Source: Cyanobacteriota bacterium
Lineage (GTDB): Bacteria > Cyanobacteriota > Cyanobacteriia > Cyanobacteriales > Nostocaceae
DNA: 64,000 bases
Assembly (NCBI GenBank): GCA_046045965.1
Contig: JBJOKS010000008.1
Location: forward strand, 100,676-164,675
Reading direction: 5' to 3'
This document shows, piece after piece, positions 1 through 64,000 of the stretch. Each line of letters starts with the position of its first letter. Positions within the stretch are counted from its first letter, which is position 1. The notes under the pieces are model-generated. The model was not told the origin of the DNA and did no database searches. It worked only from the letters and a program-made list of their open reading frames with translations. The position numbers and the translations under genes are program-made.

Positions 1-101
1 GAAACTTTAATTTCAACTTTTTTTAATCAGCAAACCTACCGTCATCATGTTATTATTTACTTGGAGCGTAAAGTTAACTTTGTCAAAAAAAACGAACGAC
101 C

Positions 102-413
102 ATGGGTAATACAGATAGTCTTAAACGGGTTGTAGTCCTACGTAGTGAGGATTCGTTTGGTGGCGAGCCGGACACCATTTACGGTGAGAGTCAAGGGAAA
201 AGAAAGAAAAAGAAAAGAAAGAAGCAATCAAAACTTCTGAGTCCTACGGAGAAGATGGTCTTTGCTATGGCCAAACGTCTAGACAAAGCCACTACAGATT
301 ACCGAGATCGCCACTCAGCATCGAATAAGAAGAAGAAAAATGGCTGGATTCGTGATTATCCCAAGAATTTGAGCAAAGCCTTGTCCAAGGCTGGAGGTAT
401 GAAACTATTTTAG
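102..413 (+). CDS. Small Lys/Arg-rich hypothetical protein (resembles DUF6312 family)
   Basis: 103-aa ORF with ATG start; KRKKKKRKKQSK and YRDRHSASNKKKKNGWIRD motifs recalled from small proteins found near AarF/ABC1 kinases. Confidence 0.6.
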   Translation: MGNTDSLKRVVVLRSEDSFGGEPDTIYGESQGKRKKKKRKKQSKLLSPTEKMVFAMAKRLDKATTDYRDRHSASNKKKKNGWIRDYPKNLSKALSKAGGMKLF

Positions 414-779
414 TTTTGTCCTTAAGCAGTATTTCCAACACAGATGGTAAATCAACTGCTCTTAAGCAGACTATTGGCAGCACAGAGGATGTTTTAAAAG
501 ATTCTTTAGCTTTCATAGCCAGGAAAGCAACGTATGTGAGTATACTAATAAAACATTGGGAGTTTGATACAACTGCCAAGGTAACTTTTAAAACATCCTC
601 ATCCAAGGAATAAGTCAGGAAAATTGATTTTTAGTGCTGTTGAGTAAAAAAACCTCAAATTCTACATTGTCAATCAATAAAAACCCTCAGTAAAAACTAG
701 GATAGTTATATCCGATATTTCGACTGAGGAATTGTTTAGTTATTTATCTAAGAATACAAAGAAAACACCGAGGTCAATC

Positions 780-1022
780 ATGGTAGTGCCAGGAAATACC
801 GCTGAAAGCAATCGGATTCAAGAAGCAAATACTATTATTCTTGAATTCAGCAGCGCGAAAAAGGATGATATCCGCGATCTTCGAGCAGGTGAGGGTAAGC
901 TCTTCAAAAGAATACAAAACGCAATTGACGAGCTGCAGGAAACAGGGGAATTAGGGGATTGTGTGCAGCCAGTGATTGTCATTGTTCAGCAAAAGAAATC
1001 TGACAAGGGAATATTAGACTAG
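780..1022 (+). CDS. Small hypothetical protein (resembles DUF6200 family)
   Basis: GAGG ahead of ATG 780; IILEF...DIRDLRAGEGKLFKRIQNAIDEL...QPVIVIV pattern. Confidence 0.55.
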   Translation: MVVPGNTAESNRIQEANTIILEFSSAKKDDIRDLRAGEGKLFKRIQNAIDELQETGELGDCVQPVIVIVQQKKSDKGILD

Positions 1023-1127
1023 GGGTGATTTGGGTAATTTAAAACTATAACTACAAAACCAAGACCTTAGCCAATTTGCGAGGGTGGTTTAGTGTTTTTC
1101 CAAATTATTAACTCCCTTTTATTTCCG

Positions 1128-1160
1128 GTTTGGACTATAGGTAATTTTGATAGTCCAAAC
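1128..1160. terminator. Stem-loop, possible terminator
   Basis: GTTTGGACTAT...ATAGTCCAAAC perfect 11-bp inverted repeat downstream of the 780-1022 ORF. Confidence 0.35.
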
Positions 1161-1373
1161 GGTAATTTTTCTGTTGAGCTATAAAAATCTGCAACCCTTG
1201 ATTTAGCAATTCTTTTGTTTTTTTTTCAGCAACCCCTAATTAGGGATTGCTGTATTTTTCATGCACGATATTTTTAAGTAAAAAAAGTTTCTGTGAGAAA
1301 ATTAAGCAAAGTGTAGTATAAATAGAGGCGCAGAAATTCATTAGTCCATAGGTCAAGAGGTCAAATTAATAAC

Positions 1374-2564
1374 GTGAAAATATTATTAGTCTGTACAGAA
1401 AAGTTACCTGTACCTTTTATTCGAGGTGGGGCTATTCAGACTTACATCAATGAGATATTGCCTTATTTGAGTCGAGAACATAAAATCACAGTTTTCTCGG
1501 TGACTGACCCAGATCTACCTGAACATGAAGTTCGAGATGGAATACGCTACAAACGGGCTGGAGGAGATACTGAAGCGTACTATCAGGCGGTAGCCAATTT
1601 TGTGGCTGGGGAGATATTTGATTGGATTATTATTTACAATCGTCCTAAATATCTTCCCATGGTCGCAGCAGCGTCTCCTCATAGTCGTTTTCTGCTTAGT
1701 ATGCACAACGAAATGTTCGGAGATGGCAAGATTGATCCTGAGTTAGCTCGGCATTGCTTACAGCTAGTTGAGAGGGTGGTTACGGTTAGTGAGTTTATTG
1801 CTCATGGAATTGCTGATCTCTTTCCTGAATATCGGCACAAGTTACAACCAGTTTATGCCGGGGTAAACCTACAACGATTCCAACCAAGATGGTCTTCAGA
1901 TGCTGCTGAACGACGAGCAGATATGCTAGACGCACATGGATTGAAGGACAGAAAAGTGGTGGTAAGTGTGGGGCGGCTGTCCAAGAAAAAAGGACCTCAT
2001 ATTTTGCTATCTGCTTTCCCTGAAGTAATTAAGCAACATCCGTCAGCAGTACTTTTCCTAGTTGGCAGTAAATGGTACGGAAAAAATGAAGAAGACACCT
2101 ACGTTCGTCAGCTCAAGGAGCAGGCAAAAAGCTTGGGTGATTGTGTGCGTTTCAGCGGTTTCATCTCACCAGTTAATATTCCAGATTACTTCCTTCTAGG
2201 GGATATATTTGTTTGTGCCTCTCAATGGCAGGAGCCTTTAGCTAGAGTCCACTATGAGGCAATGGCAACCGGGCTATCAATTATTACCACTGCCAGGGGT
2301 GGTAATGCTGAGGTAATTATTCCAGACGGAAATGGTCTCCTCATCAACGATTACGAAAATCCTCATGCTTTTGCTACTCAAATCAACTACCTTCTATCTA
2401 GACCAGATTTGACTGAAGAAATGGGTCGAAAAGGGCGTTATCTGAGTGAGACTTATTATAGCTGGTATCGGGTTGCTTCAGATATTTTGAAGATTTTGGC
2501 AACCGACTACAAGAGCAATAGGATTTTATTAGATGAGTTAGTTCAAACATACACTGATCTCTGA
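1374..2564 (+). CDS. GT4 glycosyltransferase, spore coat protein CotSA/YtcC-like
   Basis: N-terminus MKILLVCTEKLPVPFIRGGAIQ and motifs HNEMF, VGRLSKKKGPH, GSKWYG, SQWQEPLARVHYEAMA match the Bacillus CotSA type as recalled. Confidence 0.85.
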   Translation: MKILLVCTEKLPVPFIRGGAIQTYINEILPYLSREHKITVFSVTDPDLPEHEVRDGIRYKRAGGDTEAYYQAVANFVAGEIFDWIIIYNRPKYLPMVAAASPHSRFLLSMHNEMFGDGKIDPELARHCLQLVERVVTVSEFIAHGIADLFPEYRHKLQPVYAGVNLQRFQPRWSSDAAERRADMLDAHGLKDRKVVVSVGRLSKKKGPHILLSAFPEVIKQHPSAVLFLVGSKWYGKNEEDTYVRQLKEQAKSLGDCVRFSGFISPVNIPDYFLLGDIFVCASQWQEPLARVHYEAMATGLSIITTARGGNAEVIIPDGNGLLINDYENPHAFATQINYLLSRPDLTEEMGRKGRYLSETYYSWYRVASDILKILATDYKSNRILLDELVQTYTDL

Positions 2565-2947
2565 ACTTCAATAGTTTGAGAGCATTCAGGTGATATACTT
2601 TCGCTCAAACCATTGATTTTCTGTCCGAATGCTTCGCCTCTACAAGGTAAAAACTCTATTGTATAAACATTTCATGGATTGCCAATAAGCTGTTACGCAT
2701 TTATTTTTTTTACTCAAAAGCCTTACACAATAACTCTAGGCTACAAAATATTAAATTTAATTGCGCCTCAGCTTATTATATTTGTCAATTCAAATTTAGA
2801 ATCGCTCATAATCTATTTTACGGAATTATTCGAGTCTGGTACGATTAATATTTGCAGGTGAGTAATGGTGCTTTTTTTATCATCTTCTGCCAAAATGGGA
2901 ACTCTTTAACTACTTTCGGATCACTACCGTTATAAAATGCTTTTTCC

Positions 2948-4717
2948 TTAATATTCCTTTTGCTCTAAAATATCTGAACAAGTTGATAAGGTTTGGAAAA
3001 TCATTGTCATTGCTATAAAGATCAAAATCCATTCCATGTATAGTATTGGCGGGATCTGTATGACAATTTCATCCAACAGCTGATTATGAATAAGTTTAAT
3101 GATGGCAAAATGATGCTGAAAAAGGAAAGCATAGGCTAAGACAAATCCACCAATCAGTGTTGCATAGGATAACATACGTAAAACGAATGCGAGGGAAATA
3201 GCAAATTTGTTAATACTACCGTCATAAGGTATAGTTTGTTGCCGTATTTTGGGAAGAATCAAAGTATTATATTCATCCACAGTTTCCAAAAACACGTTTA
3301 TGGATGCCATAATACTCTTAGAATTAAGATTCTGAGCTAAAGCACGACGCGCTGCCTGTTTGCTATATTTGTTAATAAGATCTATAGAATTCATATTTGG
3401 CGTGAGGTACTGAAGCGAACCATCCAATGTCAGGAGAGATCTGGTTACCTTCAAAAATGACCAGTTGCTTGGTACTTGATATTTAGCAGTTATCTTGCTA
3501 AGTTCAGCACTAGCTCCACCTATGGATTTTTCCTTAAATGATAACCCATCGAGCCGGGATTTAGCCGCCCAATTTCCAACTGCACTTGCCATTTCCGAGC
3601 GTAGTCTAGGTACATCGACTTTAGGAATACCTACAGCAAAGCGAATCAGATAGTCGGCTGCTTTCGGAAAATCCTCTTTTCCCATGGCCGCAGTGTAGTT
3701 TGAGTAATTAGTCTTCAAATCTTTGTCTAGGGAGCCAACGCTTCCTAAGTCAATCAAAACAAACTTGCTATCACGCAACAAAAATATGTTACCAGGATGT
3801 AGATCTGCATGATATAAATTATCTTCATATATTTGTCGAAATAAGGACAAAGATAATTTTTCTCCCACCTTTTCGCGGTCTACATTATTTTCTTCATCCC
3901 ATTTCTTAACTTTGGCAGGATCGTTATTTAAAACCTTGATGTAGTCAGACATCAATACACCAGGAATATACTCCATCACCAAAACCCGACGTTTGGAATA
4001 TTTTCTATATACTGAGGGAGTGTAAACACCATGTTTTTTGAGAGTCTTTTTCATCCGACGCATATTGGATGCCTCATAGCGGTAATCTAGCTCCTCATTA
4101 AAAATTCTCTCCACTTCTAATATGGCTTCATCCAAACGCAGATAAGTGCCAATATTGAACGCTCTCAACAAATTAGTGAAAAGTTTAATGACTTCTAAAT
4201 CCCTCTGGAAAGCCGACTCTAAACCGGGACGTTGAACTTTGACCACCACGGTGGTTTTGTTTTTAGACAAAACTGCTCTGTGAATTTGAGCAATTGAGGC
4301 AGCTGCTATCGGTTCCTCATCAAAAGCTGCAAAGATTTTATCCATGGGAACACCCAATTCCGACTCAATAGTTGAGCGTACTATCTCCATTGGAAATCCA
4401 ATAGCCCCATATTGCAAGCGTAGTAATTGATTACATACTTCTTCAGGAAACAGGTCTGTTCGTAATGCTAGTAACTGGCCTGTTTTAACCCATAGACCAC
4501 CTAACTCTTCAAATATTTCTCGCAACCCGTTGGCCGTTTTTTGCATATCCGGCTTTTTGATAAATCGGCGGAATGATACGCCTAAAAAATAAACTATAAA
4601 TCGCCATATCACATAAGCAATTGAAAAACGACGATTATTAAGTTCCTCAACTATTTCTACTTTTTTTCGCTGCTTTTTTTCAACAAGTGGCGTGGGAATA
4701 TCTTTTTCCTTGAGCAT
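2948..4717 (-). CDS. AarF/ABC1/UbiB family atypical protein kinase with C-terminal TM helices
   Basis: LGGLWVKTGQ, AAASIAQIHRA, VVVKVQRPG, ELDYRYEA, YHADLHPGN, IDLG motifs. Confidence 0.92.
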   Translation of the reverse strand: MLKEKDIPTPLVEKKQRKKVEIVEELNNRRFSIAYVIWRFIVYFLGVSFRRFIKKPDMQKTANGLREIFEELGGLWVKTGQLLALRTDLFPEEVCNQLLRLQYGAIGFPMEIVRSTIESELGVPMDKIFAAFDEEPIAAASIAQIHRAVLSKNKTTVVVKVQRPGLESAFQRDLEVIKLFTNLLRAFNIGTYLRLDEAILEVERIFNEELDYRYEASNMRRMKKTLKKHGVYTPSVYRKYSKRRVLVMEYIPGVLMSDYIKVLNNDPAKVKKWDEENNVDREKVGEKLSLSLFRQIYEDNLYHADLHPGNIFLLRDSKFVLIDLGSVGSLDKDLKTNYSNYTAAMGKEDFPKAADYLIRFAVGIPKVDVPRLRSEMASAVGNWAAKSRLDGLSFKEKSIGGASAELSKITAKYQVPSNWSFLKVTRSLLTLDGSLQYLTPNMNSIDLINKYSKQAARRALAQNLNSKSIMASINVFLETVDEYNTLILPKIRQQTIPYDGSINKFAISLAFVLRMLSYATLIGGFVLAYAFLFQHHFAIIKLIHNQLLDEIVIQIPPILYMEWILIFIAMTMIFQTLSTCSDILEQKEY

Positions 4718-4747
4718 TTGTTACAGTCTCCTAAACACTGGACTTGA

Positions 4748-4886
4748 GAGGATGTTTGAAAAGTCAGAAAGTATCTAAAAAAGCTCTCTCAGTATTAAGC
4801 TGTGAATAGATAATAAACAGCACCTAGAGAGTGATACAAGTAAAGCATACCCCAGCAAGCTGACGAGCACCCAATATGAATTTCTC
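4748..4886 (+). mobile_element. IS5-family (IS1031-like) left-end remnant
   Basis: GAGGATGTTTGAAAAGTC end followed by a start-less frame SKAYPSKLTSTQYEFL, resembling the transposase N-terminus. Confidence 0.6.
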
Positions 4887-4913
4887 GTATCGGCTCAATA
4901 TCGGCTCAATACG

Positions 4914-5418
4914 TAGGGCTTGCTGAAAAAGTGGGGAAAGTCAACCTCAGGATTCTTTAGTTATTCAATCAAGATGTCAAGATAAGTTTTTTTTGTTTAT
5001 AATGAAATAAAATATAAGCTTGGATAATCTTAAAGGATTCTCCCTGATCTGCTCTACTGTTTCTCTATCACTTGTTCCTATCTTTTCTTTGATAATTAAT
5101 GCTCTTAATGCCATCCGAAATGGTTTAGCTGGTGCGCCTATTTCTGAGGAAAACATTGCTGCATATTCCGCTTCAAATTCTGACCAAGGTATCATTTTCT
5201 CGATGATTACCCAACGATTATCCGACGCTAGTTTGCACTCCTTGGATATTTCAAAGCTTTTCAGTTTCGTTTTTTGTTTTTTCTCTTTTCTATACATTTT
5301 GATGCTTTCGGATGCAAGGGTTTTTACCTATTTTAACTCTTTTTCTTGCACCTTTTTCACCTTCTATCCCCTGAATCTCTTAATTTATCGGGGTTTTTGC
5401 CTTATTCAGCAAGCCCTA
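4914..5418 (-). mobile_element. Internally deleted IS5-family element
   Basis: Terminal inverted repeats TAGGGCTTGCTGAAAAAG (4914) and CTTATTCAGCAAGCCCTA (5401-5418), 17/18 match including flanking TA; encloses a transposase fragment. Confidence 0.85.
4977..5297 (-). pseudogene. Truncated IS5-family transposase (N-terminal part only)
   Basis: DNRWV..IPWSEFEAEY..GAPAKPFRMAL..SDRETVEQIRENP, then an unrelated tail; no DDE domain. Confidence 0.85.
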
Positions 5419-5574
5419 TTTAGTAGAAAAATATGCTATTGGTATTAGTTTAGGACTTCAACTATTAGCACCTAAACCTTTGGCTGGAAAACCCGTGAGT
5501 ATATTGGCGGCTGTTTTAGTACAACCACCAAGGGAATTTATTCGCTGGCTTTTAAGACAATAAAAATTTATCAG

Positions 5575-5656
5575 TGGGCGGGAGGAGAATCGAACTCCTA
5601 TACCTTTCGGTGCCGCATTTTGAGTGCGGTGCGTCTACCAATTCCGCCACCCGCCC
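5575..5656 (-). tRNA. trnL: tRNA-Leu(CAA)
   Basis: Reverse strand GGGCGGGTGGCGGAATTGGTAGACGC..CCGCA-CTCAAAA-TGCGG..long variable arm..GGAGTTCGATTCTCC-TCCCGCCCA; CCA not encoded. Confidence 0.95.
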
Positions 5657-5735
5657 TTGTGGATGGCACTTCATTAGTATAACCTATTTTTTTGATTTTG
5701 CAACCAGGATTATTGATTTATTTACAAATTTTTTT

Positions 5736-6815
5736 TTAGCACTGTCTAACCAAGCTAGAATCAATATCTTCTAAACTAGCACAACCGCCCAGAGCCATTG
5801 CTGTGGTTAGTTCCTCTTTGAGAAGGGAGATAACGTCAACTACTCCAGCTTGTCCAGATACCGCTAAACCCCATAGGACAGGACGACCTATAAGCACCGC
5901 TTTTGCTCCTAATGCTAAGGCTTTGAGGATATCTGTACCCCGACGAATACCACCATCTAACAAGACTTCTACTCTACCGTCAACTGCTGCTACTATTTCT
6001 GTTAAAGCATCTAAAGAAGCGATCGCCCCATCTAATTGTCTACCACCATGATTAGAAACCACAATCCCCTGTGCGCCAGATTCTACAGCCCGCAGCGCAT
6101 CATCACCCCGCAAAATCCCTTTCAATACCAATGGTAACGGACTCAGAGATTGTAACCATTCTAAATCTTTCCAAGTCAGTGCAGGATTTATTTGTTGAGC
6201 AAAATAGGTTAATAACCCAGACTCACCCTGTCCCTGGGGAATATCTAACCCTGATATATTGGTTAAATTAGCAGGATGCAAACCAGGGGGTAAGGTAAAC
6301 TCATTGCGTTGATCTCGCTCTCTTTTTCCCAACACTGGCGCATCCACAGTTAAACATAGTGCTTTGTAACCTGCTGCATAAGCTCTTTCTACTAATGCAC
6401 GAGTTAAACCCCGATCTTTGTGAATGTAAAGCTGAAACCATTGGAAACCATTGGAAACCGTTGCTACTTCTTCTAAACTCTTAGTAGCTAATGTACTCAG
6501 CACCATGCCTACACCTACTGAATCTGCTGCTGAAGCTGTAGCAATTTCACCATTTGGATGGGCGAGACACTGAAAAGCCATTGGTGCAATGAGCAGAGGT
6601 AACTGCAACGATGTACCTAAAACTTTAGTTGTCAGGTTGATATCACTAACATCAACTAGCATTTTAGGACGGAGTTTAACTCGTGTAAAAGCAGCCCGAT
6701 TATCCTGTAATGTGATTTCATCCCACGCACCACTACTGTAATAATCAAAAGCCATTTTTGGTAGATGGGCTTTTGCTAACTGTTCATATTCAAATAAGTT
6801 AATGGGTGATTTCAT
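5736..6815 (-). CDS. FMN-dependent alpha-hydroxy acid oxidase (lactate/glycolate oxidase)
   Basis: VSNHGGRQLDG, DGGIRRGTD, WFQLY motifs; start taken at MKSPINL. Confidence 0.92.
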   Translation of the reverse strand: MKSPINLFEYEQLAKAHLPKMAFDYYSSGAWDEITLQDNRAAFTRVKLRPKMLVDVSDINLTTKVLGTSLQLPLLIAPMAFQCLAHPNGEIATASAADSVGVGMVLSTLATKSLEEVATVSNGFQWFQLYIHKDRGLTRALVERAYAAGYKALCLTVDAPVLGKRERDQRNEFTLPPGLHPANLTNISGLDIPQGQGESGLLTYFAQQINPALTWKDLEWLQSLSPLPLVLKGILRGDDALRAVESGAQGIVVSNHGGRQLDGAIASLDALTEIVAAVDGRVEVLLDGGIRRGTDILKALALGAKAVLIGRPVLWGLAVSGQAGVVDVISLLKEELTTAMALGGCASLEDIDSSLVRQC

Positions 6816-6837
6816 CGCTTCCACAGTTCCCGGTTCA

Positions 6838-9669
6838 TTAATTTCCCTGCAAAGGAGCATTTAAAGCTTTTTCAATGCGATCGCGGGTTTCTAGTAAATG
6901 CGCTTTGGTATATTCATTATCTGACTTCACCCGTTTGAGTTGTTGGTCTAATTGTTTGAGTTTATACCATGCTAAAGTGCGAGCATCTTCTGGAACATCT
7001 ACTTTTCGTAATACCATCGCTGTTAAAAAGTTCACATATTGTCGTTGTAAACCCCGACGCAAACTAGAAATTTCTAATTTACCTTGTGGTTGTAAAACTT
7101 CTGTCCAAATTCCGGTTTGTAAAGTAGTAAATAATTCAGGCATAGTCAGTGCTTTTCCGGGTTCGCTTTTGAGTTCAATATCCTTCATCCGCGAAAGGCG
7201 ATCGCTGGAGAGTAAATCGCTCAAAACCGCACTCTGCACAAACAACACCAAATCATGAACAGGGAAATCTAAACGCCCCGTTACAGGTGTACTACCCCAA
7301 TGTCGCCAGCGGGAAGGTGCTAATTTATTCAGTAGTTCTGGTGAAAATTTCAGTGCATCTTCAGCAAATACATACTCTTGTAATGTCGTTAATGCCTGTC
7401 TTTGTTGTTCCACCGGAACTGCTACAAATGGTAATCTTCCTTTGTTTTCACTGGGATTAACACGGTAAAAAGACTGACCACCAACGTATTTAATAGTATA
7501 ACTTAATTGCTGCAAATAATTACCAAAAATGGTGCTAAATTGTTCAGTTAAATCGCTGTAATTTTCACCAGATATGGAATAACCATTATTTAAACGTTCC
7601 CACATCACACGGGAATTATCCAACTGCCAGCGAGAATAAACTAGCACATTACGGCTATTATCCCAAGGTGCAGATGTCGGATCAATCTCAGAAGTATCCT
7701 CATCAGGAGAATAACTCAACTCTGGTTGTTCTGATTGTTTAGCTATTGCTGCTAAAAAAGGTTTTTCTGCGATCGCACTTTTTGCCCCAAAATGAGTATA
7801 ACCATACTGTATTGCCCACATATCATAACTTCCCAACTGACTAGGAAAATAATCTCCCTGGACTGTACCACGAGGGGCTATATTGGGAGGAACATAATCC
7901 ATGACTGAAGCTGTCAAACCTTTAGTACGACTGATTTCTAGATTATTCATCTCCTCTGGTTGTAAGAGGTTACTACCGCGAAAATTATGCCGTAACCCTA
8001 AAGTATGACCAACTTCATGAGCAATAATTAAACGTAAATATTGATGAATATAATCTTTGATTTTCTCTTTGCTAGGAGTAGTATTTGCTAATAGTGACAT
8101 TGCCAAAGAACCAAAAGCAAATTGATTAGCAGATTCTATACCATAGCATAAATCATACTCTCCTGCTAATTTAGATAAATTGCCGATTAATCCCTTCTGA
8201 TTTTTATCACCTTTACTACAAAGGGGACGATTTTGCATCAATGCAGATAGGGAAGTTGGAGTTTGTGTTTGCTGGGGTAAAATAATTTGCCGATACTCAT
8301 TTTTTAAAGCTCTGACAAAACTAGCATCTACCAGAATATCTGCATCCAAAATTTCCCCATTCAAAGGATTAACACGGGATGGACCAAGAGCAAAATAACC
8401 ATCTACAGTATTAATCCAGCGAATGGTATTATATCTAATATCTGCCGCATCCCATGTAGCATTATCTGGCATTTGTTTAACTTCAATCGCATCCTTGAAT
8501 CCCGCCTTCAAAAAAGCTTGATTCCACATTAATACCCCTTCTTTAATAGCATCACGATATTCCCAAGGTACAGCGTTATCAATCCAGAAAACAATTGGCT
8601 TTTTCGGTGGAGAAATTGCAGCGGTAGGATCTTGTTTTTCCAAATTCCAGCGATTAATGTAACGGACAAAAGCATCATTGCGATCATTTATTGATAAATC
8701 TTGATATGCAGTAATAAAATATCCCACTCGATCATCTGCCAAGCGCGGTTGATAATTATTATTAGGTAGTTGAGAAATACTGTAATGAAGCTTGAGAGTA
8801 AAGCCACGACTGTCAGCCAGTACACCAAAATTTGGGTTATTACCACTACTGTTAGAATAATTGAAAATTGATTCAATTTCTATATTGTTGGGGAAAACTT
8901 TGGCATTACCAAAATATGATTGTTCTAAATTAGCAGCTAATTCTAAACTTGCAGATAATCCCGCCAAATCTGCCAGCAGTAAATCACCTAAATCAATGAG
9001 TATTGTTTTGCGTTGTGGATGAATACTTTTAATACTAAGATTGTAGAGAACAGAATCACTAAAAGAGCGAGCAAGGGAGCGAGATTGGGGATCACCTTCA
9101 CGAGTCCGAAAATTCACATTACGAACCACAAATTGTAAGTTATTATCTATGCGTTGGAAATAAAATAGAAAATCTTGCAATGGTAAACCACTATAAATTC
9201 CTCGTTCACCAATACCAGATTCTAAAGTTGCTGTCGCTAAGAAGTTTTTCTGGAGTTGTTCTGGTTGAATTTCTAAATAGATTTTATTAGTTTCTTTGTG
9301 GCGATAAAGAGTAAATATCCCTTCTAGTTTTTGACTATCTTTGACAACTTCATCAAATGCTTCCAAATCATCTGTTTTAGCTGGTTTAGTGCTTGAACTA
9401 GGTTTTTTTGTGGGCTTATTTTGAGTTTGAGCAATTTCCAAAAATGGTTGCTGTCTGGCTTTTTTTGGATCTGGAACAACCCACATAAAAGCTTGTTTTT
9501 GTACCTGTTTATTTTGATTAATTACCCATACTTGCGATGATGGTAAAGTTCCTGGAGGTGAAGTTTCCAGATTTTCCTTTGCTTTTGTCTCTAATGACTC
9601 AGCGTTAGCAGTTCCCATCCCTAAAAACAAACTATGTAACAAAACGATATAAAAAGTTAATTTTTTCAT
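6838..9669 (-). CDS. Secreted zinc-dependent metalloprotease (DUF5117/DUF4953, EcxA-like)
   Basis: Signal peptide, HEVGHTLGLRHNF zinc motif, SVMDY Met-turn. Confidence 0.88.
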   Translation of the reverse strand: MKKLTFYIVLLHSLFLGMGTANAESLETKAKENLETSPPGTLPSSQVWVINQNKQVQKQAFMWVVPDPKKARQQPFLEIAQTQNKPTKKPSSSTKPAKTDDLEAFDEVVKDSQKLEGIFTLYRHKETNKIYLEIQPEQLQKNFLATATLESGIGERGIYSGLPLQDFLFYFQRIDNNLQFVVRNVNFRTREGDPQSRSLARSFSDSVLYNLSIKSIHPQRKTILIDLGDLLLADLAGLSASLELAANLEQSYFGNAKVFPNNIEIESIFNYSNSSGNNPNFGVLADSRGFTLKLHYSISQLPNNNYQPRLADDRVGYFITAYQDLSINDRNDAFVRYINRWNLEKQDPTAAISPPKKPIVFWIDNAVPWEYRDAIKEGVLMWNQAFLKAGFKDAIEVKQMPDNATWDAADIRYNTIRWINTVDGYFALGPSRVNPLNGEILDADILVDASFVRALKNEYRQIILPQQTQTPTSLSALMQNRPLCSKGDKNQKGLIGNLSKLAGEYDLCYGIESANQFAFGSLAMSLLANTTPSKEKIKDYIHQYLRLIIAHEVGHTLGLRHNFRGSNLLQPEEMNNLEISRTKGLTASVMDYVPPNIAPRGTVQGDYFPSQLGSYDMWAIQYGYTHFGAKSAIAEKPFLAAIAKQSEQPELSYSPDEDTSEIDPTSAPWDNSRNVLVYSRWQLDNSRVMWERLNNGYSISGENYSDLTEQFSTIFGNYLQQLSYTIKYVGGQSFYRVNPSENKGRLPFVAVPVEQQRQALTTLQEYVFAEDALKFSPELLNKLAPSRWRHWGSTPVTGRLDFPVHDLVLFVQSAVLSDLLSSDRLSRMKDIELKSEPGKALTMPELFTTLQTGIWTEVLQPQGKLEISSLRRGLQRQYVNFLTAMVLRKVDVPEDARTLAWYKLKQLDQQLKRVKSDNEYTKAHLLETRDRIEKALNAPLQGN

Positions 9670-10007
9670 TCTACATCCCCAATAACTATTTAACCCAAGC
9701 AGCATGAGTTTAACCGAGATAGGACAGTCATCAGTTATCGTTGTTTATTGTTAACTGTTAACTTGCTCTTGCTTCTTATTTCCAGCCTGATTGACAATTT
9801 CTATAGTATAAATTTAAGAAACTTAAAACCTGATTTACCTATACAAAAATCAATAAATATCTGCCTACTCAAATTGTGTAGCTATACAAGCCAAATTTGC
9901 AACCTCCAACCAAAATTAATTCAATTACAATGAATTAAGGTGAAGTTGCTAATTTTACAGTTTAATCTCTGAGTTTGGACTTAGCTCCGTTCTAGAAATT
10001 GTTGCTA

Positions 10008-10715
10008 TCAAGATTCTCTTAACACATATCCCACACCGCGTACCGTTTGAATTAGACGCTTTTGTCCTTCTTCTTCAATTTTCAGCCGCAAGTAGCGAAT
10101 GTATACTTCAATCACATTGGACTCACCCATAAAATCATAACCCCAGACATTTTCTAAGATTTGTTCACGGGTTAATACTTCGCGGGGATGTTCCATAAAG
10201 AACTTCAATAGTTCAAATTCCTTCATTGTTAAGTCAATAGTTCTACTATTATAGATAGCGCGACGGATACCGATATCTAGCACCAAATCCCCAAAGCGCA
10301 ACTGTTCGTTAGTATCAACATCAGGTTTGAGATATAGACGAATCAATTTCAGAAAATCTTCTGAACGATAAGGTTTGAGAATATAATCATCAGCACCGGC
10401 TTCTAGACAAGCAACACGATCATCAACTGTATCTCTGGCCATTAAAATCAATACTGGGGAACAATAGCCGATGGTGCGGAGATTTCTGCACAAAGACAGT
10501 CCAGATTCTCCAGTCAGCATCCGGTCTACTACAATTAAAGCAGGTTGGCGATGGCTTGGATTGCTGGAGGCATCGCGCCATTGTTGCAAACCACTGGCCG
10601 CATCATGTGCCACAATGGGATCATAGCCGGCTTCTTGCAAATCAAAAGCCAATTGATTGGCTAAGGTATCATCGGGTTCAATCACCAGAACACAGGAACT
10701 CTGAGCAGTTATCAT
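10008..10715 (-). CDS. nblR: OmpR-family response regulator NblR
   Basis: Atypical receiver (VIEPD, VVDRML, ILMARDTVDDRVACLEAGADDY) plus winged helix. Confidence 0.85.
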   Translation of the reverse strand: MITAQSSCVLVIEPDDTLANQLAFDLQEAGYDPIVAHDAASGLQQWRDASSNPSHRQPALIVVDRMLTGESGLSLCRNLRTIGYCSPVLILMARDTVDDRVACLEAGADDYILKPYRSEDFLKLIRLYLKPDVDTNEQLRFGDLVLDIGIRRAIYNSRTIDLTMKEFELLKFFMEHPREVLTREQILENVWGYDFMGESNVIEVYIRYLRLKIEEEGQKRLIQTVRGVGYVLRES

Positions 10716-10826
10716 ATCAGTTGGTAATTGGTAGTTGGTAATTAGTAATTGGTAAAAACCTTACAGCAGATTGCAGATCAATGAGGTAGAGAATCTAAAT
10801 TGAAACCTATACACAAAGACAGTTTT

Positions 10827-10868
<42 letters not shown>

Positions 10869-11084
10869 CTATATGTCCTCAAAGATTACCGATTACGTTG
10901 TTGCATAAATCTCACGAAATACCACCAGTTACAAATTGGTAACAATGATGTTTTAACACGTTCTGGTATAAAACATCGACTGTCCCAAGATGCAATTTCA
11001 TTACTGATTTTCAATACAATTGGCTAACCACCAATTCTGGAAGAAAACCAGTTTTGACTACCGCTGACCACTGACCACTGACAA

Positions 11085-12002
11085 TTATGGCAATTCTACA
11101 GAATTGGGTTTAGCAATATGTGGCAGTCCCCAACCTAATTTTTCTCGTAAAACGCGGAAAAACTCTGGAGATTGTAAGCGAATAAACCTAGCCTTGTATG
11201 GCGATCGCTCTAAATATACCCGATCTTCTGGCAAAATATAACACCCACCATTTCCATCTACCACCATCACCAACCGAGGGATGTTAACTGGATAGATATT
11301 AACAGGTTCGCTATCGGGAAACACCAAAGCCCTAGAAGCCAGAGAATGGGGACAAATTGGTACTAGCTGCAACACAGGTACACCAGGCGTAATTACTGGT
11401 CCACCGGCGCTTAATGAATAAGCAGTTGAACCCGTGGGAGTAGAAACAATGACACCATCCGCCGCAATATCCACGGCTGCATGATGACCAATTTCAATCT
11501 CAAAATGGCACATCGAAGTTAAGGGTTCTCGATGCAGCACCATTTCATTTAAACACAGAGCTTCCCATAATACCGCATCTCCCCGCAGCACTTTGACATT
11601 AAGCATGGCTCGTTCTTCGATTTCATACTGACCTGCCATTACCTGTTCTATGGCTTGGGGAAGTTGGTTTAGATAAGCTTCCGTCAAAAATCCCATGTGA
11701 CCAGTATTCACAGTTAACAATGGTATGCCACAGGGGGCAACTTGACGGGACGCTGCTAAAACAGTACCGTCTCCCCCTAATACCACTGCAAACTCCATGT
11801 CTGAGCCAAAACCAGGGGGTGTAAGAGCTTCTACTGGGGTGTGGCATACAGGACTATCAGGATTTGAGTAGCCCAGTATACCACCGATACTTGCTGTCAC
11901 ACATACATCCCAACCAGCAGCGGTTAGCTGGTCTTTCAGTTCGGTAGCGACTCGACCCGCTACCGGTTTAACGTCGTTGTAGATAATGCCTGCTTTCGGC
12001 AC
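11085..12002 (-). CDS. nadK: NAD+ kinase
   Basis: [29 protein letters not shown] motifs. Confidence 0.95.
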
Positions 12003-12086
12003 ATTCAGATATCCAAAGTTTAGGCGATGCTTGATCTTTAGTAATGGTTACATATTTTTGACTGATCTAGTCATTCATCTGGAATT

Positions 12087-13085
12087 TTATTGACTATTAA
12101 CTTTTGAAGATTGTTTAAAAGGGGTTTTTTTATCTTTTTTCTTTTTGGTCTTATTTTTTTCGTAGTCTAACTCCTTCAGCTTTTTCATAATTCTGCTGAA
12201 ATACTCTTGCAAGTAAGTTTCTACAGTAGCTGTTTGTTGTTTATCTAAGCCAAAAACTGTATATACTTCGTCCATTGGCGCATTTAAGGCTTTACCACTG
12301 GCTAATACTTCTGAAAAAGCCAATCTATCAGCTACATTCCATCCCCACTGGAAAAACCGCAGTAAGCTTTGAACACCACGCAGTAAGCCAATTGGCATCC
12401 GTGTTACTCTGGCATCTTTTCCTGATAAACGTTCACAAATATTTATTATTTCCTCTGCACTCCAAGCACGAGTACCAACCACGGGGAAAGTTTGTTTTTC
12501 GGTTTCTGGTACACTCAAAGCGCGAAGCGCAAATTTAGCAATATCTTGAGTATCCATATAAGCAACCGGGGAAGAAGCACCCGTTACCCACACTGGCTGA
12601 TTTTCCAAAATGGGTATGCCATATTGACCAATTAAACCTTGCATAAACCCAGCTAAACGTAAAATTGTATAGTTTAAACCGGACTCAGCTAAAAATAATT
12701 CTGTACATCGCTTAATTTCCATCAGCGGTACATTGGGATATTTATCAGCATCGAGAATGGAAAAGAAGACAAAACGCTCTACACCAGCAGCTTTAGCAGC
12801 TTGAATTAAGGCTACTTTGCCATCCCAGTCTACCTGTTTAATAGTTAATGAATCTGTAGCGCGAGATGTGGAAGCATCTATCACTTGAGTTACACCTGCT
12901 AACGCTGCTTCCAGGGTTTGGGGATAACACAAGTCTCCTCTCACCAGTTCTGCACCCCATTCTTTGAGAAATGCCGCTTTTTTAGGACTTCTAACCAGAC
13001 AGCGTACTTTGTACCCCTCATCGATAGCACGACGAGCCACTTGTCTTCCTAAGGTGCCAGTGGCACCGACGATTAATAATGTCAT
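12087..13085 (-). CDS. ycf39: Ycf39-like atypical SDR/NmrA-family protein
   Basis: GATGTLG nucleotide-binding motif, AAFLKEWGAELV, QWGWNVADRLAF. Confidence 0.8.
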   Translation of the reverse strand: MTLLIVGATGTLGRQVARRAIDEGYKVRCLVRSPKKAAFLKEWGAELVRGDLCYPQTLEAALAGVTQVIDASTSRATDSLTIKQVDWDGKVALIQAAKAAGVERFVFFSILDADKYPNVPLMEIKRCTELFLAESGLNYTILRLAGFMQGLIGQYGIPILENQPVWVTGASSPVAYMDTQDIAKFALRALSVPETEKQTFPVVGTRAWSAEEIINICERLSGKDARVTRMPIGLLRGVQSLLRFFQWGWNVADRLAFSEVLASGKALNAPMDEVYTVFGLDKQQTATVETYLQEYFSRIMKKLKELDYEKNKTKKKKDKKTPFKQSSKVNSQ

Positions 13086-13173
13086 GAGGGTCTTTATAAA
13101 TTTTAATGTTTTATGATAAAAATCTTAACAGAATTAGTTATAGAAATAAAACTTTACATATTTTTAATGGGAA

Positions 13174-13212
13174 TGGGGACTGGGGACTGGGGACTGGGGA
13201 CTGGGGACTGGG
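13174..13212. repeat. STRR heptamer repeat (TGGGGAC)n
   Basis: About five tandem copies; same unit at 25510, 31496, 40873-40938 (reverse) and 63586. Confidence 0.9.
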
Positions 13213-13258
13213 AAATTAATATTTCTCCCTCTGCTCCCCTGCACCCCTGCTCCCCTGC

Positions 13259-13363
13259 TTATTCTTCTGCGCCTTGAATTTTCAGCAATAATGCGCCCAA
13301 AGCCCAGCCTACGAAGATTAAGCCGAAAGACAACATAGCTGCATTTAAGATTTCGCCGCCCAT
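13259..13363 (-). CDS. petM: Cytochrome b6f subunit PetM (missing from the ORF track)
   Basis: Manual translation [40 protein letters not shown] upstream. Confidence 0.95.
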
Positions 13364-13616
13364 TTTCTGTGATTCTCCTTTGTGAAGTGAATGGTTTGTG
13401 GATGTTTCCCGTTTATGAGACTGCTTAACTTAACTTGATCTCTCAAATCTCATTTTTGCTAGTCTGGTAATTCAGGTAAATCAGGTCTTCAACTGTCTTG
13501 AGGATTAGACCTGTCTCAATAATTCTAAAATAGTTTAGCAGCTAATTGAAATTGGGATCGGGTAAGCAGCGATGTGGCTTAATTAACAGTTTTCCTTATT
13601 CTCTATTCCCTGACTC

Positions 13617-14660
13617 ATGACAAATACTAATCAACGTCCACGTTTAGCACTGACACTGGGAGATCCCGCAGGAATTGGACTAGAAGTAATTTTAAAGGCT
13701 TTGGCAGATTCGGAAGTTAGCCAAAACAGTGATCTTGTCGTAGTGGGTAGTCGGGATTTACTCACTCGGAATTATAAAAATCTAACATACAATACTGAAA
13801 ATTTGTCCGCTTTGGCAAATCCAGATGAGTTGACGGTGATTGATGTACCAAACTCAGGTGACATTATTACCGGGTTGGGTAATGCTGTTAGTGGTGCGGC
13901 GAGTTTTGCTTATATGGAATCTGCCATAGCCCAAACTTTAGCGGGTGAGTTTGATGGTATTGTTACAGCACCTATAGCTAAATCAGCTTGGAAAGCGGCT
14001 GGTTATGAATATCCTGGACAAACCGAACTTTTAGCCGAAAAAGCTGGTGTAGAGCGTTTTGGAATGTTATTTGTAGCGCGATCGCCTTTTACCGGTTGGA
14101 CTCTCCGCGCTTTACTTGCTACCACACATATTCCTTTATGTCAAGTATCCCAAGTCTTAACACCGCAATTATTAACAAAGAAACTGGATTTATTAGAAGA
14201 GTGTTTACAAAGAGATTTTGGGATTAAAAATGGGAGAATTGCGATCGCAGGTTTAAATCCCCACAGTGGAGAAATGGGACAATTAGGAACAGAAGAAATA
14301 GATTGGTTAATCCCTTGGTTGAAAGCAGAACAACAAAAAAGACCGCATTTACAATTAGAAGGACCCATACCACCAGATACAATGTGGGTGAAACCTGGTC
14401 AAGCTTGGTTTGGTAATTCTGCGGTGAAAAATCCTGCTGATGCTTACTTAGCACTTTATCATGATCAGGGTTTAATTCCTGTGAAGTTGATGGCTTTTGA
14501 TCGGGCTGTAAATACTACCATTGGTTTACCATTTGTGAGAACTTCCCCGGATCATGGAACTGCATTTGATATTGCAGGTAAGGGTATTGCTGATGAAACC
14601 AGTATGAAAGCAGCGATACAGTTAGCAGTGGAGTTGGTGAAGCAGAGGTATAGAATTTAG
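13617..14660 (+). CDS. pdxA: 4-hydroxythreonine-4-phosphate dehydrogenase
   Basis: [39 protein letters not shown]. Confidence 0.97.
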
Positions 14661-14715
14661 GTTAGTGGAGATGTCTACAAATGAGTTTTTGAGTGGGAAG
14701 ATTATCAGAGTAGAG

Positions 14716-15015
14716 ATGATGCCTAAAAGTACAAGTTATCATGCAAAATTAATTCAAGACTTAAAAGATCCACTGGAAGCAGCTACTTATATTGAAGTTG
14801 TTATAGAAGAAGGCGATCCTAAAATGCTAAATAAGGCACTTAAAAATGTAATTGAAGCTCAAGGTGGAATTGATCAACTTTCAAAACCTGTACAGCAATG
14901 TTATGAAAACCTAGCCCAGAAATTATCTGAGCAAGGAGAAATTGAATTTTATTGTTTAACTACATTATCAGATGCTTTGGGATTACAGTTAGCAGTAACC
15001 GTTAAGTCTGCTTGA
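14716..15015 (+). CDS. HTH protein, putative addiction-module antidote (HI1420-like)
   Basis: LKDPLEAATYIEVVIEEGDPKMLNKALKNVIEAQGG...ALGLQL pattern. Confidence 0.65.
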   Translation: MMPKSTSYHAKLIQDLKDPLEAATYIEVVIEEGDPKMLNKALKNVIEAQGGIDQLSKPVQQCYENLAQKLSEQGEIEFYCLTTLSDALGLQLAVTVKSA

Positions 15016-15036
15016 TTTTTTATTACTAATTCCCCA

Positions 15037-15807
15037 TTACCCATTACCAATGCTTAATTTAACAATCACAGGAAAATGATCAGAAGGCCAAACAGCTTCC
15101 CACTGTTGACGGTCAATAATTACTTGTTCTATTTGCAAACGGCGATCGCAATATATCGTATCTATCGCATCCCCAGCTTCACCTGTAAACTCGTGAAAAG
15201 TTTTTTGTTCCTCTAAAGGAAAAGTTGCTAAAGCATCTTGTATTTTGTGATTATCAGCTAATATGATTCGTTCTAAAGTTCTCGGATTAGCGTTAAAATC
15301 TCCTGTTAACAGTAGGTAATCTTCAGCAGGAAATTCCATTAAACGTAAACTCACCAAACCTGCACCTAACTCTCTAGCTTTAGCACTTTCATGGTCTAAA
15401 TGAGTATTGACAATAGTTAAGGAAATACTAGGATTACCAACTACAAAATTAGCCCAAGTTGCCATCCGGGGTAAACGAGTTTCCCAAGTAATGCTACCAG
15501 GAATTTCTGGAGTATCGCTAAGGTAAAAATCTTTGGTTTGTTGAAGTTTTAGACGTTGGAAATTGTAAAAAACTGCACAATGTTCACCTTGTCCTGTACC
15601 CGTGCGATCGCCCCCAACAAATTTATATTCTGGTATAAGTGCTTGTAAATCCCTTAATTGATGGGGTTTACCTTCCTGCGTACCCAGTAAGTCTGGTTGA
15701 TAGTGTTGAATGAGAGATGCGATCGCACCTACACGCTTTTCCCACTGATGCACCCCCGGATCTGGTTTGTCGTAACGGAGGTTAAAACTCATGACGGTGA
15801 TTTTCAT
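15037..15807 (-). CDS. Endonuclease/exonuclease/phosphatase family protein
   Basis: SFNLRYD, GTQEG, NTHLDH, GDFN, SDHFPV. Confidence 0.9.
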   Translation of the reverse strand: MKITVMSFNLRYDKPDPGVHQWEKRVGAIASLIQHYQPDLLGTQEGKPHQLRDLQALIPEYKFVGGDRTGTGQGEHCAVFYNFQRLKLQQTKDFYLSDTPEIPGSITWETRLPRMATWANFVVGNPSISLTIVNTHLDHESAKARELGAGLVSLRLMEFPAEDYLLLTGDFNANPRTLERIILADNHKIQDALATFPLEEQKTFHEFTGEAGDAIDTIYCDRRLQIEQVIIDRQQWEAVWPSDHFPVIVKLSIGNG

Positions 15808-16090
15808 TAACTTCTTTAATTTAATCAATCTTGAGAAAAATATATATAGTGACTATATATTTTATAGTTCTGCAATAACTTAATGAGCAAGACTTAAACA
15901 AAAATCCCAAATTGGTATGAGGCTTGAGTAGATACAAATTCCCTGACCGACTTTAGCTTTAATAATTCCAACTCACACGAACTAAGCGATCAAGCCTCAG
16001 TCAAATTCTTTGGTAAATTCAGACGTACAACCCAGTTGTTAAATGAGAACCTGATTAATGTTTTTATGAGTCGTTTTTGCTATCGACAGC

Positions 16091-16807
16091 TTAAACTTTG
16101 CTACCTTCGGGTGCTTCAAACTTGTAACCATAGCCGCGCACTGTTTTAATAAACTCTGGTGTACTAGAATCAGCTTCCATTTTTTTACGCAGCTGACCAA
16201 TATGCACATCTACCACTCGTCCGTCTCCTACATAGTCACAACCCCAAATTTTTTGAATTAGTTGGGGACGACTCCAAGCTTGACCAGGATGGCTGGCTAA
16301 AAAATGTAAAATATTAAACTCTAAAGCAGTTAAAGCCAAAGGTTTATCATTCAGTGTCACCTCTCTACCTTCTGGGTTAATTGCTAATTGTTTAAAGATA
16401 AGACGTTGTGATTGAGTAGGGTGAATGTAACGGATACGCCTTAAAAGGGCTTCTACTCTGACTTCGACTTCTGCTAGGCTAAATGGTTTAGTCATGAAAT
16501 CATCTGCACCTGCGGCCAGAACTTTAATTTTATCAGCTTCATCATTCCGGCTAGTGAGTATCAAAACTAAAACATTGGTACGACTTTGCATTTCTTGACA
16601 AAGTTTATAGCCATTAGCATCTGGCAAATTCCAATCCAGAATTACCAAAGCCGGATTGAATTGCTCAAATAATGCCATAGCACTCTTACCATCTGAGGCC
16701 GATTCTATTTGGTATTTTCGACTTAGAAACCGATAGACGAGATTTCTCACACTGAAATCGTCATCTACAATCATGATTTTGGGAATATTCGTGGGAAGCT
16801 TATCCAT
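16091..16807 (-). CDS. OmpR-family response regulator
   Basis: IVDDD..ILDWNLP..KPF receiver; TVRGYGYKF winged helix. Confidence 0.92.
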   Translation of the reverse strand: MDKLPTNIPKIMIVDDDFSVRNLVYRFLSRKYQIESASDGKSAMALFEQFNPALVILDWNLPDANGYKLCQEMQSRTNVLVLILTSRNDEADKIKVLAAGADDFMTKPFSLAEVEVRVEALLRRIRYIHPTQSQRLIFKQLAINPEGREVTLNDKPLALTALEFNILHFLASHPGQAWSRPQLIQKIWGCDYVGDGRVVDVHIGQLRKKMEADSSTPEFIKTVRGYGYKFEAPEGSKV

Positions 16808-17331
16808 AGTCCAATGCAGTCTAGATGATTGATTTGGCGATTTTCTGTGGCGACAAGTTGTTTGAGACGTTGTTTTTGAGGAGTATCTGTATATTGCCTC
16901 CTGGTTAAATCAGTAGGAACAATGCCGTAGTCTTGGTATACACTTAATTTTCCTTGAAGTTTAAGCAAACTTCATAATAGTCTTTCTAAAATGTATCGGT
17001 AATGTATGATTTTGGTATTTTTTGGAAAAATATTGGTATAAAATGTAAGTTACTGCTGAGAGATAGGCAAGGATTCAGAGTTAAAACCTTATGAGTCTCA
17101 ATTTTTACCATGAATTTTATAACATCTCGAATCTGTTGATAACTGATTTGATAATTATTCTGACTCCTGACTCCTAAATTCTTTCCAATTGAATAGGACA
17201 GAAGTTAGATTTTATTAAAATTTATTCACGCTAATTTTTATATTTTCATACTCAAGCAAGACCAATTAACTTAATTTTTTTGTTAATTTTAGTTTATTGT
17301 TTGTTGATTTAAAAAAATAGCGTAAAAACCC

Positions 17332-17781
17332 ATGAATAATAATATGATGGGTGGTATTATTCCAACCCAACCACCCATAGAAGCAGAGTCTGATGTTCAT
17401 GTAGTTAAATCTCGTTTGGAATGGGGCGAACCAGCATTTACAATTTTAGATGTGCGCGATCGCTCAACCTACAACGAAGGTCATATTATGGGAGCAATGC
17501 CTATGCCCATAGATGAACTAACAGACCGTGCAGTTACATCTTTAGATCAAAGCCGTGATATTTACGTTTACGGTACAAATGAGGGACAAACTGCTCAAGC
17601 TGCCCAAAAATTGCGTTCGGCTGGATTTGATCACGTATCTGAACTTAAAGGTGGTCTGGGTGCATGGAAAGCCATTGGTGGACCAACAGAAGGCATTATT
17701 GAATCAAGAACTCCCGCCGGTGCAGATGACTACAATGTTGTCTCTCGGATGCAAAATCATTTAGAAAATCAGCAGAAGTGA
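17332..17781 (+). CDS. Rhodanese-like domain protein
   Basis: ILDVRDRSTYNEGHIMGA, LKGGLGAW; no active-site Cys. Confidence 0.85.
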   Translation: MNNNMMGGIIPTQPPIEAESDVHVVKSRLEWGEPAFTILDVRDRSTYNEGHIMGAMPMPIDELTDRAVTSLDQSRDIYVYGTNEGQTAQAAQKLRSAGFDHVSELKGGLGAWKAIGGPTEGIIESRTPAGADDYNVVSRMQNHLENQQK

Positions 17782-17847
17782 CAGGTGAGATGGGGATAAA
17801 TTAAGTCAAAAGTCAAAAGTCAAAAGTCAAAATTAAGGAAATTCTGC

Positions 17848-17890
17848 CTGTTCCCTGTTCCCTGTTCCCTGTTCCCTGTTCCCTGTTCCC
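17848..17890. repeat. STRR heptamer repeat (CTGTTCC)n, next to (GTCAAAA)n
   Basis: Tandem 7-bp units between convergent genes. Confidence 0.85.
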
Positions 17891-17909
17891 TTCTTTCCCA
17901 ATTACCAAA

Positions 17910-18542
17910 TTAGTGTTCAAATAAATCTTTGAATTGTAATAAATCCAAAGAAACTAATGTTGGTAGAACTTGAAAACATTCTTGAGCTAGTTGCCAACGT
18001 CCTTCTCTTTGCAACATTTGAGTGAGTTTTTTTTGTACACTTAGTAAGTAGCGGACATCATTAGCAGCATAACTTAATTGATCTGCGGATAAATGAACCG
18101 CGTTCCCCCAATCAGAACTTTGAGAGCTTTTATCTAGTTCTACTTGTTCTAATTCTTGTACCACATCTTTTAAACCGTGACGGTTTGTGTAGGTACGAGC
18201 TAACTTACTGGCAATTTTGGTACAAAAAACAGGCTGAACCTGAATATTGAGATTGTAACGTAAGGTAGCAATATCAAATCGAGCAAAGTGAAAGACTTTG
18301 ATAACCTTGGTTGCTTCCAAGAGTTGTTTTAAGTTGGGAGCTTCTGTTTGTCCCTGAGCGATGCGGATAGCTGTGACTTTTCCCGCTGGGTTGCACAACT
18401 GAACAAGACATAAGCGATCGCGCTGTGGTAATAATCCCATTGTTTCAGTGTCCACAGCGATCGCATCAGATTGTAAATACTCTGAGAGAGTAGCTGCATC
18501 TAAATCGCGATCGCTCACCTGAAAATCATGTAATGTCATCAA
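17910..18542 (-). CDS. rnd: Ribonuclease D-like 3'-5' exonuclease
   Basis: AVDTETMGL, FHFARFD, YAANDV (DEDDy). Confidence 0.88.
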   Translation of the reverse strand: MMTLHDFQVSDRDLDAATLSEYLQSDAIAVDTETMGLLPQRDRLCLVQLCNPAGKVTAIRIAQGQTEAPNLKQLLEATKVIKVFHFARFDIATLRYNLNIQVQPVFCTKIASKLARTYTNRHGLKDVVQELEQVELDKSSQSSDWGNAVHLSADQLSYAANDVRYLLSVQKKLTQMLQREGRWQLAQECFQVLPTLVSLDLLQFKDLFEH

Positions 18543-18638
18543 TCGTTTCCAAATAAATTATAGTGTCTATCAGTTCAATCACTGTATCAGACACTAAATT
18601 ATTATTGTGCAAATTGTGCAAAAAATCAGTAATAAATT

Positions 18639-19184
18639 CTATCTGGTGTTGATAAATATTTGTGTGAGATAAACTTCACCTTTAGCATTAGTTGCCACTC
18701 CCACCCCTGTCAGCTTATATTTTCCTTGAATATTCTTCAAATGTCCAGGACTGTTGAGCCAACCTATCACAGCCTGTTTTGCCGGCTCACTATATCCGAC
18801 GTTAAAAGCCACATTTTCGGAAGCATTGTCATATTTAAGGGGGATAGCTTTCACTCGTTGTTCAAAGCCATGATGACTAAATTTAACTGTACCATTAGCC
18901 ATGTTTTGACTGTGAATCCTTGCTTGCTCAGTTATACTTGTATTTAAGGTTAACTTTGATAATCCTTGAGCAGCCCGATATTGATTAATTTGCTCAAAAA
19001 CTAATTTTTCTAAAGTAGCATTTTCAGAACCAAGATTCGACATAGCTGCCTGACTAGAAGTATTCAATGACTGGGTGTGAGCAATTTTTTTAGTAAAATT
19101 ATTACCGGGAACCGGAGCAGTCATGAATCCACTAGCAAGGACAAGCGTACTTAAAGCCATGCCGAAAGCAGTTTGTCGGAACAT
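18639..19184 (-). CDS. CAP (SCP) domain secreted protein
   Basis: INQYR, HSQNMA, SENVA, WLNSPGHLKNI; N-terminal signal. Confidence 0.9.
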   Translation of the reverse strand: MFRQTAFGMALSTLVLASGFMTAPVPGNNFTKKIAHTQSLNTSSQAAMSNLGSENATLEKLVFEQINQYRAAQGLSKLTLNTSITEQARIHSQNMANGTVKFSHHGFEQRVKAIPLKYDNASENVAFNVGYSEPAKQAVIGWLNSPGHLKNIQGKYKLTGVGVATNAKGEVYLTQIFINTR

Positions 19185-19661
19185 AGAGAATTAGGTAGTG
19201 TATGGATTTTTCAGACATATACTCTATCTTCTGATGATCAGAATAAGTACCAGGATACTGTTAACTATTCGTGAACTGAAGAATTACAGCAGGAGTCAGG
19301 AGTCAGGAGTCAGTAGGGGTTTATCAATGCTAAACCCGTACAGAAGTTTCATCATCAACTGATGATCAAATAAATATAGATACCAAAAGACTTTTGAAAC
19401 TGTCACCTGTCACTTGCTATAGCTATAATTCAGACCTCTGAGTTCACTTTCCTGAAAATGGCATTTTCTCTTCCTGAAAATCTACCAATTTGATAACTAA
19501 AAAAATGCAGTATCCAGTATATGCCTATGGTAGATGCCTCACCTCATTAAATGTTATTGTCACTACATTATTAATCAAAAAAATCTCAAAAAAATAGTAT
19601 CCACTGACAGATGTCATGGATACTAAAATTATTAAACAGCTATTCTATTGCTCAAATAAAC

Positions 19662-20177
19662 CTATCTTGAGCGCAGGAAAATTTGTGTAAAATAAATTTG
19701 TCCTTTGCTGTTACTCGCTACACCAATCCCAGTGAGGTTATAATTACCTTTGATGTTGGTAAGATGTCCTGAACTCTTGAGCCAGCCTTGAACAGCGGTA
19801 GTAGCAGGATCTCTAGATCCTTGGTTATAAGCCACATTTTCTGCAACCCCACTGTAGGGAATACCAATTGCTGTAACTCGCGCTTGAAATCCATCATGAC
19901 TAAAGGCAACTTTACCACTAGCCATGTTTTGACTGTGAATTCTAGCTTGATTATCAATACTAGAATTACGAGTTAGTGCGGGTAAGTTTTGGGAAGCACG
20001 GTACTGGTTAATTTGATTGAAAACTGAGGCTTCTATGGCCGCAGTATTAACCGTATTTTGTGCCACTTTGTAGCTTTCATTTGGTACAAAAGAGTAACTA
20101 GGAGCAGAACTAGCTAACGTACCACTGACTAAAACTAACAAACCTGCACCAATAGCTGAAAGAGCATTTTTCAACAT
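19662..20177 (-). CDS. CAP (SCP) domain secreted protein, tandem paralog
   Basis: INQYR, HSQNMA, AENVAYN, WLKSSGHLTNI. Confidence 0.9.
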   Translation of the reverse strand: MLKNALSAIGAGLLVLVSGTLASSAPSYSFVPNESYKVAQNTVNTAAIEASVFNQINQYRASQNLPALTRNSSIDNQARIHSQNMASGKVAFSHDGFQARVTAIGIPYSGVAENVAYNQGSRDPATTAVQGWLKSSGHLTNIKGNYNLTGIGVASNSKGQIYFTQIFLRSR

Positions 20178-20186
20178 GATTGATGA

Positions 20187-21428
20187 TCAACTCTGAATTA
20201 AAAACTTAGCTGCTGTTTGCACATCTTTGTCACCTCTACCAGAACAGTTAATCACAATGCGGGGACTGCCTGATAGTTGAGGACACAAAGTTTCTAGATA
20301 GGCGATCGCATGAGATGTTTCCAATGCGGGTATAATTCCCTCTAACCTTGATAGGCGTTGAAATGCCTCTAAAGCCTCAGCATCTGTCACACTGTAATAT
20401 TCAGCCCGGCCAATATCTTTCATATAGCTGTGTTCTGGACCAACACCAGGATAATCCAAACCTGCACTAATCGAGTGTGGCTCAATTACCTGTCCGTCAT
20501 CATCTTGTAGAAGATAACTCATGGCTCCATGCAAAACACCAACCTGTCCTTTTGTAAGAGTGGCCGCGTGTTTACCAGTATTCACACCTTCACCAGCAGC
20601 TTCCACACCAATTAACCGCACAGATGGTTCTTTGACAAACTCGTGAAATAATCCCATTGCATTGGAACCACCACCCACACAAGCTATGAGAATATCAGGT
20701 AAACCGCCCCATTTTTCCATTGCTTGAGCGCGAGTTTCTTCACCGATAATAGCATGAAAATCCCGTACCATCATCGGGTAAGGATGGGGACCAGCTACAG
20801 AACCCAGGATGTAATGGGTAGTTTCTACATTCGTTACCCAGTCGCGGATGGCTTCAGAAGTGGCATCTTTGAGAGTTCCCGTACCCGCAGACACAGGACG
20901 AACTTCCGCCCCCATCAGCCGCATTCTAAAGACGTTTAAAGCTTGGCGTTCCATATCGTGAACACCCATGTAAATAATACATTCCAAACCGAAACGAGCG
21001 CAAACTGTCGCAGTTGCTACCCCATGTTGTCCTGCACCTGTTTCAGCAATGATGCGCTGTTTACCCATGCGTTTGGCCATTAATACTTGACCAAGAGCAT
21101 TATTAATTTTATGAGCGCCTGTATGATTTAAATCTTCACGTTTTAAGTAAATTTGCGCCCCAGTGCCATCAGGACGGGCATAATGGGCTGTAAGCCGTTC
21201 GGCAAAGTATAAAGGTGTGGCACGTCCTACGTAATCTTTTAGTAAACCTTGTAATTCTGCCTGAAAACTAGGATCATGGCGATATTGCTGATACGCTGTT
21301 TCTAGTTCAGCTAATGCTGGCATTAAAGTTTCAGGAACGTATTTACCACCAAAGCGGCCAAAACGTCCTAGTGTATCAGGTACTGAAGCGGTTGGTGAGA
21401 AGTTGGGGGAAAGGGGTGTAGTAGTCAC
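20187..21428 (-). CDS. trpB: Tryptophan synthase beta chain
   Basis: [33 protein letters not shown]. Confidence 0.98.
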
Positions 21429-21586
21429 GGATTAAGTTAAATTAGAGAACAAAGTTAATTTTAATTCTAGAACTTCTAAGGATGCTGATCAAAATCCTCT
21501 CGTTCCCAGTCTCCGACTGGGAATGCCATCTAGCAGGTTCTACCTCCAGGTATATATAGAGGCAAGCAGAGCATAGGAACGAGAGA

Positions 21587-21626
21587 ATTACCAATTACCA
21601 ATTACCAATTACCAATTACCAATTAC
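21587..21626. repeat. STRR heptamer repeat (AATTACC)n
   Basis: About six tandem copies; related units at 36330-36383 and 40315-40347. Confidence 0.88.
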
Positions 21627-21627
21627 C

Positions 21628-23379
21628 CTATCTTAGTAACTCTTCTACTTGATGCTGACTCCACAATTTCTGATATAATCCCGGTTGTTCCACAAGTTCT
21701 GAATGTTTTCCCATTTGGACAATTTTACCCCTTTCCATGACCATAATTCTATCAGCAGTAGCGGCAGCAGAAAGTTGATGGGTGATGAAAATCACGGTTT
21801 TCTTTTGAGTACCGCTGGAAAGATTTTTTAAGATGTCTGTAGCTGTTTGATTATCGACACTGGAAAGGGCATCATCTAAAATTAAAACTGGAGCATCAAT
21901 TAACATTGCTCTAGCTAAAGCTGTACGTTGTCGCTGACCACCGGAAAGGGTAATTCCTCTTTCACCAACGATTGTTTCATATTGCTGGGGAAAATTGTTG
22001 ATTTCAGCTTCTATTTGAGCAAGACGAGCAACTGTTTCCACGCTTTCTTGTTCGCGGATGGGGTCGCCATAACGGATATTATTTTTAATGGTGGTGCTGA
22101 ATAAAAAACTATCTTGAGGTACATAAGCGATCGCACCTCTTAAATCATTTAAAGTTATTTTGGTAATATCCAACCCATCTAAAAATAATTGTCCAGCTTC
22201 AATATCCAACAACCGGGGTAAAGCATTAGCTAAAGTTGATTTTCCGCAGCCAATAGCGCCGACAATTGCCACAACTTCCCCAGGAGAAATAGTAAAGTTA
22301 ATATTATCTAAAGCTGGGATATTAGCATCAGGATAAGTGTAACTGAGATTTTTAGCTGTTACTTCCCCTTTAATTGCATTTTCTGGGAGAGAGATAGCAT
22401 CTGGTGGATCTTGGATTTTCGGTGTTACACTCAAAATTGATTCTAGGCGGTCAATACTGACTTCACCTCTTTGGTAAGTAGTAATTGTAAATCCTAGTAA
22501 AGCCGTGGGGAAAACTAAACGCTCTACATAAATTAATAAAGCCAGAAAATCACCCACAGCTAAAGAACCAGAAGATATCCGCATAGTTCCCAACCAAATA
22601 ATAATTAGGGAACTGATATTAGCTAAACCACCAATAAGGGGAAATAAAGTATTTCGGGTTCGTGCTAATGAAAGATTAGCTGTTAATAAATCCTGATTTT
22701 TCTTTTGAAAAGCTCGACGCTCATTTTCTTCTTGAGCGTAAATTTTAATCAAAGAAATACCGCTAATATCTTCTTGAATTAACTCACTCATCTCCGATAA
22801 TTGTTCCTGTAAAAAGGCTTGTTGTGTTCGCAAGCGATCGCTAAACAAATGCACCAACAGAAACATAAACGGATAAACTGCCAGAGAAGCTAAAGTCAAA
22901 TCTACACTAATTGATAGCATCACTGGCAGCGTCAGAGTATAAGCAAAAAAAGTATTTGCTAAACTCAATACCGCAAAACCTAACAACCGTCTGATATTTT
23001 CTACATCACTGGTAGCGCGACTAATTAAATCACCAGGAGTATTACTGGCAAAATAAGCCGGTTCCAATTTCAGTAAATGCTGAAAAATCCGCTGTTTTAG
23101 TTCAAATTCAACCTGACGACCCACACCAAAAATCCAGATGCGGGAAGCCATACGCATCAGTAACATTGCGGAACTGAGCGCAATAATGATAATTACATAA
23201 CGTAGTACCTGATCCAAACTAAAAGTTGTTGAAAGTGTATCTACCCCAGAGCGAATAAGCAAAGGAATATAAACGCCTAGCCCATTGACAGACAATAAAG
23301 CAACAATGCCTAAAGCCGTCTCCCGCCAATGGGGACGTAGGTAACTACCGAGTTTAGCAAGCCGTCGAGATTGTGCCAT
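21628..23379 (-). CDS. ABC exporter, fused permease/ATPase (MdlA-like)
   Basis: TM domain, GAIGCGKST, LSGGQRQR, LILDD. Confidence 0.93.
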   Translation of the reverse strand: MAQSRRLAKLGSYLRPHWRETALGIVALLSVNGLGVYIPLLIRSGVDTLSTTFSLDQVLRYVIIIIALSSAMLLMRMASRIWIFGVGRQVEFELKQRIFQHLLKLEPAYFASNTPGDLISRATSDVENIRRLLGFAVLSLANTFFAYTLTLPVMLSISVDLTLASLAVYPFMFLLVHLFSDRLRTQQAFLQEQLSEMSELIQEDISGISLIKIYAQEENERRAFQKKNQDLLTANLSLARTRNTLFPLIGGLANISSLIIIWLGTMRISSGSLAVGDFLALLIYVERLVFPTALLGFTITTYQRGEVSIDRLESILSVTPKIQDPPDAISLPENAIKGEVTAKNLSYTYPDANIPALDNINFTISPGEVVAIVGAIGCGKSTLANALPRLLDIEAGQLFLDGLDITKITLNDLRGAIAYVPQDSFLFSTTIKNNIRYGDPIREQESVETVARLAQIEAEINNFPQQYETIVGERGITLSGGQRQRTALARAMLIDAPVLILDDALSSVDNQTATDILKNLSSGTQKKTVIFITHQLSAAATADRIMVMERGKIVQMGKHSELVEQPGLYQKLWSQHQVEELLR

Positions 23380-23504
23380 TCCAGCAATTTTACAACTTTC
23401 TCATCCTAACTGGCAAAAGGCATAGGGCAAAAGGCAAGAGGTTAATTTCTTCTAACTCCTGACTCCTGAAAGGGCGAACGGCCGTTCGCCCCTACGACTC
23501 CTGA

Positions 23505-24134
23505 TCATGAGCGCCCACGCAAGAAAACATAAATCTGGTTAAGATAACTTTCCCAAACTTGGGTTGTTAGTTGCAGGGTTTCCGCATTAGGTACAAAGTC
23601 TTCTACACGCAACCCTCTTGTACTGATAGCTTGAGGATTTTGTAGTAGATAGGATGGGACTCTCATATCTCCCACAGGTAGGATGCCATTTCCTATGACA
23701 TCAGAGATGTTATTTGAGGTAGTGTTTGCAGGACCAAAAGCTACCAATGTCGGAGAAGGCGCTATAGCTGCAACGGGTGATCTGACTAAAAAGTAAGCAA
23801 TAGCTGGTGTACTGGACAATAACAAAATTGTCAGCGCCCAAGCTAGTAAGTTTCCTCCCGGTTTCTCTATCCCACCTCCTTTGATTTTTTGAGCAGCAAG
23901 CATCAACATTAAAGCGGATGCTCCCAAAGGCTTGAGAGGAAAAGATATAAACCGCCACAGGGAAGCCACCGCTGGTTCAGAAGGATTCAGAAATGCCAAA
24001 GCTAAAACAACAAGTACAAGCCCTAATACAAATCGTCCCACAAAGCTTACTGTTGGGTAGAATCTTTGGAACAAAGAATAGGCAATAACGCCAATTAACA
24101 GCCACAGTAAGACCCGGCTTAGTAATTGAAACAT
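23505..24134 (-). CDS. Hypothetical membrane protein (ends resemble cyanobacterial YdcF/DUF218 proteins)
   Basis: Several TM helices, FPLKPLG, C-terminal FVPNAETLQLTT..YL..IY.FLRG. Confidence 0.6.
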   Translation of the reverse strand: MFQLLSRVLLWLLIGVIAYSLFQRFYPTVSFVGRFVLGLVLVVLALAFLNPSEPAVASLWRFISFPLKPLGASALMLMLAAQKIKGGGIEKPGGNLLAWALTILLLSSTPAIAYFLVRSPVAAIAPSPTLVAFGPANTTSNNISDVIGNGILPVGDMRVPSYLLQNPQAISTRGLRVEDFVPNAETLQLTTQVWESYLNQIYVFLRGRS

Positions 24135-24512
24135 AGATTAACTCTCTAATTTTCTCGTGCGGCTGGTCTAGAGGATAAGGTATAGCAACAGTCAAGGCGG
24201 TTAGGACTTCAGTATGGTAATGAAACTCTGGCTAAAACAGGGTTTTACTCCTGACTCCTGTACGGGTGAACGGCCGTTCGTCCCTCCTGACTCCTGACTC
24301 CTGCTATAAATGGGTTTATTTTATCGTCAAACTGCAATTTCTCAGTGACTTAAAAATAACTCAAAGCTCACGCACACAGACTACCGTCGTAGTGATTTTA
24401 GTGCAATTTTTTGACCCTGAGTGTATTATTTGGAATTTTTCAAAAGACTAACCTAACACCAGTGGACTAAATTAATTGAGTAGTCGTCGTTAACTCGTTA
24501 AAAGGAAAAACT

Positions 24513-25511
24513 ATGTCGTCGCAAAAGCCCACGATTTTGGTAACAGGGGGAGCAGGTTATATTGGTTCTCATGCAGTGCTGGCTCTAGTCCAAGCTGGTT
24601 ATCAGGTGAAAATCCTTGATAATCTGGTCTATGGGCATCGGGATCTGGTAGAACAGGTTTTGCAGGTAGAATTGATTGCAGGTGATATAGAAGATCGCCC
24701 TCTGTTGGATCATCTATTTCAAACTCACAACATAGAAGCTGTTATGCACTTTTCTGCCTATGCCTATGTGGGTGAATCTGTTACCAATCCTGCTAAATAC
24801 TACCGCAATAACGTTGTTGCAACTTTGACGTTATTGGAAGCGATGCTGTCAGCGTCTATTAAAAAATTTGTCTTTTCTTCTACCTGTGCTACTTACGGAG
24901 TGCCACAATTTATCCCCATCACCGAAGATCATCCCCAACATCCTATTAACCCCTATGGCGCTACTAAGTTGATGGTAGAAAGGATTCTCTTGGATTTTGA
25001 TGTAGCCTATGGGTTAAAATCTGTGTGTTTCCGCTATTTTAATGCTGCTGGTGCTGATCCTCGTGGCTTATTAGGAGAGGATCACGATCCAGAAACTCAT
25101 TTAATACCTTTGGTATTGCAAACAGCTTTAGGTAAACGGGAATCAATTTCAGTATTTGGTACTGATTATCCTACCCCTGATGGTACTTGTATTCGTGATT
25201 ATATTCACGTTTCTGATTTAGCAGATGCCCATATTTTAGGGTTGGAATATCTACTTCAAGGTGGTGAAAGTGAAGTTTTCAATTTAGGTAATGGTAATGG
25301 CTTTTCTGTTAAAGAAGTCATTAGTGCCGCCCAGGAAATAACAGGAATAAATATACCTATACAAGAGTGCGATCGCCGTCCCGGTGATCCTCCTTCTCTT
25401 ATTGGTAGCAGTGAAAAAGCTAGAAAAATATTAAATTGGCAACCTCAATATCCTGGTATTCAAGATATTGTCACTCACGCTTGGAACTGGCATCAAAAAC
25501 GACATAAGTAG
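24513..25511 (+). CDS. galE: UDP-glucose 4-epimerase
   Basis: GGAGYIGSH, YGATK, RYFNAAGA, DGTCIRDYIHV. Confidence 0.96.
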   Translation: MSSQKPTILVTGGAGYIGSHAVLALVQAGYQVKILDNLVYGHRDLVEQVLQVELIAGDIEDRPLLDHLFQTHNIEAVMHFSAYAYVGESVTNPAKYYRNNVVATLTLLEAMLSASIKKFVFSSTCATYGVPQFIPITEDHPQHPINPYGATKLMVERILLDFDVAYGLKSVCFRYFNAAGADPRGLLGEDHDPETHLIPLVLQTALGKRESISVFGTDYPTPDGTCIRDYIHVSDLADAHILGLEYLLQGGESEVFNLGNGNGFSVKEVISAAQEITGINIPIQECDRRPGDPPSLIGSSEKARKILNWQPQYPGIQDIVTHAWNWHQKRHK

Positions 25512-25634
25512 GGACTGGGAACTGGGGACTCTTAAGAAAGCAGGGGAGGCAGGGGAGGCAGGGGAAGCAGGGGAGGAATATTAACTTTTACCTTTTGCTT
25601 TTTGCTTTCTGTTCCCTATTACCTTATTTATGAA

Positions 25635-26225
25635 TTACGAATTACCCCTCATAGTTTGCACTAAGAAAACTACAATGCCTATAGATAACAGGAAAATTGC
25701 CACGATAATTATAGGCTGTGCTAACGCTTTTGCCGCAGTTTGTTGTTGATTTATCTCAGTTACATTTTCTCCTGCTTGTGTTGCTGCTACTGCTTTACCT
25801 GCGGCCACGGTGACTTGAAACTTTAATTCAAAAGGTCGAAAACTCGCATCTGTTGCTGGTTTACCACTCAGTTGCAGTTCATAAACCCCTGGTTTGGGAA
25901 AAGTAATTTCTGCCCCTGGTATGCCTTGATACCGTTCAGCATCAACAGGTTTTAAGGGAGGTTCAAGCAGTGCGGGTTCTCCTGGTGTATGAGGTTCGGC
26001 ATAAATAGCCAATTGACAATTACACTCTTTTAAGGGTAAAACTTTACCACCTTTACGAGTCAAAGCAAACCAAGTTTGGGCAGCTTCACCAGCACGGGGA
26101 TTATCATTGGGTTCAATGTGAATAGTACCACCAATATCACCTGATATTTTGACCGTATGGGCAGAAGCAACAGGAAGAGATGTAAATGATAGAAATAATA
26201 AAAGTGGTAATAATTTGTAATTCAT
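25635..26225 (-). CDS. Exported hypothetical protein with C-terminal membrane anchor
   Basis: Signal peptide ending ASA-H, HIEPNDNP, C-terminal TM helix. Confidence 0.7.
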   Translation of the reverse strand: MNYKLLPLLLFLSFTSLPVASAHTVKISGDIGGTIHIEPNDNPRAGEAAQTWFALTRKGGKVLPLKECNCQLAIYAEPHTPGEPALLEPPLKPVDAERYQGIPGAEITFPKPGVYELQLSGKPATDASFRPFELKFQVTVAAGKAVAATQAGENVTEINQQQTAAKALAQPIIIVAIFLLSIGIVVFLVQTMRGNS

Positions 26226-26269
26226 AATTGAAGGCAGGAGGCAGGAGGCAGAAGTTTTTAATTTTTAAT

Positions 26270-27502
26270 TTATTTGTTATCTGTCTTCTTTGGGGGAATA
26301 TAATACTTTTCAATATTTAAAATTGACCACAAAAAGCGCGATCGCAATAATAAAACACCAAGGGTAATTATTACTAATAACAAAGTTGCTAATCTATTAC
26401 CCCAAGTCAATCTTAAAGCACCCAAGTAATGAGAACCAATCAATACTACATGAATAACAGTCAATAGCAAAGCGGGAACGCTCAAAAGATGAATTTGTCG
26501 CCAAAGCTTACCTAAAGACTTTTGCAGAAAATCGAAACTTGTACAAGCCGCAGGAATCATCAACACCAAAGCCACAACTCCTGCACCCATTCCCCATTGA
26601 AATTCTAGCGGTAAGAACCAAAAAGCGGCAAAATTCCATTCTAGAGAGTGTTCTATATTATGAATGGTATGTACCACGGACAGGACAAAAGCCCCTACTC
26701 CGAAAGCCCGACGGTAGCGCATGGGTGATGACCACAAACCACTGAGAGGACGAGCAACTAACGCCAAAATTAAGCAGATCAGGGCAGCGTGTCCACTGTA
26801 GTCTACCATTGTGTCACCAGTTCGCAATAGAGTAATTGCGCCAATGATCAGTGTCACCCAACCACCCAAGCGAAATAACTGACTACGGCGATCTTTACTC
26901 ATTAAGGAAATAGAAACACCTACTCCCAACATCGTCGGTAGAGTTCCCAAGCCAAAGGCTAACATAGTAATTGCACCATGCCACAAATTACCTGTAGCTG
27001 CGGCTTTAATTTGAGCAGCGTATAAAAAACCGCAAGGCATTAAACCCCAAGTCATGCCCAAAAGTGCTGGTGTCCACCATTTTGTATGTAAGGATAGTTT
27101 CACCATGCCCGCACTTAGTCGGTTATGTAAACTACCTTTTAAGAGAGGATGTAGTAAGGGAATATGCGGTAATAAGTCTGGCTTAACTTGTCCTAAACCA
27201 AACCAAATTAACATGATACCAGTAATTATAGCTATCCAGCGGCGTAAATCACTACCAATTCCCGCTAATTGTCCACCTTCAACTAATACCGAACCGAGAG
27301 CGCCAATACCTGCACCGACTAGAGCATAGCTCAACATCCGCCCTAAGTTTAGCAGAGTATGAAATTTTAATTGCTGTTGCCAACCCTGAGTTTGTTCTTG
27401 ATGGGAAAGGGAAAACGCCACTGCTAGAGGTCCACACATCCCAAAACAATGTCCAAAACTCCCCAGAAAACCCAGGATGGTGATCAGCAATAAATCTAGC
27501 AT
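26270..27502 (-). CDS. DsbD_2/UreH-like (TauE/SafE-annotated) membrane protein fused to a ferric-reductase-like TM domain
   Basis: HCFGMCG and GLMPCGFLY motifs; RRAFGV..H, W RQIHLL..H heme-type His pattern. Confidence 0.75.
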   Translation of the reverse strand: MLDLLLITILGFLGSFGHCFGMCGPLAVAFSLSHQEQTQGWQQQLKFHTLLNLGRMLSYALVGAGIGALGSVLVEGGQLAGIGSDLRRWIAIITGIMLIWFGLGQVKPDLLPHIPLLHPLLKGSLHNRLSAGMVKLSLHTKWWTPALLGMTWGLMPCGFLYAAQIKAAATGNLWHGAITMLAFGLGTLPTMLGVGVSISLMSKDRRSQLFRLGGWVTLIIGAITLLRTGDTMVDYSGHAALICLILALVARPLSGLWSSPMRYRRAFGVGAFVLSVVHTIHNIEHSLEWNFAAFWFLPLEFQWGMGAGVVALVLMIPAACTSFDFLQKSLGKLWRQIHLLSVPALLLTVIHVVLIGSHYLGALRLTWGNRLATLLLVIITLGVLLLRSRFLWSILNIEKYYIPPKKTDNK

Positions 27503-27658
27503 AAGTAAAGTTCTGAGTCCTGAGTTATGAGTTCTGAGGCAGAAGTCAGAACTTTTCTAGATGGCAAATTTACGCTAAATTAGCGATTTTGTCAAAAGAC
27601 AACCTGTAAAACGTGGTGTTTGCGTTATCTTGAAGTCGGAAAGACAAGGTTATTGAAC

Positions 27659-28693
27659 ATGAAAAAATGGCTGTGGCTATTATTGATCATGCTGAGTGCA
27701 ATAGCGGTGATGGGTATTAGTGGTTTTTTACAGCAACCTGAGATTTTACCCATCGTTGACAATACTCCCATAGAACAACCCCAACTACAACCAGAAGCGG
27801 AAAATAAGAATCTTGATATTCAGAATACTGCTACTCCAACAGTATCTGCTGATCAACTTTTAGCACATATTCAAAAGTTGAATTTTCAGCGATATACAGC
27901 AAAAGAAAGATATCTAACCCGTAGATATATCACAAATCAATTACAAAAATACGGATGGAAACCCCAAATCGAAAAATTCCCTACAGGTGTAAATATTTTT
28001 ACTCAAAAACCAGGAACAGACAAAACTGCTGGGGCTATTCTCATTGCTGCCCATTATGATACTGTTGATTCATCTCCTGGTGCTGATGATAATGCCTCTG
28101 GTGTAGCTGTGGTCTTAGAAATTGCTAGACTTTTCGCTAATTATCCCACACCTAAAACATTGCAGTTAGCTTTTTTTGACAAAGAAGAAGCAGGACTTTT
28201 AGGAAGTCAAGCTTTTGTGAAACAAGCAAAACGTTTACAAAATATCCGGGGTGTGATTGTGATGGATATGGTCGGTTATGCTTGTTATACCGCTGGCTGT
28301 CAGCAATATCCATCAGGACTTCCTGTAACTCCTCCCAGTGACAAAGGTGATTTTTTAGCTGTGGTTGGTGATATAGAACATTTACCTTTATTGAATGCTT
28401 TTAGCAACACTAATCAAAATTTACCCGCAGTTTTGACATTACCCATACCGTTTAAAGGTTTGTTAACACCTGACACTTTAAGAAGTGATCATGCTCCCTT
28501 TTGGTATCAAGGAGTGGGTGCTGTTTTGGTGACAGATACAGCTAATTTGCGTAGTCCTAATTATCATCAACCCAGTGATTTACCAAAAAATATTGAACGT
28601 TCATTTTTCACAGGTGCAGCGCAAATTATTGTCAATTCTACTACTAGAATATTAGAGCAATCGGGCTTTTTCACAACTCCACCAGCCACTTAA
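27659..28693 (+). CDS. M28 family peptidase
   Basis: AHYD, GADDNASG, FDKEEAGLLGS, SDHAPF, YH. Confidence 0.9.
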   Translation: MKKWLWLLLIMLSAIAVMGISGFLQQPEILPIVDNTPIEQPQLQPEAENKNLDIQNTATPTVSADQLLAHIQKLNFQRYTAKERYLTRRYITNQLQKYGWKPQIEKFPTGVNIFTQKPGTDKTAGAILIAAHYDTVDSSPGADDNASGVAVVLEIARLFANYPTPKTLQLAFFDKEEAGLLGSQAFVKQAKRLQNIRGVIVMDMVGYACYTAGCQQYPSGLPVTPPSDKGDFLAVVGDIEHLPLLNAFSNTNQNLPAVLTLPIPFKGLLTPDTLRSDHAPFWYQGVGAVLVTDTANLRSPNYHQPSDLPKNIERSFFTGAAQIIVNSTTRILEQSGFFTTPPAT

Positions 28694-29130
28694 TTGACCT
28701 TGAGTTTAGGAAAAGTTAAAGTCCAGTTTTGGGGATTATTTAGTTGGAAATATAAACCTTGGAATATCATTTTCACAGCAATGCGACTTCTAATATGGTG
28801 CTTAATTAAAGATGTTCCTGGTTCGGCAAACACATCGTCATAATTTTGCTTGTGTCCAAAGGGATGGGAACAGTATTTGCGATCGCCTGGAACTGATAAC
28901 ATGAAAAATCTGCTTTCTTTATATTCATCAGGAACTTGAAAAATCCCATATACATGATGTTCACCCAGCCAAGGTTTAACAACAACCTGAGTTGCTTGCA
29001 CTTGGAAGTTTTGTTTTTTCAATCTTAGTAAAGATACCAGACTGCAATTAGAATCATTTACAGGCCACCAAATAATAATAAGTAGTAACGAAAACAGAAA
29101 AATTAAACCATAAATTATTGGACGACGCAT
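28690..29130 (-). CDS. Hypothetical protein with N-terminal TM helix
   Basis: 146-aa ORF with ATG start and hydrophobic N-terminus. Confidence 0.6.
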   Translation of the reverse strand: MRRPIIYGLIFLFSLLLIIIWWPVNDSNCSLVSLLRLKKQNFQVQATQVVVKPWLGEHHVYGIFQVPDEYKESRFFMLSVPGDRKYCSHPFGHKQNYDDVFAEPGTSLIKHHIRSRIAVKMIFQGLYFQLNNPQNWTLTFPKLKVN

Positions 29131-29639
29131 ATCAAAATCCTATCTGATGTATGAAAATGGATTCAGAACTCCAAATTCTTCAACAACTTGGTGATCCATA
29201 TCCTGAGTGTTTGATGTTTAATTACAACAGATTTTCAGTAAAGTCAGTACAAAAATTAAGAACAAAGTCTTATCCCAAGAGACTTTTAACCCTGTTCCCT
29301 GAATCCTGACACTTCTTAGCTATTGTATGTTCATTTACTTATAAAGAAATCGAGTGAGCCAAAACCACCGAAATAAAGTATCGTAGCAAGACAAAGATAC
29401 TTTATTGTACTTGAGGCGGTGGATGTAGGCGAACGGCTTGCCCCTTCAGGGGCAGTCATGGTACATTTTTTTCAACAGGAATGGTAATCAACCTGTATAA
29501 AAACCTAACTGCCTAACGGCAATCTGTACCTTGACAATTGAAGATATGGGGTTCTATTCCATAGTTCTAGTTCCTTGCCAGGAATAGGTAAAATCTTCAT
29601 GGGGGCTAGACGACACAGAATTTAAACTCAAACCAATTT

Positions 29640-29779
29640 GGAATCATCCACTAGGGAAGGGCATTCCCTAAGTAACGCTTGAGGAGAGAACTACCTCTGG
29701 GTTAGAAACTGCAAGGTATCTAGTCTAAGTGGACTCGTTGAATCAAGAATCTGCGCTCCTTTAGGACGCAGAGTGTCAA
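29640..29779 (+). mobile_element. IS200/IS605 right-end / tnpB 3' (omega-RNA-like) remnant
   Basis: ...GAATCAAGAATCTGCGCTCCTTTAGGACGCAGAGTGTCAA: subterminal hairpin ending TCAA, preceded by GGGCATTCCCTAAGTAACGCTTGAGGAGA resembling tnpB 3' ends. Confidence 0.65.
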
Positions 29780-29836
29780 AGTAGTCAAACACACTAAAAC
29801 CAGCTACAATCCCCTAAGTTGAGGTGCAGTAGAAAG

Positions 29837-31492
29837 ATGTTAAAAAAGAAAAGCTGGAAAAATATCAAGATAGTTGCAGGTGTCTCTAGTGCGATACCTG
29901 CGGTGAGCGTAGCTATCGCACTCACACAGTTTGTATTAGTAAACACTTCCGCACAAGCAGCAGATAAACTTGTTGTGCGCTATGGACCATTAGAAGAATC
30001 TGCTTCTCTTGCAGACTTAAAAAAAGCTGCGGAAACAGGAGAATTACCTGCTAGTTTAGGAACTTATACCAAAAGATTAACCGAACAACAACGCAATTTT
30101 CTAGTGCGGGGATTAAAACTTAGAGTACCTGTGAATGTTGTCACTCTTGATCGTTTACTCAATACTCAACTTGGGAACACAATTCTCAATGATATCTCCA
30201 CAGCTTTGAATCGCAAAGATCAAGCGGGAGTGCAAGCAATTAGAGCCGGTTTAATTTTAGGTGCAAATTCACCTCAAGGTCTATCTATACTCAGTTTTAT
30301 TAATGCCTATCCCAGCCAAAACCTAGAAATTAATGTACCACAAGCTTTGTCAGTAGCCAGAATTTTGAATATGGCTTTTTGGCGGACTCAGCAATTTATG
30401 TTGGCTATGACTCCCCGAATTGATCCTAGTAAAATACAAGCTGCTAGTTCTTTTGATCCTACACAACCAGGAAGCGCCCAAGTAGAAATATTAAATTTAA
30501 ATTTAAACGACGAAAAGCGTCAACGTAAAATTCCTGTTGATGTTTATTGGTCAAATTCTGCCAACACTGAAAAGCCTGTAATTGTCTTATCTCATGGTTT
30601 TGGCTTAGTTCGCACAGATTTACGCTATTTAGCTGAACATCTGGCTTCTCATGGTTATGTAGTCGCGGCTTTAGAACATCCTGGTAGTAATTTCACAGCT
30701 AACAAAGGCGCAAATTCTTTAAAACCCCAGGAATTTCTAGACCGACCCCGTGATATTAGTTTTGTGCTTGATGAATTAGAAAAACTCAACCAAAATGCTG
30801 ATAACCCATTACAAGGAAAACTGGCAACTAATAAAGTGATGGTTGCTGGTTTTTCTTTTGGTGGTACTACAGCTTTAGCATTAGCTGGTGGTGAGTTTCA
30901 ACTTGGCAGTCTTAAACAAACCTGTCAGCAAAATGCGGGTAAATTGAGTTTAGTACAAGGTTTTTTATGTGTAGCGAAAGAATTACCAGAAGATAGCTAC
31001 CAACTGCGAGATGAAAGAGTTAAACAGATAGTAGCTTTGAAGCCTGCTACTTCTTTATTATTTGGGGAAACTGGTTTAACAAAAGTGCAAGTACCAACTC
31101 TAATATTGACAGGTTCTTCCGATGACATCACCCCAACTTTAAGTGAACACATAACCAGTTTTGCTAAAATTCCCTCTCCTAAATGGTTAGCTGCTGCGGT
31201 TGGTGCTACACATTTGAGTGTGGTAGATCCTAGCCTCACTAATGATCAGGAAGGAAAAACAAACTCATCCATTTCTAGTCGGGAAGTAGTGGGTGAAAAA
31301 GCTGCGGATGTTCGCAAATATGTCAAAGCTGTAACTTTAGCTATGGCAGCGCAATTAACTCCAGAAGCTGATAAATATAGGGTGTTTCTGACTCCAGATT
31401 ATGCTCAAATAGCCTCAACTCGACTGTTCCCATTTCGGTTACTGACTGAAATTCCCCCCGCTGCTGCAATGGGTTTGATGCCGAGGAATTAG
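29837..31492 (+). CDS. DUF1400-domain alpha/beta hydrolase
   Basis: N-terminal DUF1400-like region, SHGFG, GFSFGG nucleophile elbow. Confidence 0.85.
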   Translation: MLKKKSWKNIKIVAGVSSAIPAVSVAIALTQFVLVNTSAQAADKLVVRYGPLEESASLADLKKAAETGELPASLGTYTKRLTEQQRNFLVRGLKLRVPVNVVTLDRLLNTQLGNTILNDISTALNRKDQAGVQAIRAGLILGANSPQGLSILSFINAYPSQNLEINVPQALSVARILNMAFWRTQQFMLAMTPRIDPSKIQAASSFDPTQPGSAQVEILNLNLNDEKRQRKIPVDVYWSNSANTEKPVIVLSHGFGLVRTDLRYLAEHLASHGYVVAALEHPGSNFTANKGANSLKPQEFLDRPRDISFVLDELEKLNQNADNPLQGKLATNKVMVAGFSFGGTTALALAGGEFQLGSLKQTCQQNAGKLSLVQGFLCVAKELPEDSYQLRDERVKQIVALKPATSLLFGETGLTKVQVPTLILTGSSDDITPTLSEHITSFAKIPSPKWLAAAVGATHLSVVDPSLTNDQEGKTNSSISSREVVGEKAADVRKYVKAVTLAMAAQLTPEADKYRVFLTPDYAQIASTRLFPFRLLTEIPPAAAMGLMPRN

Positions 31493-31733
31493 GTACTGGG
31501 GACTGGGTATTGGGGACTGGGGACTGGGGAGAATAATTAATGACAACTGATAACTGATAAATAAATACAAAAAAGGCTTGGAAGGGAAACCAAGCCCAGA
31601 CTTCACTCAGGGTAAAATATATTTTTAGCTTATAAGTTTTCCGTAATTTAAACATCCTCCTTAAGGAGTAATATTGATTGAGGTACTGAGGTTTTCCTCC
31701 GAGAATCTACTACTTAACCTTTTTAACTACATT

Positions 31734-31849
31734 TAAGTAGGTGAACAGAAAAATTTAAAGGTATGTGAAGAAAAGTAAAATCACCCAAAACTCTCTTCCT
31801 GTTCCCTGTTCCCTTGCCCCAAAGACAATTTTTAACGCCAACCTACTTA
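31734..31849. mobile_element. MITE-like element with TAAGTAGGT termini
   Basis: TAAGTAGGTG.. left and ..AACCTACTTA right inverted ends, ~116 bp. Confidence 0.5.
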
Positions 31850-32032
31850 GACACGTTTCTTGATTTTGATGGGGCGGGGTTTCCTACAGTTACAGAATAT
31901 TGCAGGTAAATGAAGTACACCCCTCCCAACTCTCCTCTTACAAAGGGGAAGATGCACGACAGCGCGGGTGGGGTATTTTTGTACTTCAGAAAGTTGAACC
32001 CCAGAGTGTTTTGTCCTCTTACGAGTTATGAA

Positions 32033-32755
32033 TTACCTTAATTTCTTTGCATCTGCAAACCGTTGATTAATTTCATCCCAGTTAACCACATTCCACCAAG
32101 ATTCCAAGTAATCAGTTCGACGGTTTTGATATTTGAGATAATAGGCGTGTTCCCATACATCATTACCAAAAATGGGATATTTTCCTGCCATTAAAGGACT
32201 ATCTTGATTTGCTGTAGTTGTAATTTCTAACTTACCGTTTTTGTTGCGAACTAACCAAACCCAACCGCTACCAAAACGACCTGCACCAGCTTCATTAAAC
32301 TGTTTTTTGAAATTTGCAAAACTACCAAAAGTTTTATTAATTGCGGTTGCTATTTCTCCAGTTGGTTCACCACCACCATTAGGTTTCATGATTTTCCAAA
32401 ACATGGAGTGGTTAACATGACCACCACCATTATTTCGGACTATAGTTCTAATATCTGCCGGCACATTATCAAGATTTTTCAACAGTGCTTCTACAGATTT
32501 GTTTTTCAGTTTTGGGTATTTGTCTAATGCTTTATTTAGGTTGTTCACATAGGCCGCATGGTGTTTTCCGTGATGGAACTCCATTGTTCTAGCGTCAATA
32601 TGCGGTTCTAGTGCGTCGTAAGCGTAGGGTAAAGGGGGTAGTTGAATAGCTGTGTTTGCAGGGGGAGAAGTTTCAGCGGAAGCATAATTATCTAAAATCA
32701 AAGCGCCCGCACTAGCACCCAGTAAAACTAAGAAATGACGACGATTGAAGCTCAT
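32033..32755 (-). CDS. sodA: Mn superoxide dismutase with twin-arginine signal
   Basis: NRRHFL Tat motif; [26 protein letters not shown]. Confidence 0.92.
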
Positions 32756-32979
32756 AAGCCTGTTTACAGTTAGGTTTTAGTAAATTTACTCACATTTTGC
32801 ACTGTTTTAGATCATAACTGCAAAAAGAGATTAGGGAATAATGATTTTTACCTCTCCACATTATCAACTTTATGCACCCAATTTGACAAAACCTGACCCT
32901 GTAATTACCGTAGGTATTAGATATAATTGGTTTATTTTCAGACAGTATGAACTTAATAACGGAAAAATTGCCTAAATTT

Positions 32980-33201
32980 ATGACACAGAGCTTATTTAGT
33001 CAGGTGTGGATAGGAGTAACGCGAACTGTCACCCTAACTTCCCTGACAGTATTAGCCACAACCGCAATTAGCAACCAACCTAGCTATGCAAGAAGCGCAA
33101 CCTTTTACTGTGGTAAAAGTAAAGGTGTACCCGTCACCTTTGCCCGGACTCAAGATGGTATAAAAAGAGCTATAATCCACTCGACTACCTGCTGTTGTTG
33201 A
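32980..33201 (+). pseudogene. N-terminal fragment of a COP23-domain protein
   Basis: Signal peptide then TFYCGKSKGVPVTFARTQDG; runs into the antisense of the convergent gene. Confidence 0.6.
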
Positions 33202-33656
33202 GGATTTATTAACCATCCCAGTTTTACTCCTGCATCCATATATTCTTGCATTTTCTGACGCAGAGTTTCTAAATTATCCGTTGCTGACCTTAATTCAATC
33301 ACAAAATCTGGTGCAATGGGGGGAAATTTTCGCCTTTGTTCAGGAGTTAATGCTTCCCAACGTTCTTTTTTAATCCAAGCTGCATCAGGAGAACGGTCAG
33401 CACTATTTGGTAGTTTAAATATAGTGGAAGAACTAAAAGTGTAACCAAGTTTCTTTTGCCGATTCCAAATACCTAAATCTGTAATTAAATCTGCCTCTCT
33501 ATTACCGCTTTCTCCTCCCATTGGTGGCATAATAATTAATTCTCTGGTAGATGTACGTTCAAATTGCAAATCACTGTTTTTTTGACATAGTTGATAAAAC
33601 TGTTCATCGCTTAAATTAACAGTATCTAAGTTTAGTTTTAAAGGACTGATAATCAT
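33150..33656 (-). pseudogene. Uma2 family endonuclease, C-terminally truncated
   Basis: RSPDAAW, APDFVIELRS, LGWLINPQQQQV, then an aberrant tail in place of the usual VEIYR..LPGF end. Confidence 0.75.
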
Positions 33657-33810
33657 AAAAATTTTTATTCTCCTGACTAGGATATATTAATATTATGACT
33701 CAAACATGATTTTTATACAAGTTATCAATCCTGTTCATCCTTTAATCCTGTAAATCCTGATTCTGACAATTGATAGGGCGGGGTTTCCCCGCCCCTACAG
33801 TTAATCTAAA

Positions 33811-35232
33811 TTAACCGAAATGTTTGATAATTGCGTTAGCAAATTCAGAACACTTCAAAGGTTCTACAGGTGGTTCGATCATCCGCGCTAAGTCATAAGT
33901 AACTTCACCATTGGCTATGGCTGCACTTAATCCTTTTTTAACCAAATCTGCGGCTTCTTGCCATCCCATAAATTCCAGCATCATCACACCGGAAAGTATT
34001 ACAGAACCGGGGTTAATTTTATCTAAACCGGCGTGTTTTGGTGCTGTGCCATGAGTAGCTTCAAAAACCGCGCAGGAGTCGCCAATATTTGCCCCTGGAC
34101 CCATGCCTAAACCGCCAACTATCGCCGCAGCAGCATCAGATAAATAATCACCGTTTAGGTTCATTGTCGCCAGAATAGAATACTCATCTGGACGGGTTTG
34201 AATTTGTTGAAAGATGCTATCGGCAATGCGATCATTGACCATGATTTTCTCTTTCCATTTGCCATTTCCATGACTTGCCCAAATATCATTAAGAACTGTT
34301 TCCACTTCCTTGACAATTTGTGCTTTTTTCTCTGGTGTTAAAGCATCAAAACCAGGGTCGATCATTCTGGCGTTTTCTTCTAAGGAAATGTTGGCGTTTT
34401 TCTCCTTATTTCCTAATATCCAAGATTCCCTTTCGGTAACGCATTCATTACGAAATTCGGTGGTTGCTAGTTCATAACCCCAATCTCTAAAAGCGCCTTC
34501 GGTGTATTTCATGATGTTACCCTTATGCACCAAAGTCACTTGTTGCTTGGCTTTGGGCAGTTGTAAAGCGTGTTTAATGGCACGTCTAACTAAACGTTGG
34601 GAACCGCTTTTACTGATGGGTTTAATTCCTATACCTGCATCCAGGGGAATTTGTTTTTTACCATGTTCTGGTGTAGCGGGAATCAGTTCATTGTTGAGGA
34701 TGGAAATTAAGCGATCGCCTATTTCACTTCCCTGTTTCCATTCAATCCCCAAATAAATATCTTCCGTATTTTCCCGATACACAATTACATCCAATTTTTC
34801 AGGATTTTTGTGTGGAGATGGCGTACCAGCGTAGTAACGACAAGGACGCACACAGGCATAAAGGTCAAAAATTTGACGTAATGCCACATTCAAAGACCGG
34901 ATTCCTCCACCTACAGGAGTAGTCAAAGGTCCTTTGATAGCAATGCCATATTCTTTAATAGCTGTGAGAGTATCCTGGGGTAAATACTGATAAGTGCCGT
35001 ATAAATCACAAGCTTCATCACCAGCATAAACCTTAAACCAGCTAATCTTTCTTGTACTTTTGTATGCTTTAGCAACCGCAGCATCAAGCACTTTTTCTGT
35101 TGCTGGCCAAATATCTATACCTGTTCCATCACCACGAATGAAGGGAATAATAGGATTTTCAGGAACAACAGGTTCACCATTTTTGAAGGTAATTTTTTCG
35201 CCAGTTGTCGGGGGAGTAATCTTTTCGTACAT
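33811..35232 (-). CDS. icd: NADP-dependent isocitrate dehydrogenase
   Basis: [35 protein letters not shown]. Confidence 0.98.
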
Positions 35233-35262
35233 AGTTAACACATTCCAAATAGAATAAATTCA

Positions 35263-35385
35263 AGGAGTCAGGAGTCAGGAGTCAGGAGGCAGAAGGCAGG
35301 TGACAGGTGACAGGTGACAGGTGACAGATAAAAATCTTTTCCTCCCCTGCTTCCCCTGCTTCCCCTGCTTCCCCTGCTTCCCCTA
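35263..35385. repeat. Mixed STRR array (GGAGTCA / AGGTGAC / CCCCTGCTT)
   Basis: Consecutive tandem short repeats upstream of icd. Confidence 0.85.
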
Positions 35386-35580
35386 CCCTTTCTTTGAGGT
35401 GCAGATCATCCCCTGCTTTACCTGGTAAATTATTGGTAGCTCAGATGTAGATTGCAGTTAAACCGGCGCTACTTTGTCCGGTCAAAAATAGTAAACTACT
35501 TTTCGCTATCTGTGCTTCATTTTGTAGAATGCCCAATAGCTGATTCGTTTGTTCACTGAAACGCTAACACGAGTAATGGC

Positions 35581-36294
35581 ATGACAGACCCAATGATTGT
35601 ATCAGGCACTGCTAATGACATCGACTCCCTGCGCCAAAAGTTAATCGCTGGGTCACAAAAAGTCCAACAACAAATCATCCCACAGTTAGCTGACTTGGGT
35701 AATGAGGGATTAGAGGTGTTGCAGGAATTTTTGTTGAAACGTCGTGACACTCCAGCAACTTGGATTGATGGTAAAGCCTACCAAGTAGTCTACAACTCTG
35801 ATGCACCTACAGCTCAGGAATTTCTAGAAAATAACTTTCCTGAAGGAATTGTACCTCTAAAATCAGACTGTGGGATCAGTTACAATTCTTTGCAACAATT
35901 ACTCATCCGTCAGGAGTTCCAAGCTGCTGATCTGTTGACGATCCAAACAATGTGCGAAGTAGCAGGACCACAAGCAGTACAAAGGAAATGGTTGTACTTT
36001 ACTGAAGTAGAAAATTTCCCAACTCCAGATTTACAAACTATTAACCATCTTTGGATAGTTCACTCGGAAGGTAAATTTGGTTTTTCTGTACAACGAGAAA
36101 TTTGGTTGGGGGTGGGTAAGAACTGGGAAGGTTTATGGCCGAAAATTGGCTGGAAGGACGGTAATAAATGGACTCGCTACCCCAACGAGTTTACCTGGGA
36201 TTTAAGCGCCCCTAGAGGTCATCTACCCCTTTCTAACCAACTACGTGGGGTGCGAGTTATGGCTTCTCTATTATCTCATCCTGCGTGGAGTTAG
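35581..36294 (+). CDS. gun4: GUN4 (Ycf53) Mg-chelatase activator
   Basis: RKWLYFTEV, DLQTINHLW..HSEGKFGFSVQ, APRGHLP, LRG. Confidence 0.92.
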   Translation: MTDPMIVSGTANDIDSLRQKLIAGSQKVQQQIIPQLADLGNEGLEVLQEFLLKRRDTPATWIDGKAYQVVYNSDAPTAQEFLENNFPEGIVPLKSDCGISYNSLQQLLIRQEFQAADLLTIQTMCEVAGPQAVQRKWLYFTEVENFPTPDLQTINHLWIVHSEGKFGFSVQREIWLGVGKNWEGLWPKIGWKDGNKWTRYPNEFTWDLSAPRGHLPLSNQLRGVRVMASLLSHPAWS

Positions 36295-36387
36295 GTGACA
36301 GGTGACAGGTGACAGGTGACAGGTGACAGTTTACCAATCACCAATCACCAATTACCAATCACCAATTACCAATTACCAATCACTAAT

Positions 36388-37509
36388 ATGGCTAAAATCC
36401 TTTTAGATAAGATTAAACGTACATTTAACAATGTCACCGCTATTGAGGATATCACCTTTGAGATTCCTGATGGTGAGTTTTGGGTGTTGGTCGGTCCTTC
36501 GGGGTGCGGAAAGTCTACGATTCTGCGGACTATTGCTGGTTTGGAAACAGCGACATCTGGTAATTTGTTTATAGGCGATCGCTTGGTTAATGATGTCCCA
36601 GCCAGAGCGCGTGATGTAGCAATGGTATTCCAAAATTATGCCCTTTATCCCCATAAAACCGTCGCCCAAAATATCGCTTTTGGTTTGGAAATGCGAAAGG
36701 TTGATAAAAAAACTATTCAAGAACGAGTGTTAACGGTTGCGCGATCGCTTTCTCTGGAACATCTGTTAGACAGAAAACCTAAACAACTTTCTGGAGGACA
36801 ACAGCAACGGGTAGCATTAGGAAGAGCGATCGCACGTCAACCACAACTATTTCTACTTGATGAACCTTTATCTAATTTAGATGCTCAATTACGAGATGAT
36901 ACCAGAGCAGAATTAAAACAGTTACATCAACAATTGGGCATTACTACAATTTACGTCACCCATGACCAAGTTGAAGCGATGACTTTAGCTGATAAAATTG
37001 TGGTGTTAAATCGGGGACGTATTCAACAAATTGGTGATCCTCAAAGTATTTATGCTTTACCTGCTAATGAAATGGTAGCAACTTTTTTGGGTAATCCACC
37101 TATGAATATTTTACCTGCTATCTATAAGGGTGATAATTTTGATGTTAGTGGACAATTATTAGCAATTCCTGAAAATATCAAATCTGTTTTGAATTTTCAT
37201 CCTGAACAAATTTGTAATTTGGGTATTCGTCCTGAACATATTAGTATTGGAAATCTTAACGAACCGCAGAGACGCAGAGAACGCAGAGAGGAGGAGTTAG
37301 GAGGGTTAGTTGTTGAGGTGAAGGTTGTTGAACCTTTGGGTAGGGAAACTTTAATTCGTGTCTCTTTACCCGGTTCTTCTGGGTTTATAAATGTCCAGGT
37401 TGGTGGGGGTGTACGTTTACATCCTGGGGAAAAGTTGAGTTTGCATTTCGATTTAAATCATTTGTTTATTTTTGATCCAGGTAGTGGGGAAAGATTTTTT
37501 CCTGTTTAA
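36388..37509 (+). CDS. Sugar ABC transporter ATP-binding protein (MalK/UgpC-like)
   Basis: GPSGCGKST, VFQNYALYPH, LSGGQQQR, C-terminal TOBE-like region; start at MAKILL. Confidence 0.93.
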   Translation: MAKILLDKIKRTFNNVTAIEDITFEIPDGEFWVLVGPSGCGKSTILRTIAGLETATSGNLFIGDRLVNDVPARARDVAMVFQNYALYPHKTVAQNIAFGLEMRKVDKKTIQERVLTVARSLSLEHLLDRKPKQLSGGQQQRVALGRAIARQPQLFLLDEPLSNLDAQLRDDTRAELKQLHQQLGITTIYVTHDQVEAMTLADKIVVLNRGRIQQIGDPQSIYALPANEMVATFLGNPPMNILPAIYKGDNFDVSGQLLAIPENIKSVLNFHPEQICNLGIRPEHISIGNLNEPQRRRERREEELGGLVVEVKVVEPLGRETLIRVSLPGSSGFINVQVGGGVRLHPGEKLSLHFDLNHLFIFDPGSGERFFPV

Positions 37510-37519
37510 TCTAATTTAA

Positions 37520-37682
37520 TGTAGGTTGGGTTAAGCAACAGCGCAACCCAACATAAACTTAGCTCATTTCCTTTAATACTCTTTTGTCGGGGTAGTTTCC
37601 AAAATTTTGGATCAATTTACCGCAAAGTACGCAAAGTAAAAGAATGAGTAATGTTGGGGTTCTTTTTGTCAACCCAACCTAC
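37520..37682. repeat. Palindromic repeat element (GTAGGTTGGGTT...AACCCAACCTAC)
   Basis: Nested inverted repeats; same core as the element at 47203-47279. Confidence 0.7.
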
Positions 37683-37685
37683 AAC

Positions 37686-38510
37686 TTATTTTAATCCTGT
37701 AGCTTTGAGAATTTCAGTATCACCTTTTCTCACGATCAAGGTTTGAGGAGCATTTCCATCTTCTGTAATTGGTTGTTCTAATATGTAGACATAATCTCCA
37801 TTTGTCCACCCTGTCACGCATTTTCCATCACGACAGGAAATTTTACCCCCTGTTAATTCTAAACATTTACCTTTTGCATCACATCCTTTATAAGTCAAGT
37901 TTCCTGTATTATTCACTCCTGTCCAAGATTCGTGATTACCTGTTGTAATTGTCCACTCTCCATTACTGATGGTTTGGGTTTTACTTGCTTGAGGTTTTGT
38001 TTCGGTTTTTGCTGTTGTTTTATCTTCTAAAACCTCTATTTTAGTAATTATAGACTCTTGACGAGTTTTTCCACAAGGTTCTGCACTTTCACAGTCATTC
38101 ACTGATTCTACTGTGAAAATAGCACGGACTTTTTTATCCAGAAATTTTCTTTCTTCTGCACAAATTTCAAAACTTGCACCAACTCGGTTTTCCACACCTT
38201 GATCATCTACTAATGTGACATAACACAATAAATCACCATTCACTAATTCCTTGACTGTACCAATTTGCGGGGATTTGTTTTTTGTGGTGTTATTGCTAAT
38301 GCTTTGAGGTGCAGATTTTGTTTTAGTTTGAGTATCTGTTTTTGCTTTAGTTTCTATTTCCGTTTCTGGGGAATTTTCCGGTTGAGATTGTGCAGTAGTA
38401 GCAGTATTATTAGTTGATGTTTCTGTGGTTGTACTGTTTGGTGCATTACTACAACTAACCAGAGAAATGCAGGAAATAATTAGGTATATTGTGGAAATTA
38501 ATTTTTTCAT
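37686..38510 (-). CDS. Hypothetical lipoprotein
   Basis: MKK..LVS-C lipobox, Thr-rich linker, Cys-containing domains. Confidence 0.75.
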   Translation of the reverse strand: MKKLISTIYLIISCISLVSCSNAPNSTTTETSTNNTATTAQSQPENSPETEIETKAKTDTQTKTKSAPQSISNNTTKNKSPQIGTVKELVNGDLLCYVTLVDDQGVENRVGASFEICAEERKFLDKKVRAIFTVESVNDCESAEPCGKTRQESIITKIEVLEDKTTAKTETKPQASKTQTISNGEWTITTGNHESWTGVNNTGNLTYKGCDAKGKCLELTGGKISCRDGKCVTGWTNGDYVYILEQPITEDGNAPQTLIVRKGDTEILKATGLK

Positions 38511-38691
38511 GGATGGTAATTTATGACGTTTTGTCAAAACTCAATTAATTTTTTACAAAATCTTACGAGTAGCTAAAATTTTCTTAGATGAGAGTACCAG
38601 TATATGATACTATATAATATATATGTATAATGTTGATCAATACTAAAAACACAGATTTTAACCTACTATATAAGTATGACTAACAAGGAGA

Positions 38692-38910
38692 ATGTCAATC
38701 ATGCAAACTGACAAAGTATTAGAACAAAGGTTACTAGAAAAAATTCGCAAATTAGTTCCCGAACAAATATTTCTAGTTGAAAAATTTATAGATTCTTTAG
38801 AACATGAAAATGGTGACTTTAATTTGACATTAGCTGCTGGAAAGCTTTCTGAACCTGTGCTACAAAAGATTTGGGATAATCCCGATGATGCTGAATATGA
38901 CACATTATGA
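38692..38910 (+). CDS. Putative antitoxin (DUF2281-like)
   Basis: AAGGAG SD; small acidic protein, SEPVLQKIWDNPDDAEYD; overlaps the toxin start. Confidence 0.7.
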   Translation: MSIMQTDKVLEQRLLEKIRKLVPEQIFLVEKFIDSLEHENGDFNLTLAAGKLSEPVLQKIWDNPDDAEYDTL

Positions 38911-39238
38911 GTTTGGAGATGTTGTTTTAGTACCATTTCCTTTTACTGATCAGACTACTACTAAAAAACGTCCAGCAGTGATTGTTAGTTCTAAAGATTA
39001 TCAAAGGGAACGTTCCGATTTGGTGTTAATAGCTGTCACCAGTCAAGTTAATCCTACAACTGATTTTGGAGAAATGACAATTACTGAGTGGAAAAATGCT
39101 GGTTTGATCAAATCTTCGATTATCAAACCAGTTTTAACTACCATTGAAAAAGGATTGGTAATTAAAAAGTTAGGAAAACTTCAGGAAATTGACCGTCAAG
39201 AACTACAGAATCTTTTACAGTTGATTTTGGGTACATAA
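38897..39238 (+). CDS. PemK/MazF-family toxin
   Basis: GDVVLVPFPFTD..KKRPAVIVS. Confidence 0.88.
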   Translation: MTHYEFGDVVLVPFPFTDQTTTKKRPAVIVSSKDYQRERSDLVLIAVTSQVNPTTDFGEMTITEWKNAGLIKSSIIKPVLTTIEKGLVIKKLGKLQEIDRQELQNLLQLILGT

Positions 39239-39272
39239 GTTGACTCTGAACTCAAATTTCCGCAATGAATAT

Positions 39273-40313
39273 TCATTGAGAAATAGTATGACACTTAACC
39301 AAGTCCCCAGGAGCAAAAGCACCATTTTCTGTAATAATGGCTGTAATTAATTCTGCGGGAGTGACATCAAAAGCAGGATTATAAAATTCTACTCCGGTCG
39401 GTGTGAGAACAGTATCACCAACTTGGTAAACTTCTGAGGGATGACGTTCTTCTATGGGAATTTGACTACCATGAGCTAAGGTAAAATCAATTGTGGAAAT
39501 AGGTGCAGCAACAAAGAAAGGAATATGATGAGCTTTAGCAACAATTGCTAAACTGTAAGTACCGATTTTATTAGCAGTATCTCCATTTGCAGCTATTCTA
39601 TCAGCACCAACCACAACCGCATCAATTAAACCTTGTTTCATGCAATGAGCGGCCATATTATCAGTTATAACTGTCACGGGAATTCCTTCTTGCACACATT
39701 CCCAAGCAGTGAGTTTTGCACCTTGTAAACGAGGACGGGTTTCATCTGCAAATACTCTTGTTAACCTTCCTTCTCTCCAAGCAGAACGCACTACTCCTAA
39801 AGCTGTACCATAACCAGCAGTTGCTAAAGCACCGGCGTTACAGTGAGTTAATATAATTAATTTTTCGGGGGTTTTGGGTAAAGCTGCTAAACCATGATCA
39901 CCTATTTGCTGACAAGTTTGAATATCTTCAGCGTTGATAGTTTGGGCAGTTTCTAGGAGAATTTGTTTAATTTCTGCGATTGTTCCCAGAGTTTCATAGG
40001 CAGTTTGCATCATTCTCCCAATTGCCCAAAATAAGTTTACTGCTGTGGGACGGGTAGAACGCAATAATTGGGCAACTTTTTCTAATTGGTGTAAAAATTC
40101 GGTGCGATCGCTGGTTTCAATTTCCCTCGCACCCAAATACATCCCGTAAGCAGCAGCGACACCAATAGCTGGCGCACCTCTGACTATCATTGTTCTAATA
40201 GCCTCGGCCATGTCTTCGCTGCGGTGAATTTCGATCACAGCATACTCATTTGGTAAACGAGTTTGATCAATGAGTACAACTGAGTTATTTTGCCAGACAA
40301 TAGGATAAAGCAT
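39273..40313 (-). CDS. mtnA: S-methyl-5-thioribose-1-phosphate isomerase
   Basis: [41 protein letters not shown]. Confidence 0.96.
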
Positions 40314-40402
40314 AAATTGGTGATTGGTGATTGGTGATTGGTGATTGGGGAAAAGGTAATTTGTAATAGTAAAACTGTCACCTGTCACCTGTCACCTGTA
40401 AA

Positions 40403-40461
40403 CTACTTTGGAAAATAAAGAATCATCATAGCAACATTGGGGTGATTGTGAGCGATATCGC
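40403..40461 (-). pseudogene. Diverged duplicate of the last ~17 codons of the upstream antiporter gene
   Basis: Encodes IAHNHPNVAMMILYFPK* versus IAHNHPQVAMMIVYFPQ* at 40941-40994. Confidence 0.8.
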
Positions 40462-40475
40462 AAATCTTTCTTATC

Positions 40476-40773
40476 ATCTGCGTTTATCTGCGTTTATCTG
40501 CGTTTTTACTTAACAATTCTTTACATGATTTTGACCAAAAATTCCAAAAAAGTTTCAACACCCATTTTTTACCCCAAATTATTGAGAATGCTTGCGAATG
40601 ACTCAACGCAATTTCAAGGGTCTTGACTTCTGACAGGGTTGTGTTATGATAGTCTTTAGAAAAATCCAAGGGTTTCATATACCCAAAAACTCAAAATACC
40701 CGTTGGTGTAGATTTTTTAGTTGCATTTATTAATATAGAATAGAAAACGCAGATGAACGCAGATAAACGCAGA
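40476..40773. repeat. Element bounded by inverted (ATCTGCGTTT)x3 arrays
   Basis: ATCTGCGTTTATCTGCGTTTATCTGCGTTT at 40476 and AACGCAGATGAACGCAGATAAACGCAGAT ending at 40773. Confidence 0.65.
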
Positions 40774-40940
40774 TTAGTTTTTGATTTTTCATCTGCATAA
40801 ATAGGATTTTGATCTCAATTAATAGCCCCTATTAATTAAGGAATAGGTGATTGGGAAAGATAAAATTGATTACCCAGTCCCCAGTCCCCAGTCCCCAGTC
40901 CCCAGTCCCCAGTCCCCAGTCCCCAGTCCCCAGTCCCCGA

Positions 40941-42962
40941 CTACTGTGGAAAATAAACAATCATCATAGCAACTTGAGGATGATTATGAGCGATCGCTTC
41001 ATGAACATGACCAAGTAGGGAAAATATCTGTCCTTTTTGTGCGACGGACCCATTTAACAACAATAAATTATTAGGTTTGAGTAACCGCGATACTTCTCTC
41101 ACAAAACTACCCCGAACTTTTTGTACAGATATATCTGCTGGTATTATACCCTCAGTTAAATCAATATCTACTCCTCTGCTGGGAACGACTTGTAAAAGTT
41201 GTAAAGATGCTTTCAATTCTGTTGCTAAAGTTTGAGCTAATTTAATGCTTTGTGCAAAGTTACTGGCTTTAGCTTGTTGAGTGGTGAAAGCTAAAAATAC
41301 TCTGGATGTATGTTCAATAGGTAAGGGAAAGCGACTGACTAAAACAGGTACAGAACTGCGTTGCACAATTTTATCAATCACACCACCAAATAAGTTTTCT
41401 TGGTATGTAGAATAACCTTTCCAACCACAGACTATGACACTTGCTTGTTTTTCTTCTGCTACTCTAGCAATTCCTTTATCAATGGATTCATCAATTCTCC
41501 CAATAGTTTTAACTTTGGTGACAGCAGCATGAGCGATCATTTCTGCGTTAGAAAGTAATTGATTTTGTCTAGCTTTATCTGCTGGGGAAATTGGTTCACC
41601 TGCTTCAATTAAAATGTGTAGAGGTAATAAAGTACCAGATGCAGATTTTGCTAAGATCATTGCTAACTGTAAAAGATTATCTTCTGTATTGGGGTTAGCA
41701 ACAGGAACTAAAACGCGATCGCCTAATTTTCCAACTACACTTTTTTGGGTATTAGTTTCTTCAGGTTTAAGTTTTTGTCCCCACTTTGCTGTCACCCAAG
41801 GAGAAGCAATGCAGGTAACTAAAATCATAGCAATTGTCCCATTTACTGTTAATTGATCTACCAATTTGATATTATAAGCAACAGTAATTGCAGCTAAGGT
41901 AGAAGCAGCTTGTGCTACCGATAAACCAAACATTACCATAATTTGATTAGGGTTAAAAGCAAATAATTTACCCGCACCCCAAGCAGGTAGATATTTAGCA
42001 ATAATGGCAACTGTCACCATCACACCAGATACTATTAATGATTTTGGTTCTTGAATCAAAATCCCAGGATTTACCAACATTCCCACAGAAATTAGGAAGA
42101 ATGGCACAAATAAGGTATTACCAATAAATTGAATTCGATTCATTAACGGACTAAGTTGGGGAATTAATTGGGTGATAGCAACTCCTGCTAAAAAAGCGCC
42201 GATAATTGGTTCAATTTGGACTATATCTGCTCCATAGGAAACTACGAATAAAGTAGCGAGAACAAAAGTAAATTCTGCACTTTCATCATGGCCAAATTTT
42301 CTAAAAAACCACTTTCCTAAACGGGGAACACCCCAAAGAGTCAGGAAAGTGTAAATGATGAGTGAAGGAATTAAAAATAACCAAAACTGCAAAGTTAAAT
42401 TACCTTGATGCGCTCTCACTACAACAGCTAATACTAATAATGCTAAAATATTAGTAATTAAAGTACCGCCGAGAGTAGTAGTTAAAACTTGCGATCGCAT
42501 AATTCCCAATTTACTCGCTATGGGTAAAGCTAATAATGTATGGGAAGCAAAACAAGAAGCCACCAAAATAGCAGGTAAAAAACCATATCCTATCCCTAAC
42601 ATTGCTACCGTACCCAATATCATCGGAATAGCAAATGTTAACAAACCAAAAATTAACGCCTTATCCGCGTTGTATTTCATGTCATCTAGGCTGGTTTCCA
42701 AACCTGCCATAAACATGAGAAACAATAAACCCACAGTTCCCAAGAGGACAATAGTGCTATCTCTTGCTAACAGTCCGAAACCATGAGGACCAACTATCAC
42801 CCCCGCCAAAATTAACCCTACGATACCTGGAAGGCGGATTTTTTCAAATAATAGAGGTGCAATTAGCATAATCCCCAAAATTGTCAAAAATACGGGTACA
42901 GGTTCTTTAATGGGGGCTGAAACCGCAGCAGGGAAGAAAATATGAATTGCATCTATGGTCAT
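40941..42962 (-). CDS. Cation:proton antiporter (CPA2) with C-terminal USP-like domain
   Basis: Many TM helices, LPGIVGLILAG, FMAGLE, GAFLAG; RVLVPVANP USP domain. Confidence 0.9.
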   Translation of the reverse strand: MTIDAIHIFFPAAVSAPIKEPVPVFLTILGIMLIAPLLFEKIRLPGIVGLILAGVIVGPHGFGLLARDSTIVLLGTVGLLFLMFMAGLETSLDDMKYNADKALIFGLLTFAIPMILGTVAMLGIGYGFLPAILVASCFASHTLLALPIASKLGIMRSQVLTTTLGGTLITNILALLVLAVVVRAHQGNLTLQFWLFLIPSLIIYTFLTLWGVPRLGKWFFRKFGHDESAEFTFVLATLFVVSYGADIVQIEPIIGAFLAGVAITQLIPQLSPLMNRIQFIGNTLFVPFFLISVGMLVNPGILIQEPKSLIVSGVMVTVAIIAKYLPAWGAGKLFAFNPNQIMVMFGLSVAQAASTLAAITVAYNIKLVDQLTVNGTIAMILVTCIASPWVTAKWGQKLKPEETNTQKSVVGKLGDRVLVPVANPNTEDNLLQLAMILAKSASGTLLPLHILIEAGEPISPADKARQNQLLSNAEMIAHAAVTKVKTIGRIDESIDKGIARVAEEKQASVIVCGWKGYSTYQENLFGGVIDKIVQRSSVPVLVSRFPLPIEHTSRVFLAFTTQQAKASNFAQSIKLAQTLATELKASLQLLQVVPSRGVDIDLTEGIIPADISVQKVRGSFVREVSRLLKPNNLLLLNGSVAQKGQIFSLLGHVHEAIAHNHPQVAMMIVYFPQ

Positions 42963-43064
42963 AGATATTTTATCAGGTAGTACGTTGGCACTCCACTAAA
43001 ATATCTAGTAATTTCCCAAAACACAAATGCCTTTGGTGACATTTTTTAGATAGATTTTCGGAAA

Positions 43065-43787
43065 TTAAGTAAGTTTTTCCTTTAAAGACTCTACTAACAC
43101 GGGTAAATATTCTGTAGCTTTACCTGGAAGCACGGTAAACCCAGTTAATAATTCAGCATGGGGATGAGGATCGATAAAATATTTGACTGGGACATTTTGA
43201 AAAAACTTTAATAAATTTGCAGCGGGATAAACCTGTGCAGAAGTTCCCACGACAATAAACACATCTACCTGATTTTGAATTTTATACAAATCATCAACTC
43301 GCATATCTACCGCTTCCCCAAACCAAACCACATCAGGACGTAAATGTTTACCACATTTTGGACATAAATCACCCCATTCTACAGGTTTATTTATTGGTGA
43401 TTTATAATCACATTGCCATTCTGCATACATGGGGGGAATATCAAAATGCCATTCACATTTTTGATAATCTATTCTCCCATGAATATGCCAAACATCTTTT
43501 ACTCCTGCTTTTTCTAATAAAGTATCAATATTTTGGGTAATGCAAACCACATCGAAATGATTTGCTAATTCTGCAATAGCAAAATGTGCAGCATTTGGTT
43601 GACATTTTTGCATTTTTTCAAAACCTTGAGCATAAAAATCTAAGACCAACTTTTGATTTTGCATCCAACCCAAAGGAGTTGCTACTTCTTCTATTTTATA
43701 CCCTTCCCACAGTCCCCCAGCACCTCTGAAGGTGGGAATACCGCTTTCAGCCGAAAGTCCAGCACCACTAAATACAACTATCATCAT
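43065..43787 (-). CDS. cobB: Sir2/CobB NAD-dependent protein deacylase
   Basis: GAGLSAESGIPTFRG, TQNID, HG, RPDVVWFGE, VGTSAQVYPAA. Confidence 0.88.
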   Translation of the reverse strand: MMIVVFSGAGLSAESGIPTFRGAGGLWEGYKIEEVATPLGWMQNQKLVLDFYAQGFEKMQKCQPNAAHFAIAELANHFDVVCITQNIDTLLEKAGVKDVWHIHGRIDYQKCEWHFDIPPMYAEWQCDYKSPINKPVEWGDLCPKCGKHLRPDVVWFGEAVDMRVDDLYKIQNQVDVFIVVGTSAQVYPAANLLKFFQNVPVKYFIDPHPHAELLTGFTVLPGKATEYLPVLVESLKEKLT

Positions 43788-44119
43788 TTTTAAAACCTTT
43801 GATAAATTTATCGTTTCTTAGTCAGAATTCAGGTAAGGCGATAAGATCCCCGACTTCTTTTGTTTATTGTGTCCATAAATGATAAATTGATCTGGATATG
43901 AACGATTGCCATAGAGTCTCTAACTCCAGTATTAACCAATCATTATTACTGAAATAATCGGTAAGCGTAAAGCTCATAAAGAAATGGTATCAGTCACTTT
44001 AGTTGGCTACTGCTATTTTACGTTATTAAGTAACCATGAAAAAGCAACCCGAAGCATTTTTTACCTGGGTTGCCTAGACTGTTTTTGATAAAATTAGAAT
44101 GAACTGAATTGAAAGTCAA

Positions 44120-45202
44120 TTAGCCGTGAATAGCAGGAGCAAACAAAGCTACAGGTTGAATATCCCCAGCCGCTAAATCTAGGGGGAAGTTGTGAACGTT
44201 GCGTTCGTGCATTGTTTCAATTCCCAAGTTAGCGCGGTTTAAAACATCAGCCCAAGTATTGACTACAGCACCTTGAGAATCGAGAATGGAATGGTGAAAG
44301 TTCAAACCATTGAGGTTAAAGGCAAAAGAGGAGACACCCAAAGCAGCACACCAGATTCCAATTACTGGCCAAGCACCTAAGAAGAAGTGTAAAGCACGAC
44401 TATTGTTAAAAGATGCGTATTGGAAAATTAATCTGCCAAAATAACCATGAGCCGCAACAATGTTATAGGTTTCTTCTTCTTGCCCGAATTTGTAACCTTG
44501 GTTTTGGGATTCATTTTCGCTGGTTTCTCGCACTAAAGAGGAGGTGACTAAAGAACCGTGCATGGCAGAGAATAAAGCACCACCAAAGATCCCAATTACT
44601 CCTAACATATGGAATGGGTGCATGAGAACGTTGTGTTCTGCTTGCAGTACAAACATGAAGTTAAAAGTACCGCTAATTCCTAAAGGTAAACCGTCGGAGA
44701 AAGAACCTTGACCTATGGAGTAGACTAATATTACCGCAGTGGCAGCAGAAACAGGTGCGCTATAGGCGATCGCAATCCAAGGACGCATCCCTAAACGATA
44801 AGATAATTCCCACTGGCGACCTAAGTAACAGAAAATACCTATTAAGAAGTGGAAAATAATTAATTGGTAAGGTCCACCATTATATAACCACTCATCTAAA
44901 GTAGCGGCTTCCCAAATGGGATAAAAGTGTAAACCAATAGCATTGGAAGTAGGAACAACCGCAGCAGTAATAATGTTATTCCCATAGAGTAAAGAACCGC
45001 TTACAGGTTCACGAATACCATCTATGTCTACGGGTGGTGCAGCAATAAAAGCAATAACAAAACAAATGGTTGCTGTTAAAAGTGTAGGAATCATCAATAC
45101 ACCAAACCAACCAATATACATCCGGTTGTTAGTGCTGGTAATCCAATTACAAAATTTATCCCAAATATTGTTACTTTGGCTTTGTTGCAAAGAAATAGTC
45201 AT
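44120..45202 (-). CDS. psbA: Photosystem II D1 protein, divergent low-oxygen (D1'-type) isoform, 360 aa
   Basis: Start MTISLQQ; Mn ligands D170, E189, H332, E333, D342, A344 intact; G80A (IITAAVVP), T286A (IWCAALG), F158I, P162S, M172L, F186L. Confidence 0.92.
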
Positions 45203-45318
45203 AATTTTTAATTCCGAGGTTAATCGTTGTTCAAGGCAAGTTAACCTTATGTCCTTATTTAACTTTATGGTTATATAGTTTGTCAAGTAGATTTTCATAT
45301 TATTTTTAAATTATTTTT

Positions 45319-45331
45319 TCACCCTGGGTAA
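45319..45331. promoter_or_regulatory. Candidate ChlR-binding box
   Basis: TCACC-CTG-GGTAA, one mismatch to the recalled consensus TTMCC-N3/4-GGWAA, between divergent psbA and petC. Confidence 0.45.
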
Positions 45332-45565
45332 TAAACGGGGTGTAATCTTGACTGGGCTTGACTTTCACCTTCATGACAATGGAAAAGACGAAAATTCATT
45401 TGAGCGATCGCCAATAGGGGTTTTTGGGCGGATACCTTTGATATATCGAGAATTTACGACATTTATGCTCTTGAAAAGAGATTAAACTACTATTTGACTA
45501 AATTACTAAATAGTAACATTATAGAAATGTAAAGAATGTTTACTAAAGCTAAGAGGTGTAAATTT

Positions 45566-46099
45566 ATGTCAGAGAGTCTTTCTTTAGAAACTCCCTCCAT
45601 GTCGAGGCGACAATTATTAAACTTTCTTACAGGTGCAGTTGTGGCCACCACAGCCAGCAGCTTACTGTATCCTGCGGCTAAATTCTTTATTGCCCCTACA
45701 GAAGCGAGTGAAGATGGTTCTATTCTCGCCAAAGATATTAATGGAAATCTCATTCCTGCGAAACAGATTTTAGCTGAACCGGTGGGAAGTCGTGCTTTAG
45801 TGGCAGGTTTAGCCGCAGAACCTACCTACCTAACAGTACAGTCAGATGGTTCTTTGCATCCTTGGGGAATTGTTGATAACTGTACCCATTTGGGTTGTAC
45901 CTTTCCTTGGAATGCCAACGATAATCAATTTCAATGTCCCTGTCATGGTTCTCGCTATGATGCTGATGGGAGAGTAGTACGGGGTCCTGCACCGCTTCCT
46001 CTCAAACTGGTGGGTGTGAAGGTTGAAGAGGACTATATCCGCATTTCTCCTTGGACGGAAATTGACCCCCGAACTGGTGAAAAACCTTGGTGGGTTTAG
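45566..46099 (+). CDS. petC: Cytochrome b6f Rieske Fe-S protein, alternative isoform
   Basis: SRRQLL Tat motif, CTHLGC and CPCHGS boxes, [18 protein letters not shown]. Confidence 0.93.
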
Positions 46100-46170
46100 T
46101 AGTTTGATGTGATAGAGAGTTAAATCTGCGGTTTTTCTCTCTTTTCTACACTAATTCAGAACTGGATAAT

Positions 46171-46563
46171 ATGACTACAAATATGGCATCTACATCTTCT
46201 ATTCAATCATTTGTTACCAATATTTCCCCTACGGAATTTGCTAATTTACCTGAAAATCCCTTGCTAATAGATGTGCGTAGCAAGTTTGAGTATGGGATGT
46301 TTCACGCACCAGGAGCAATTAACCTCAGTTTACCACGGCTTTTAATAGGCATGATACCGGGTTTAAATCGCTGGCTTTATCCCCAATGGTTTCGGAATTT
46401 ATCCAAAGATAAACCTATTTTTTTGATTTGTTTGACCTCTCACCGCAGTCCCATTGCTGCTGAATATTTGGTTAAAGCAGGTTTTACAAAAGTCTTCAAT
46501 ATTAGCGGTGGGATGATGGAGTGGCGAAAATTGGGGCTGGAAACTTGTACTCAAAAGGATTAA
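46171..46563 (+). CDS. Rhodanese-like domain protein
   Basis: LIDVRSKFEY..HAPGA, CLTSHRS, ISGGMMEW. Confidence 0.85.
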   Translation: MTTNMASTSSIQSFVTNISPTEFANLPENPLLIDVRSKFEYGMFHAPGAINLSLPRLLIGMIPGLNRWLYPQWFRNLSKDKPIFLICLTSHRSPIAAEYLVKAGFTKVFNISGGMMEWRKLGLETCTQKD

Positions 46564-46568
46564 TTTTC

Positions 46569-47027
46569 ATGAAAATTCGACATTTTTCAACTGTAATTCT
46601 ATCAAGTCTGTGCATATTTATTTATGGCTTTTTTAGTGTTGGCTATGAAGCAATAGCTTTATCAGCAACACCGGAAATTCCTGTAGTTTCTACTGCTGTG
46701 GATAGTTATCTTAAATCCATTCCTGGAGATTATTACACTGTGGGGAAAGTGCCACAGTTAAAACAGATGCTAAAAGAAGAAGATGTTTTTTTGGTGGATG
46801 TAAGAGAACCTTTTGAATATGCCACAGGTCATATCGGTGATGCAATTAATATTCCCCTACGAACATTGGTAGAAAATCTCGATAAGATTCCCAAAAAACA
46901 GCCTGTAGTAGTTTATTGTTCTTCTGGTTATCGTTCGGCGATGGCAGTTATGTCATTACATCTTTTGGGTTATGAAAATGTGCGAGGTTTTCCACCTAGT
47001 ATGAATGGTTGGAAGGCAGCAAGTTAA
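46569..47027 (+). CDS. Exported rhodanese-like sulfurtransferase
   Basis: Signal/TM helix, VDVREPFEY..GHIGDA, YCSSGYRS. Confidence 0.85.
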   Translation: MKIRHFSTVILSSLCIFIYGFFSVGYEAIALSATPEIPVVSTAVDSYLKSIPGDYYTVGKVPQLKQMLKEEDVFLVDVREPFEYATGHIGDAINIPLRTLVENLDKIPKKQPVVVYCSSGYRSAMAVMSLHLLGYENVRGFPPSMNGWKAAS

Positions 47028-47167
47028 GAGAAGGCAAAAAGCAGGATTTACGGAATATCGTTCGCGGAGCGTGCCGTCAGGCATACCGCAGAGGACGCAG
47101 AGAACACAGAGAAATGGTGCTTTAACAAGATTACTAACTGCTCTAGAACAAATTGCTGATTGGATAT

Positions 47168-47303
47168 CAATACTTTTCGGTTAAGCCCAAAAAATATAAT
47201 GATGTAGGTTGGGTTGACGATAGGAAACCCAACATTTACAAGGGTTTGTTGGGTTTCACTTTGTTCAACCCAACCTACGAAAACTCTTAACCGAACAGTA
47301 TTG
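47168..47303. mobile_element. MITE, 136 bp (Nezha-like)
   Basis: 18-bp TIRs CAATACTTTTCGGTTAAG / CTTAACCGAACAGTATTG (1 mismatch); exact 10-bp target duplication GATTGGATAT at 47158 and 47304. Confidence 0.88.
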
Positions 47304-47378
47304 GATTGGATATATCGACTTACTTCGACAAGCTCAGTACAATTTGCTCGATAACTACCTGACTCAGACAAATATAAA

Positions 47379-47969
47379 TTAATGCTGATGGACTTTTTCT
47401 AACAACCACAAAGAAGCCACCGTACCGATAAAATGAGCCGCAATACTATTAATATTCGCCACCGCTACAAACACATCCATAGCACGAATAATTCGGAAAG
47501 GATCAGTAATAGCCACCCCTGGAGGCTGGGATACAGATTTTGCAACCAGCACACCAATTGTTGCACCAGCACCTAAAATACTAATTAAAATCCCCACCAA
47601 ACCAACCATTATTCCCAGTCTAATAGCTCTAACAGTATCAGCCTTGCTAGGATGTAAAGCAGCATTAGGGTTTAGCAAACGTTTACCAATACGTGTGTAA
47701 TTATAATTCCAATAAACACTAAATAAAAGTGCTAAAATTCCGCAAACTCCCCAAAATATACCAATTCCTAAACTAGAAGTTTGTTGTTGAGCAAAATCTC
47801 GACCAGTAGCAGCAAACAACAATGCTAAACCGCAAACGATCACTAATGCCAATTGTACCCATAAAGTGAGCCAACCTGTGAGACGAATAGTTTTACCAAT
47901 ATCTTGTAGTTTAGGTGCAAGGGTTGACTGTTGGTGGTCATGCGATCGCACTTCAGATTCGGTGTGCAT
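47379..47969 (-). CDS. DUF3611 family membrane protein (Tic21-like)
   Basis: GWLTLWVQLAL, PSKADT, IRAMDVFVAVANINSIAAHF. Confidence 0.8.
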   Translation of the reverse strand: MHTESEVRSHDHQQSTLAPKLQDIGKTIRLTGWLTLWVQLALVIVCGLALLFAATGRDFAQQQTSSLGIGIFWGVCGILALLFSVYWNYNYTRIGKRLLNPNAALHPSKADTVRAIRLGIMVGLVGILISILGAGATIGVLVAKSVSQPPGVAITDPFRIIRAMDVFVAVANINSIAAHFIGTVASLWLLEKVHQH

Positions 47970-48206
47970 AATAATTACTGCTCGTTACTTGGCATATTTT
48001 CCATTTATCAATCTTAGTTACATCGACTAACTCTATACCCCCACCTCCAGACATAATTACCACCAAATATTTCAGCATCAGATAGAGATTTGTAATTTGT
48101 TGACTTTTGTGGTTAATTACTTTGTCTTGGTGTTACAGACTCCCTGGCAGGATTGATGGTAACTTATTTTTACACAAATTTCTTGTTACTAATTGCAATC
48201 CAAGTT

Positions 48207-48845
48207 ATGGCACTCAATTTATATTTACTGCGACATGGTGAAACTACTTTTAGTCAAAATGGTAATTTCTGTGGTGAAACTGATGCAGAATTAACACCCG
48301 CAGGAATACAGATGGCAGAGAGTTTTGCTGATGTTTATAAAAAACTGAAATGGTCAGCGGTTTATGTTAGTCCCATGAAACGCACTATTGCTACTGCAAA
48401 ACCATTTTGTGATGCTGTGGGGATAGATATGCAGGTGCGGGAAGGACTCAGAGAAGGTAGTTATGGTGCATGGGAAACCAAGAGTAAATCTTTTGTGCAA
48501 GAAAATTACACAGAAAACTATATCAAATGGTTGTCAGAACCCGCTTGGAATGCACCACTAAATGGAGAAACTGCGGTAGAGATCGCTAACCGTGCTGTAC
48601 CTGTAATTACTGAAATTATAGACAAACACCGGGAAGGTAATGTTTTAGTAGTTTGTCATAAAGCCACAATTCGGATTATCCTTTGTAGTTTACTGGGAAT
48701 TGATTTGGGATGCTATCGCTATCGAGTAAATATTTTAGTGGCATCAGTAAGTAAGGTGAAATTTGATGTTAATGGTCCTTTGTTAGAAATATTAGGCGAT
48801 CGCTATCATATACCTGATCATATTCGCTCTCGTCCAGGAACTTAA
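48207..48845 (+). CDS. Histidine phosphatase family protein
   Basis: LLRHGET, SPMKR, LREG, VCHKATIR. Confidence 0.9.
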   Translation: MALNLYLLRHGETTFSQNGNFCGETDAELTPAGIQMAESFADVYKKLKWSAVYVSPMKRTIATAKPFCDAVGIDMQVREGLREGSYGAWETKSKSFVQENYTENYIKWLSEPAWNAPLNGETAVEIANRAVPVITEIIDKHREGNVLVVCHKATIRIILCSLLGIDLGCYRYRVNILVASVSKVKFDVNGPLLEILGDRYHIPDHIRSRPGT

Positions 48846-48868
48846 CGCAGGCAGAAGGCAGGAAAAAA

Positions 48869-49570
48869 TCAGTGTGAGCAATTCATAATTGTATTATCCA
48901 AACGTCCATAAATTGCTGTTGGTTGATTACATAACCAAGCCCACATTTGATCACCAAAAGAAAAATGCCACCATTCTCTAGGGTTTCTTTGGAAACCTGC
49001 CTTTAACATGATATCATTTAACAATTGCCGACGGTGATGATATTCTGGATTTCTATTAACATAATAATCAGGGTGCGATCGCTCAGACATTTCATCAATT
49101 GGTGAACCCATATTCACAACTTCCCCATTTTCATCTACCAAAGTAATATCCACCGCAGCACCCGTACTGTGAGGAGGAGGAGTATTCATATCTAAACTTG
49201 GTAAAGCCCAAATTTCATAAACCGCTTGCCAAACTTCTTCCCTTTCTGCAACTGATAAATTAACCTCAATTAAACCCCTTTCCTGCAAAGCCTGTGCAAA
49301 GCTATAATCTACCATAAATTGCTGCACAGCCACCGGACGATAAGCATCAAATATTTGAATATACCAACCAGGATTTAGTAATTGTAAATAATTTTGTGCC
49401 GCAATTAAATTTTTGATCACACTTTCCCGCAGAAAATAAGGTGAATATCCCCCATAGTTAGCACCTAACTTTTCATAAGGATGGGGAGTTTCCACCGCAA
49501 ACATTTCTAGAGGAATATTAACTAAAGCTTCACCACATTCAATAATGGGTATTTTGTGATATGGACGCAT
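48869..49570 (-). CDS. D-Ala-D-Ala dipeptidase (M15D, VanX/DdpX-like)
   Basis: DAYRP, HSTGAAVD, EWWHF. Confidence 0.9.
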   Translation of the reverse strand: MRPYHKIPIIECGEALVNIPLEMFAVETPHPYEKLGANYGGYSPYFLRESVIKNLIAAQNYLQLLNPGWYIQIFDAYRPVAVQQFMVDYSFAQALQERGLIEVNLSVAEREEVWQAVYEIWALPSLDMNTPPPHSTGAAVDITLVDENGEVVNMGSPIDEMSERSHPDYYVNRNPEYHHRRQLLNDIMLKAGFQRNPREWWHFSFGDQMWAWLCNQPTAIYGRLDNTIMNCSH

Positions 49571-49608
49571 AATTTTACAAAAATGTAATTCTGAATAAAA
49601 TAAATAAT

Positions 49609-49857
49609 CTATAAATCCCGATGTTCGCAACAAGACTTTTCCTTGACCTCTGGTACTGGATCATAACCACCAGGATGGAACGGATGACAGCGTAAAATGC
49701 GCCAAATAGCCATCCAACCACCACGAAACACCCCAAACCGCTCAATAGCTTGGATAGCATACATCGAACAAGTCGGTTGAAAGCGACAAGTCGGGGGAAA
49801 CAGAGGAGAAATGAACAAGCGATAACCCTTAATTAACCAAATCAATAAAATTTTCAT
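49609..49857 (-). CDS. yidD: Membrane protein insertion efficiency factor
   Basis: [27 protein letters not shown]. Confidence 0.93.
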
Positions 49858-49908
49858 GCCCAAATCATTTAAAGTAGTATCCAAGTCCTAAAATCTTCAA
49901 TTCCATCA

Positions 49909-50616
49909 TTGTTGACTACATTTCCCAGTTTAGAATCTATTCTCCCATTGTGGCTGCAAATTTCCACAGCTGCGGCTTGGGTATTACTTGTCATCCTCAT
50001 CGCTTGGTTAGTCAGTCGCTTTACCAACAGCGAACCCGAAATCATCCGTAAAATAGTCCATATTGGCACAGGTAATGTAATTTTACTAGCTTGGTGGCTA
50101 AATATCCCCGCTATCGTTGGGATTACAGCTTCAATTTTAGGCAGTATCATTACTCTATTATCCTACATCTTCCCAATTTTGCCGGGAATTAATAGCGTCG
50201 GCCGCCAAAGTTTAGGAACTTTCTTCTATGCTGTGAGTATTGGGATTTTAGTTGGCTGTTTTTGGTATTTACAACAACCCCAATATGCAGCATTAGGAAT
50301 TCTAATAATGGCTTGGGGAGATGGACTAGCAGCTTTAATTGGGCAAAGATTTGGTCAACATAAATATCAACTTTTTGGCTCCAACAAAAGTTGGGAAGGT
50401 TCTTTAACAATGACTTTTATTAGTTTCCTGATTAGTCTGTTTATCTTACTACAAACACAAGGAAACACCTGGCAAACATGGCTAATATCAATAATCATAG
50501 CCATAGTAGCTACAGCCTTAGAAGCTTTTTCCTTTTTGGGGATTGATAATTTAACAGTTCCTATCGGTAGTGCAGCTTTAGCTTACGGCTTAACTCAAAT
50601 ACTGGTGCTTAATTGA
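49909..50616 (+). CDS. Phytol/polyprenol kinase family protein
   Basis: RKIVHIGTG, WGDGLAALIG, KSWEGS, DNLTVP. Confidence 0.9.
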   Translation: MLTTFPSLESILPLWLQISTAAAWVLLVILIAWLVSRFTNSEPEIIRKIVHIGTGNVILLAWWLNIPAIVGITASILGSIITLLSYIFPILPGINSVGRQSLGTFFYAVSIGILVGCFWYLQQPQYAALGILIMAWGDGLAALIGQRFGQHKYQLFGSNKSWEGSLTMTFISFLISLFILLQTQGNTWQTWLISIIIAIVATALEAFSFLGIDNLTVPIGSAALAYGLTQILVLN

Positions 50617-50926
50617 ATAGCTAATTACTAAGTTGTATATTGCTATATCCTCTCTAGCCTAGTATTGATAATATTAGCTATAGCCTCAAAAAACGTAAAA
50701 AGATATATAGATGTGGCAAATAAATTCAAAAACATCAAATATTAAATATACCCTCTCTCAGAGAATGACTATATCTGTAAAAATTAAAAGATTTTATATC
50801 TACTTTGAGAAGTAGAACTAATAAATTTGATTTCTATCCCTAGATTTATGAATTACTGAGCAAGAATGCTTATAGTTGGGTTGTTAGGTGGTGATTCACC
50901 TAATTTCGTAAGTGAGGCTAATAATT

Positions 50927-51307
50927 ATGTCCAATCAAATAAATGCGTCCGATTTGTTTATTGTCCTATCTGATCACCAACAAGAGTTTGTAACTGGTGG
51001 TGCTGATTTTGAATTAGCAGGTAGTAACTTCGCTAATAGATTAGCAAACCTGCAAGGTACGACAGCTTCGGGTCCTAATGGTAGCACTGGTAACTCCATC
51101 GGTACAAGTTCTGCTGTCAACACCGCAGCTCAAGACTTCTTAGGCTTGGGTACACCTATAGTTCCTCAAGTTGCTGCTTTGGGTGCTGCACCCGTTCTTA
51201 ATGGACAAACCGCACCTACAGGTCCTGGTGTTCCTGATGTTCCACTCGATGGTGGTGGTGGTGCTAGTGGTCCCTTCAATGGTGGTGGTGGTCCCTTCGG
51301 TGCCTAA
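50927..51307 (+). CDS. Double-glycine-leader secreted peptide precursor 1 (SGPNGS-type core)
   Basis: Leader MSNQINASDLFIVLSDHQQEFVTGG; GTGAGG SD; 126 aa. Confidence 0.85.
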   Translation: MSNQINASDLFIVLSDHQQEFVTGGADFELAGSNFANRLANLQGTTASGPNGSTGNSIGTSSAVNTAAQDFLGLGTPIVPQVAALGAAPVLNGQTAPTGPGVPDVPLDGGGGASGPFNGGGGPFGA

Positions 51308-51520
51308 ATCAAGCCTTTAATGAACCTTTTAACCATTCCCACAGGTGACTAAAAACATCAACTGTGACACCAGATGGTTTCATCCATCTAAATTTGAGAA
51401 TGGTACTTGGGGGTAATGAAAGAACCAAATACCCTGGTTCTTAATCATACCCCTCACTCAAATCTGCATAGAGATTTAGATTCTTTTATTTGGGATATTA
51501 CGCAAGTCAGGCTAACAATC

Positions 51521-51862
51521 ATGTCTTATTACACCATCATCTCCAATTCTTTTGCAGATTTATCTGAACAGCAACAGGAAAAGATCATTGGCGGCACAGA
51601 TTTTGAGTTATCTGGCAGCAATTTTGCTAACAGATTGGTCGTACTCAGGGGGTCTGTATCTTCTGGTCCAAATGGCAGTTTTTCAAATTCCTCTGGTCAA
51701 ATTTCAGAAGTCAATACCGCAGCCCAAGATTTATTAGGACTGGGTGCGCCATCTATACCTGATGTTCCTGCTCTGGGTTCTGCGCCAGTTCTTACTAGCT
51801 TACCAGCACTACCAAGAACAAGTTTGGCAGGTTTGGCAGGTTTGAGAAGATTAGATGATTGA
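51521..51862 (+). CDS. Double-glycine-leader precursor 2 (paralog of precursor 1)
   Basis: Leader MSYYTIISNSFADLSEQQQEKIIGG; core shares DFEL.GSNFANRL..SGPNGS..VNTAAQD.LGLG with precursor 1. Confidence 0.85.
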   Translation: MSYYTIISNSFADLSEQQQEKIIGGTDFELSGSNFANRLVVLRGSVSSGPNGSFSNSSGQISEVNTAAQDLLGLGAPSIPDVPALGSAPVLTSLPALPRTSLAGLAGLRRLDD

Positions 51863-51900
51863 GACGATTTGAAAATTTGAGTTTAGTGAGGCTAACAATC

Positions 51901-52212
51901 ATGTCGTATCTAATAATTGCATCTGAATGTTTTTTTGAGCTATCTGATCAGCAACAAGAACTATTAACTGGTGGTAATCAACCTCAAATCAGCAATAACA
52001 ATTTTTATCAAAAAGATGAAAATATAACAGAGACAAACAGCAATAATCCACTAGGCAAGGTTTCTCAAACTAATACCGATTTTACTGATGTCAATAGTGG
52101 CGCACAATCTATGTTGTCATCTAATACTCCCAAGGCTGGTCCATTTACATCGAGTAACAATTTAGTACCCAACATTCCTATATCAGTCAACAGACCACTA
52201 GGAATGTTTTAA
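51901..52212 (+). CDS. Double-glycine-leader precursor 3 (Asn-rich, diverged from 1/2)
   Basis: Leader MSYLIIASECFFELSDQQQELLTGG; NNF..NP.G..VNSGAQ aligns with precursors 1/2. Confidence 0.82.
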   Translation: MSYLIIASECFFELSDQQQELLTGGNQPQISNNNFYQKDENITETNSNNPLGKVSQTNTDFTDVNSGAQSMLSSNTPKAGPFTSSNNLVPNIPISVNRPLGMF

Positions 52213-53031
52213 GGGATTTACAAAAATGTGAACAATTAATGAACAATTAATTATGGTACAAACTTTAATTACATCAAGTCCCATCATGCAGTTATTTTTA
52301 GCAAAACAGCAATTGGGGATTATTTTTGCTTCCCATACTTTACTTTAAAAACTGCTATGGGCAAAGCTAAAAAAGCAAATTTTATACAAAATTCATTTTT
52401 ATTGGCTAATTCAGTTAATTTAAAACTCAATCTGCAAGTAGTTATCTGGAATCTTCTGTTTGTAATTAGGAAGGGGGGAGAGGAGATTCTGACTACTCGC
52501 TCAACGTAAGTGAGGACTTTGAGGGAGTTTGAGCGTTCTCCTCGGTTTTTTCTCAGCGTTGCCCACGTCAGAGATGTAAAGAAAAGTTTTGGCTATGGTC
52601 AGCGTTTTCTTTTCTTATCCCCCACTAATGATTATAGAGGATTCTTCACCATCATGTTTACTATTTTGAGCAACATATTTTATTCTGGCTGTGTTTAGTT
52701 GATTCCTCCCTTTTCATGATCCTGTATTTGGTAAAGTTGATACTTTGGATGTGATTTATTTTCACCAAAAGATAGAGACAAAGATACCTTTTTTGAAGGT
52801 TATCTGTTGAGATGTGATGCGGAATAATCACCGGACTAGAAAATGCTGAACTTGGCTAGTTAGTTGATGATGTTTCACAAAATAGAACGAAAAAACAACT
52901 TTTTACCACTATCTGAAGACATATTACCTCAGACAGTTATTTTTCCGTGTTCTGGGATTTCCAATCAAGTTATGTGGAGTTATTTAAGCCCCTTAGATAT
53001 CAGACTCGATATGAGATAACCCTCATTTTTA

Positions 53032-54585
53032 TTGATGTTTCAATCCAAAAGGTGCAACACCGTGGACTCTTTACGCCGCTATGAAGACTATGTTTGGAAT
53101 GGATCTCATGATCCTGGTTCTGAACATCTGCATTCAGTTGAAGTTAATGAGTTTCTGCCCCAAATTCATAACTGGACTAGCATTGGTTTGGGGGTAATGC
53201 TGACTATCTTTGTGGCAGGTGTAGGTTTGACAACTGTACTTACTTATAAGGTAACAGTAAAAGTTCCCGCCACTATTAGACCAGTAGGAGAACTACGGCT
53301 AGTTGAGTCGGCTATTTCCGGCCAGGTGCAAAAGATTGTAGTGAAAGATAATCAGGTATTGAATCAGGGAGATGCGATCGCTTACGTTGATGATTCTCGC
53401 CTACAAACACAAAAGAGGCAACTTCAAAGCAGTATTCAACAAGGTCAATTACAACTGGTACAACTTGATGCTCAACTAGGTGAAATCAATACCCAGATTT
53501 TGGCACAAGAAAATTTAAATAACCGCACAATTATAGCTGCACAAGCTGAGTTAGGTGGTACTCAACGCAACTTTGAAGATCAAGAAATTAAAGCTAATGC
53601 AGAAATGCAACAAGCAGAATTGGCTTTGAGATTTGCAAATTCACAACTTGCACGTTTGCAACAAGAAGGAGTGTTAAAAACAACTATAGAAGAGGCACAG
53701 ACAGCTTTAAATCTGGCTAAGTTACAAAGAGATAGATTGCAAGCGATCGCTGATTCTGGGGCAATATCTCACACTATGCTCGAAGAAAAACAACAAGCTG
53801 TTAAATCTGCCAGAGCCAAGTTAGAACAAGCTAAAAACAATGCTAAAACTCTTCTGGAGGAAAAACAACAAGCTCTAGAAATTGCTCAAACAAATCTATA
53901 TAAAGCGAGAACAGCTATCAATCCTAATAATTCTGCCGTCATTATCGCAGCGGAACGAATTAAACAAGAACAAGCTAGAGGTGAATCTACTTTATCCGCT
54001 TTAAAAAAAGAACTCCAGACTCTATTACAACAACGTCTGGAAATTCAAAAGCAACTTATTCGCACTCGTCAAGACTTACTACAAACAGAAACTGATTTGA
54101 ATCAGAGCATAATTCGCGCACCTATTACTGGCACATTACTACAATTAAAACTTCGTAACCCTGGACAAGTAGTACAACCCAGTGAAGCTGTTGCTCAAAT
54201 CGCTCCTCTCAATGCTCCTTTACAAATCAAGGCTTATGTACCTGCTCAAGAGATTAATAAAGTAGAACCAGGTCAAAAAGTCCAAATGCAAGTTTCCGCT
54301 TGTCCTTATCCAGATTACGGTACTCTCAAAGGCATTGTCAAAAACGTTGCTCCAGATATTTTACCAGTTGCACAAACCCAACCTCAAAATAATTCAGCCG
54401 CAAATATTCCCCAGGTTAATGGCTACGAAGTAACTATTAAACCAGAAACATTATATGTGGGTAGAGGCGAAAATAAATGTTATTTACAACCAGGAATGCA
54501 AGGACGTACTGATATTATTTCCCGTGAAGAAACCGTACTACAATTTATTCTCAGGAAAGCTAGATTAATTACTGATTTTAATTAG
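53032..54585 (+). CDS. HlyD-family secretion adaptor (start uncertain)
   Basis: NEFLP + TM helix, IRPVGELRLV, long coiled coil, IRAPITG, VSACPYPDYGTL. Confidence 0.92.
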   Translation: MMFQSKRCNTVDSLRRYEDYVWNGSHDPGSEHLHSVEVNEFLPQIHNWTSIGLGVMLTIFVAGVGLTTVLTYKVTVKVPATIRPVGELRLVESAISGQVQKIVVKDNQVLNQGDAIAYVDDSRLQTQKRQLQSSIQQGQLQLVQLDAQLGEINTQILAQENLNNRTIIAAQAELGGTQRNFEDQEIKANAEMQQAELALRFANSQLARLQQEGVLKTTIEEAQTALNLAKLQRDRLQAIADSGAISHTMLEEKQQAVKSARAKLEQAKNNAKTLLEEKQQALEIAQTNLYKARTAINPNNSAVIIAAERIKQEQARGESTLSALKKELQTLLQQRLEIQKQLIRTRQDLLQTETDLNQSIIRAPITGTLLQLKLRNPGQVVQPSEAVAQIAPLNAPLQIKAYVPAQEINKVEPGQKVQMQVSACPYPDYGTLKGIVKNVAPDILPVAQTQPQNNSAANIPQVNGYEVTIKPETLYVGRGENKCYLQPGMQGRTDIISREETVLQFILRKARLITDFN

Positions 54586-54641
54586 TCATTCGTCATTAGT
54601 TTAGTTACGCAATCTTTCTGTTTTGGAAACTTGAATTGTTT

Positions 54642-56810
54642 ATGTTTAATATATTCAGACATCGAAAAAAATACCAATCTATTTTACAAGCTAGTGAAGA
54701 AGACTGTGGTGCAGCTTGTTTAGCTTCCATTTGCAAATATTACGGACGCTTCTTAACCATAAATAAAAGCCGAGAAGCCGTAGGAACAGGACAACTAGGA
54801 ACAACTTTATTAGGTTTAAAACGCGGATCTGATAATTTAGGATTCAATGCTAGAGCCGTTAAAGCCTCTCCAGAACTAGTAGATAGAATCACAGAAATCC
54901 AACTACCAGCTATTATTCATTGGCGCGGTTATCACTGGGTGGTTTTATATGGAAAAAAGGGTAAAAAATTTGTTATTGCTGATCCATCTGTAGGTATTCG
55001 CTATATCAAACGCGAGGAATTATTAGCAGCTTGGAACGGAGTCATGCTCTTATTAGAGCCAGATGCAGAGCGTTTTTCTCAACAACCCCAAGAAAAACCC
55101 CACGGTGGTTTGTTACGCTTTTTTATGCGAATTCTGCCCTATCGGGGATTGCTCACTCAGGTTTTGATGATCAATATTATTCTGGGTATCTTGGCGTTAG
55201 GATCTCCTGTTTTAATTCAAATACTCACTGATGATGTCTTAGTCAGGGGAGATATTCAGCTACTCACAGTAGTAGTAGCCGCTGTTGTGGTCATGACTTT
55301 ATTTAGTAGTAGTTTACAAGTCATACAAGCTACTATGATCGCTCATTTTGGGCAACGATTACAATTAGGATTAGTCTTAGATTTTGGACGGAGAATATTA
55401 CAATTACCTTTGAGTTATTACGAATCTCGTCGCAGTGGTGAAATTACTAGCCGATTGGGTGATATTGGTGAAATTAATCAATTAATTTCTCAGGTAGTAG
55501 TGCTATTACCTAGCCAGGTTTTTATTGCCATTATTTCCTTTTGCTTGATGCTATTTTATAGTTGGCAATTAACAATCGCAGTGTTGATTTTCGCTGCTTT
55601 AATGACTCTATCGACCCTGCCATTTTTACCCATACTGCAACAAAAAACCCGCAGTCTTTTAGTTTTAGGAGCAGAAAATCAAGGTGTATTAGTAGAAACT
55701 TTTAAAGGCGCTCAGGTGATCAAAACTACTAATGCTGCTCCTCAATTTTGGGATGAATTTCAAAGCCGTTTCGGTCGTCTAGCTAATCTCACTTTCAGCA
55801 CAATTCAAATTGGAATTATTAACGGTACTGTTTCTAAACTCCTCTCTACTCTTGGAGGTGTAATTTTACTGGGTATAGGCAGTATGTTAGTAATTAACAA
55901 CAAATTAACTATTGGTCAAATGCTGGCTTTTAATGCCTTACAAGTGAATGTCTTAGCTTTAATTGGTACTTTGGTGGGATTAGTAGATGAATATTTCCGT
56001 TCTCAAACCGCAATTTCTCGTTTACTAGAAGTTATTGATGCCACACCGGAAGTAGTTGGAGGTAGTCAAAAGCCGATTGTACAAATCTCAGGTGATGCGG
56101 ATATTCATTTTTCTCATCTGACATTTCACCATGCAGGAAGAGTTGATTTATTGGAGAATTTCTCTCTGAAGCTTCCCGGTGGAAAGGTAATTGCTTTAAT
56201 TGGTCAATCAGGTTGTGGTAAAAGTACCTTAGCAAAACTAATTGCAGGTTTATATGAGCCAACTTCAGGTAATATCCGCATTGGGGTTTTTAATATTCAT
56301 GATCTTTCCCTTGACTGTTTGCGACAACAAGTAGTTTATGTACCCCAAGAACCACATTTTTGGAGTCGTTCAATTTTAGAAAACTTTCGTTTAGGAACAC
56401 CTGCTATTCCTTTTGATCAAATTGTTCAAGCTTGTGAAATTGCCGATGCAGATGGTTTTATTAGTCAATTACCTAATAAGTATCAAACTGTGTTAGGAGA
56501 ATTTGGTGCAAATCTTTCTGGTGGACAAAGACAAAGATTAGCGATCGCACGGGGAATACTCACCAATCCACCTATTTTAATTTTAGATGAAGCCACCGCA
56601 GGATTAGATCCAGTTAGTGAAACTCTTGTCTTAGATCGATTGTTGGAATCTCGCAAAGGACAAACCACAATTTTGATTACCCATCGTCCCAGTGTAGTTA
56701 ATCGAGCAGATTGGATAGTGTTAATGGATAAAGGCCAAGTCAAACTCCAAGGTAGTATAGAAACTTTTCTGTCTCAAAAAGGAGAGCATTTAAAATTCTT
56801 AACCATATAA
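54642..56810 (+). CDS. Peptidase C39-containing ABC transporter (PCAT)
   Basis: Q.SEEDCGAACL catalytic Cys, HWVV His, IADP Asp; TMD; GQSGCGKST, LSGGQRQR, ILDE. Confidence 0.96.
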   Translation: MFNIFRHRKKYQSILQASEEDCGAACLASICKYYGRFLTINKSREAVGTGQLGTTLLGLKRGSDNLGFNARAVKASPELVDRITEIQLPAIIHWRGYHWVVLYGKKGKKFVIADPSVGIRYIKREELLAAWNGVMLLLEPDAERFSQQPQEKPHGGLLRFFMRILPYRGLLTQVLMINIILGILALGSPVLIQILTDDVLVRGDIQLLTVVVAAVVVMTLFSSSLQVIQATMIAHFGQRLQLGLVLDFGRRILQLPLSYYESRRSGEITSRLGDIGEINQLISQVVVLLPSQVFIAIISFCLMLFYSWQLTIAVLIFAALMTLSTLPFLPILQQKTRSLLVLGAENQGVLVETFKGAQVIKTTNAAPQFWDEFQSRFGRLANLTFSTIQIGIINGTVSKLLSTLGGVILLGIGSMLVINNKLTIGQMLAFNALQVNVLALIGTLVGLVDEYFRSQTAISRLLEVIDATPEVVGGSQKPIVQISGDADIHFSHLTFHHAGRVDLLENFSLKLPGGKVIALIGQSGCGKSTLAKLIAGLYEPTSGNIRIGVFNIHDLSLDCLRQQVVYVPQEPHFWSRSILENFRLGTPAIPFDQIVQACEIADADGFISQLPNKYQTVLGEFGANLSGGQRQRLAIARGILTNPPILILDEATAGLDPVSETLVLDRLLESRKGQTTILITHRPSVVNRADWIVLMDKGQVKLQGSIETFLSQKGEHLKFLTI

Positions 56811-56839
56811 ATTTTTCCCTAGTGTGAGGAGTAAAAAGC

Positions 56840-57154
56840 GTGTCTGAAAACTTTACCGCCAACCATGAAAACTGGTTCTTTAACTTATCTGAAGCAGAGC
56901 AAGAAACTCTAGCTGCTGGACAATCTCAGAATATGCTCGGTAAAACTGATTTGTTTTTTCAGAATACTAACATTGAAACTGAGGCAGATAGAAACTTAAA
57001 TATAGGAGGTGATTCTGATAACCAAAGGACAAAATATCGCTTATCTCAAATTACAATAGGTTCATCTATGACCTTTTTTATTCCTGATATTAATTCAGGT
57101 GTACAGGGATGGAATAACTTACTTAATACTTTTTTGGGGAAATTATTTTCCTAA
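56840..57154 (+). CDS. Precursor 4 with variant leader (ends AAG)
   Basis: GAGGAG SD, GTG start, FFNLSEAEQETLAAG; directly after the PCAT. Confidence 0.75.
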   Translation: MSENFTANHENWFFNLSEAEQETLAAGQSQNMLGKTDLFFQNTNIETEADRNLNIGGDSDNQRTKYRLSQITIGSSMTFFIPDINSGVQGWNNLLNTFLGKLFS

Positions 57155-57475
57155 TTAAAGCAATTTGCCAGAACAGGTATTACACATCTTATATATTATA
57201 TATATTGTGGGTTAGGCATCTTGCCTAACCTGTTTAGAAAATTCAGATGAAATAAGCTATAAGATTGAGCAATTATCAATCATAAGGCTTGGTTCATTTG
57301 GGTTGAGATACTCTTGCGCTATTAATCATATTAATTGCCGATATATTACATACATCGCAAGATAGAAAAATTTCCCATACATTTACTACCAGAGGATATT
57401 TAAATTATAAAAAATTGCAATTATAAAAATAACATAGGTTGATTAGAACCTATTCATAAATTGAGGCTAACAATC

Positions 57476-57694
57476 ATGTCAAATGAAAATATGACATCTG
57501 ATTTACTTGTGGAGTTACCGACAGAGCAACAACAGCTTCTGTCAGGAGGACAAAGGTATCCAGTAATCTGCTATGACTACGAACCCTATTTTAGAGGTGG
57601 TAGAGGTCGTGGCGGTCGTGGCGGTCGTGGCGGTGGAGATGTCGATGTTGATGTCGATGTTGATGTCGAGAGAAGACGTAGGAGGGGATTTTAA
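57476..57694 (+). CDS. Precursor 5 (RGG / (DV)5 / poly-Arg core)
   Basis: Leader MSNENMTSDLLVELPTEQQQLLSGG; 72 aa. Confidence 0.85.
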   Translation: MSNENMTSDLLVELPTEQQQLLSGGQRYPVICYDYEPYFRGGRGRGGRGGRGGGDVDVDVDVDVERRRRRGF

Positions 57695-57991
57695 GTGGAC
57701 AAAACCCAAAAATTGGGTAGCCATTTAATTTCAATCTAATTTCAATCTAATTTCAATCTGGCATTTACTAGAGGAAAGAGAAAGCTTATATAACTAGCTC
57801 AAAATGATTAGTTTTGAGTGAGTGTTTCTACTCTCAGATGTTCTCTTGAAATATTAAATTAAACTTCTAGATAAAACTTCTAGATACTAGCAAGAGAACT
57901 ACTAGAGATAACCCTGATCTTTCTCTTTCCTCCTTCGTCTTTATCAAAAAGTAAACAATGCTAACAAGTGCAGTAAGTGAGGCAAATAGTT

Positions 57992-58192
57992 ATGTCTAAG
58001 CAAAATATCACAGCTGATTTATTTGTGAATTTAACCGCAGAGCAACAGGAAGTTATATCCGGGGGAAATTGCGGTTATTCTCCTTGTTATAAACCCAAGA
58101 AATGCTGTGGAGAAGACAAAGCTTACAAGGAATATACATCCTGTTCTTGCTCTGATAGCTACCCAGGTGTTGATGATTCCGATGGTTATTAG
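57992..58192 (+). CDS. Precursor 6 (6 Cys, 6 Tyr core)
   Basis: Leader MSKQNITADLFVNLTAEQQEVISGG; 66 aa. Confidence 0.85.
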   Translation: MSKQNITADLFVNLTAEQQEVISGGNCGYSPCYKPKKCCGEDKAYKEYTSCSCSDSYPGVDDSDGY

Positions 58193-58591
58193 CAATAGTT
58201 CTAGATAGGCTAATTCAATATATAGGAGTCCGGTTTGATTCCTCAAATGACTCTTTAGGGCGGGGAATAGGGAATAGATAAGAATGGAACTTCCTGCGGA
58301 CAGAATTTTTGCAAAAATAAAATATAAGTCCTATAGCCATTCTAAATTAGTCGTAAATATAAAAATTCCTAACTTCTTTAAAAGTTGGGAATTTCCTGGT
58401 GTAGTGTAGTACAAATAATCCGAATTTTATAAATCAAATATGAGCAGTAATTTCAATTAATTTGTTTAGGTCTAAAGGCTGAATTTATAAAAATTATGTT
58501 CTAACTAATGAATCATTAATTTTAGCAAAAAGAGGTTTATAAAAAGATTATTGGTGTATAACACCTATGAAAAAAGTGAGGTTAAAAAATC

Positions 58592-58816
58592 ATGTCCAAT
58601 CAAAGCATTACTTCTGATTTACTTGTGGAGTTATCCACAGACCAACAACAGCTTCTGTCAGGAGGACAAAGAAGGAGAAGAAGAGGAGGTAGAGGCAGCT
58701 TTGGTGGTGGTGGTGGTGAAGAATGGAGCTGCTTGGACTGCATCCCCTTAGATGATTTTGGCGATGGCGGGTTCCAAAGAGGTGGACGTAGAGGTGGACG
58801 TAGAGGCCGTAGATAA
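58592..58816 (+). CDS. Precursor 7 (Arg/Gly-rich with CxxC)
   Basis: Leader MSNQSITSDLLVELSTDQQQLLSGG; 74 aa. Confidence 0.85.
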   Translation: MSNQSITSDLLVELSTDQQQLLSGGQRRRRRGGRGSFGGGGGEEWSCLDCIPLDDFGDGGFQRGGRRGGRRGRR

Positions 58817-59133
58817 GGTCATATCGATGTTGCTTTTTTAATGTTGATGTCAATTTCGATAGAAGATGTCAAAGATTTTAAGTGGAAAAATCCAGGAATT
58901 GGGTAGCTACTTAATTCCCATCTGGCATTTACTAGAGGAAATAAAAAGATTATAAACCATCTCAAAATAATTAAGTTTTGAGAGAGTTTGGGTAGAGTCA
59001 ATGTTCTCTTCAAGCATTACATTAAACTTCCAGATAATAGCAAGAGAACTACTAAAGATCACCCTGATATTTCAACTTCCTCTTTCTTTCTAATCACAAG
59101 GTAAATAATTCCAGTAAGTGAGGCAAAAAAATC

Positions 59134-59454
59134 ATGTTGAATCAAAACATTGCAGCTGATTTACTTCAGGAGATATCCACAGAAGAACAAGAACTTCTGT
59201 CCGGAGGTAATTATCAGGACCCATCCCGTCGATACAAGGGCAGGGGCAGGGGTCAGAACCAGAAGCAAACTCAGTTCATCAATGTGATCGTCCCTCAGCC
59301 ACAAAATCCTTATGACGATGGCGGCATCGGTGGCGGTAACGGTGGCGGTAACGGCGGTAATGGCGGTAATGGCGGTAATGGTGGCGGCGACGATGAGGGC
59401 GAACGTGGCGACATGATGAAAGGAGGCTGCATGGGCCTTGGCTATGGACGCTAA
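59134..59454 (+). CDS. Precursor 8 (Gln-rich then GGN-repeat core)
   Basis: Leader MLNQNIAADLLQEISTEEQELLSGG; 106 aa. Confidence 0.85.
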   Translation: MLNQNIAADLLQEISTEEQELLSGGNYQDPSRRYKGRGRGQNQKQTQFINVIVPQPQNPYDDGGIGGGNGGGNGGNGGNGGNGGGDDEGERGDMMKGGCMGLGYGR

Positions 59455-59866
59455 GGAAGTCCTAGTCCTGCTTACAGAGGGGCGTTACTTTTAAGTTGGC
59501 ACTGTCCACAAAGCTAAGTCACCCCCTAGTTTAAACTCTTGAATTAGTAAATAAAGGAGAAAACTTAGAGAATTTATTCAATACAAATTGCATCAAATTT
59601 TGAGAATATTTCGGGATTCTCCTTTATTCTTTTCAGAGATTAAATCAAAAGTGCAGATAACAGAAAAGTAAAGGCTATTTATAGCAGTTACTTTTCTCCT
59701 GCACCTTAATTACATTAATTTATTTACTTCTAAAGATAGAAATTATAAATGTTAGCTTCTAACTAGAGAATAATTGCATTTATAAATACTAAGTTTATAA
59801 GAAAAGTAGGGTTTAGGTTGATCGCACAGATGAACCACCTTAGTAAACCAATTGAGGCCAACAATT

Positions 59867-60133
59867 ATGTCAGATCAAAACATTAAATCTGATTTAGTTC
59901 AGGATATATCCACTGAAGAACAGGAACTTCTATCTGGTGGTCACTGGGGACGCTGGGGCGGTGGACCAGGTTGGGGACGCTGGGGCGGTAGTCCAGGTTG
60001 GGGACGCTGGGGCGGTAGTCCAGGTTGGGGACGCTGGGGCGGTGGACCAGGTTGGGGACGCTGGGGCGGTGGACCAGGTTGGGGTCATCCCTGGAAAGGA
60101 CATCACCATCATGGCCATGGACGATGGTGGTAG
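59867..60133 (+). CDS. Precursor 9 (WGRWGG[G/S]PG x5 plus His-rich tail)
   Basis: Leader MSDQNIKSDLVQDISTEEQELLSGG; 88 aa. Confidence 0.87.
   Translation: MSDQNIKSDLVQDISTEEQELLSGGHWGRWGGGPGWGRWGGSPGWGRWGGSPGWGRWGGGPGWGRWGGGPGWGHPWKGHHHHGHGRWW
59945..60084 (+). repeat. 27-bp coding tandem repeat, 5 copies
   Basis: TGGGGACGCTGGGGCGGT(GGA/AGT)CCAGGT repeated contiguously. Confidence 0.95.
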
Positions 60134-60487
60134 TGACCTGGACAAATCCACAAAGTAAATAGACTTCCAATTCTTGTGGGTTGAGCGGTAAAAGAGCAAT
60201 AGTAAAATGTTTTGATGTAAGAATTCAGGAGTCAGGAGTCAGGAGTCAGAATATTTGTTTGTAGCACAGAGATACGGAAGTACGTTTTTTCCATCAATTA
60301 TCAAGAATAACTCGAAAACTCTGATTCATTCTGTAGGCGTAGCCGTGCCGCAGGCTATCCTGTATTCTGTATCCTGAATCCTTACGTTTTGATTTGCTAC
60401 TTACTCTTTACCTCTTAACCTTTTCTCCGATACCAAGGAAGGTTGTTTGTATTAATCTGAGAAGTATTGTCAAACATGGCAAAAATC

Positions 60488-61381
60488 TCAAACTGATAGC
60501 GCACCAATCCAATCCTGTAAAATCGGATTTACCAATTCAGGAGCTTCATCTTGGGGACAATGTCCCACTCCTTCCAGAGGAATAAATTTTTGTACCTGGG
60601 GAAAATTGGCTAACTCTCTACCTAAATCTATTGGTTCCCAAGGGTCAGCATTTCCCCATAAAATAATTGCTGGGCAAGGTAGTAAGGGTAAAAGGTCTTC
60701 AGGTAAGGGTCCACTAGAATAAGCCGTGAAAGCCAAAAATACCCCCGCAGCACCAGGATCACTTGCTGGTTTCATCAGCATCTCTACCAACTCATCTGTC
60801 ACTGTGTCCCCATTGGCATAAGCTTGGAGAAGAATTTTTTTAACGGTTTTAGGTTTTGCTAGTTGACTAAAAAAGAATTCACCAACTCCTGGAATTGATA
60901 AAAGCTTTTGTAAAATTGGCGCTCCAACACGTTTTGTCCAAGGTAGAGTTAACCGTTTGCGATCGTGTAATAATCTCAAAGAACAATTGAGTAAAGCAGT
61001 TCCCAAAGCTATATCTGGGTTATTTACCGCAGCTTGCATGGCGACAATACAACCAATGGAATTACCTACTAAAAATGCAGGTTCTTCCACAACTTGCCGA
61101 CAAAAATCTGCTATTTGTTGTCCCCAGGTTTCTAGGGTGTAGGTTATTTTCTCTCCAGGTTGGGGTTTAGCAGAACCACCAAAACCAATCAAGTCAATGG
61201 CATAGACCCGACAAGTTTCTGCTAAAACTGGTATATTTTTGCACCAGTGTCCCCAGGATGCACCAAAGCCATGCACCAGAATTACAGCAGGTCCTTGAGT
61301 ACCTTGAGTTTGGTAACAGATGGGGAAACCTTGCCAAATCCAGGTTTTGCTTGAGGTAAATACATTTTTAGAAGTTGTCAT
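60488..61381 (-). CDS. Alpha/beta hydrolase (pheophytinase-like subfamily)
   Basis: VHGFGAS, DLIGFG, GNSIG, GHCPQDE. Confidence 0.9.
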   Translation of the reverse strand: MTTSKNVFTSSKTWIWQGFPICYQTQGTQGPAVILVHGFGASWGHWCKNIPVLAETCRVYAIDLIGFGGSAKPQPGEKITYTLETWGQQIADFCRQVVEEPAFLVGNSIGCIVAMQAAVNNPDIALGTALLNCSLRLLHDRKRLTLPWTKRVGAPILQKLLSIPGVGEFFFSQLAKPKTVKKILLQAYANGDTVTDELVEMLMKPASDPGAAGVFLAFTAYSSGPLPEDLLPLLPCPAIILWGNADPWEPIDLGRELANFPQVQKFIPLEGVGHCPQDEAPELVNPILQDWIGALSV

Positions 61382-61670
61382 AGATAATTGATAATTTATA
61401 ATTCATTTGTGAGGTCGGTACGCTGAGTTTTAATTAAACAAATATGTGATGGTTTACATAATTTTTCAAGAAAATTTACCTAAAAATTATGATGGTCGAT
61501 GCTGAAATTTACACTAATAATCGCTCCAGTAGTTTTACAATTTACGCCAACTCAATTAGTATATAAAATTAATTGGATATAAAACAAATACTCAGGCGTA
61601 GTTTTACACCTAAGAAACTAACGCTGATTTTGCAAAAGTTTTTGTTCCTAGTTCCTTCTGGCAAAAGACG

Positions 61671-62237
61671 ATGAACATACTAGAAACAATTGATACTCCT
61701 GTTGGCAGTTATGCTCCAGATTTTGAGTTGCCAGGAATTGATGGCCGTGTACACCATCTCAGCCGTTATTTAGAGAAGTTTCGCTCAGTATGTGTAATTT
61801 GTATGTGTAACCAATGTCCTTATGTGCATGGGTATATAGACAGGATAAAAAACATTCAAGCGGAATTCTCGCCGAGCAGCTTTACACTAATTGGACTCAA
61901 TGGTAGTGATGTTAACCCTGGGGAAGACCTGAACCCTGGATCAAACTTTGAGGATATGAAAGTTTTTGCCCAACGCCATGAATTAAATTTCCCCTACCTA
62001 TGGGACACAACACAAGATGTAACTCGTAGCTTGGGGACGATTAGTACACCTACGGCTTTTTTAATTGATCATGAGGGGATTTTGCGCTATAAAGGTCAAA
62101 TTGATGATCACCCCCAAGATCCATTAGCGACCGGGGTAGATTATTTAAGAAATGCGATCGCCTGTTTATTTCAAGGTCAAGAAATTCAGCCAGCACAAAC
62201 AGAGCAGCTTGGTACGCCATTAGTATGGCGAAAATAA
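61671..62237 (+). CDS. Thioredoxin-fold AhpC/TSA family protein
   Basis: APDFELPG, CNQCPYV, FPYLWD, YKGQIDD. Confidence 0.88.
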   Translation: MNILETIDTPVGSYAPDFELPGIDGRVHHLSRYLEKFRSVCVICMCNQCPYVHGYIDRIKNIQAEFSPSSFTLIGLNGSDVNPGEDLNPGSNFEDMKVFAQRHELNFPYLWDTTQDVTRSLGTISTPTAFLIDHEGILRYKGQIDDHPQDPLATGVDYLRNAIACLFQGQEIQPAQTEQLGTPLVWRK

Positions 62238-62318
62238 ACCAGAACTAGACACAGATTGTCACTGTACTGCTATCTTAAATTGGAGGCAATTGCAACTTAT
62301 TTGATAAAGTGTAACTTC

Positions 62319-63047
62319 ATGGGAACGAATTACCGACGGGTTTTACTTAAACTGAGCGGTGAAGCCTTGATGGGCAACTTAGGCTATGGCATTGATCCAG
62401 AAGTAGTCAAGGGAATAGCCGAAGAATTAGCAGAGGTGGTAGCCACTGGCGTTCAAGTCGCTATCGTAGTTGGCGGTGGCAACATTTTTAGGGGCGTGAA
62501 AGCGGCATCCTCCGGCATGGACAGGGCAACCGCTGACTACATAGGGATGATTGCCACGGTAATGAATGCCATGACGCTACAAGATTCGCTAGAACGAATA
62601 GGGATACAGACGCGAGTACAAACAGCGATCGCTATGCAAGAATTAGCAGAACCTTATATTCGTCGTCGCGCCATCCGTCATTTAGAAAAAGGACGGGTGG
62701 TAATTTTTGGTGCAGGTTCGGGAAATCCTTTCTTTACCACAGATACCACTGCGGCCTTAAGAGCAGCAGAAATAGAAGCGGAAGTGATTTTTAAAGCTAC
62801 CAAAGTAGACGGAATCTACGACGCTGACCCCGAAATTTATCCTGATGCCAAACGTTACACAACCTTGACTTACTCCCACGTTTTAGCTCACGATTTACGA
62901 GTCATGGATAGTACCGCAATTGCCTTATGTAAAGAAAATAATATTCCCATTCTCGTATTTGACTTAACGGTACGTGGAAATATCCGCCGCGCAGTCATGG
63001 GAGAATCTATTGGCACTCTTGTGGGAGGTTCTTGTGAAATTAGCTGA
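62319..63047 (+). CDS. pyrH: UMP kinase
   Basis: [27 protein letters not shown]. Confidence 0.98.
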
Positions 63048-63582
63048 AGCTGAAAGTACGATGCAAAAAACCGTTGAGGCGACTCAACGAGCATTTAACA
63101 CCATTCGCACTGGCCGCGCCAATGCGAGCTTACTAGATAAGGTACAGGTCGAATATTACGGGACTCCTACCCCCCTGAAATCACTGGCAAACATTACCAC
63201 ACCAGATGCCTCAACAATCCTAATTCAGCCTTACGATAAGAGCAGCTTGAATATAGTGGAAAAGGCAATTTCTCTGTCAGATATAGGTATAACCCCCAGT
63301 AATGACGGTTCTGTAATTCGTTTGAACATCCCACCTTTGACATCTGACCGCCGTAAAGAATTTGTCAAACTTGCCGCCAAGTACGCTGAAGAAGGTAGAG
63401 TTGGGATTCGCAATATCCGCCGTGATGCTCTCGACTCAATTCGCAAACAAGAAAAAGCTGCGGAAATATCCGAAGATGAATCACGAGATCAGCAAGATAA
63501 ACTCCAAAAACTGACCAACAAATACACGGCAAGAATCGACGAATTGCTGGCAGACAAGGAAAAAGACATCACAACCGTCTAA
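63034..63582 (+). CDS. frr: Ribosome recycling factor
   Basis: GTG start after [26 protein letters not shown]. Confidence 0.97.
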
Positions 63583-63672
63583 GCAGGGGACTGGGGACTG
63601 GGGAATTGGGGGAGTTGAGGAAACATCTTCCCTTTCCTCCCTTTGGAAATTGTGGACATATTGTAGGTCTAT

Positions 63673-63852
63673 TTGACATACCTCCTCTTCCTAAAGGAGC
63701 GAGGATTCCTTGACACTTCGCTGGGTTGCGCCACAAATGGTCTTACCATCCCTCCATGTCCGTTTAAAGTCTCCCAATGCCCTATGACGACTATACCTAA
63801 ATTTTACCATAAAGCCGTCATCGAAGGACGGGGCTTGTATCCCATTCTTTTG
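63673..63852 (-). mobile_element. Non-autonomous IS200/IS605 mini-element (left end + omega-RNA-like segment + right end)
   Basis: Minus strand: TTGAC then CAAAAGAATGGGATACAAGCCCGTCCTTCGATGACGGCTTT (left-end hairpin) ... GAATCCTCGCTCCTTTAGGAAGAGGAGGTATGTCAA (right-end hairpin). Confidence 0.72.
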
Positions 63853-64000
63853 GTCAAGCTAAGAAAACAAGCATATAGGACTTACGCATTGACAAAGTAG
63901 GAAAATAGTGTATTGATAAAAAGTGTCATCTACTCAACAGGTATCGGACAATCAGAAAAATCAGTAAACCCTCGACAGCGCAATGCAATCTGGAACATTA

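Follow-up and report, generated by a model that had tools for sequence, protein, structure and literature searches.

What does a single exporter carry when nine different leader peptides are encoded around it, and how might the production of this cargo be held in check? The question is raised by a locus in the window analysed here, a stretch of 64,000 nt from a member of the Nostocaceae (Cyanobacteriota; contig JBJOKS010000008.1). Nine precursor ORFs, all on the + strand, flank hlyD and the gene of a C39 peptidase/ABC exporter (PCAT):

50927..51307, + strand: p1, CTB family precursor, 25-aa leader and 101-aa core (NF038167, 88.2 bits)
51521..51862, + strand: p2, CTB family precursor, 25-aa leader and 88-aa core (75.6 bits)
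51901..52212, + strand: p3, divergent CTB family member, 25-aa leader and 78-aa core (53 bits)
53032..54585, + strand: hlyD, periplasmic adaptor (membrane fusion protein; HlyD_3, 1.7e-19)
54636..56810, + strand: PCAT of the "short type", C39 peptidase, ABC membrane domain and ATPase, 724 aa
56840..57154, + strand: p4, GTG start, 27-aa leader (AAG) and 77-aa core, first gene behind PCAT
57476..57694, + strand: p5, precursor whose core combines RGG and DV repeats with an Arg tail
57992..58192, + strand: p6, precursor of the "CYKPKKCC" family, six Cys in a core of 41 aa
58592..58816, + strand: p7, precursor, core of 49 aa rich in Arg and Gly, net charge +7
59134..59454, + strand: p8, precursor, GGN repeats within a core of 81 aa
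59867..60133, + strand: p9, precursor, 63-aa core with GWGRWGGxP repeats and a His/Trp tail, net charge +7

The preliminary description had moved the starts of these nine co-oriented ORFs to the Met following a common GAGG site, and had derived leaders of exactly 25 aa ending in GG for eight of them, a 27-aa leader ending in AAG for p4, and cores of 41-101 aa. The ORFs, their strand and positions, and the leader and core lengths were all reproduced, and the aligned 5′ regions of the nine genes agree with the starts. The consensus of the upstream DNA is (A/G)TGAGGC(T/A)AA(C/A)AAT(C/T)ATGTC, with a common ribosome binding site (RBS) of the form GTGAGGC..ATG. An HMM built from the nine leaders scored its own precursors at 37.6-52.8 bits and proved specific in the genome, detecting only four further ORFs at E<0.05 in the remaining 5.29 Mb (three on contig C15 and one on C7). 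A metatranscriptome contig (50900-51314) covers p1 with no mismatch and an RNA-library contig (57454-57763) covers p5, also mismatch-free; strand and level are not readable from such contigs, and the libraries may contain DNA.

PCAT matches Peptidase_C39 (7.2e-36), ABC_membrane and ABC_tran. Its translation contains Q18, C24, H100 and D116, a Walker A sequence (GQSGCGKST) and a signature (LSGGQRQR), to which we assign presumed roles by comparison with the C39 and ABC motifs. HlyD scores 5.4e-39 against TIGR01843 (type_I_hlyD), yet stays under the cut-off of that model, and a TolC-like ORF with two OEP repeats is located on contig C22, unlinked to the locus. It is highly probable that the cores are exported unmodified. 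The nine precursors would be translated and their approximately 25-aa leaders bound by the C39 domain, which would cut after GG (AG in p4), with the cores leaving the cell via PCAT, HlyD and the unlinked TolC-like channel.

The combination of HlyD, a short PCAT and several precursors corresponds to the "group III" cluster of Wang et al. 2011 (PMC3140520). An EbfG-like role in biofilms has already been proposed for clusters of Anabaena PCC 7120, including alr1200-alr1201-asr1202..1204 (PMC12267927), and an 11-fold rise of asr1202 has been reported for Anabaena biofilms (PMC13156569); we regard our locus as orthologous to alr1200-1204 by gene order alone. The earlier idea of one transporter exporting an unmodified cocktail stands as regards the single PCAT/HlyD pair, the many GG-leader ORFs and the lack of a tailoring enzyme in the locus, but the kind of cluster is already known, from group III, from the CTB family to which p1-p3 belong and from the printed proposal of an EbfG-like matrix.

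The locus is chromosomal and occurs throughout the Nostocaceae at a fixed site. For comparison we used the best 80 of 543 PCAT relatives (65-96% identical) and the loci around them. These loci contain hlyD in 78 cases (median identity 61%) and at least one leader ORF in 79, with 343 leader ORFs in total. In the window, the flanking genes encode His_Phos_1, Peptidase_M15, YidD, an ORF without a Pfam match (which we take to be phytol-kinase-like), alpha/beta hydrolase, AhpC/TSA, UMP kinase (Pfam AA_kinase) and RRF, and these domain matches bear out the housekeeping genes previously noted on both sides. Among the 80 related loci, the recurring neighbours are yidD (46), the presumed phytol-kinase-like ORF (49), alpha/beta hydrolase (42), and pyrH and frr (37).

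The cores themselves are distributed in an ordered manner, with conserved CTB cores only upstream of the exporter and hypervariable Gly/Arg/aromatic repeat cores only downstream. p1-p3 all exceed the 32-bit cut-off of NF038167 (NCBIfam CTB family bacteriocin), and p3 groups with p1 and p2 in one BLAST cluster of cores; the 122 cores of the CTB cluster are, without exception, encoded upstream. p4 represents an "LSQxTxG" family of 30 cores from 30 sources (29 related loci and this window), placed downstream of PCAT in 28 of the 30 and, in most loci, 4-32 nt behind it. Cores with at least 25% Gly number 49 downstream versus none upstream. Relatives of p5 were found in three loci and of p6 in nine, look-alikes of the Trp/Gly/Arg repeats of p9 occur in 25, and p7 stands alone among 347 cores, also when low-complexity masking is switched off. 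The claim that cores are unrelated between subgroups consequently needs to be narrowed, since p1-p3 form one family, and p4, p5, p6 and p9 have relatives or compositional look-alikes elsewhere. The view of the downstream cores as unlike recognised bacteriocins is upheld for p4-p9, which lack a Pfam family and reach NF038167 through the leader only, below its cut-off; p1-p3, on the other hand, are members of that bacteriocin family.

We propose that the cargo has two tiers. The conserved tier would comprise the CTB cores p1-p3 and the p4 family directly behind PCAT, and the hypervariable tier p5-p9, which are cationic or Cys-rich Gly/Arg/aromatic low-complexity peptides. The latter may diversify through tandem-repeat slippage and gene turnover. 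Tandem DNA repeats are present within p5 (GGTCGTGGC x3.3 and GATGTCGATGTT x2.7), p7, p8 (TGGCGGTAA x4.3) and p9 (a 27-bp unit x5.2, 96% identity, 59945-60084).

Alternatively, the cores could be RiPP precursors on which enzymes from outside the locus act (for instance by forming thioethers or disulfides on the Cys-rich p6, or Tyr/Trp cross-links), the exported products then belonging to a known or a new modified class. Such a reading is consistent with (i) the six Cys plus Ser/Thr of p6, (ii) the presence of at least two Cys in 51 of the 169 downstream cores outside the p4 family, (iii) the observation that LanM genes can be distant from their precursors (PMC3140520), and (iv) a genome that is only 92.2% complete. 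Against it stand the syntenic locus, in the flanks of which a domain search found no LanM, YcaO or radical-SAM enzyme, as had been claimed, and the absence of YcaO from the whole 92.2% complete genome, for which the control worked. A LanC-like match was not found in the genome either, but the control for it matched nowhere. The GG leaders are short and have no NHLP or Nif11 leader match in NCBIfam, and Cys is missing from p1-p3 and p9. Modification by distant enzymes is quite improbable.

The function of the unmodified peptides is less readily predicted. AlphaFold models the p4 core as a beta-hairpin (E6-28/E31-52) followed by a helix (60-76; mean pLDDT 77.9), and a CTB core as a long two-stranded beta-hairpin (pLDDT 69.9), with strands of approximately 20 residues in both. 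We infer that hairpins of this length need oligomerisation or self-assembly. The conserved-tier cores may accordingly assemble outside the cell, probably into surface or matrix fibrils, a role that we put forward tentatively, at slightly under even odds. For the earlier idea of co-assembly into sheath, biofilm or akinete-envelope material, the hairpin models and the rise of asr1202 in biofilms are indirect hints. For p5-p9 we suggest either binding to the anionic sheath or matrix, or an antimicrobial action.

The competing possibility is a plain bacteriocin arsenal, i.e. nine unmodified class-II/microcin-like peptides directed against cyanobacteria, heterotrophs or grazers. An arms race would then account for the downstream hypervariability, the envelope or the leader-bound state of the precursors would protect the producer, and the small RNA described below would be a safety brake. 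The NCBIfam label of p1-p3 points in this direction, as does the composition of the 169 downstream cores outside the p4 family, 58 of which carry a net charge of at least +3 and 53 of which are at least 20% aromatic. The Trp/Arg-rich and Gly/His/Tyr-rich repeat cores presumably resemble known classes of antimicrobial peptides, and gene content differs even among genomes with PCATs of 94-96% identity. In shape comparisons, the hairpin models matched the stems of beta-barrel pore toxins best, though not significantly (best E 0.087-0.19). In Nodularia, phosphate starvation raises the expression of CTB genes, a response that the authors read as allelopathy (PMC9846622). Against an arsenal, no immunity gene is recognisable around the locus, in line with the preliminary description (an absence of evidence); the locus is a syntenic feature of the core genome and not an island; the CTB and p4 cores show conservation from genus to genus, which is not typical of weapon genes; the CTB cores are acidic or neutral, rich in Asn, Gln, Ser and Gly, and not amphipathic; and antimicrobial activity of any member is unreported in the literature cited here. 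For the conserved tier, as for the peptides as a whole, an antimicrobial function is conceivable at clearly less than even odds. The fast-evolving cationic Trp/Arg/Gly-rich cores look antimicrobial-like, a hint against co-assembly, and would suit a weapon no less than a matrix component.

A third possibility is pheromone-like signalling, by all of the peptides or by a few, p4 for instance, in the behaviour of filaments, akinetes or hormogonia. In Gram-positives, pheromones are exported by PCATs, HetC has been proposed as a signal exporter (PMC10986499), and the conservation of p4 immediately behind PCAT would suit such a role. The locus has no sensor kinase or response regulator, repeat-bearing cores of 41-101 aa are long for pheromones, and nine differing cargoes are unlikely all to be signals, which makes this highly improbable.

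As to how the unmodified two-tier cargo may be controlled, the locus contains an undescribed small RNA gene of approximately 160 nt, situated about 400 nt before hlyD and divergent from it:

52464..52627, - strand: small RNA gene, closing helix P0 and three arms (covariance model R1, 152.7 bits)
52631..52660, - strand: promoter-like site, TAAACA (52660-52655), 18-nt spacer and TATAAT (52636-52631), 10/12 consensus matches

The gene falls within the segment covered by the preliminary description, which does not mention it. It is single-copy in this genome (R1), and precedes hlyD in 61 of the 80 related loci (58 strong, R1 at least 84.8 bits, and three weaker). Six of seven sampled genomes of the same family carry it, versus one of 143 from other families of the order, and Rfam gave no match at E<=1. 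In the aligned copies, 91.1% of cells are paired (48-59% in slid controls) and both sides have changed in 18 of 40 pairs, a result reached by none of 500 shuffles. Of 61 aligned sequences, 59 have TATAAT or TACAAT 6-9 nt ahead of a GGGG start; a C-run and TTTT terminator is found in only 34. The minus strand is favoured because G.U cells (171) outnumber A.C cells (67), although in the first alignment this test gave no decision on two of three helices; the fold z is -3.46 for the minus and -1.37 for the plus strand. One RNA-library contig of 122 nt extends over 52492-52613, and its adapter ends lie at 52475 and 52614. It is very likely that the RNA is real and transcribed from the minus strand.

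In the consensus fold, the apical loop of this RNA is CCUCACUU(AC), and its segment CCUCACUUAC is antisense to the motif GUAAGUGAGG at the precursor RBSs. A loop match of at least 7 nt occurs in 157 of 334 precursor 5′ regions, compared with 28 of 3333 control sites, which were random positions rather than the RBSs of other genes, and the median duplex energy is -13.7 versus -7.8 kcal/mol at random positions. The only two other genes checked, hlyD and PCAT, match over 4 and 0 nt, respectively. GTAAGTGAGG is found at nine sites in the genome: one is the RNA gene itself and four are RBSs of GG precursors, namely p1 (50908), p6 (57973), p8 (59114) and the unlinked precursor on contig C7. The RBSs of p2, p5 and p9 match the loop over just 4-5 nt, and the motif is present in none of 29 p4 family members. 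Since the seed is Shine-Dalgarno-like, some pairing is expected with any RBS.

These matches suggest, at a little better than even odds, that the RNA acts on the precursor RBSs. Its loop would pair with the RBSs of most CTB and variable precursors, including the unlinked one, and the pairing would hold back translation of the peptide cocktail, a repressive sign being the one that we infer. Being antisense to any read-through transcript from p3 to hlyD, the RNA may also influence transporter expression.

The same data can be read without any trans action on the precursors. The element might be a cis-antisense RNA or attenuator of hlyD-PCAT, affecting only p3 read-through, to which it would be fully complementary. 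It might also be what is left, in conserved form, of a precursor 5′ UTR that had been duplicated, the locus having grown by duplication of a module consisting of spacer element and leader. Weaker R1 matches on the same strand are indeed present in the downstream spacers of this window and of about 17 related loci; in the window they are:

57763..57936, - strand: d1, degenerate small RNA paralogue in the p5-p6 spacer, closing helix and central hairpin kept, CCUCACUUAC loop gone (R1 33.0 bits, E 0.00026-0.004)
58927..59086, - strand: d2, weak element resembling the small RNA, p7-p8 spacer (24.8 bits, E 0.0085)
59542..59709, - strand: d3, marginal small-RNA-like element in the p8-p9 spacer (23.5 bits, E 0.015)

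The downstream copies lack the anti-RBS loop. Read on the + strand, loop and RBS motif are identical in sequence, as paralogy would allow: the match could stem from common descent, or from gene conversion linking the RNA gene to a duplicated 5′ UTR. Two further correlations could arise in this way, with regulation unneeded. Where the RNA gene has T beside the seed, the RBS has T in 9 of 13 cases, versus 12 of 87 otherwise; and loop-matching precursors make up 150 of 262 in loci with the RNA gene versus 7 of 72 where that gene is absent, a co-occurrence confounded by relatedness because the latter are also the most distant loci. Nevertheless, the loop GTAAGTGAGG is invariant across the 61 sequences while the surrounding helices covary, which argues for selection on the exposed sequence and not for decay. 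The element has a -10 box of its own that is conserved, the unlinked precursor keeps a 12-nt match to the loop, and precursors seldom carry the RBS motif where the RNA gene is missing. We consider an element without trans action somewhat unlikely.

Taken as a whole, the proposal of unmodified export, a two-tier cargo and an RNA brake has a probability of roughly 0.55. What this locus adds to a known kind of cluster is its synteny across the Nostocaceae, the layout with CTB cores upstream and variable cores downstream, the lack of a nearby tailoring enzyme, and a small RNA complementary to precursor RBSs, through which members of the family may restrain the peptides that they would deliver to the cell surface or surroundings.

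The region 50927-60133 comprises two large ORFs surrounded by nine small ORFs of the plus strand. Their positions, together with those of a small RNA gene and of weaker matches to the covariance model built for it (R1), are as follows:

50927-60133 (+): nine precursor genes with double-glycine leaders, p1-p3 upstream of hlyD and p4-p9 downstream of the transporter gene
52464-52627 (-): small RNA gene, approximately 160 nt
53032-54585 (+): hlyD, adaptor gene
54636-56810 (+): gene of a C39 peptidase/ABC transporter (PCAT)
57763-57936 (-): weaker R1 match between downstream precursors
58927-59086 (-): weaker R1 match between downstream precursors
59542-59709 (-): weaker R1 match between downstream precursors

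When the precursor starts were reset to the Met codon (GTG in p4) located downstream of a common GAGG site, eight of the nine leaders comprised exactly 25 aa and ended with GG, and that of p4 comprised 27 aa, ending with AAG. The cores of p1 to p9 are 101, 88, 78, 77, 47, 41, 49, 81 and 63 aa long, respectively. The nine 5′ regions can be aligned over (A/G)TGAGGC(T/A)AA(C/A)AAT(C/T)ATGTC and the leader-coding part, and neither further upstream nor within the cores. The leader alignment (consensus ..SDL.v.LS.eeQelLsGG) has no internal gaps save a 2-aa insert in p4; judged by these sequences, the leaders fit the double-glycine type of C39 substrates, and their cleavage is predicted. An HMM built from them scored its own nine ORFs at 37.6-52.8 bits and, over the other 5.29 Mb of the genome, found only four more ORFs at E<0.05 (three on contig C15 and one orphan on contig C7), a rarity which places the observation far beyond chance and argues that it is real. 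The ORFs, the reset starts and the HMM thus bear out the nine co-oriented genes of the preliminary description, with their 25-aa leaders and single 27-aa AAG variant.

The product of hlyD is a HlyD-type adaptor (HlyD_3, 1.7e-19). The transporter (724 aa) carries Peptidase_C39 (residues 13-144; 7.2e-36), ABC_membrane (177-436) and ABC_tran (506-655), i.e. the C39 peptidase, membrane domain and ATP-binding cassette that define a PCAT, within one chain. Its translation contains Q18, C24 (..EEDCGAAC..), H100 (..GYHWVVL..) and D116 (..IADP..), as well as Walker A/B, signature and H-loop motifs. The four residues presumably constitute the C39 catalytic set, their roles being assigned by the C39 motif and not from a structural alignment; with these residues present, the domain is predicted to be an active protease and not a C39-like domain. 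The genome contains six C39-bearing ORFs, and another contig carries a TolC-like ORF in which the OEP repeat occurs twice.

The genes flanking the locus encode (i) a His_Phos_1 protein, (ii) a Peptidase_M15 D-Ala-D-Ala dipeptidase, (iii) YidD, (iv) a phytol-kinase-like ORF without a Pfam family, (v) an alpha/beta hydrolase, (vi) an AhpC/TSA protein, (vii) UMP kinase and (viii) RRF. All are housekeeping genes, and none encodes a LanM/LanC or YcaO-type enzyme. In the genome (92.2% complete), YcaO gave no match, with a control that responded in 5 genomes; LanC-like proteins likewise gave none, but their control responded nowhere. None of the nine precursors matches an NHLP or Nif11 family of NCBIfam. 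By these markers the locus does not look like a member of the lanthipeptide, YcaO or NHLP-Nif11 classes of RiPPs. The absence of LanM and YcaO from the locus, claimed from sequence inspection, therefore holds for the flanks and, in the case of YcaO, for the genome as searched with a working control. No immunity gene is recognisable. Class II bacteriocins and microcins are exported by PCAT-MFP-TolC systems, e.g. colicin V by CvaAB, and the locus resembles them in its presumably unmodified, Gly-rich peptides with GG leaders, its C39-ABC transporter with a HlyD-like adaptor, and the unlinked outer-membrane channel. It differs from them in the lack of an immunity gene, its core-genome site, its much longer and repeat-rich cores, and nine cargoes per pump.

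No Pfam family was found for any of the nine precursors. The NCBIfam model NF038167 ('CTB family bacteriocin'; cut-off 32 bits) matched p1, p2 and p3 with 88.2, 75.6 and 53 bits over model positions 1-69/72; p4-p9 scored below the cut-off (15.8-23.1 bits), their matches being confined to positions 1-22..38, i.e. the leader. The NCBIfam check suggested beforehand thus places p1-p3 in the CTB family, and yields for p4-p9 a leader match only. The name is an annotation: in the accessible text of two papers using it, no tested activity was found.

A catalogue of 145 cyanobacterial bacteriocin clusters was published by Wang, Fewer & Sivonen in 2011 (PMC3140520). According to its accessible text, group III is characterized by HlyD and a short-type C39 transporter, with 3.9 precursors on average and as many as sixteen in an array; its definition demands several precursors, without the ~300-aa CAP_ED extension, a peptidase-less extra ABC transporter or LanM/SurA/S8. 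The locus is a cluster of this kind: the 724-aa PCAT has its C39 domain from residue 13 and no CAP_ED, hlyD is the sole other large ORF, with neither a second ABC gene nor LanM, the flanks are housekeeping genes, and several densely packed double-glycine precursors have unconserved cores. The split between upstream and downstream cores, the repeat-driven hypervariability, the synteny and the RNA gene are, by contrast, not described in the accessible text of that catalogue.

For Anabaena PCC 7120, a 2025 paper (PMC12267927) lists the cluster CDS21 - alr1200 (HlyD) - alr1201 (PCAT) - asr1202/1203/1204, which has in its Tables S5/S6 the same order as the locus, precursor(s)-hlyD-PCAT-precursors. 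From gene order only, we infer that the two are orthologous. Alr1201, reported to be 55.8% identical to PteB (PMC12267927), is the probable orthologue of the PCAT described here. EbfG1-4 and PteB (Synpcc7942_1133) of Synechococcus elongatus, as summarized in the portions available of PMC12267927 and PMC4997328, form a biofilm system, in which the EbfG proteins are exported and required for biofilm and EbfG1-3 are reported to form amyloids. The locus is similar in that small GG-motif proteins are encoded beside a PCAT and a HlyD gene; however, Asr1202-1204, the probable Anabaena counterparts, share by published figures only 11-27% identity with EbfG1-4. The EbfG4-like Anabaena proteins are those of the asr5139-alr5148 cluster (PMC12267927), whose reported layout resembles a second GG-peptide locus of the genome and not the present one. 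That second locus (C15, ~60490-65705) has another gene order, three leader ORFs being followed by ORFs of 717 aa (a C39 transporter) and 473 aa; its third precursor is p4-like (..LSQITIG..), and the first two are unlike the CTB or the variable cores. An EbfG-like candidacy in biofilms has already been proposed for the PCC 7120 clusters (PMC12267927). These two articles (PMC3140520, PMC12267927) cover both the architecture and the matrix idea, and most of what was first put forward as new in the locus (the lack of tailoring genes, the number of unmodified cores and the EbfG-like role) had thus been anticipated in print.

The species-representative genome collection contains 543 relatives of the PCAT, and the best 80 of these (65-96% identity, mostly Nostocales) formed the comparative set. 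At least one leader ORF is present in 79 of the 80 loci (343 in total, 1-12 per locus). The recurrent neighbours, in counts for which contig ends truncate many of the loci, are the phytol-kinase-like ORF (49), yidD (46), the alpha/beta hydrolase gene (42) and pyrH with frr (37). The chromosomal site of the locus is conserved, and the survey of leaders and synteny suggested in the preliminary description thus yielded leader ORFs almost throughout and recurrent flanks in 37-49 of the 80 loci. The yidD gene (once DUF37; 49609-49884, minus strand) adjoins the locus in those 46 cases and looks like a housekeeping neighbour; 'DUF37' proteins are given as possible precursors near such clusters by Wang et al. 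2011 (PMC3140520, accessible text), possibly because the synteny of yidD with the locus is fixed. Two genes off lies the VanX-type D-Ala-D-Ala dipeptidase gene (Peptidase_M15, 3.8e-40; 48869-49633, minus strand), found in 16 of the 80 loci.

The cores were grouped by core-only BLAST clustering, since iterated core HMMs on stop-to-stop ORFs drifted through the common leader and were dropped; the clustering masks low complexity and was rerun unmasked for p5-p9. The CTB cluster comprises 122 cores including p1-p3 (consensus ADFELxGSNFANR...SGPxGS...NTAAQDxLGLG), all encoded upstream of hlyD. The p4 family has 30 cores, 28 of them downstream, with a start usually 4-32 nt past the PCAT stop codon; a wide protein search with p4 gave no functional lead, the 5 close relatives being either without a name or labelled 'hypothetical'. 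Cores with at least 25% Gly number 49 downstream and 0 upstream. The downstream cores outside the p4 family (n=169) contain 20.5% Gly, 9.9% Arg and 7.2% Tyr, with a net charge of at least +3 in 58, at least 2 Cys in 51 and at least 20% aromatic residues in 53, and the upstream cores (n=142) are rich in Gly/Ala/Ser/Leu/Asn/Thr, with a net charge of -3 or lower in 67. The first residue is Ala or Val in 104 of 141 upstream cores and Gln in 84 of 193 downstream cores; this N-terminal Gln could cyclise to pyroglutamate. In five loci of the Dolichospermum/Anabaena type (L055, L052, L064, L067 and L075), the downstream region contains one leader ORF each on the opposite strand, with a conserved core of ~35 aa (..KGVLEGTGDFVYGG.TFPAT..V.NLP..) that forms a small family apart.

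Under masked BLAST, 97 of 347 cores were singletons. Unmasked, p5 had relatives in 3 loci and p6 in 9, look-alikes of the Trp/Gly/Arg repeats of p9 occurred in 25, p8 gave low-complexity matches only and p7 had no relative. The DNA of p9 contains a tandem repeat (27 bp x5.2, 96% identity), and p5, p7 and p8 contain repeats with units of 9-12 bp. These repeats are young, and with tandem DNA repeats present, slippage is an obvious source of core variability.

The two conserved kinds of core were modelled with AlphaFold on alignments assembled from the related loci. The p4 core (mean pLDDT 77.9) is predicted to form a beta-hairpin (strands 6-28/31-52; block pLDDT 86-93) and a helix (60-76), and the CTB core (mean pLDDT 69.9) a hairpin (strands 3-22/29-48; block pLDDT 71-85) whose Gly/Pro tail is disordered. 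Hairpins of this length would hardly be stable by themselves and would presumably have to oligomerise, as fibrils or barrels. A four-copy complex prediction with residues 1-55 of the p1 core (alignment A5) scored 0.02 against a mark of 0.42, which speaks neither for nor against self-association. PDB fold searches with both models returned no match at E<=0.001. The best entries (E 0.087-0.19) were stems of pore-forming toxins and hairpins of flagellar rings, which at such E values we take as likeness of shape only and not as kinship.

The gap between p3 and hlyD (820 bp) contains a stretch of ~160 nt that occurs at the same place in 60 of the 80 loci with 75-94% identity (BLAST); the median identity of the HlyD protein across the loci is lower, only 61%. 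In a minus-strand alignment of 61 sequences that includes the flank, TATAAT (or TACAAT) precedes the GGGG start by 6-9 nt in 59, and the other end shows a C-run followed by TTTT in 34. The promoter box of the window is TAAACA-18-TATAAT (52660-52631; 10/12 consensus matches).

The consensus fold was computed with RNAalifold from a sequence-only MAFFT alignment of 58 minus-strand sequences (A3), and consists of a closing helix, two hairpin arms and a third arm with an inner hairpin, whose apical loop is 8 nt long (CCUCACUU). In this fold 91.1% of cells are paired, against 48-59% with partners slid by 1-3 columns, the former figure being inflated because the structure was derived from the same sequences. 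Changes on both sides occur in 18 of 40 pairs (106 cells, against 36 in shuffles), and of the five measures compared with 500 shuffles, four were reached by no shuffle and the fifth by 1/500. The minus strand is favoured by an excess of G.U over A.C cells (171 vs 67) and by single-sequence fold z-scores (-3.46, against -1.37 for the plus strand). On the strength of these data and the minus-strand -10 box, a plus-strand leader or terminator of hlyD was rejected as a reading of the element. A first consensus on the plus-strand alignment (A2) had been poor (-6.6 kcal/mol, 14 pairs), and a hand-drawn 'stem B' (CGCTCAA/TTGAGCG), with many breaks and no compensatory change, was replaced by the minus-strand hairpin.

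R1 scored 152.7 bits in the window and found one copy in its genome. At the pre-hlyD site of the 80 related loci it found 58 copies at >=84.8 bits and 3 at 50-53 bits, and among sampled genomes it matched 6/7 of the same family and 1/143 of other families of the order. Rfam 15, including Yfr1, gave no match at E<=1 over 50500-60600. In one metatranscriptomic run, a mismatch-free contig of 122 nt covers 52492-52613, with adapters abutting at 52475 and 52614; it is essentially the predicted RNA, such contigs giving neither strand nor level. A remark in the accessible text of PMC3141674 is a second transcript support; the remark of Flaherty et al. fits the site and strand of the small RNA, provided that the clusters are orthologues. 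In the accessible supplements of Brenes-Alvarez et al. 2016, neither alr1199, alr1200, all1198 nor any of three forms of the seed motif was found, their table giving positions only, among which the RNA may be present. The main text of a 2026 survey of cyanobacterial RNA structures contains no HlyD, bacteriocin, C39, ABC transporter, secretion or peptidase, and a full-text literature search found no paper joining sRNA, bacteriocin, Nostoc and Shine-Dalgarno. Going by Rfam and these searches, we believe that the small RNA is undescribed, although it may figure in supplements that list positions only.

The loop and its flank are invariant (GTAAGTGAGG on the plus strand), and the RNA reads CCUCACUUAC, which is exactly antisense to the extended RBS shared by p1, p6 and p8. 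The 10-mer occurs 9 times in the genome, against 7.5 expected from composition; these RBSs account for three of the sites, the RNA gene for one and the RBS of the C7 orphan for another. The orphan precursor (~15804-16067, minus strand) has a Gln/Pro/Gly-rich core, no exporter beside it, and a 12-nt ACGTAAGTGAGG motif 9 nt upstream of its ATG. The loop matches of p2, p5 and p9 are only 4-5 nt long. Among the related loci, 157 of 334 precursor 5′ regions (-30 to +6) and 28 of 3333 random positions match the 14-nt loop region over at least 7 contiguous nt, the control being random positions in the same loci and not RBSs of other genes; the median duplex energies were -13.7 and -7.8 kcal/mol, respectively. 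Matches of at least 8 nt were distributed among the precursor families as follows:

Precursor genes with a loop match of at least 8 nt
CTB genes: 70/118
Precursors of neither the CTB nor the p4 family (mostly downstream): 72/187
p4-family genes: 0/29

Matches of at least 7 nt are present in 150 of 262 precursors of loci with the RNA gene and in 7 of 72 of loci without it, a co-occurrence confounded with kinship, the loci that lack the gene being the most distant as well. If T replaces C beside the seed of the RNA gene, the RBS has T in 9/13 cases (12/87 otherwise). Paralogy or gene conversion could mimic co-evolution, because the loop and the RBS motif are the same plus-strand text. The conserved promoter box, structure and seed and the enriched complementarity support, in silico, a possible role of the small RNA as a trans-acting anti-RBS sRNA.

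This RNA resembles Yfr1 (RF01116) in having a short exposed C/U-rich stretch antisense to the Shine-Dalgarno regions of several mRNAs. The Yfr1 of the genome, located by motif (contig C6, ~135749-135813; locus L082, 150-214; RF01116, 62.1 bits), has ACUCCUCACACC between two hairpins, UCCUCAC being common to the new loop. The RBS of p4 (56822-56832), GUGUGAGGAGU, is complementary at 11/11 positions to the single-stranded Yfr1 motif, and this 11-mer has only 3 occurrences in the genome; conservation of the complement is weak, at least 8 nt being kept in only 7 of 29 p4-family genes, and the idea that Yfr1 regulates p4-type genes was set aside. IstR-1/tisB is a type I toxin-antitoxin pair with a divergently encoded sRNA, and the new RNA gene likewise adjoins, and is divergent from, small-peptide genes whose translation starts match it. 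Unlike Yfr1 and the type I RNAs, it is ~160 nt long with a closing helix and three arms, matches nothing in Rfam 15 and ranges over one family; in contrast to type I systems, its presumed targets are exported GG-leader peptides of many genes and not one membrane toxin.

The weaker R1 matches in the spacers between the downstream precursors are on the same strand (33.0, 24.8 and 23.5 bits in the window) and recur in about 17 other loci. The window copies keep the outer helix and the central hairpin and have lost the anti-RBS loop. In our reading, they are what decay has left of a duplicated [RNA + leader] module, and they account for the unusual length of the downstream spacers.

Two metatranscriptomic runs, belonging to two studies, gave mismatch-free contigs that cover p1, parts of p2, p3, p5, the p5-p6 spacer with the start of p6, the p7-p8 spacer with the start of p8, and the ends of p9. 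They show presence in RNA libraries, which is short of proven transcription. The lack of contig cover for p4 and most of hlyD and PCAT says nothing on expression, and the depths cannot rank genes. Two low-depth library joints, leader to leader, skip ~7.6 kb (50940/58628, p1-p7; 51526/59156, p2-p8); the likeliest cause is a cross-over during assembly from one near-identical leader to another, though recombination between leaders would give the same picture. In run X3, labelled metatranscriptomic, a contig of 1319 nt over p1-p3 (50954-52253) has 52 differences and transposase-type adapters at both ends, and hlyD is on separate contigs of lower depth; this run is probably DNA of a close relative. 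The accessible text of published studies reports CTB genes up under phosphate starvation in Nodularia (PMC9846622) and asr1202 up 11-fold in Anabaena biofilms (PMC13156569).

The locus is real and of a known kind. What is new, we believe, is (i) the family-wide synteny, (ii) the two-tier cargo with its strict positional split, (iii) the repeat-driven turnover and, above all, (iv) the conserved minus-strand small RNA with a loop antisense to the RBS module of the peptide genes. For the RNA we infer a regulatory role, and for the peptides an extracellular one. In the most far-reaching reading, a tentative one with a probability of roughly 0.4, the locus would carry its own RNA gatekeeper, a Nostocaceae-specific sRNA of ~160 nt whose invariant loop would pair with the extended RBS of most of the cocktail genes. 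Such an sRNA would also reach unlinked precursor members, and any new peptide gene retaining the 5′ module would, without further change, be subject to this brake on translation. In place of an immunity protein, the RNA may prevent the build-up of self-assembling or toxic pre-peptides while the exporter is unready, coupling a logic like that of type I toxin-antitoxin systems to PCAT secretion. The degenerate downstream copies would then be fossils of the duplications of the [sRNA + leader] module that built the array.

Few unexplained gene sets are as common in cyanobacteria as the double-glycine peptide clusters; catalogued since 2011, they have, to our knowledge, been assigned a function only in the case of EbfG, from a single unicellular strain. 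No paper joining glycine-rich, double-glycine and Nostoc was found in a full-text literature search. The Gly/Tyr/Trp/Arg repeat peptides offer a natural collection of short, presumably secreted sequences of low complexity, of interest for studies of adhesion, coacervation and antimicrobial activity. The conserved small RNA, with its defined seed and target sites, provides a concrete regulatory handle, by which the system becomes open to direct tests in Anabaena PCC 7120. Such a cluster is a fixed syntenic feature of the heterocyst-forming Nostocaceae with a two-tier cargo, and its RNA is a possible answer to the question of how many potentially self-assembling or toxic peptides may be carried without an immunity gene.

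Follow-up and report, generated by a model that had tools for sequence, protein, structure and literature searches.

A tryptophan- and glycine-rich repeat peptide at the end of a double-glycine leader array in Nostocaceae, a possible building block of a surface matrix

What would a cyanobacterium do with a peptide that consists almost entirely of glycine, tryptophan, histidine, arginine and proline and is encoded by a tandem repeat? This question is raised by a small gene in the window, by which we mean the whole stretch of 64,000 nucleotides of a Nostocaceae genome analyzed here. The initial annotation treated the peptide alone and proposed an exported metal-binding, UV-absorbing, self-condensing or membrane-active product, but the gene is one slot of a conserved and already catalogued cluster. 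In this study, we tentatively propose that it encodes a putative secreted, disordered cationic peptide that helps to build a surface matrix under stress or in dormancy, in the manner of EbfG.

The precursor gene (59867..60133, + strand) encodes 88 amino acids followed by TAG, is the last gene of its array, and matches the leader profile with 47 bits. Its predicted mature core of 63 residues (59942..60130, +) has a net charge of +7, a mass of 6.95 kDa, a pI of about 12 and the composition G27 W14 H7 R6 P6 S2 K1, and it is predicted to be disordered; Asp and Glu are absent, as are Cys, Thr, Ala, Asn and Ile, and there are only two Ser. Five copies of a 27-bp unit coding for WGRWGG[G/S]PG (59945..60079, +) are followed by a His-rich tail with a C-terminal Arg-Trp-Trp (60080..60130, +), so that one His is N-terminal, six lie in the tail and none in the repeat unit. 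Tandem Repeats Finder (TRF) places the repeat at 59945-60084 (period 27, 5.2 copies, 96% matches, no indels), and only codon 7 varies between the copies, being GGA in copies 1, 4 and 5 and AGT in copies 2 and 3. The initial description of the core, with its 14 Trp, seven His and no acidic residue encoded by near-perfect 27-bp repeats, was therefore exact. The copy number of five is the value of the assembly, as none of the assembled contigs listed from sequencing runs spans the repeat. A recent expansion, also suggested initially, is supported by the closest relative, of the same genus (L095, the same sequence as P0002), which has two copies of a 30-bp unit against the five of 27 bp here and in which the N-terminal His of the core is replaced by Asn. 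When 40-residue windows (step 5) with at least 8 Trp and at least 14 Gly were sought, this stretch was the only one among 75,067 six-frame segments of the genome, which is more than chance would give.

The AlphaFold2 (AF2) model of the precursor shows no fold (mean pLDDT 50.6, pTM 0.15), as expected for a Gly/Pro-rich chain. No Pfam family was found for the query at E<=0.1 or at E<=1, and a PDB sequence search with the family profile gave no match at E<=1. The best feature score in the ESM Atlas was 0.75 ("putative Bacteriocin"), and the structure rows there derive from a model of pLDDT 0.29.

The first 25 residues form a double-glycine leader (59867..59941, +; GG at residues 24-25), recognized by alignment and by the leader part of the CTB family profile NF038167. 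A ribosome-binding-like GAGG (59854..59857, +) lies 9 nt 5' of the ATG and also precedes the sibling and orthologous genes. Because the leader is common to eight neighboring genes and GAGG stands before the ATG, we take the frame 59867-60133 to be correct. Shadow frames over the repeat at 59937-60158 (+), 59883-60170 (-) and 59930-60199 (-) were considered and rejected, as they have no leader match and the repeat units change in relatives. The low-confidence AF2 model places a helix at leader residues 16-23. In the leader alignment Gln is invariant across the family at position -7, differing from the Ile/Leu of the published consensus (PMC3140520). The match of the query to NF038167 covers only residues 1-25 and reaches 15.8 bits, the cut-off being 32; thus the query shares the leader of the CTB family bacteriocins, but its core is unrelated and, by sequence, it is not a member of that family. 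Synonymous exceeded nonsynonymous divergence in the leader (pS/pN) in comparisons with L002 (0.25/0.04), L096 (0.19/0.07) and L114 (0.59/0.11), and was 0/0.02 against the nearly identical L095.

Parts of the region 56800-60400 are contained in 14 sequencing runs, three of them RNA, and four of the runs were compared with the window. Contigs of the RNA-library run X8 cover 59820-59969, 59987-60043 and 60055-60244 with 0-1 differences, the one listed (60097) being synonymous. They are not evidence of transcription, since they are assembled contigs and RNA run X6 covers intergenic DNA too; the high depth at 60217-60260 stems from a dispersed 7-mer repeat. A promoter and terminator scan gave no signal above shuffles.

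The query is the ninth and last leader-bearing gene around an HlyD-family adaptor (53032..54585, +; Pfam HlyD_3, E 1.7e-19; TIGR01843 below its cut-off) and a C39-peptidase ABC exporter of the short type (54636..56810, +), which matches Pfam Peptidase_C39, ABC_membrane and ABC_tran above cut-off. The exporter has no N-terminal extension and carries Walker motifs as well as Cys24, His100 and Asp116, which from the C39 motifs we take to be its catalytic triad. Three CTB family precursors precede the adaptor: the first (50927..51307, +; 88 bits to NF038167, cut-off 32) with a conserved core, the second (51521..51862, +; 75.6 bits), and a third that is Asn/Ser/Thr-rich (51901..52212, +; 53 bits). 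The CTB cores have a mean column identity of 69% over 24 rows, and the core of the first was modeled as a long beta-hairpin of small residues (strands 10-22 and 29-41, 13 residues each, pLDDT 64), for which Foldseek gave no match at E<=0.001 and none in the PDB. Two CTB genes of a relative (L009:1944-2600) are apparently frameshifted, by decay or by assembly error.

Six precursors, the query included, lie 3' of the exporter and match NF038167 in the leader part only, below cut-off. As read from their sequences, precursor 4 (56840..57154, +) has an AG-type cleavage site and a core conserved in sequence; precursor 5 (57476..57694, +) combines an RGG block with a run of alternating Asp and Val and a tail of Arg; precursor 6 (57992..58192, +) has a core rich in Cys, Lys and Tyr; precursor 7 (58592..58816, +) has Arg/Gly blocks flanking an acidic, Cys-containing middle; and precursor 8 (59134..59454, +) has a Gly/Asn repeat core, also found by TRF. 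The pattern of precursor 5 is kept in L001, L016, L103 and L179, and it recalls designed self-assembling peptide amphiphiles.

The cluster has a fixed chromosomal location beside pyrH-frr. On its left lies a membrane protein gene (49909..50616, +) that has no family match, abuts the hydrolase at sites where the cluster is missing, and is presumably phytol-kinase-like; on its right lies an alpha/beta hydrolase gene (60488..61381, -; Pfam Abhydrolase_6) that is present with or without the array. Both are outside the cluster. Farther upstream, at 44120-47027, a gene taken to be a divergent psbA copy adjoins a putative Rieske petC and two rhodanese-like genes; this region looks to us like a low-oxygen D1 cluster. 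Against the whole genome the leader profile gave 13 matches, nine here, three at a second exporter and one orphan. The second exporter cluster, on contig C15 (L013:5600-12300), comprises two near-identical acidic cores, a third precursor, an HlyD and a sensor/regulator-like gene pair, and the orphan, near 16067 (-) of contig C7, has a Gln/Pro/Gly core.

The leader and the exporter motifs make it very probable that the precursor is cleaved after GG and exported through the C39 exporter and HlyD, so that the exported peptide of the initial annotation is supported by the intact cluster. ORF lists and family scans of the cluster revealed no modifying enzyme, and no LanM, SurA or second, peptidase-less ABC transporter. 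A modified RiPP such as a lanthipeptide or an azole-containing peptide was thus rejected, the core itself having no Cys or Thr and two Ser.

Such arrays have been catalogued in cyanobacteria since 2011. Wang, Fewer and Sivonen (2011) described group III "bacteriocin" clusters, among them asr1202-1204 of Anabaena and Aazo_0070-0083 of Nostoc azollae, with a short C39 exporter, HlyD and tandem GG precursors (PMC3140520), and the gene order in the window matches theirs. A short-type C39 exporter, an adjacent HlyD and a short GG-leader precursor near the exporter, the features of group III, are all found here. The window also holds a YidD gene at 49609-49884, YidD being a family that we take to be DUF37. 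It corresponds to the DUF37 gene beside the Aazo_0070-0083 cluster (PMC3140520). The last gene is strongly basic in Table S3 of the same source, namely Asr1204 (68 aa, pI 12.3), Ava_0625 (12.0) and CDS20 of N. punctiforme (12.0), and the core of Asr1204 as printed in PMC12267927 is rich in Gly, Trp, Phe and Arg. In one relative (L195) the terminal core at the same site differs from the printed Asr1204 by one residue, and the exporter is 80% identical to that of the window; this ties the window cluster to the asr1202-1204 cluster. Judged from these matches, the window cluster is a group III cluster whose counterpart in Anabaena PCC 7120 is alr1200-asr1204, and the annotated small gene is real and an extreme variant within a catalogued kind, differing from the other catalogued last genes in its 14 Trp, its five copies of a nine-residue unit and its His tail.

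To place this variant among its relatives, loci were anchored on the flanking hydrolase (14 regions, the best 80 of 273, and 110 regions chosen among the matches listed, with 529 more lying outside the listing). This gave 205 stretches including the window, 198 of them with the hydrolase end; leader matches lay beside it in 75, or 68 distinct arrays after removal of identical ones, and were absent from 123, nine of which had less than 1.5 kb of flank. A compositional class, defined after the data had been viewed as Gly>=20%, aromatic>=15% and acidic<=5%, comprises 60 of the 201 precursors and is present in 49 of the 68 distinct arrays. A class gene is last in 44 of the 68 arrays, and in 36 of the 52 that have the exporter in view and at least two genes (14.8 expected), a count that is descriptive since kin are not independent. 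The query has the most Trp (14) of all class cores, 37 of which have at least 12% Trp; in many members Trp gives way to Tyr or Phe.

For the most part the class is a single gene lineage in which the core is rewritten but the composition kept. When 177 leaders of at least 25 bits were each compared with the nearest leader less than 93% identical in another array, that leader was also of the class for 47 of 58 class leaders, against 14 of 119 other genes, and this pattern points to the single lineage. In 51 of the 58 distinct class cores TRF detected repeats; their periods span 6-54 bp and are multiples of three in 51 of 51 cases, compared with 46 of 47 for other cores and 4 of 10 for intergenic controls. 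Such periods preserve the frame. The variation in repeat number across relatives that the initial annotation proposed to examine is indeed free, but the repeat unit itself changes as well, so that what is conserved is composition, not sequence. A polyproline-II helix with a Trp face, conceivable here because Trp recurs at every third residue of this unit, was rejected, as family units of 4, 5, 7, 10 and 11 residues break the register. In L025, P0033 and P0040, Gly-Tyr blocks are followed by Pro-Pro-Tyr-Tyr blocks, and sibling cores of this Gly-Tyr and Pro-Tyr-Tyr type recall the Bacillus spore-coat protein CotT in composition. In the literature searched, whose coverage leaves out most subscription journals, no description of the compositional class of the terminal slot was found.

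Among the genomes searched, the distribution is confined to a single cyanobacterial family. A profile of 23 W-rich precursors was matched by 14 of the 17 genomes from the own family, but by none of the 283 from other families of the order; it matched 174 cluster representatives at E<=0.001, and 46 fell into the class among the 148 parsed of the 150 listed. The 12 matches to named homologues were in Sphaerospermopsis, Anabaena, Halotia and a Nostocales MAG. The exporter is free of stop codons in 60 of 60 full-length matches (duplicates included), and Trichormus azollae (L017), a fern symbiont with an eroding genome, has exporter, HlyD and W-rich gene intact. Of the 25 loci in which both flanks could be seen, nine lack the whole cluster between the same flanks, then 0.4-2.4 kb apart (L020, L041, L063, L065, L172, L192, L193, L198 and L199). 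The terrestrial colony former Nostoc flagelliforme is one of the nine, which include four named Nostoc records. The cluster is thus dispensable in several lineages. In small genomes of 3.2-4.1 Mb (L101, L105, L173) a single His/Trp/Tyr/Cys-rich leader peptide lies beside the hydrolase, with no exporter in the 6.5 kb covered.

It seems, then, that the peptide could be a material rather than a messenger. The neighboring C39 ABC exporter would cut the leader and free an unmodified Gly/Trp/Arg peptide, which may serve as a sticky building block of a cell-surface or matrix layer under stress or in dormancy. Trp, Tyr and Phe together with Arg would act as stickers through pi-pi and cation-pi contacts and Gly and Pro as spacers, and the partners bound by the peptide may be polyanions, for example eDNA, acidic exopolysaccharide or acidic blocks in its siblings; under such binding, selection would hold the composition and repeat number would drift. 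The His tail would be an addition peculiar to its lineage and may contribute cross-links that depend on pH or metal. Where selection acts on composition and leaves repeat number free, a material or a nonspecific membrane-active peptide is to be expected, whereas a ligand of a receptor or a metal site of fixed geometry is not.

We favor the material because composition is conserved under free repeat turnover and because the tested cyanobacterial precedent is a matrix system. The ebfG/pteB cluster of Synechococcus elongatus is needed for biofilm, with EbfG4 located at the cell surface and in the matrix and EbfG1-3 forming amyloid in E. coli (PMC4997328, PMC9981879). The array in the window resembles EbfG1-4/PteB in its group III architecture, its small GG-leader peptides and its proposed matrix role, but its cores have no sequence relationship to EbfG1-4 and the amyloid motif A-Phi-N-I-Pi is absent from the query core, whose content of Gly, Pro and Arg points to disorder or coacervation and not to cross-beta structure. 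Alr1201 is 55.8% identical to PteB (PMC12267927). Moreover, the absence of a conserved immunity gene and of a modifying enzyme in the cluster, the assembly-prone patterns of the siblings (alternating Asp-Val runs, acid/basic blocks and the long beta-hairpin of small residues), the retention of the intact cluster in a plant symbiont, and the response of the orthologous cluster to biofilm growth and desiccation all argue for a material. With regard to that response, asr1202 is up 11-fold in Anabaena biofilm, alongside akinete markers, and rises too in the data on desiccation, salt and selenium (PMC13156569).

There is also evidence against a surface or matrix role. The ortholog of the terminal gene, asr1204, is not among the biofilm-regulated genes, and the differential-expression supplement of PMC13156569 contains no occurrence of asr1203, asr1204, alr1200 or alr1201. 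Asr1204 is low in identity to EbfG1-4 (14-27%), and while the asr1202-1204 cluster has been named as a candidate ebfG equivalent, the asr5139 cluster was preferred by the same authors, who called for mutants (PMC12267927). The class is missing from 19 of 68 arrays and the cluster from some colony-forming Nostoc. Finally, Sphaerospermopsis and Anabaena, which are mostly planktonic, keep the cluster, and such retention is not predicted by a plain role as biofilm glue.

A narrower version of this proposal, which we regard as speculative and rather unlikely as it stands, would make the array a putative peptide toolkit of the akinete envelope, a convergent counterpart of the spore-coat proteins of Bacillus. 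Akinetes are the resting cells, comparable to spores, of heterocystous cyanobacteria. The scaffold would consist of CTB hairpins. A coat, coacervated and open to cross-linking, would be made of the Gly/aromatic/Arg, Cys/Lys and acid-base block peptides, with selection acting on composition and not on sequence. The restriction to the own family, the retention in Trichormus azollae and the induction of asr1202 with akinete markers and in desiccation are consistent with it, as are the sibling cores that recall CotT. It would explain why the array is confined to the family and why akinete formers, planktonic or symbiotic, keep it, an association that is confounded with phylogeny. Search listings of the akinete literature yielded nothing on this cluster.

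Of the roles suggested initially, self-condensation and membrane activity are the two that survive. The best alternative, which we judge less likely than the material, is an unmodified cationic antimicrobial or anti-fouling peptide that would permeabilize epiphytic bacteria or fungi as part of a cocktail delivered by one transporter, and that may also aggregate in a microcin-like way. The net charge, the Arg/Trp-rich core, the aromatic C-terminal residue of 53 of the 60 class cores, and the patchy presence and hypervariable cores known from conflict systems all fit this alternative. A precedent is armadillidin, a peptide of 47% Gly with six GGGF(H/N)(R/S) repeats and without defined structure; at 2-10 uM it damages the membranes of many bacteria and so kills them (PMC5031766). 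Like armadillidin and shepherin, the query is linear, cationic, about 45% Gly, repetitive in aromatic and Arg/His residues and without fixed structure, and some family cores repeat GGFRR-type units (L007); unlike these animal and plant peptides, to which it has no homology, it derives from a GG-leader precursor in a bacterial array. However, no conserved ORF that could confer immunity lies behind the terminal class gene (the longest same-strand ORF there is below 30 aa in 33 of 42 arrays), so that the immunity gene typical of class II bacteriocins and microcins was not found beside the precursor at this cluster. The fixed site beside pyrH-frr and the intact retention in the plant symbiont also speak against a weapon, as does the variation, which sits in the number and unit of the repeats, not in a target-binding surface. 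The EbfG proteins are without antibacterial activity according to PMC13188072, the same source in which Acinetobacter microcins are described as both killing and building biofilm. Matrix and antimicrobial roles need not exclude each other.

A signaling or developmental, pheromone-like peptide, or a surface pigment absorbing UV-B, is improbable. C39 exporters also export peptide pheromones, and the other exporter cluster of this genome is followed by a sensor/regulator-like gene pair; yet receptor ligands need a conserved sequence, whereas here sequence drifts and composition stays, and this cluster has no regulator. The computed molar extinction of the core at 280 nm, 77,000, would suit a pigment, but Trp absorbs near 280 nm and little at solar wavelengths, and 23 of the 60 class cores have less than 12% Trp. 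The UV screening that had been suggested initially is therefore unlikely, the more so as Tyr or Phe takes the place of Trp in so many members.

Still less probable is a secreted peptide whose function rests on binding Cu, Zn or Ni through the His cluster. In vitro the His tail of the query is, from general chemistry, a probable ligand of Cu, Zn or Ni, and seven His, six in the tail and one at the N terminus, as well as His-rich tails (at least four His) in 12 of 60 class cores, could be taken to favor such a role. PMC12267927 (Table S6) gives predicted FurA and Zur boxes upstream of asr1202, though none for asr1203 or asr1204, and alr1197, which lies three loci upstream of alr1200, is under the control of Zur (PMC6103462). 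Fewer than four His, however, are present in the other 48 class cores, the repeats are free of His, and the N-terminal His is Asn in the closest relative. A Fur/Zur consensus had at least three mismatches throughout 50000-61000; far from the cluster, a palindrome of this type is matched with one mismatch at 8750-8764 (+) of the window. The prion protein octarepeat, to which the peptide had been likened, is similar in that its short tandem repeat also contains Gly, Trp and Pro, but the unit here has nine residues instead of eight, lacks His and has no Pfam match; Prion_octapep (PF03991) did not match the query at E<=1 and matched 1 of 23 family members (E 0.013). The likeness is thus compositional and not homology, as was stated initially, and with His-free repeats and a His tail in a minority of members, copper binding of the prion type as the main function is not supported.

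That the peptide is a drifting, nonfunctional by-product of leader duplication and repeat slippage, as its simple repeats, its putative expression and the dispensability of the cluster might suggest, is very improbable in view of the frame-preserving periods, the pS above pN in the leaders, the slot and composition conserved across genera, and the intact exporter.

The slot that this peptide occupies has been catalogued since 2011, and it is the class-level pattern that is of use: across the family, a set of exported peptides of low complexity keeps its composition constant while the repeat unit changes freely. Work on coacervates or antimicrobials could draw on the natural series as a library of sticker-and-spacer peptides. 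If the akinete-envelope version is true, these arrays would supply the protein components of the envelope and offer access to the resting stage from which blooms are seeded. The class occurs in bloom-forming and symbiotic cyanobacteria, and since its ortholog Asr1204 is genetically tractable, whether "bacteriocin" arrays are weapons or building material may be put to the test.
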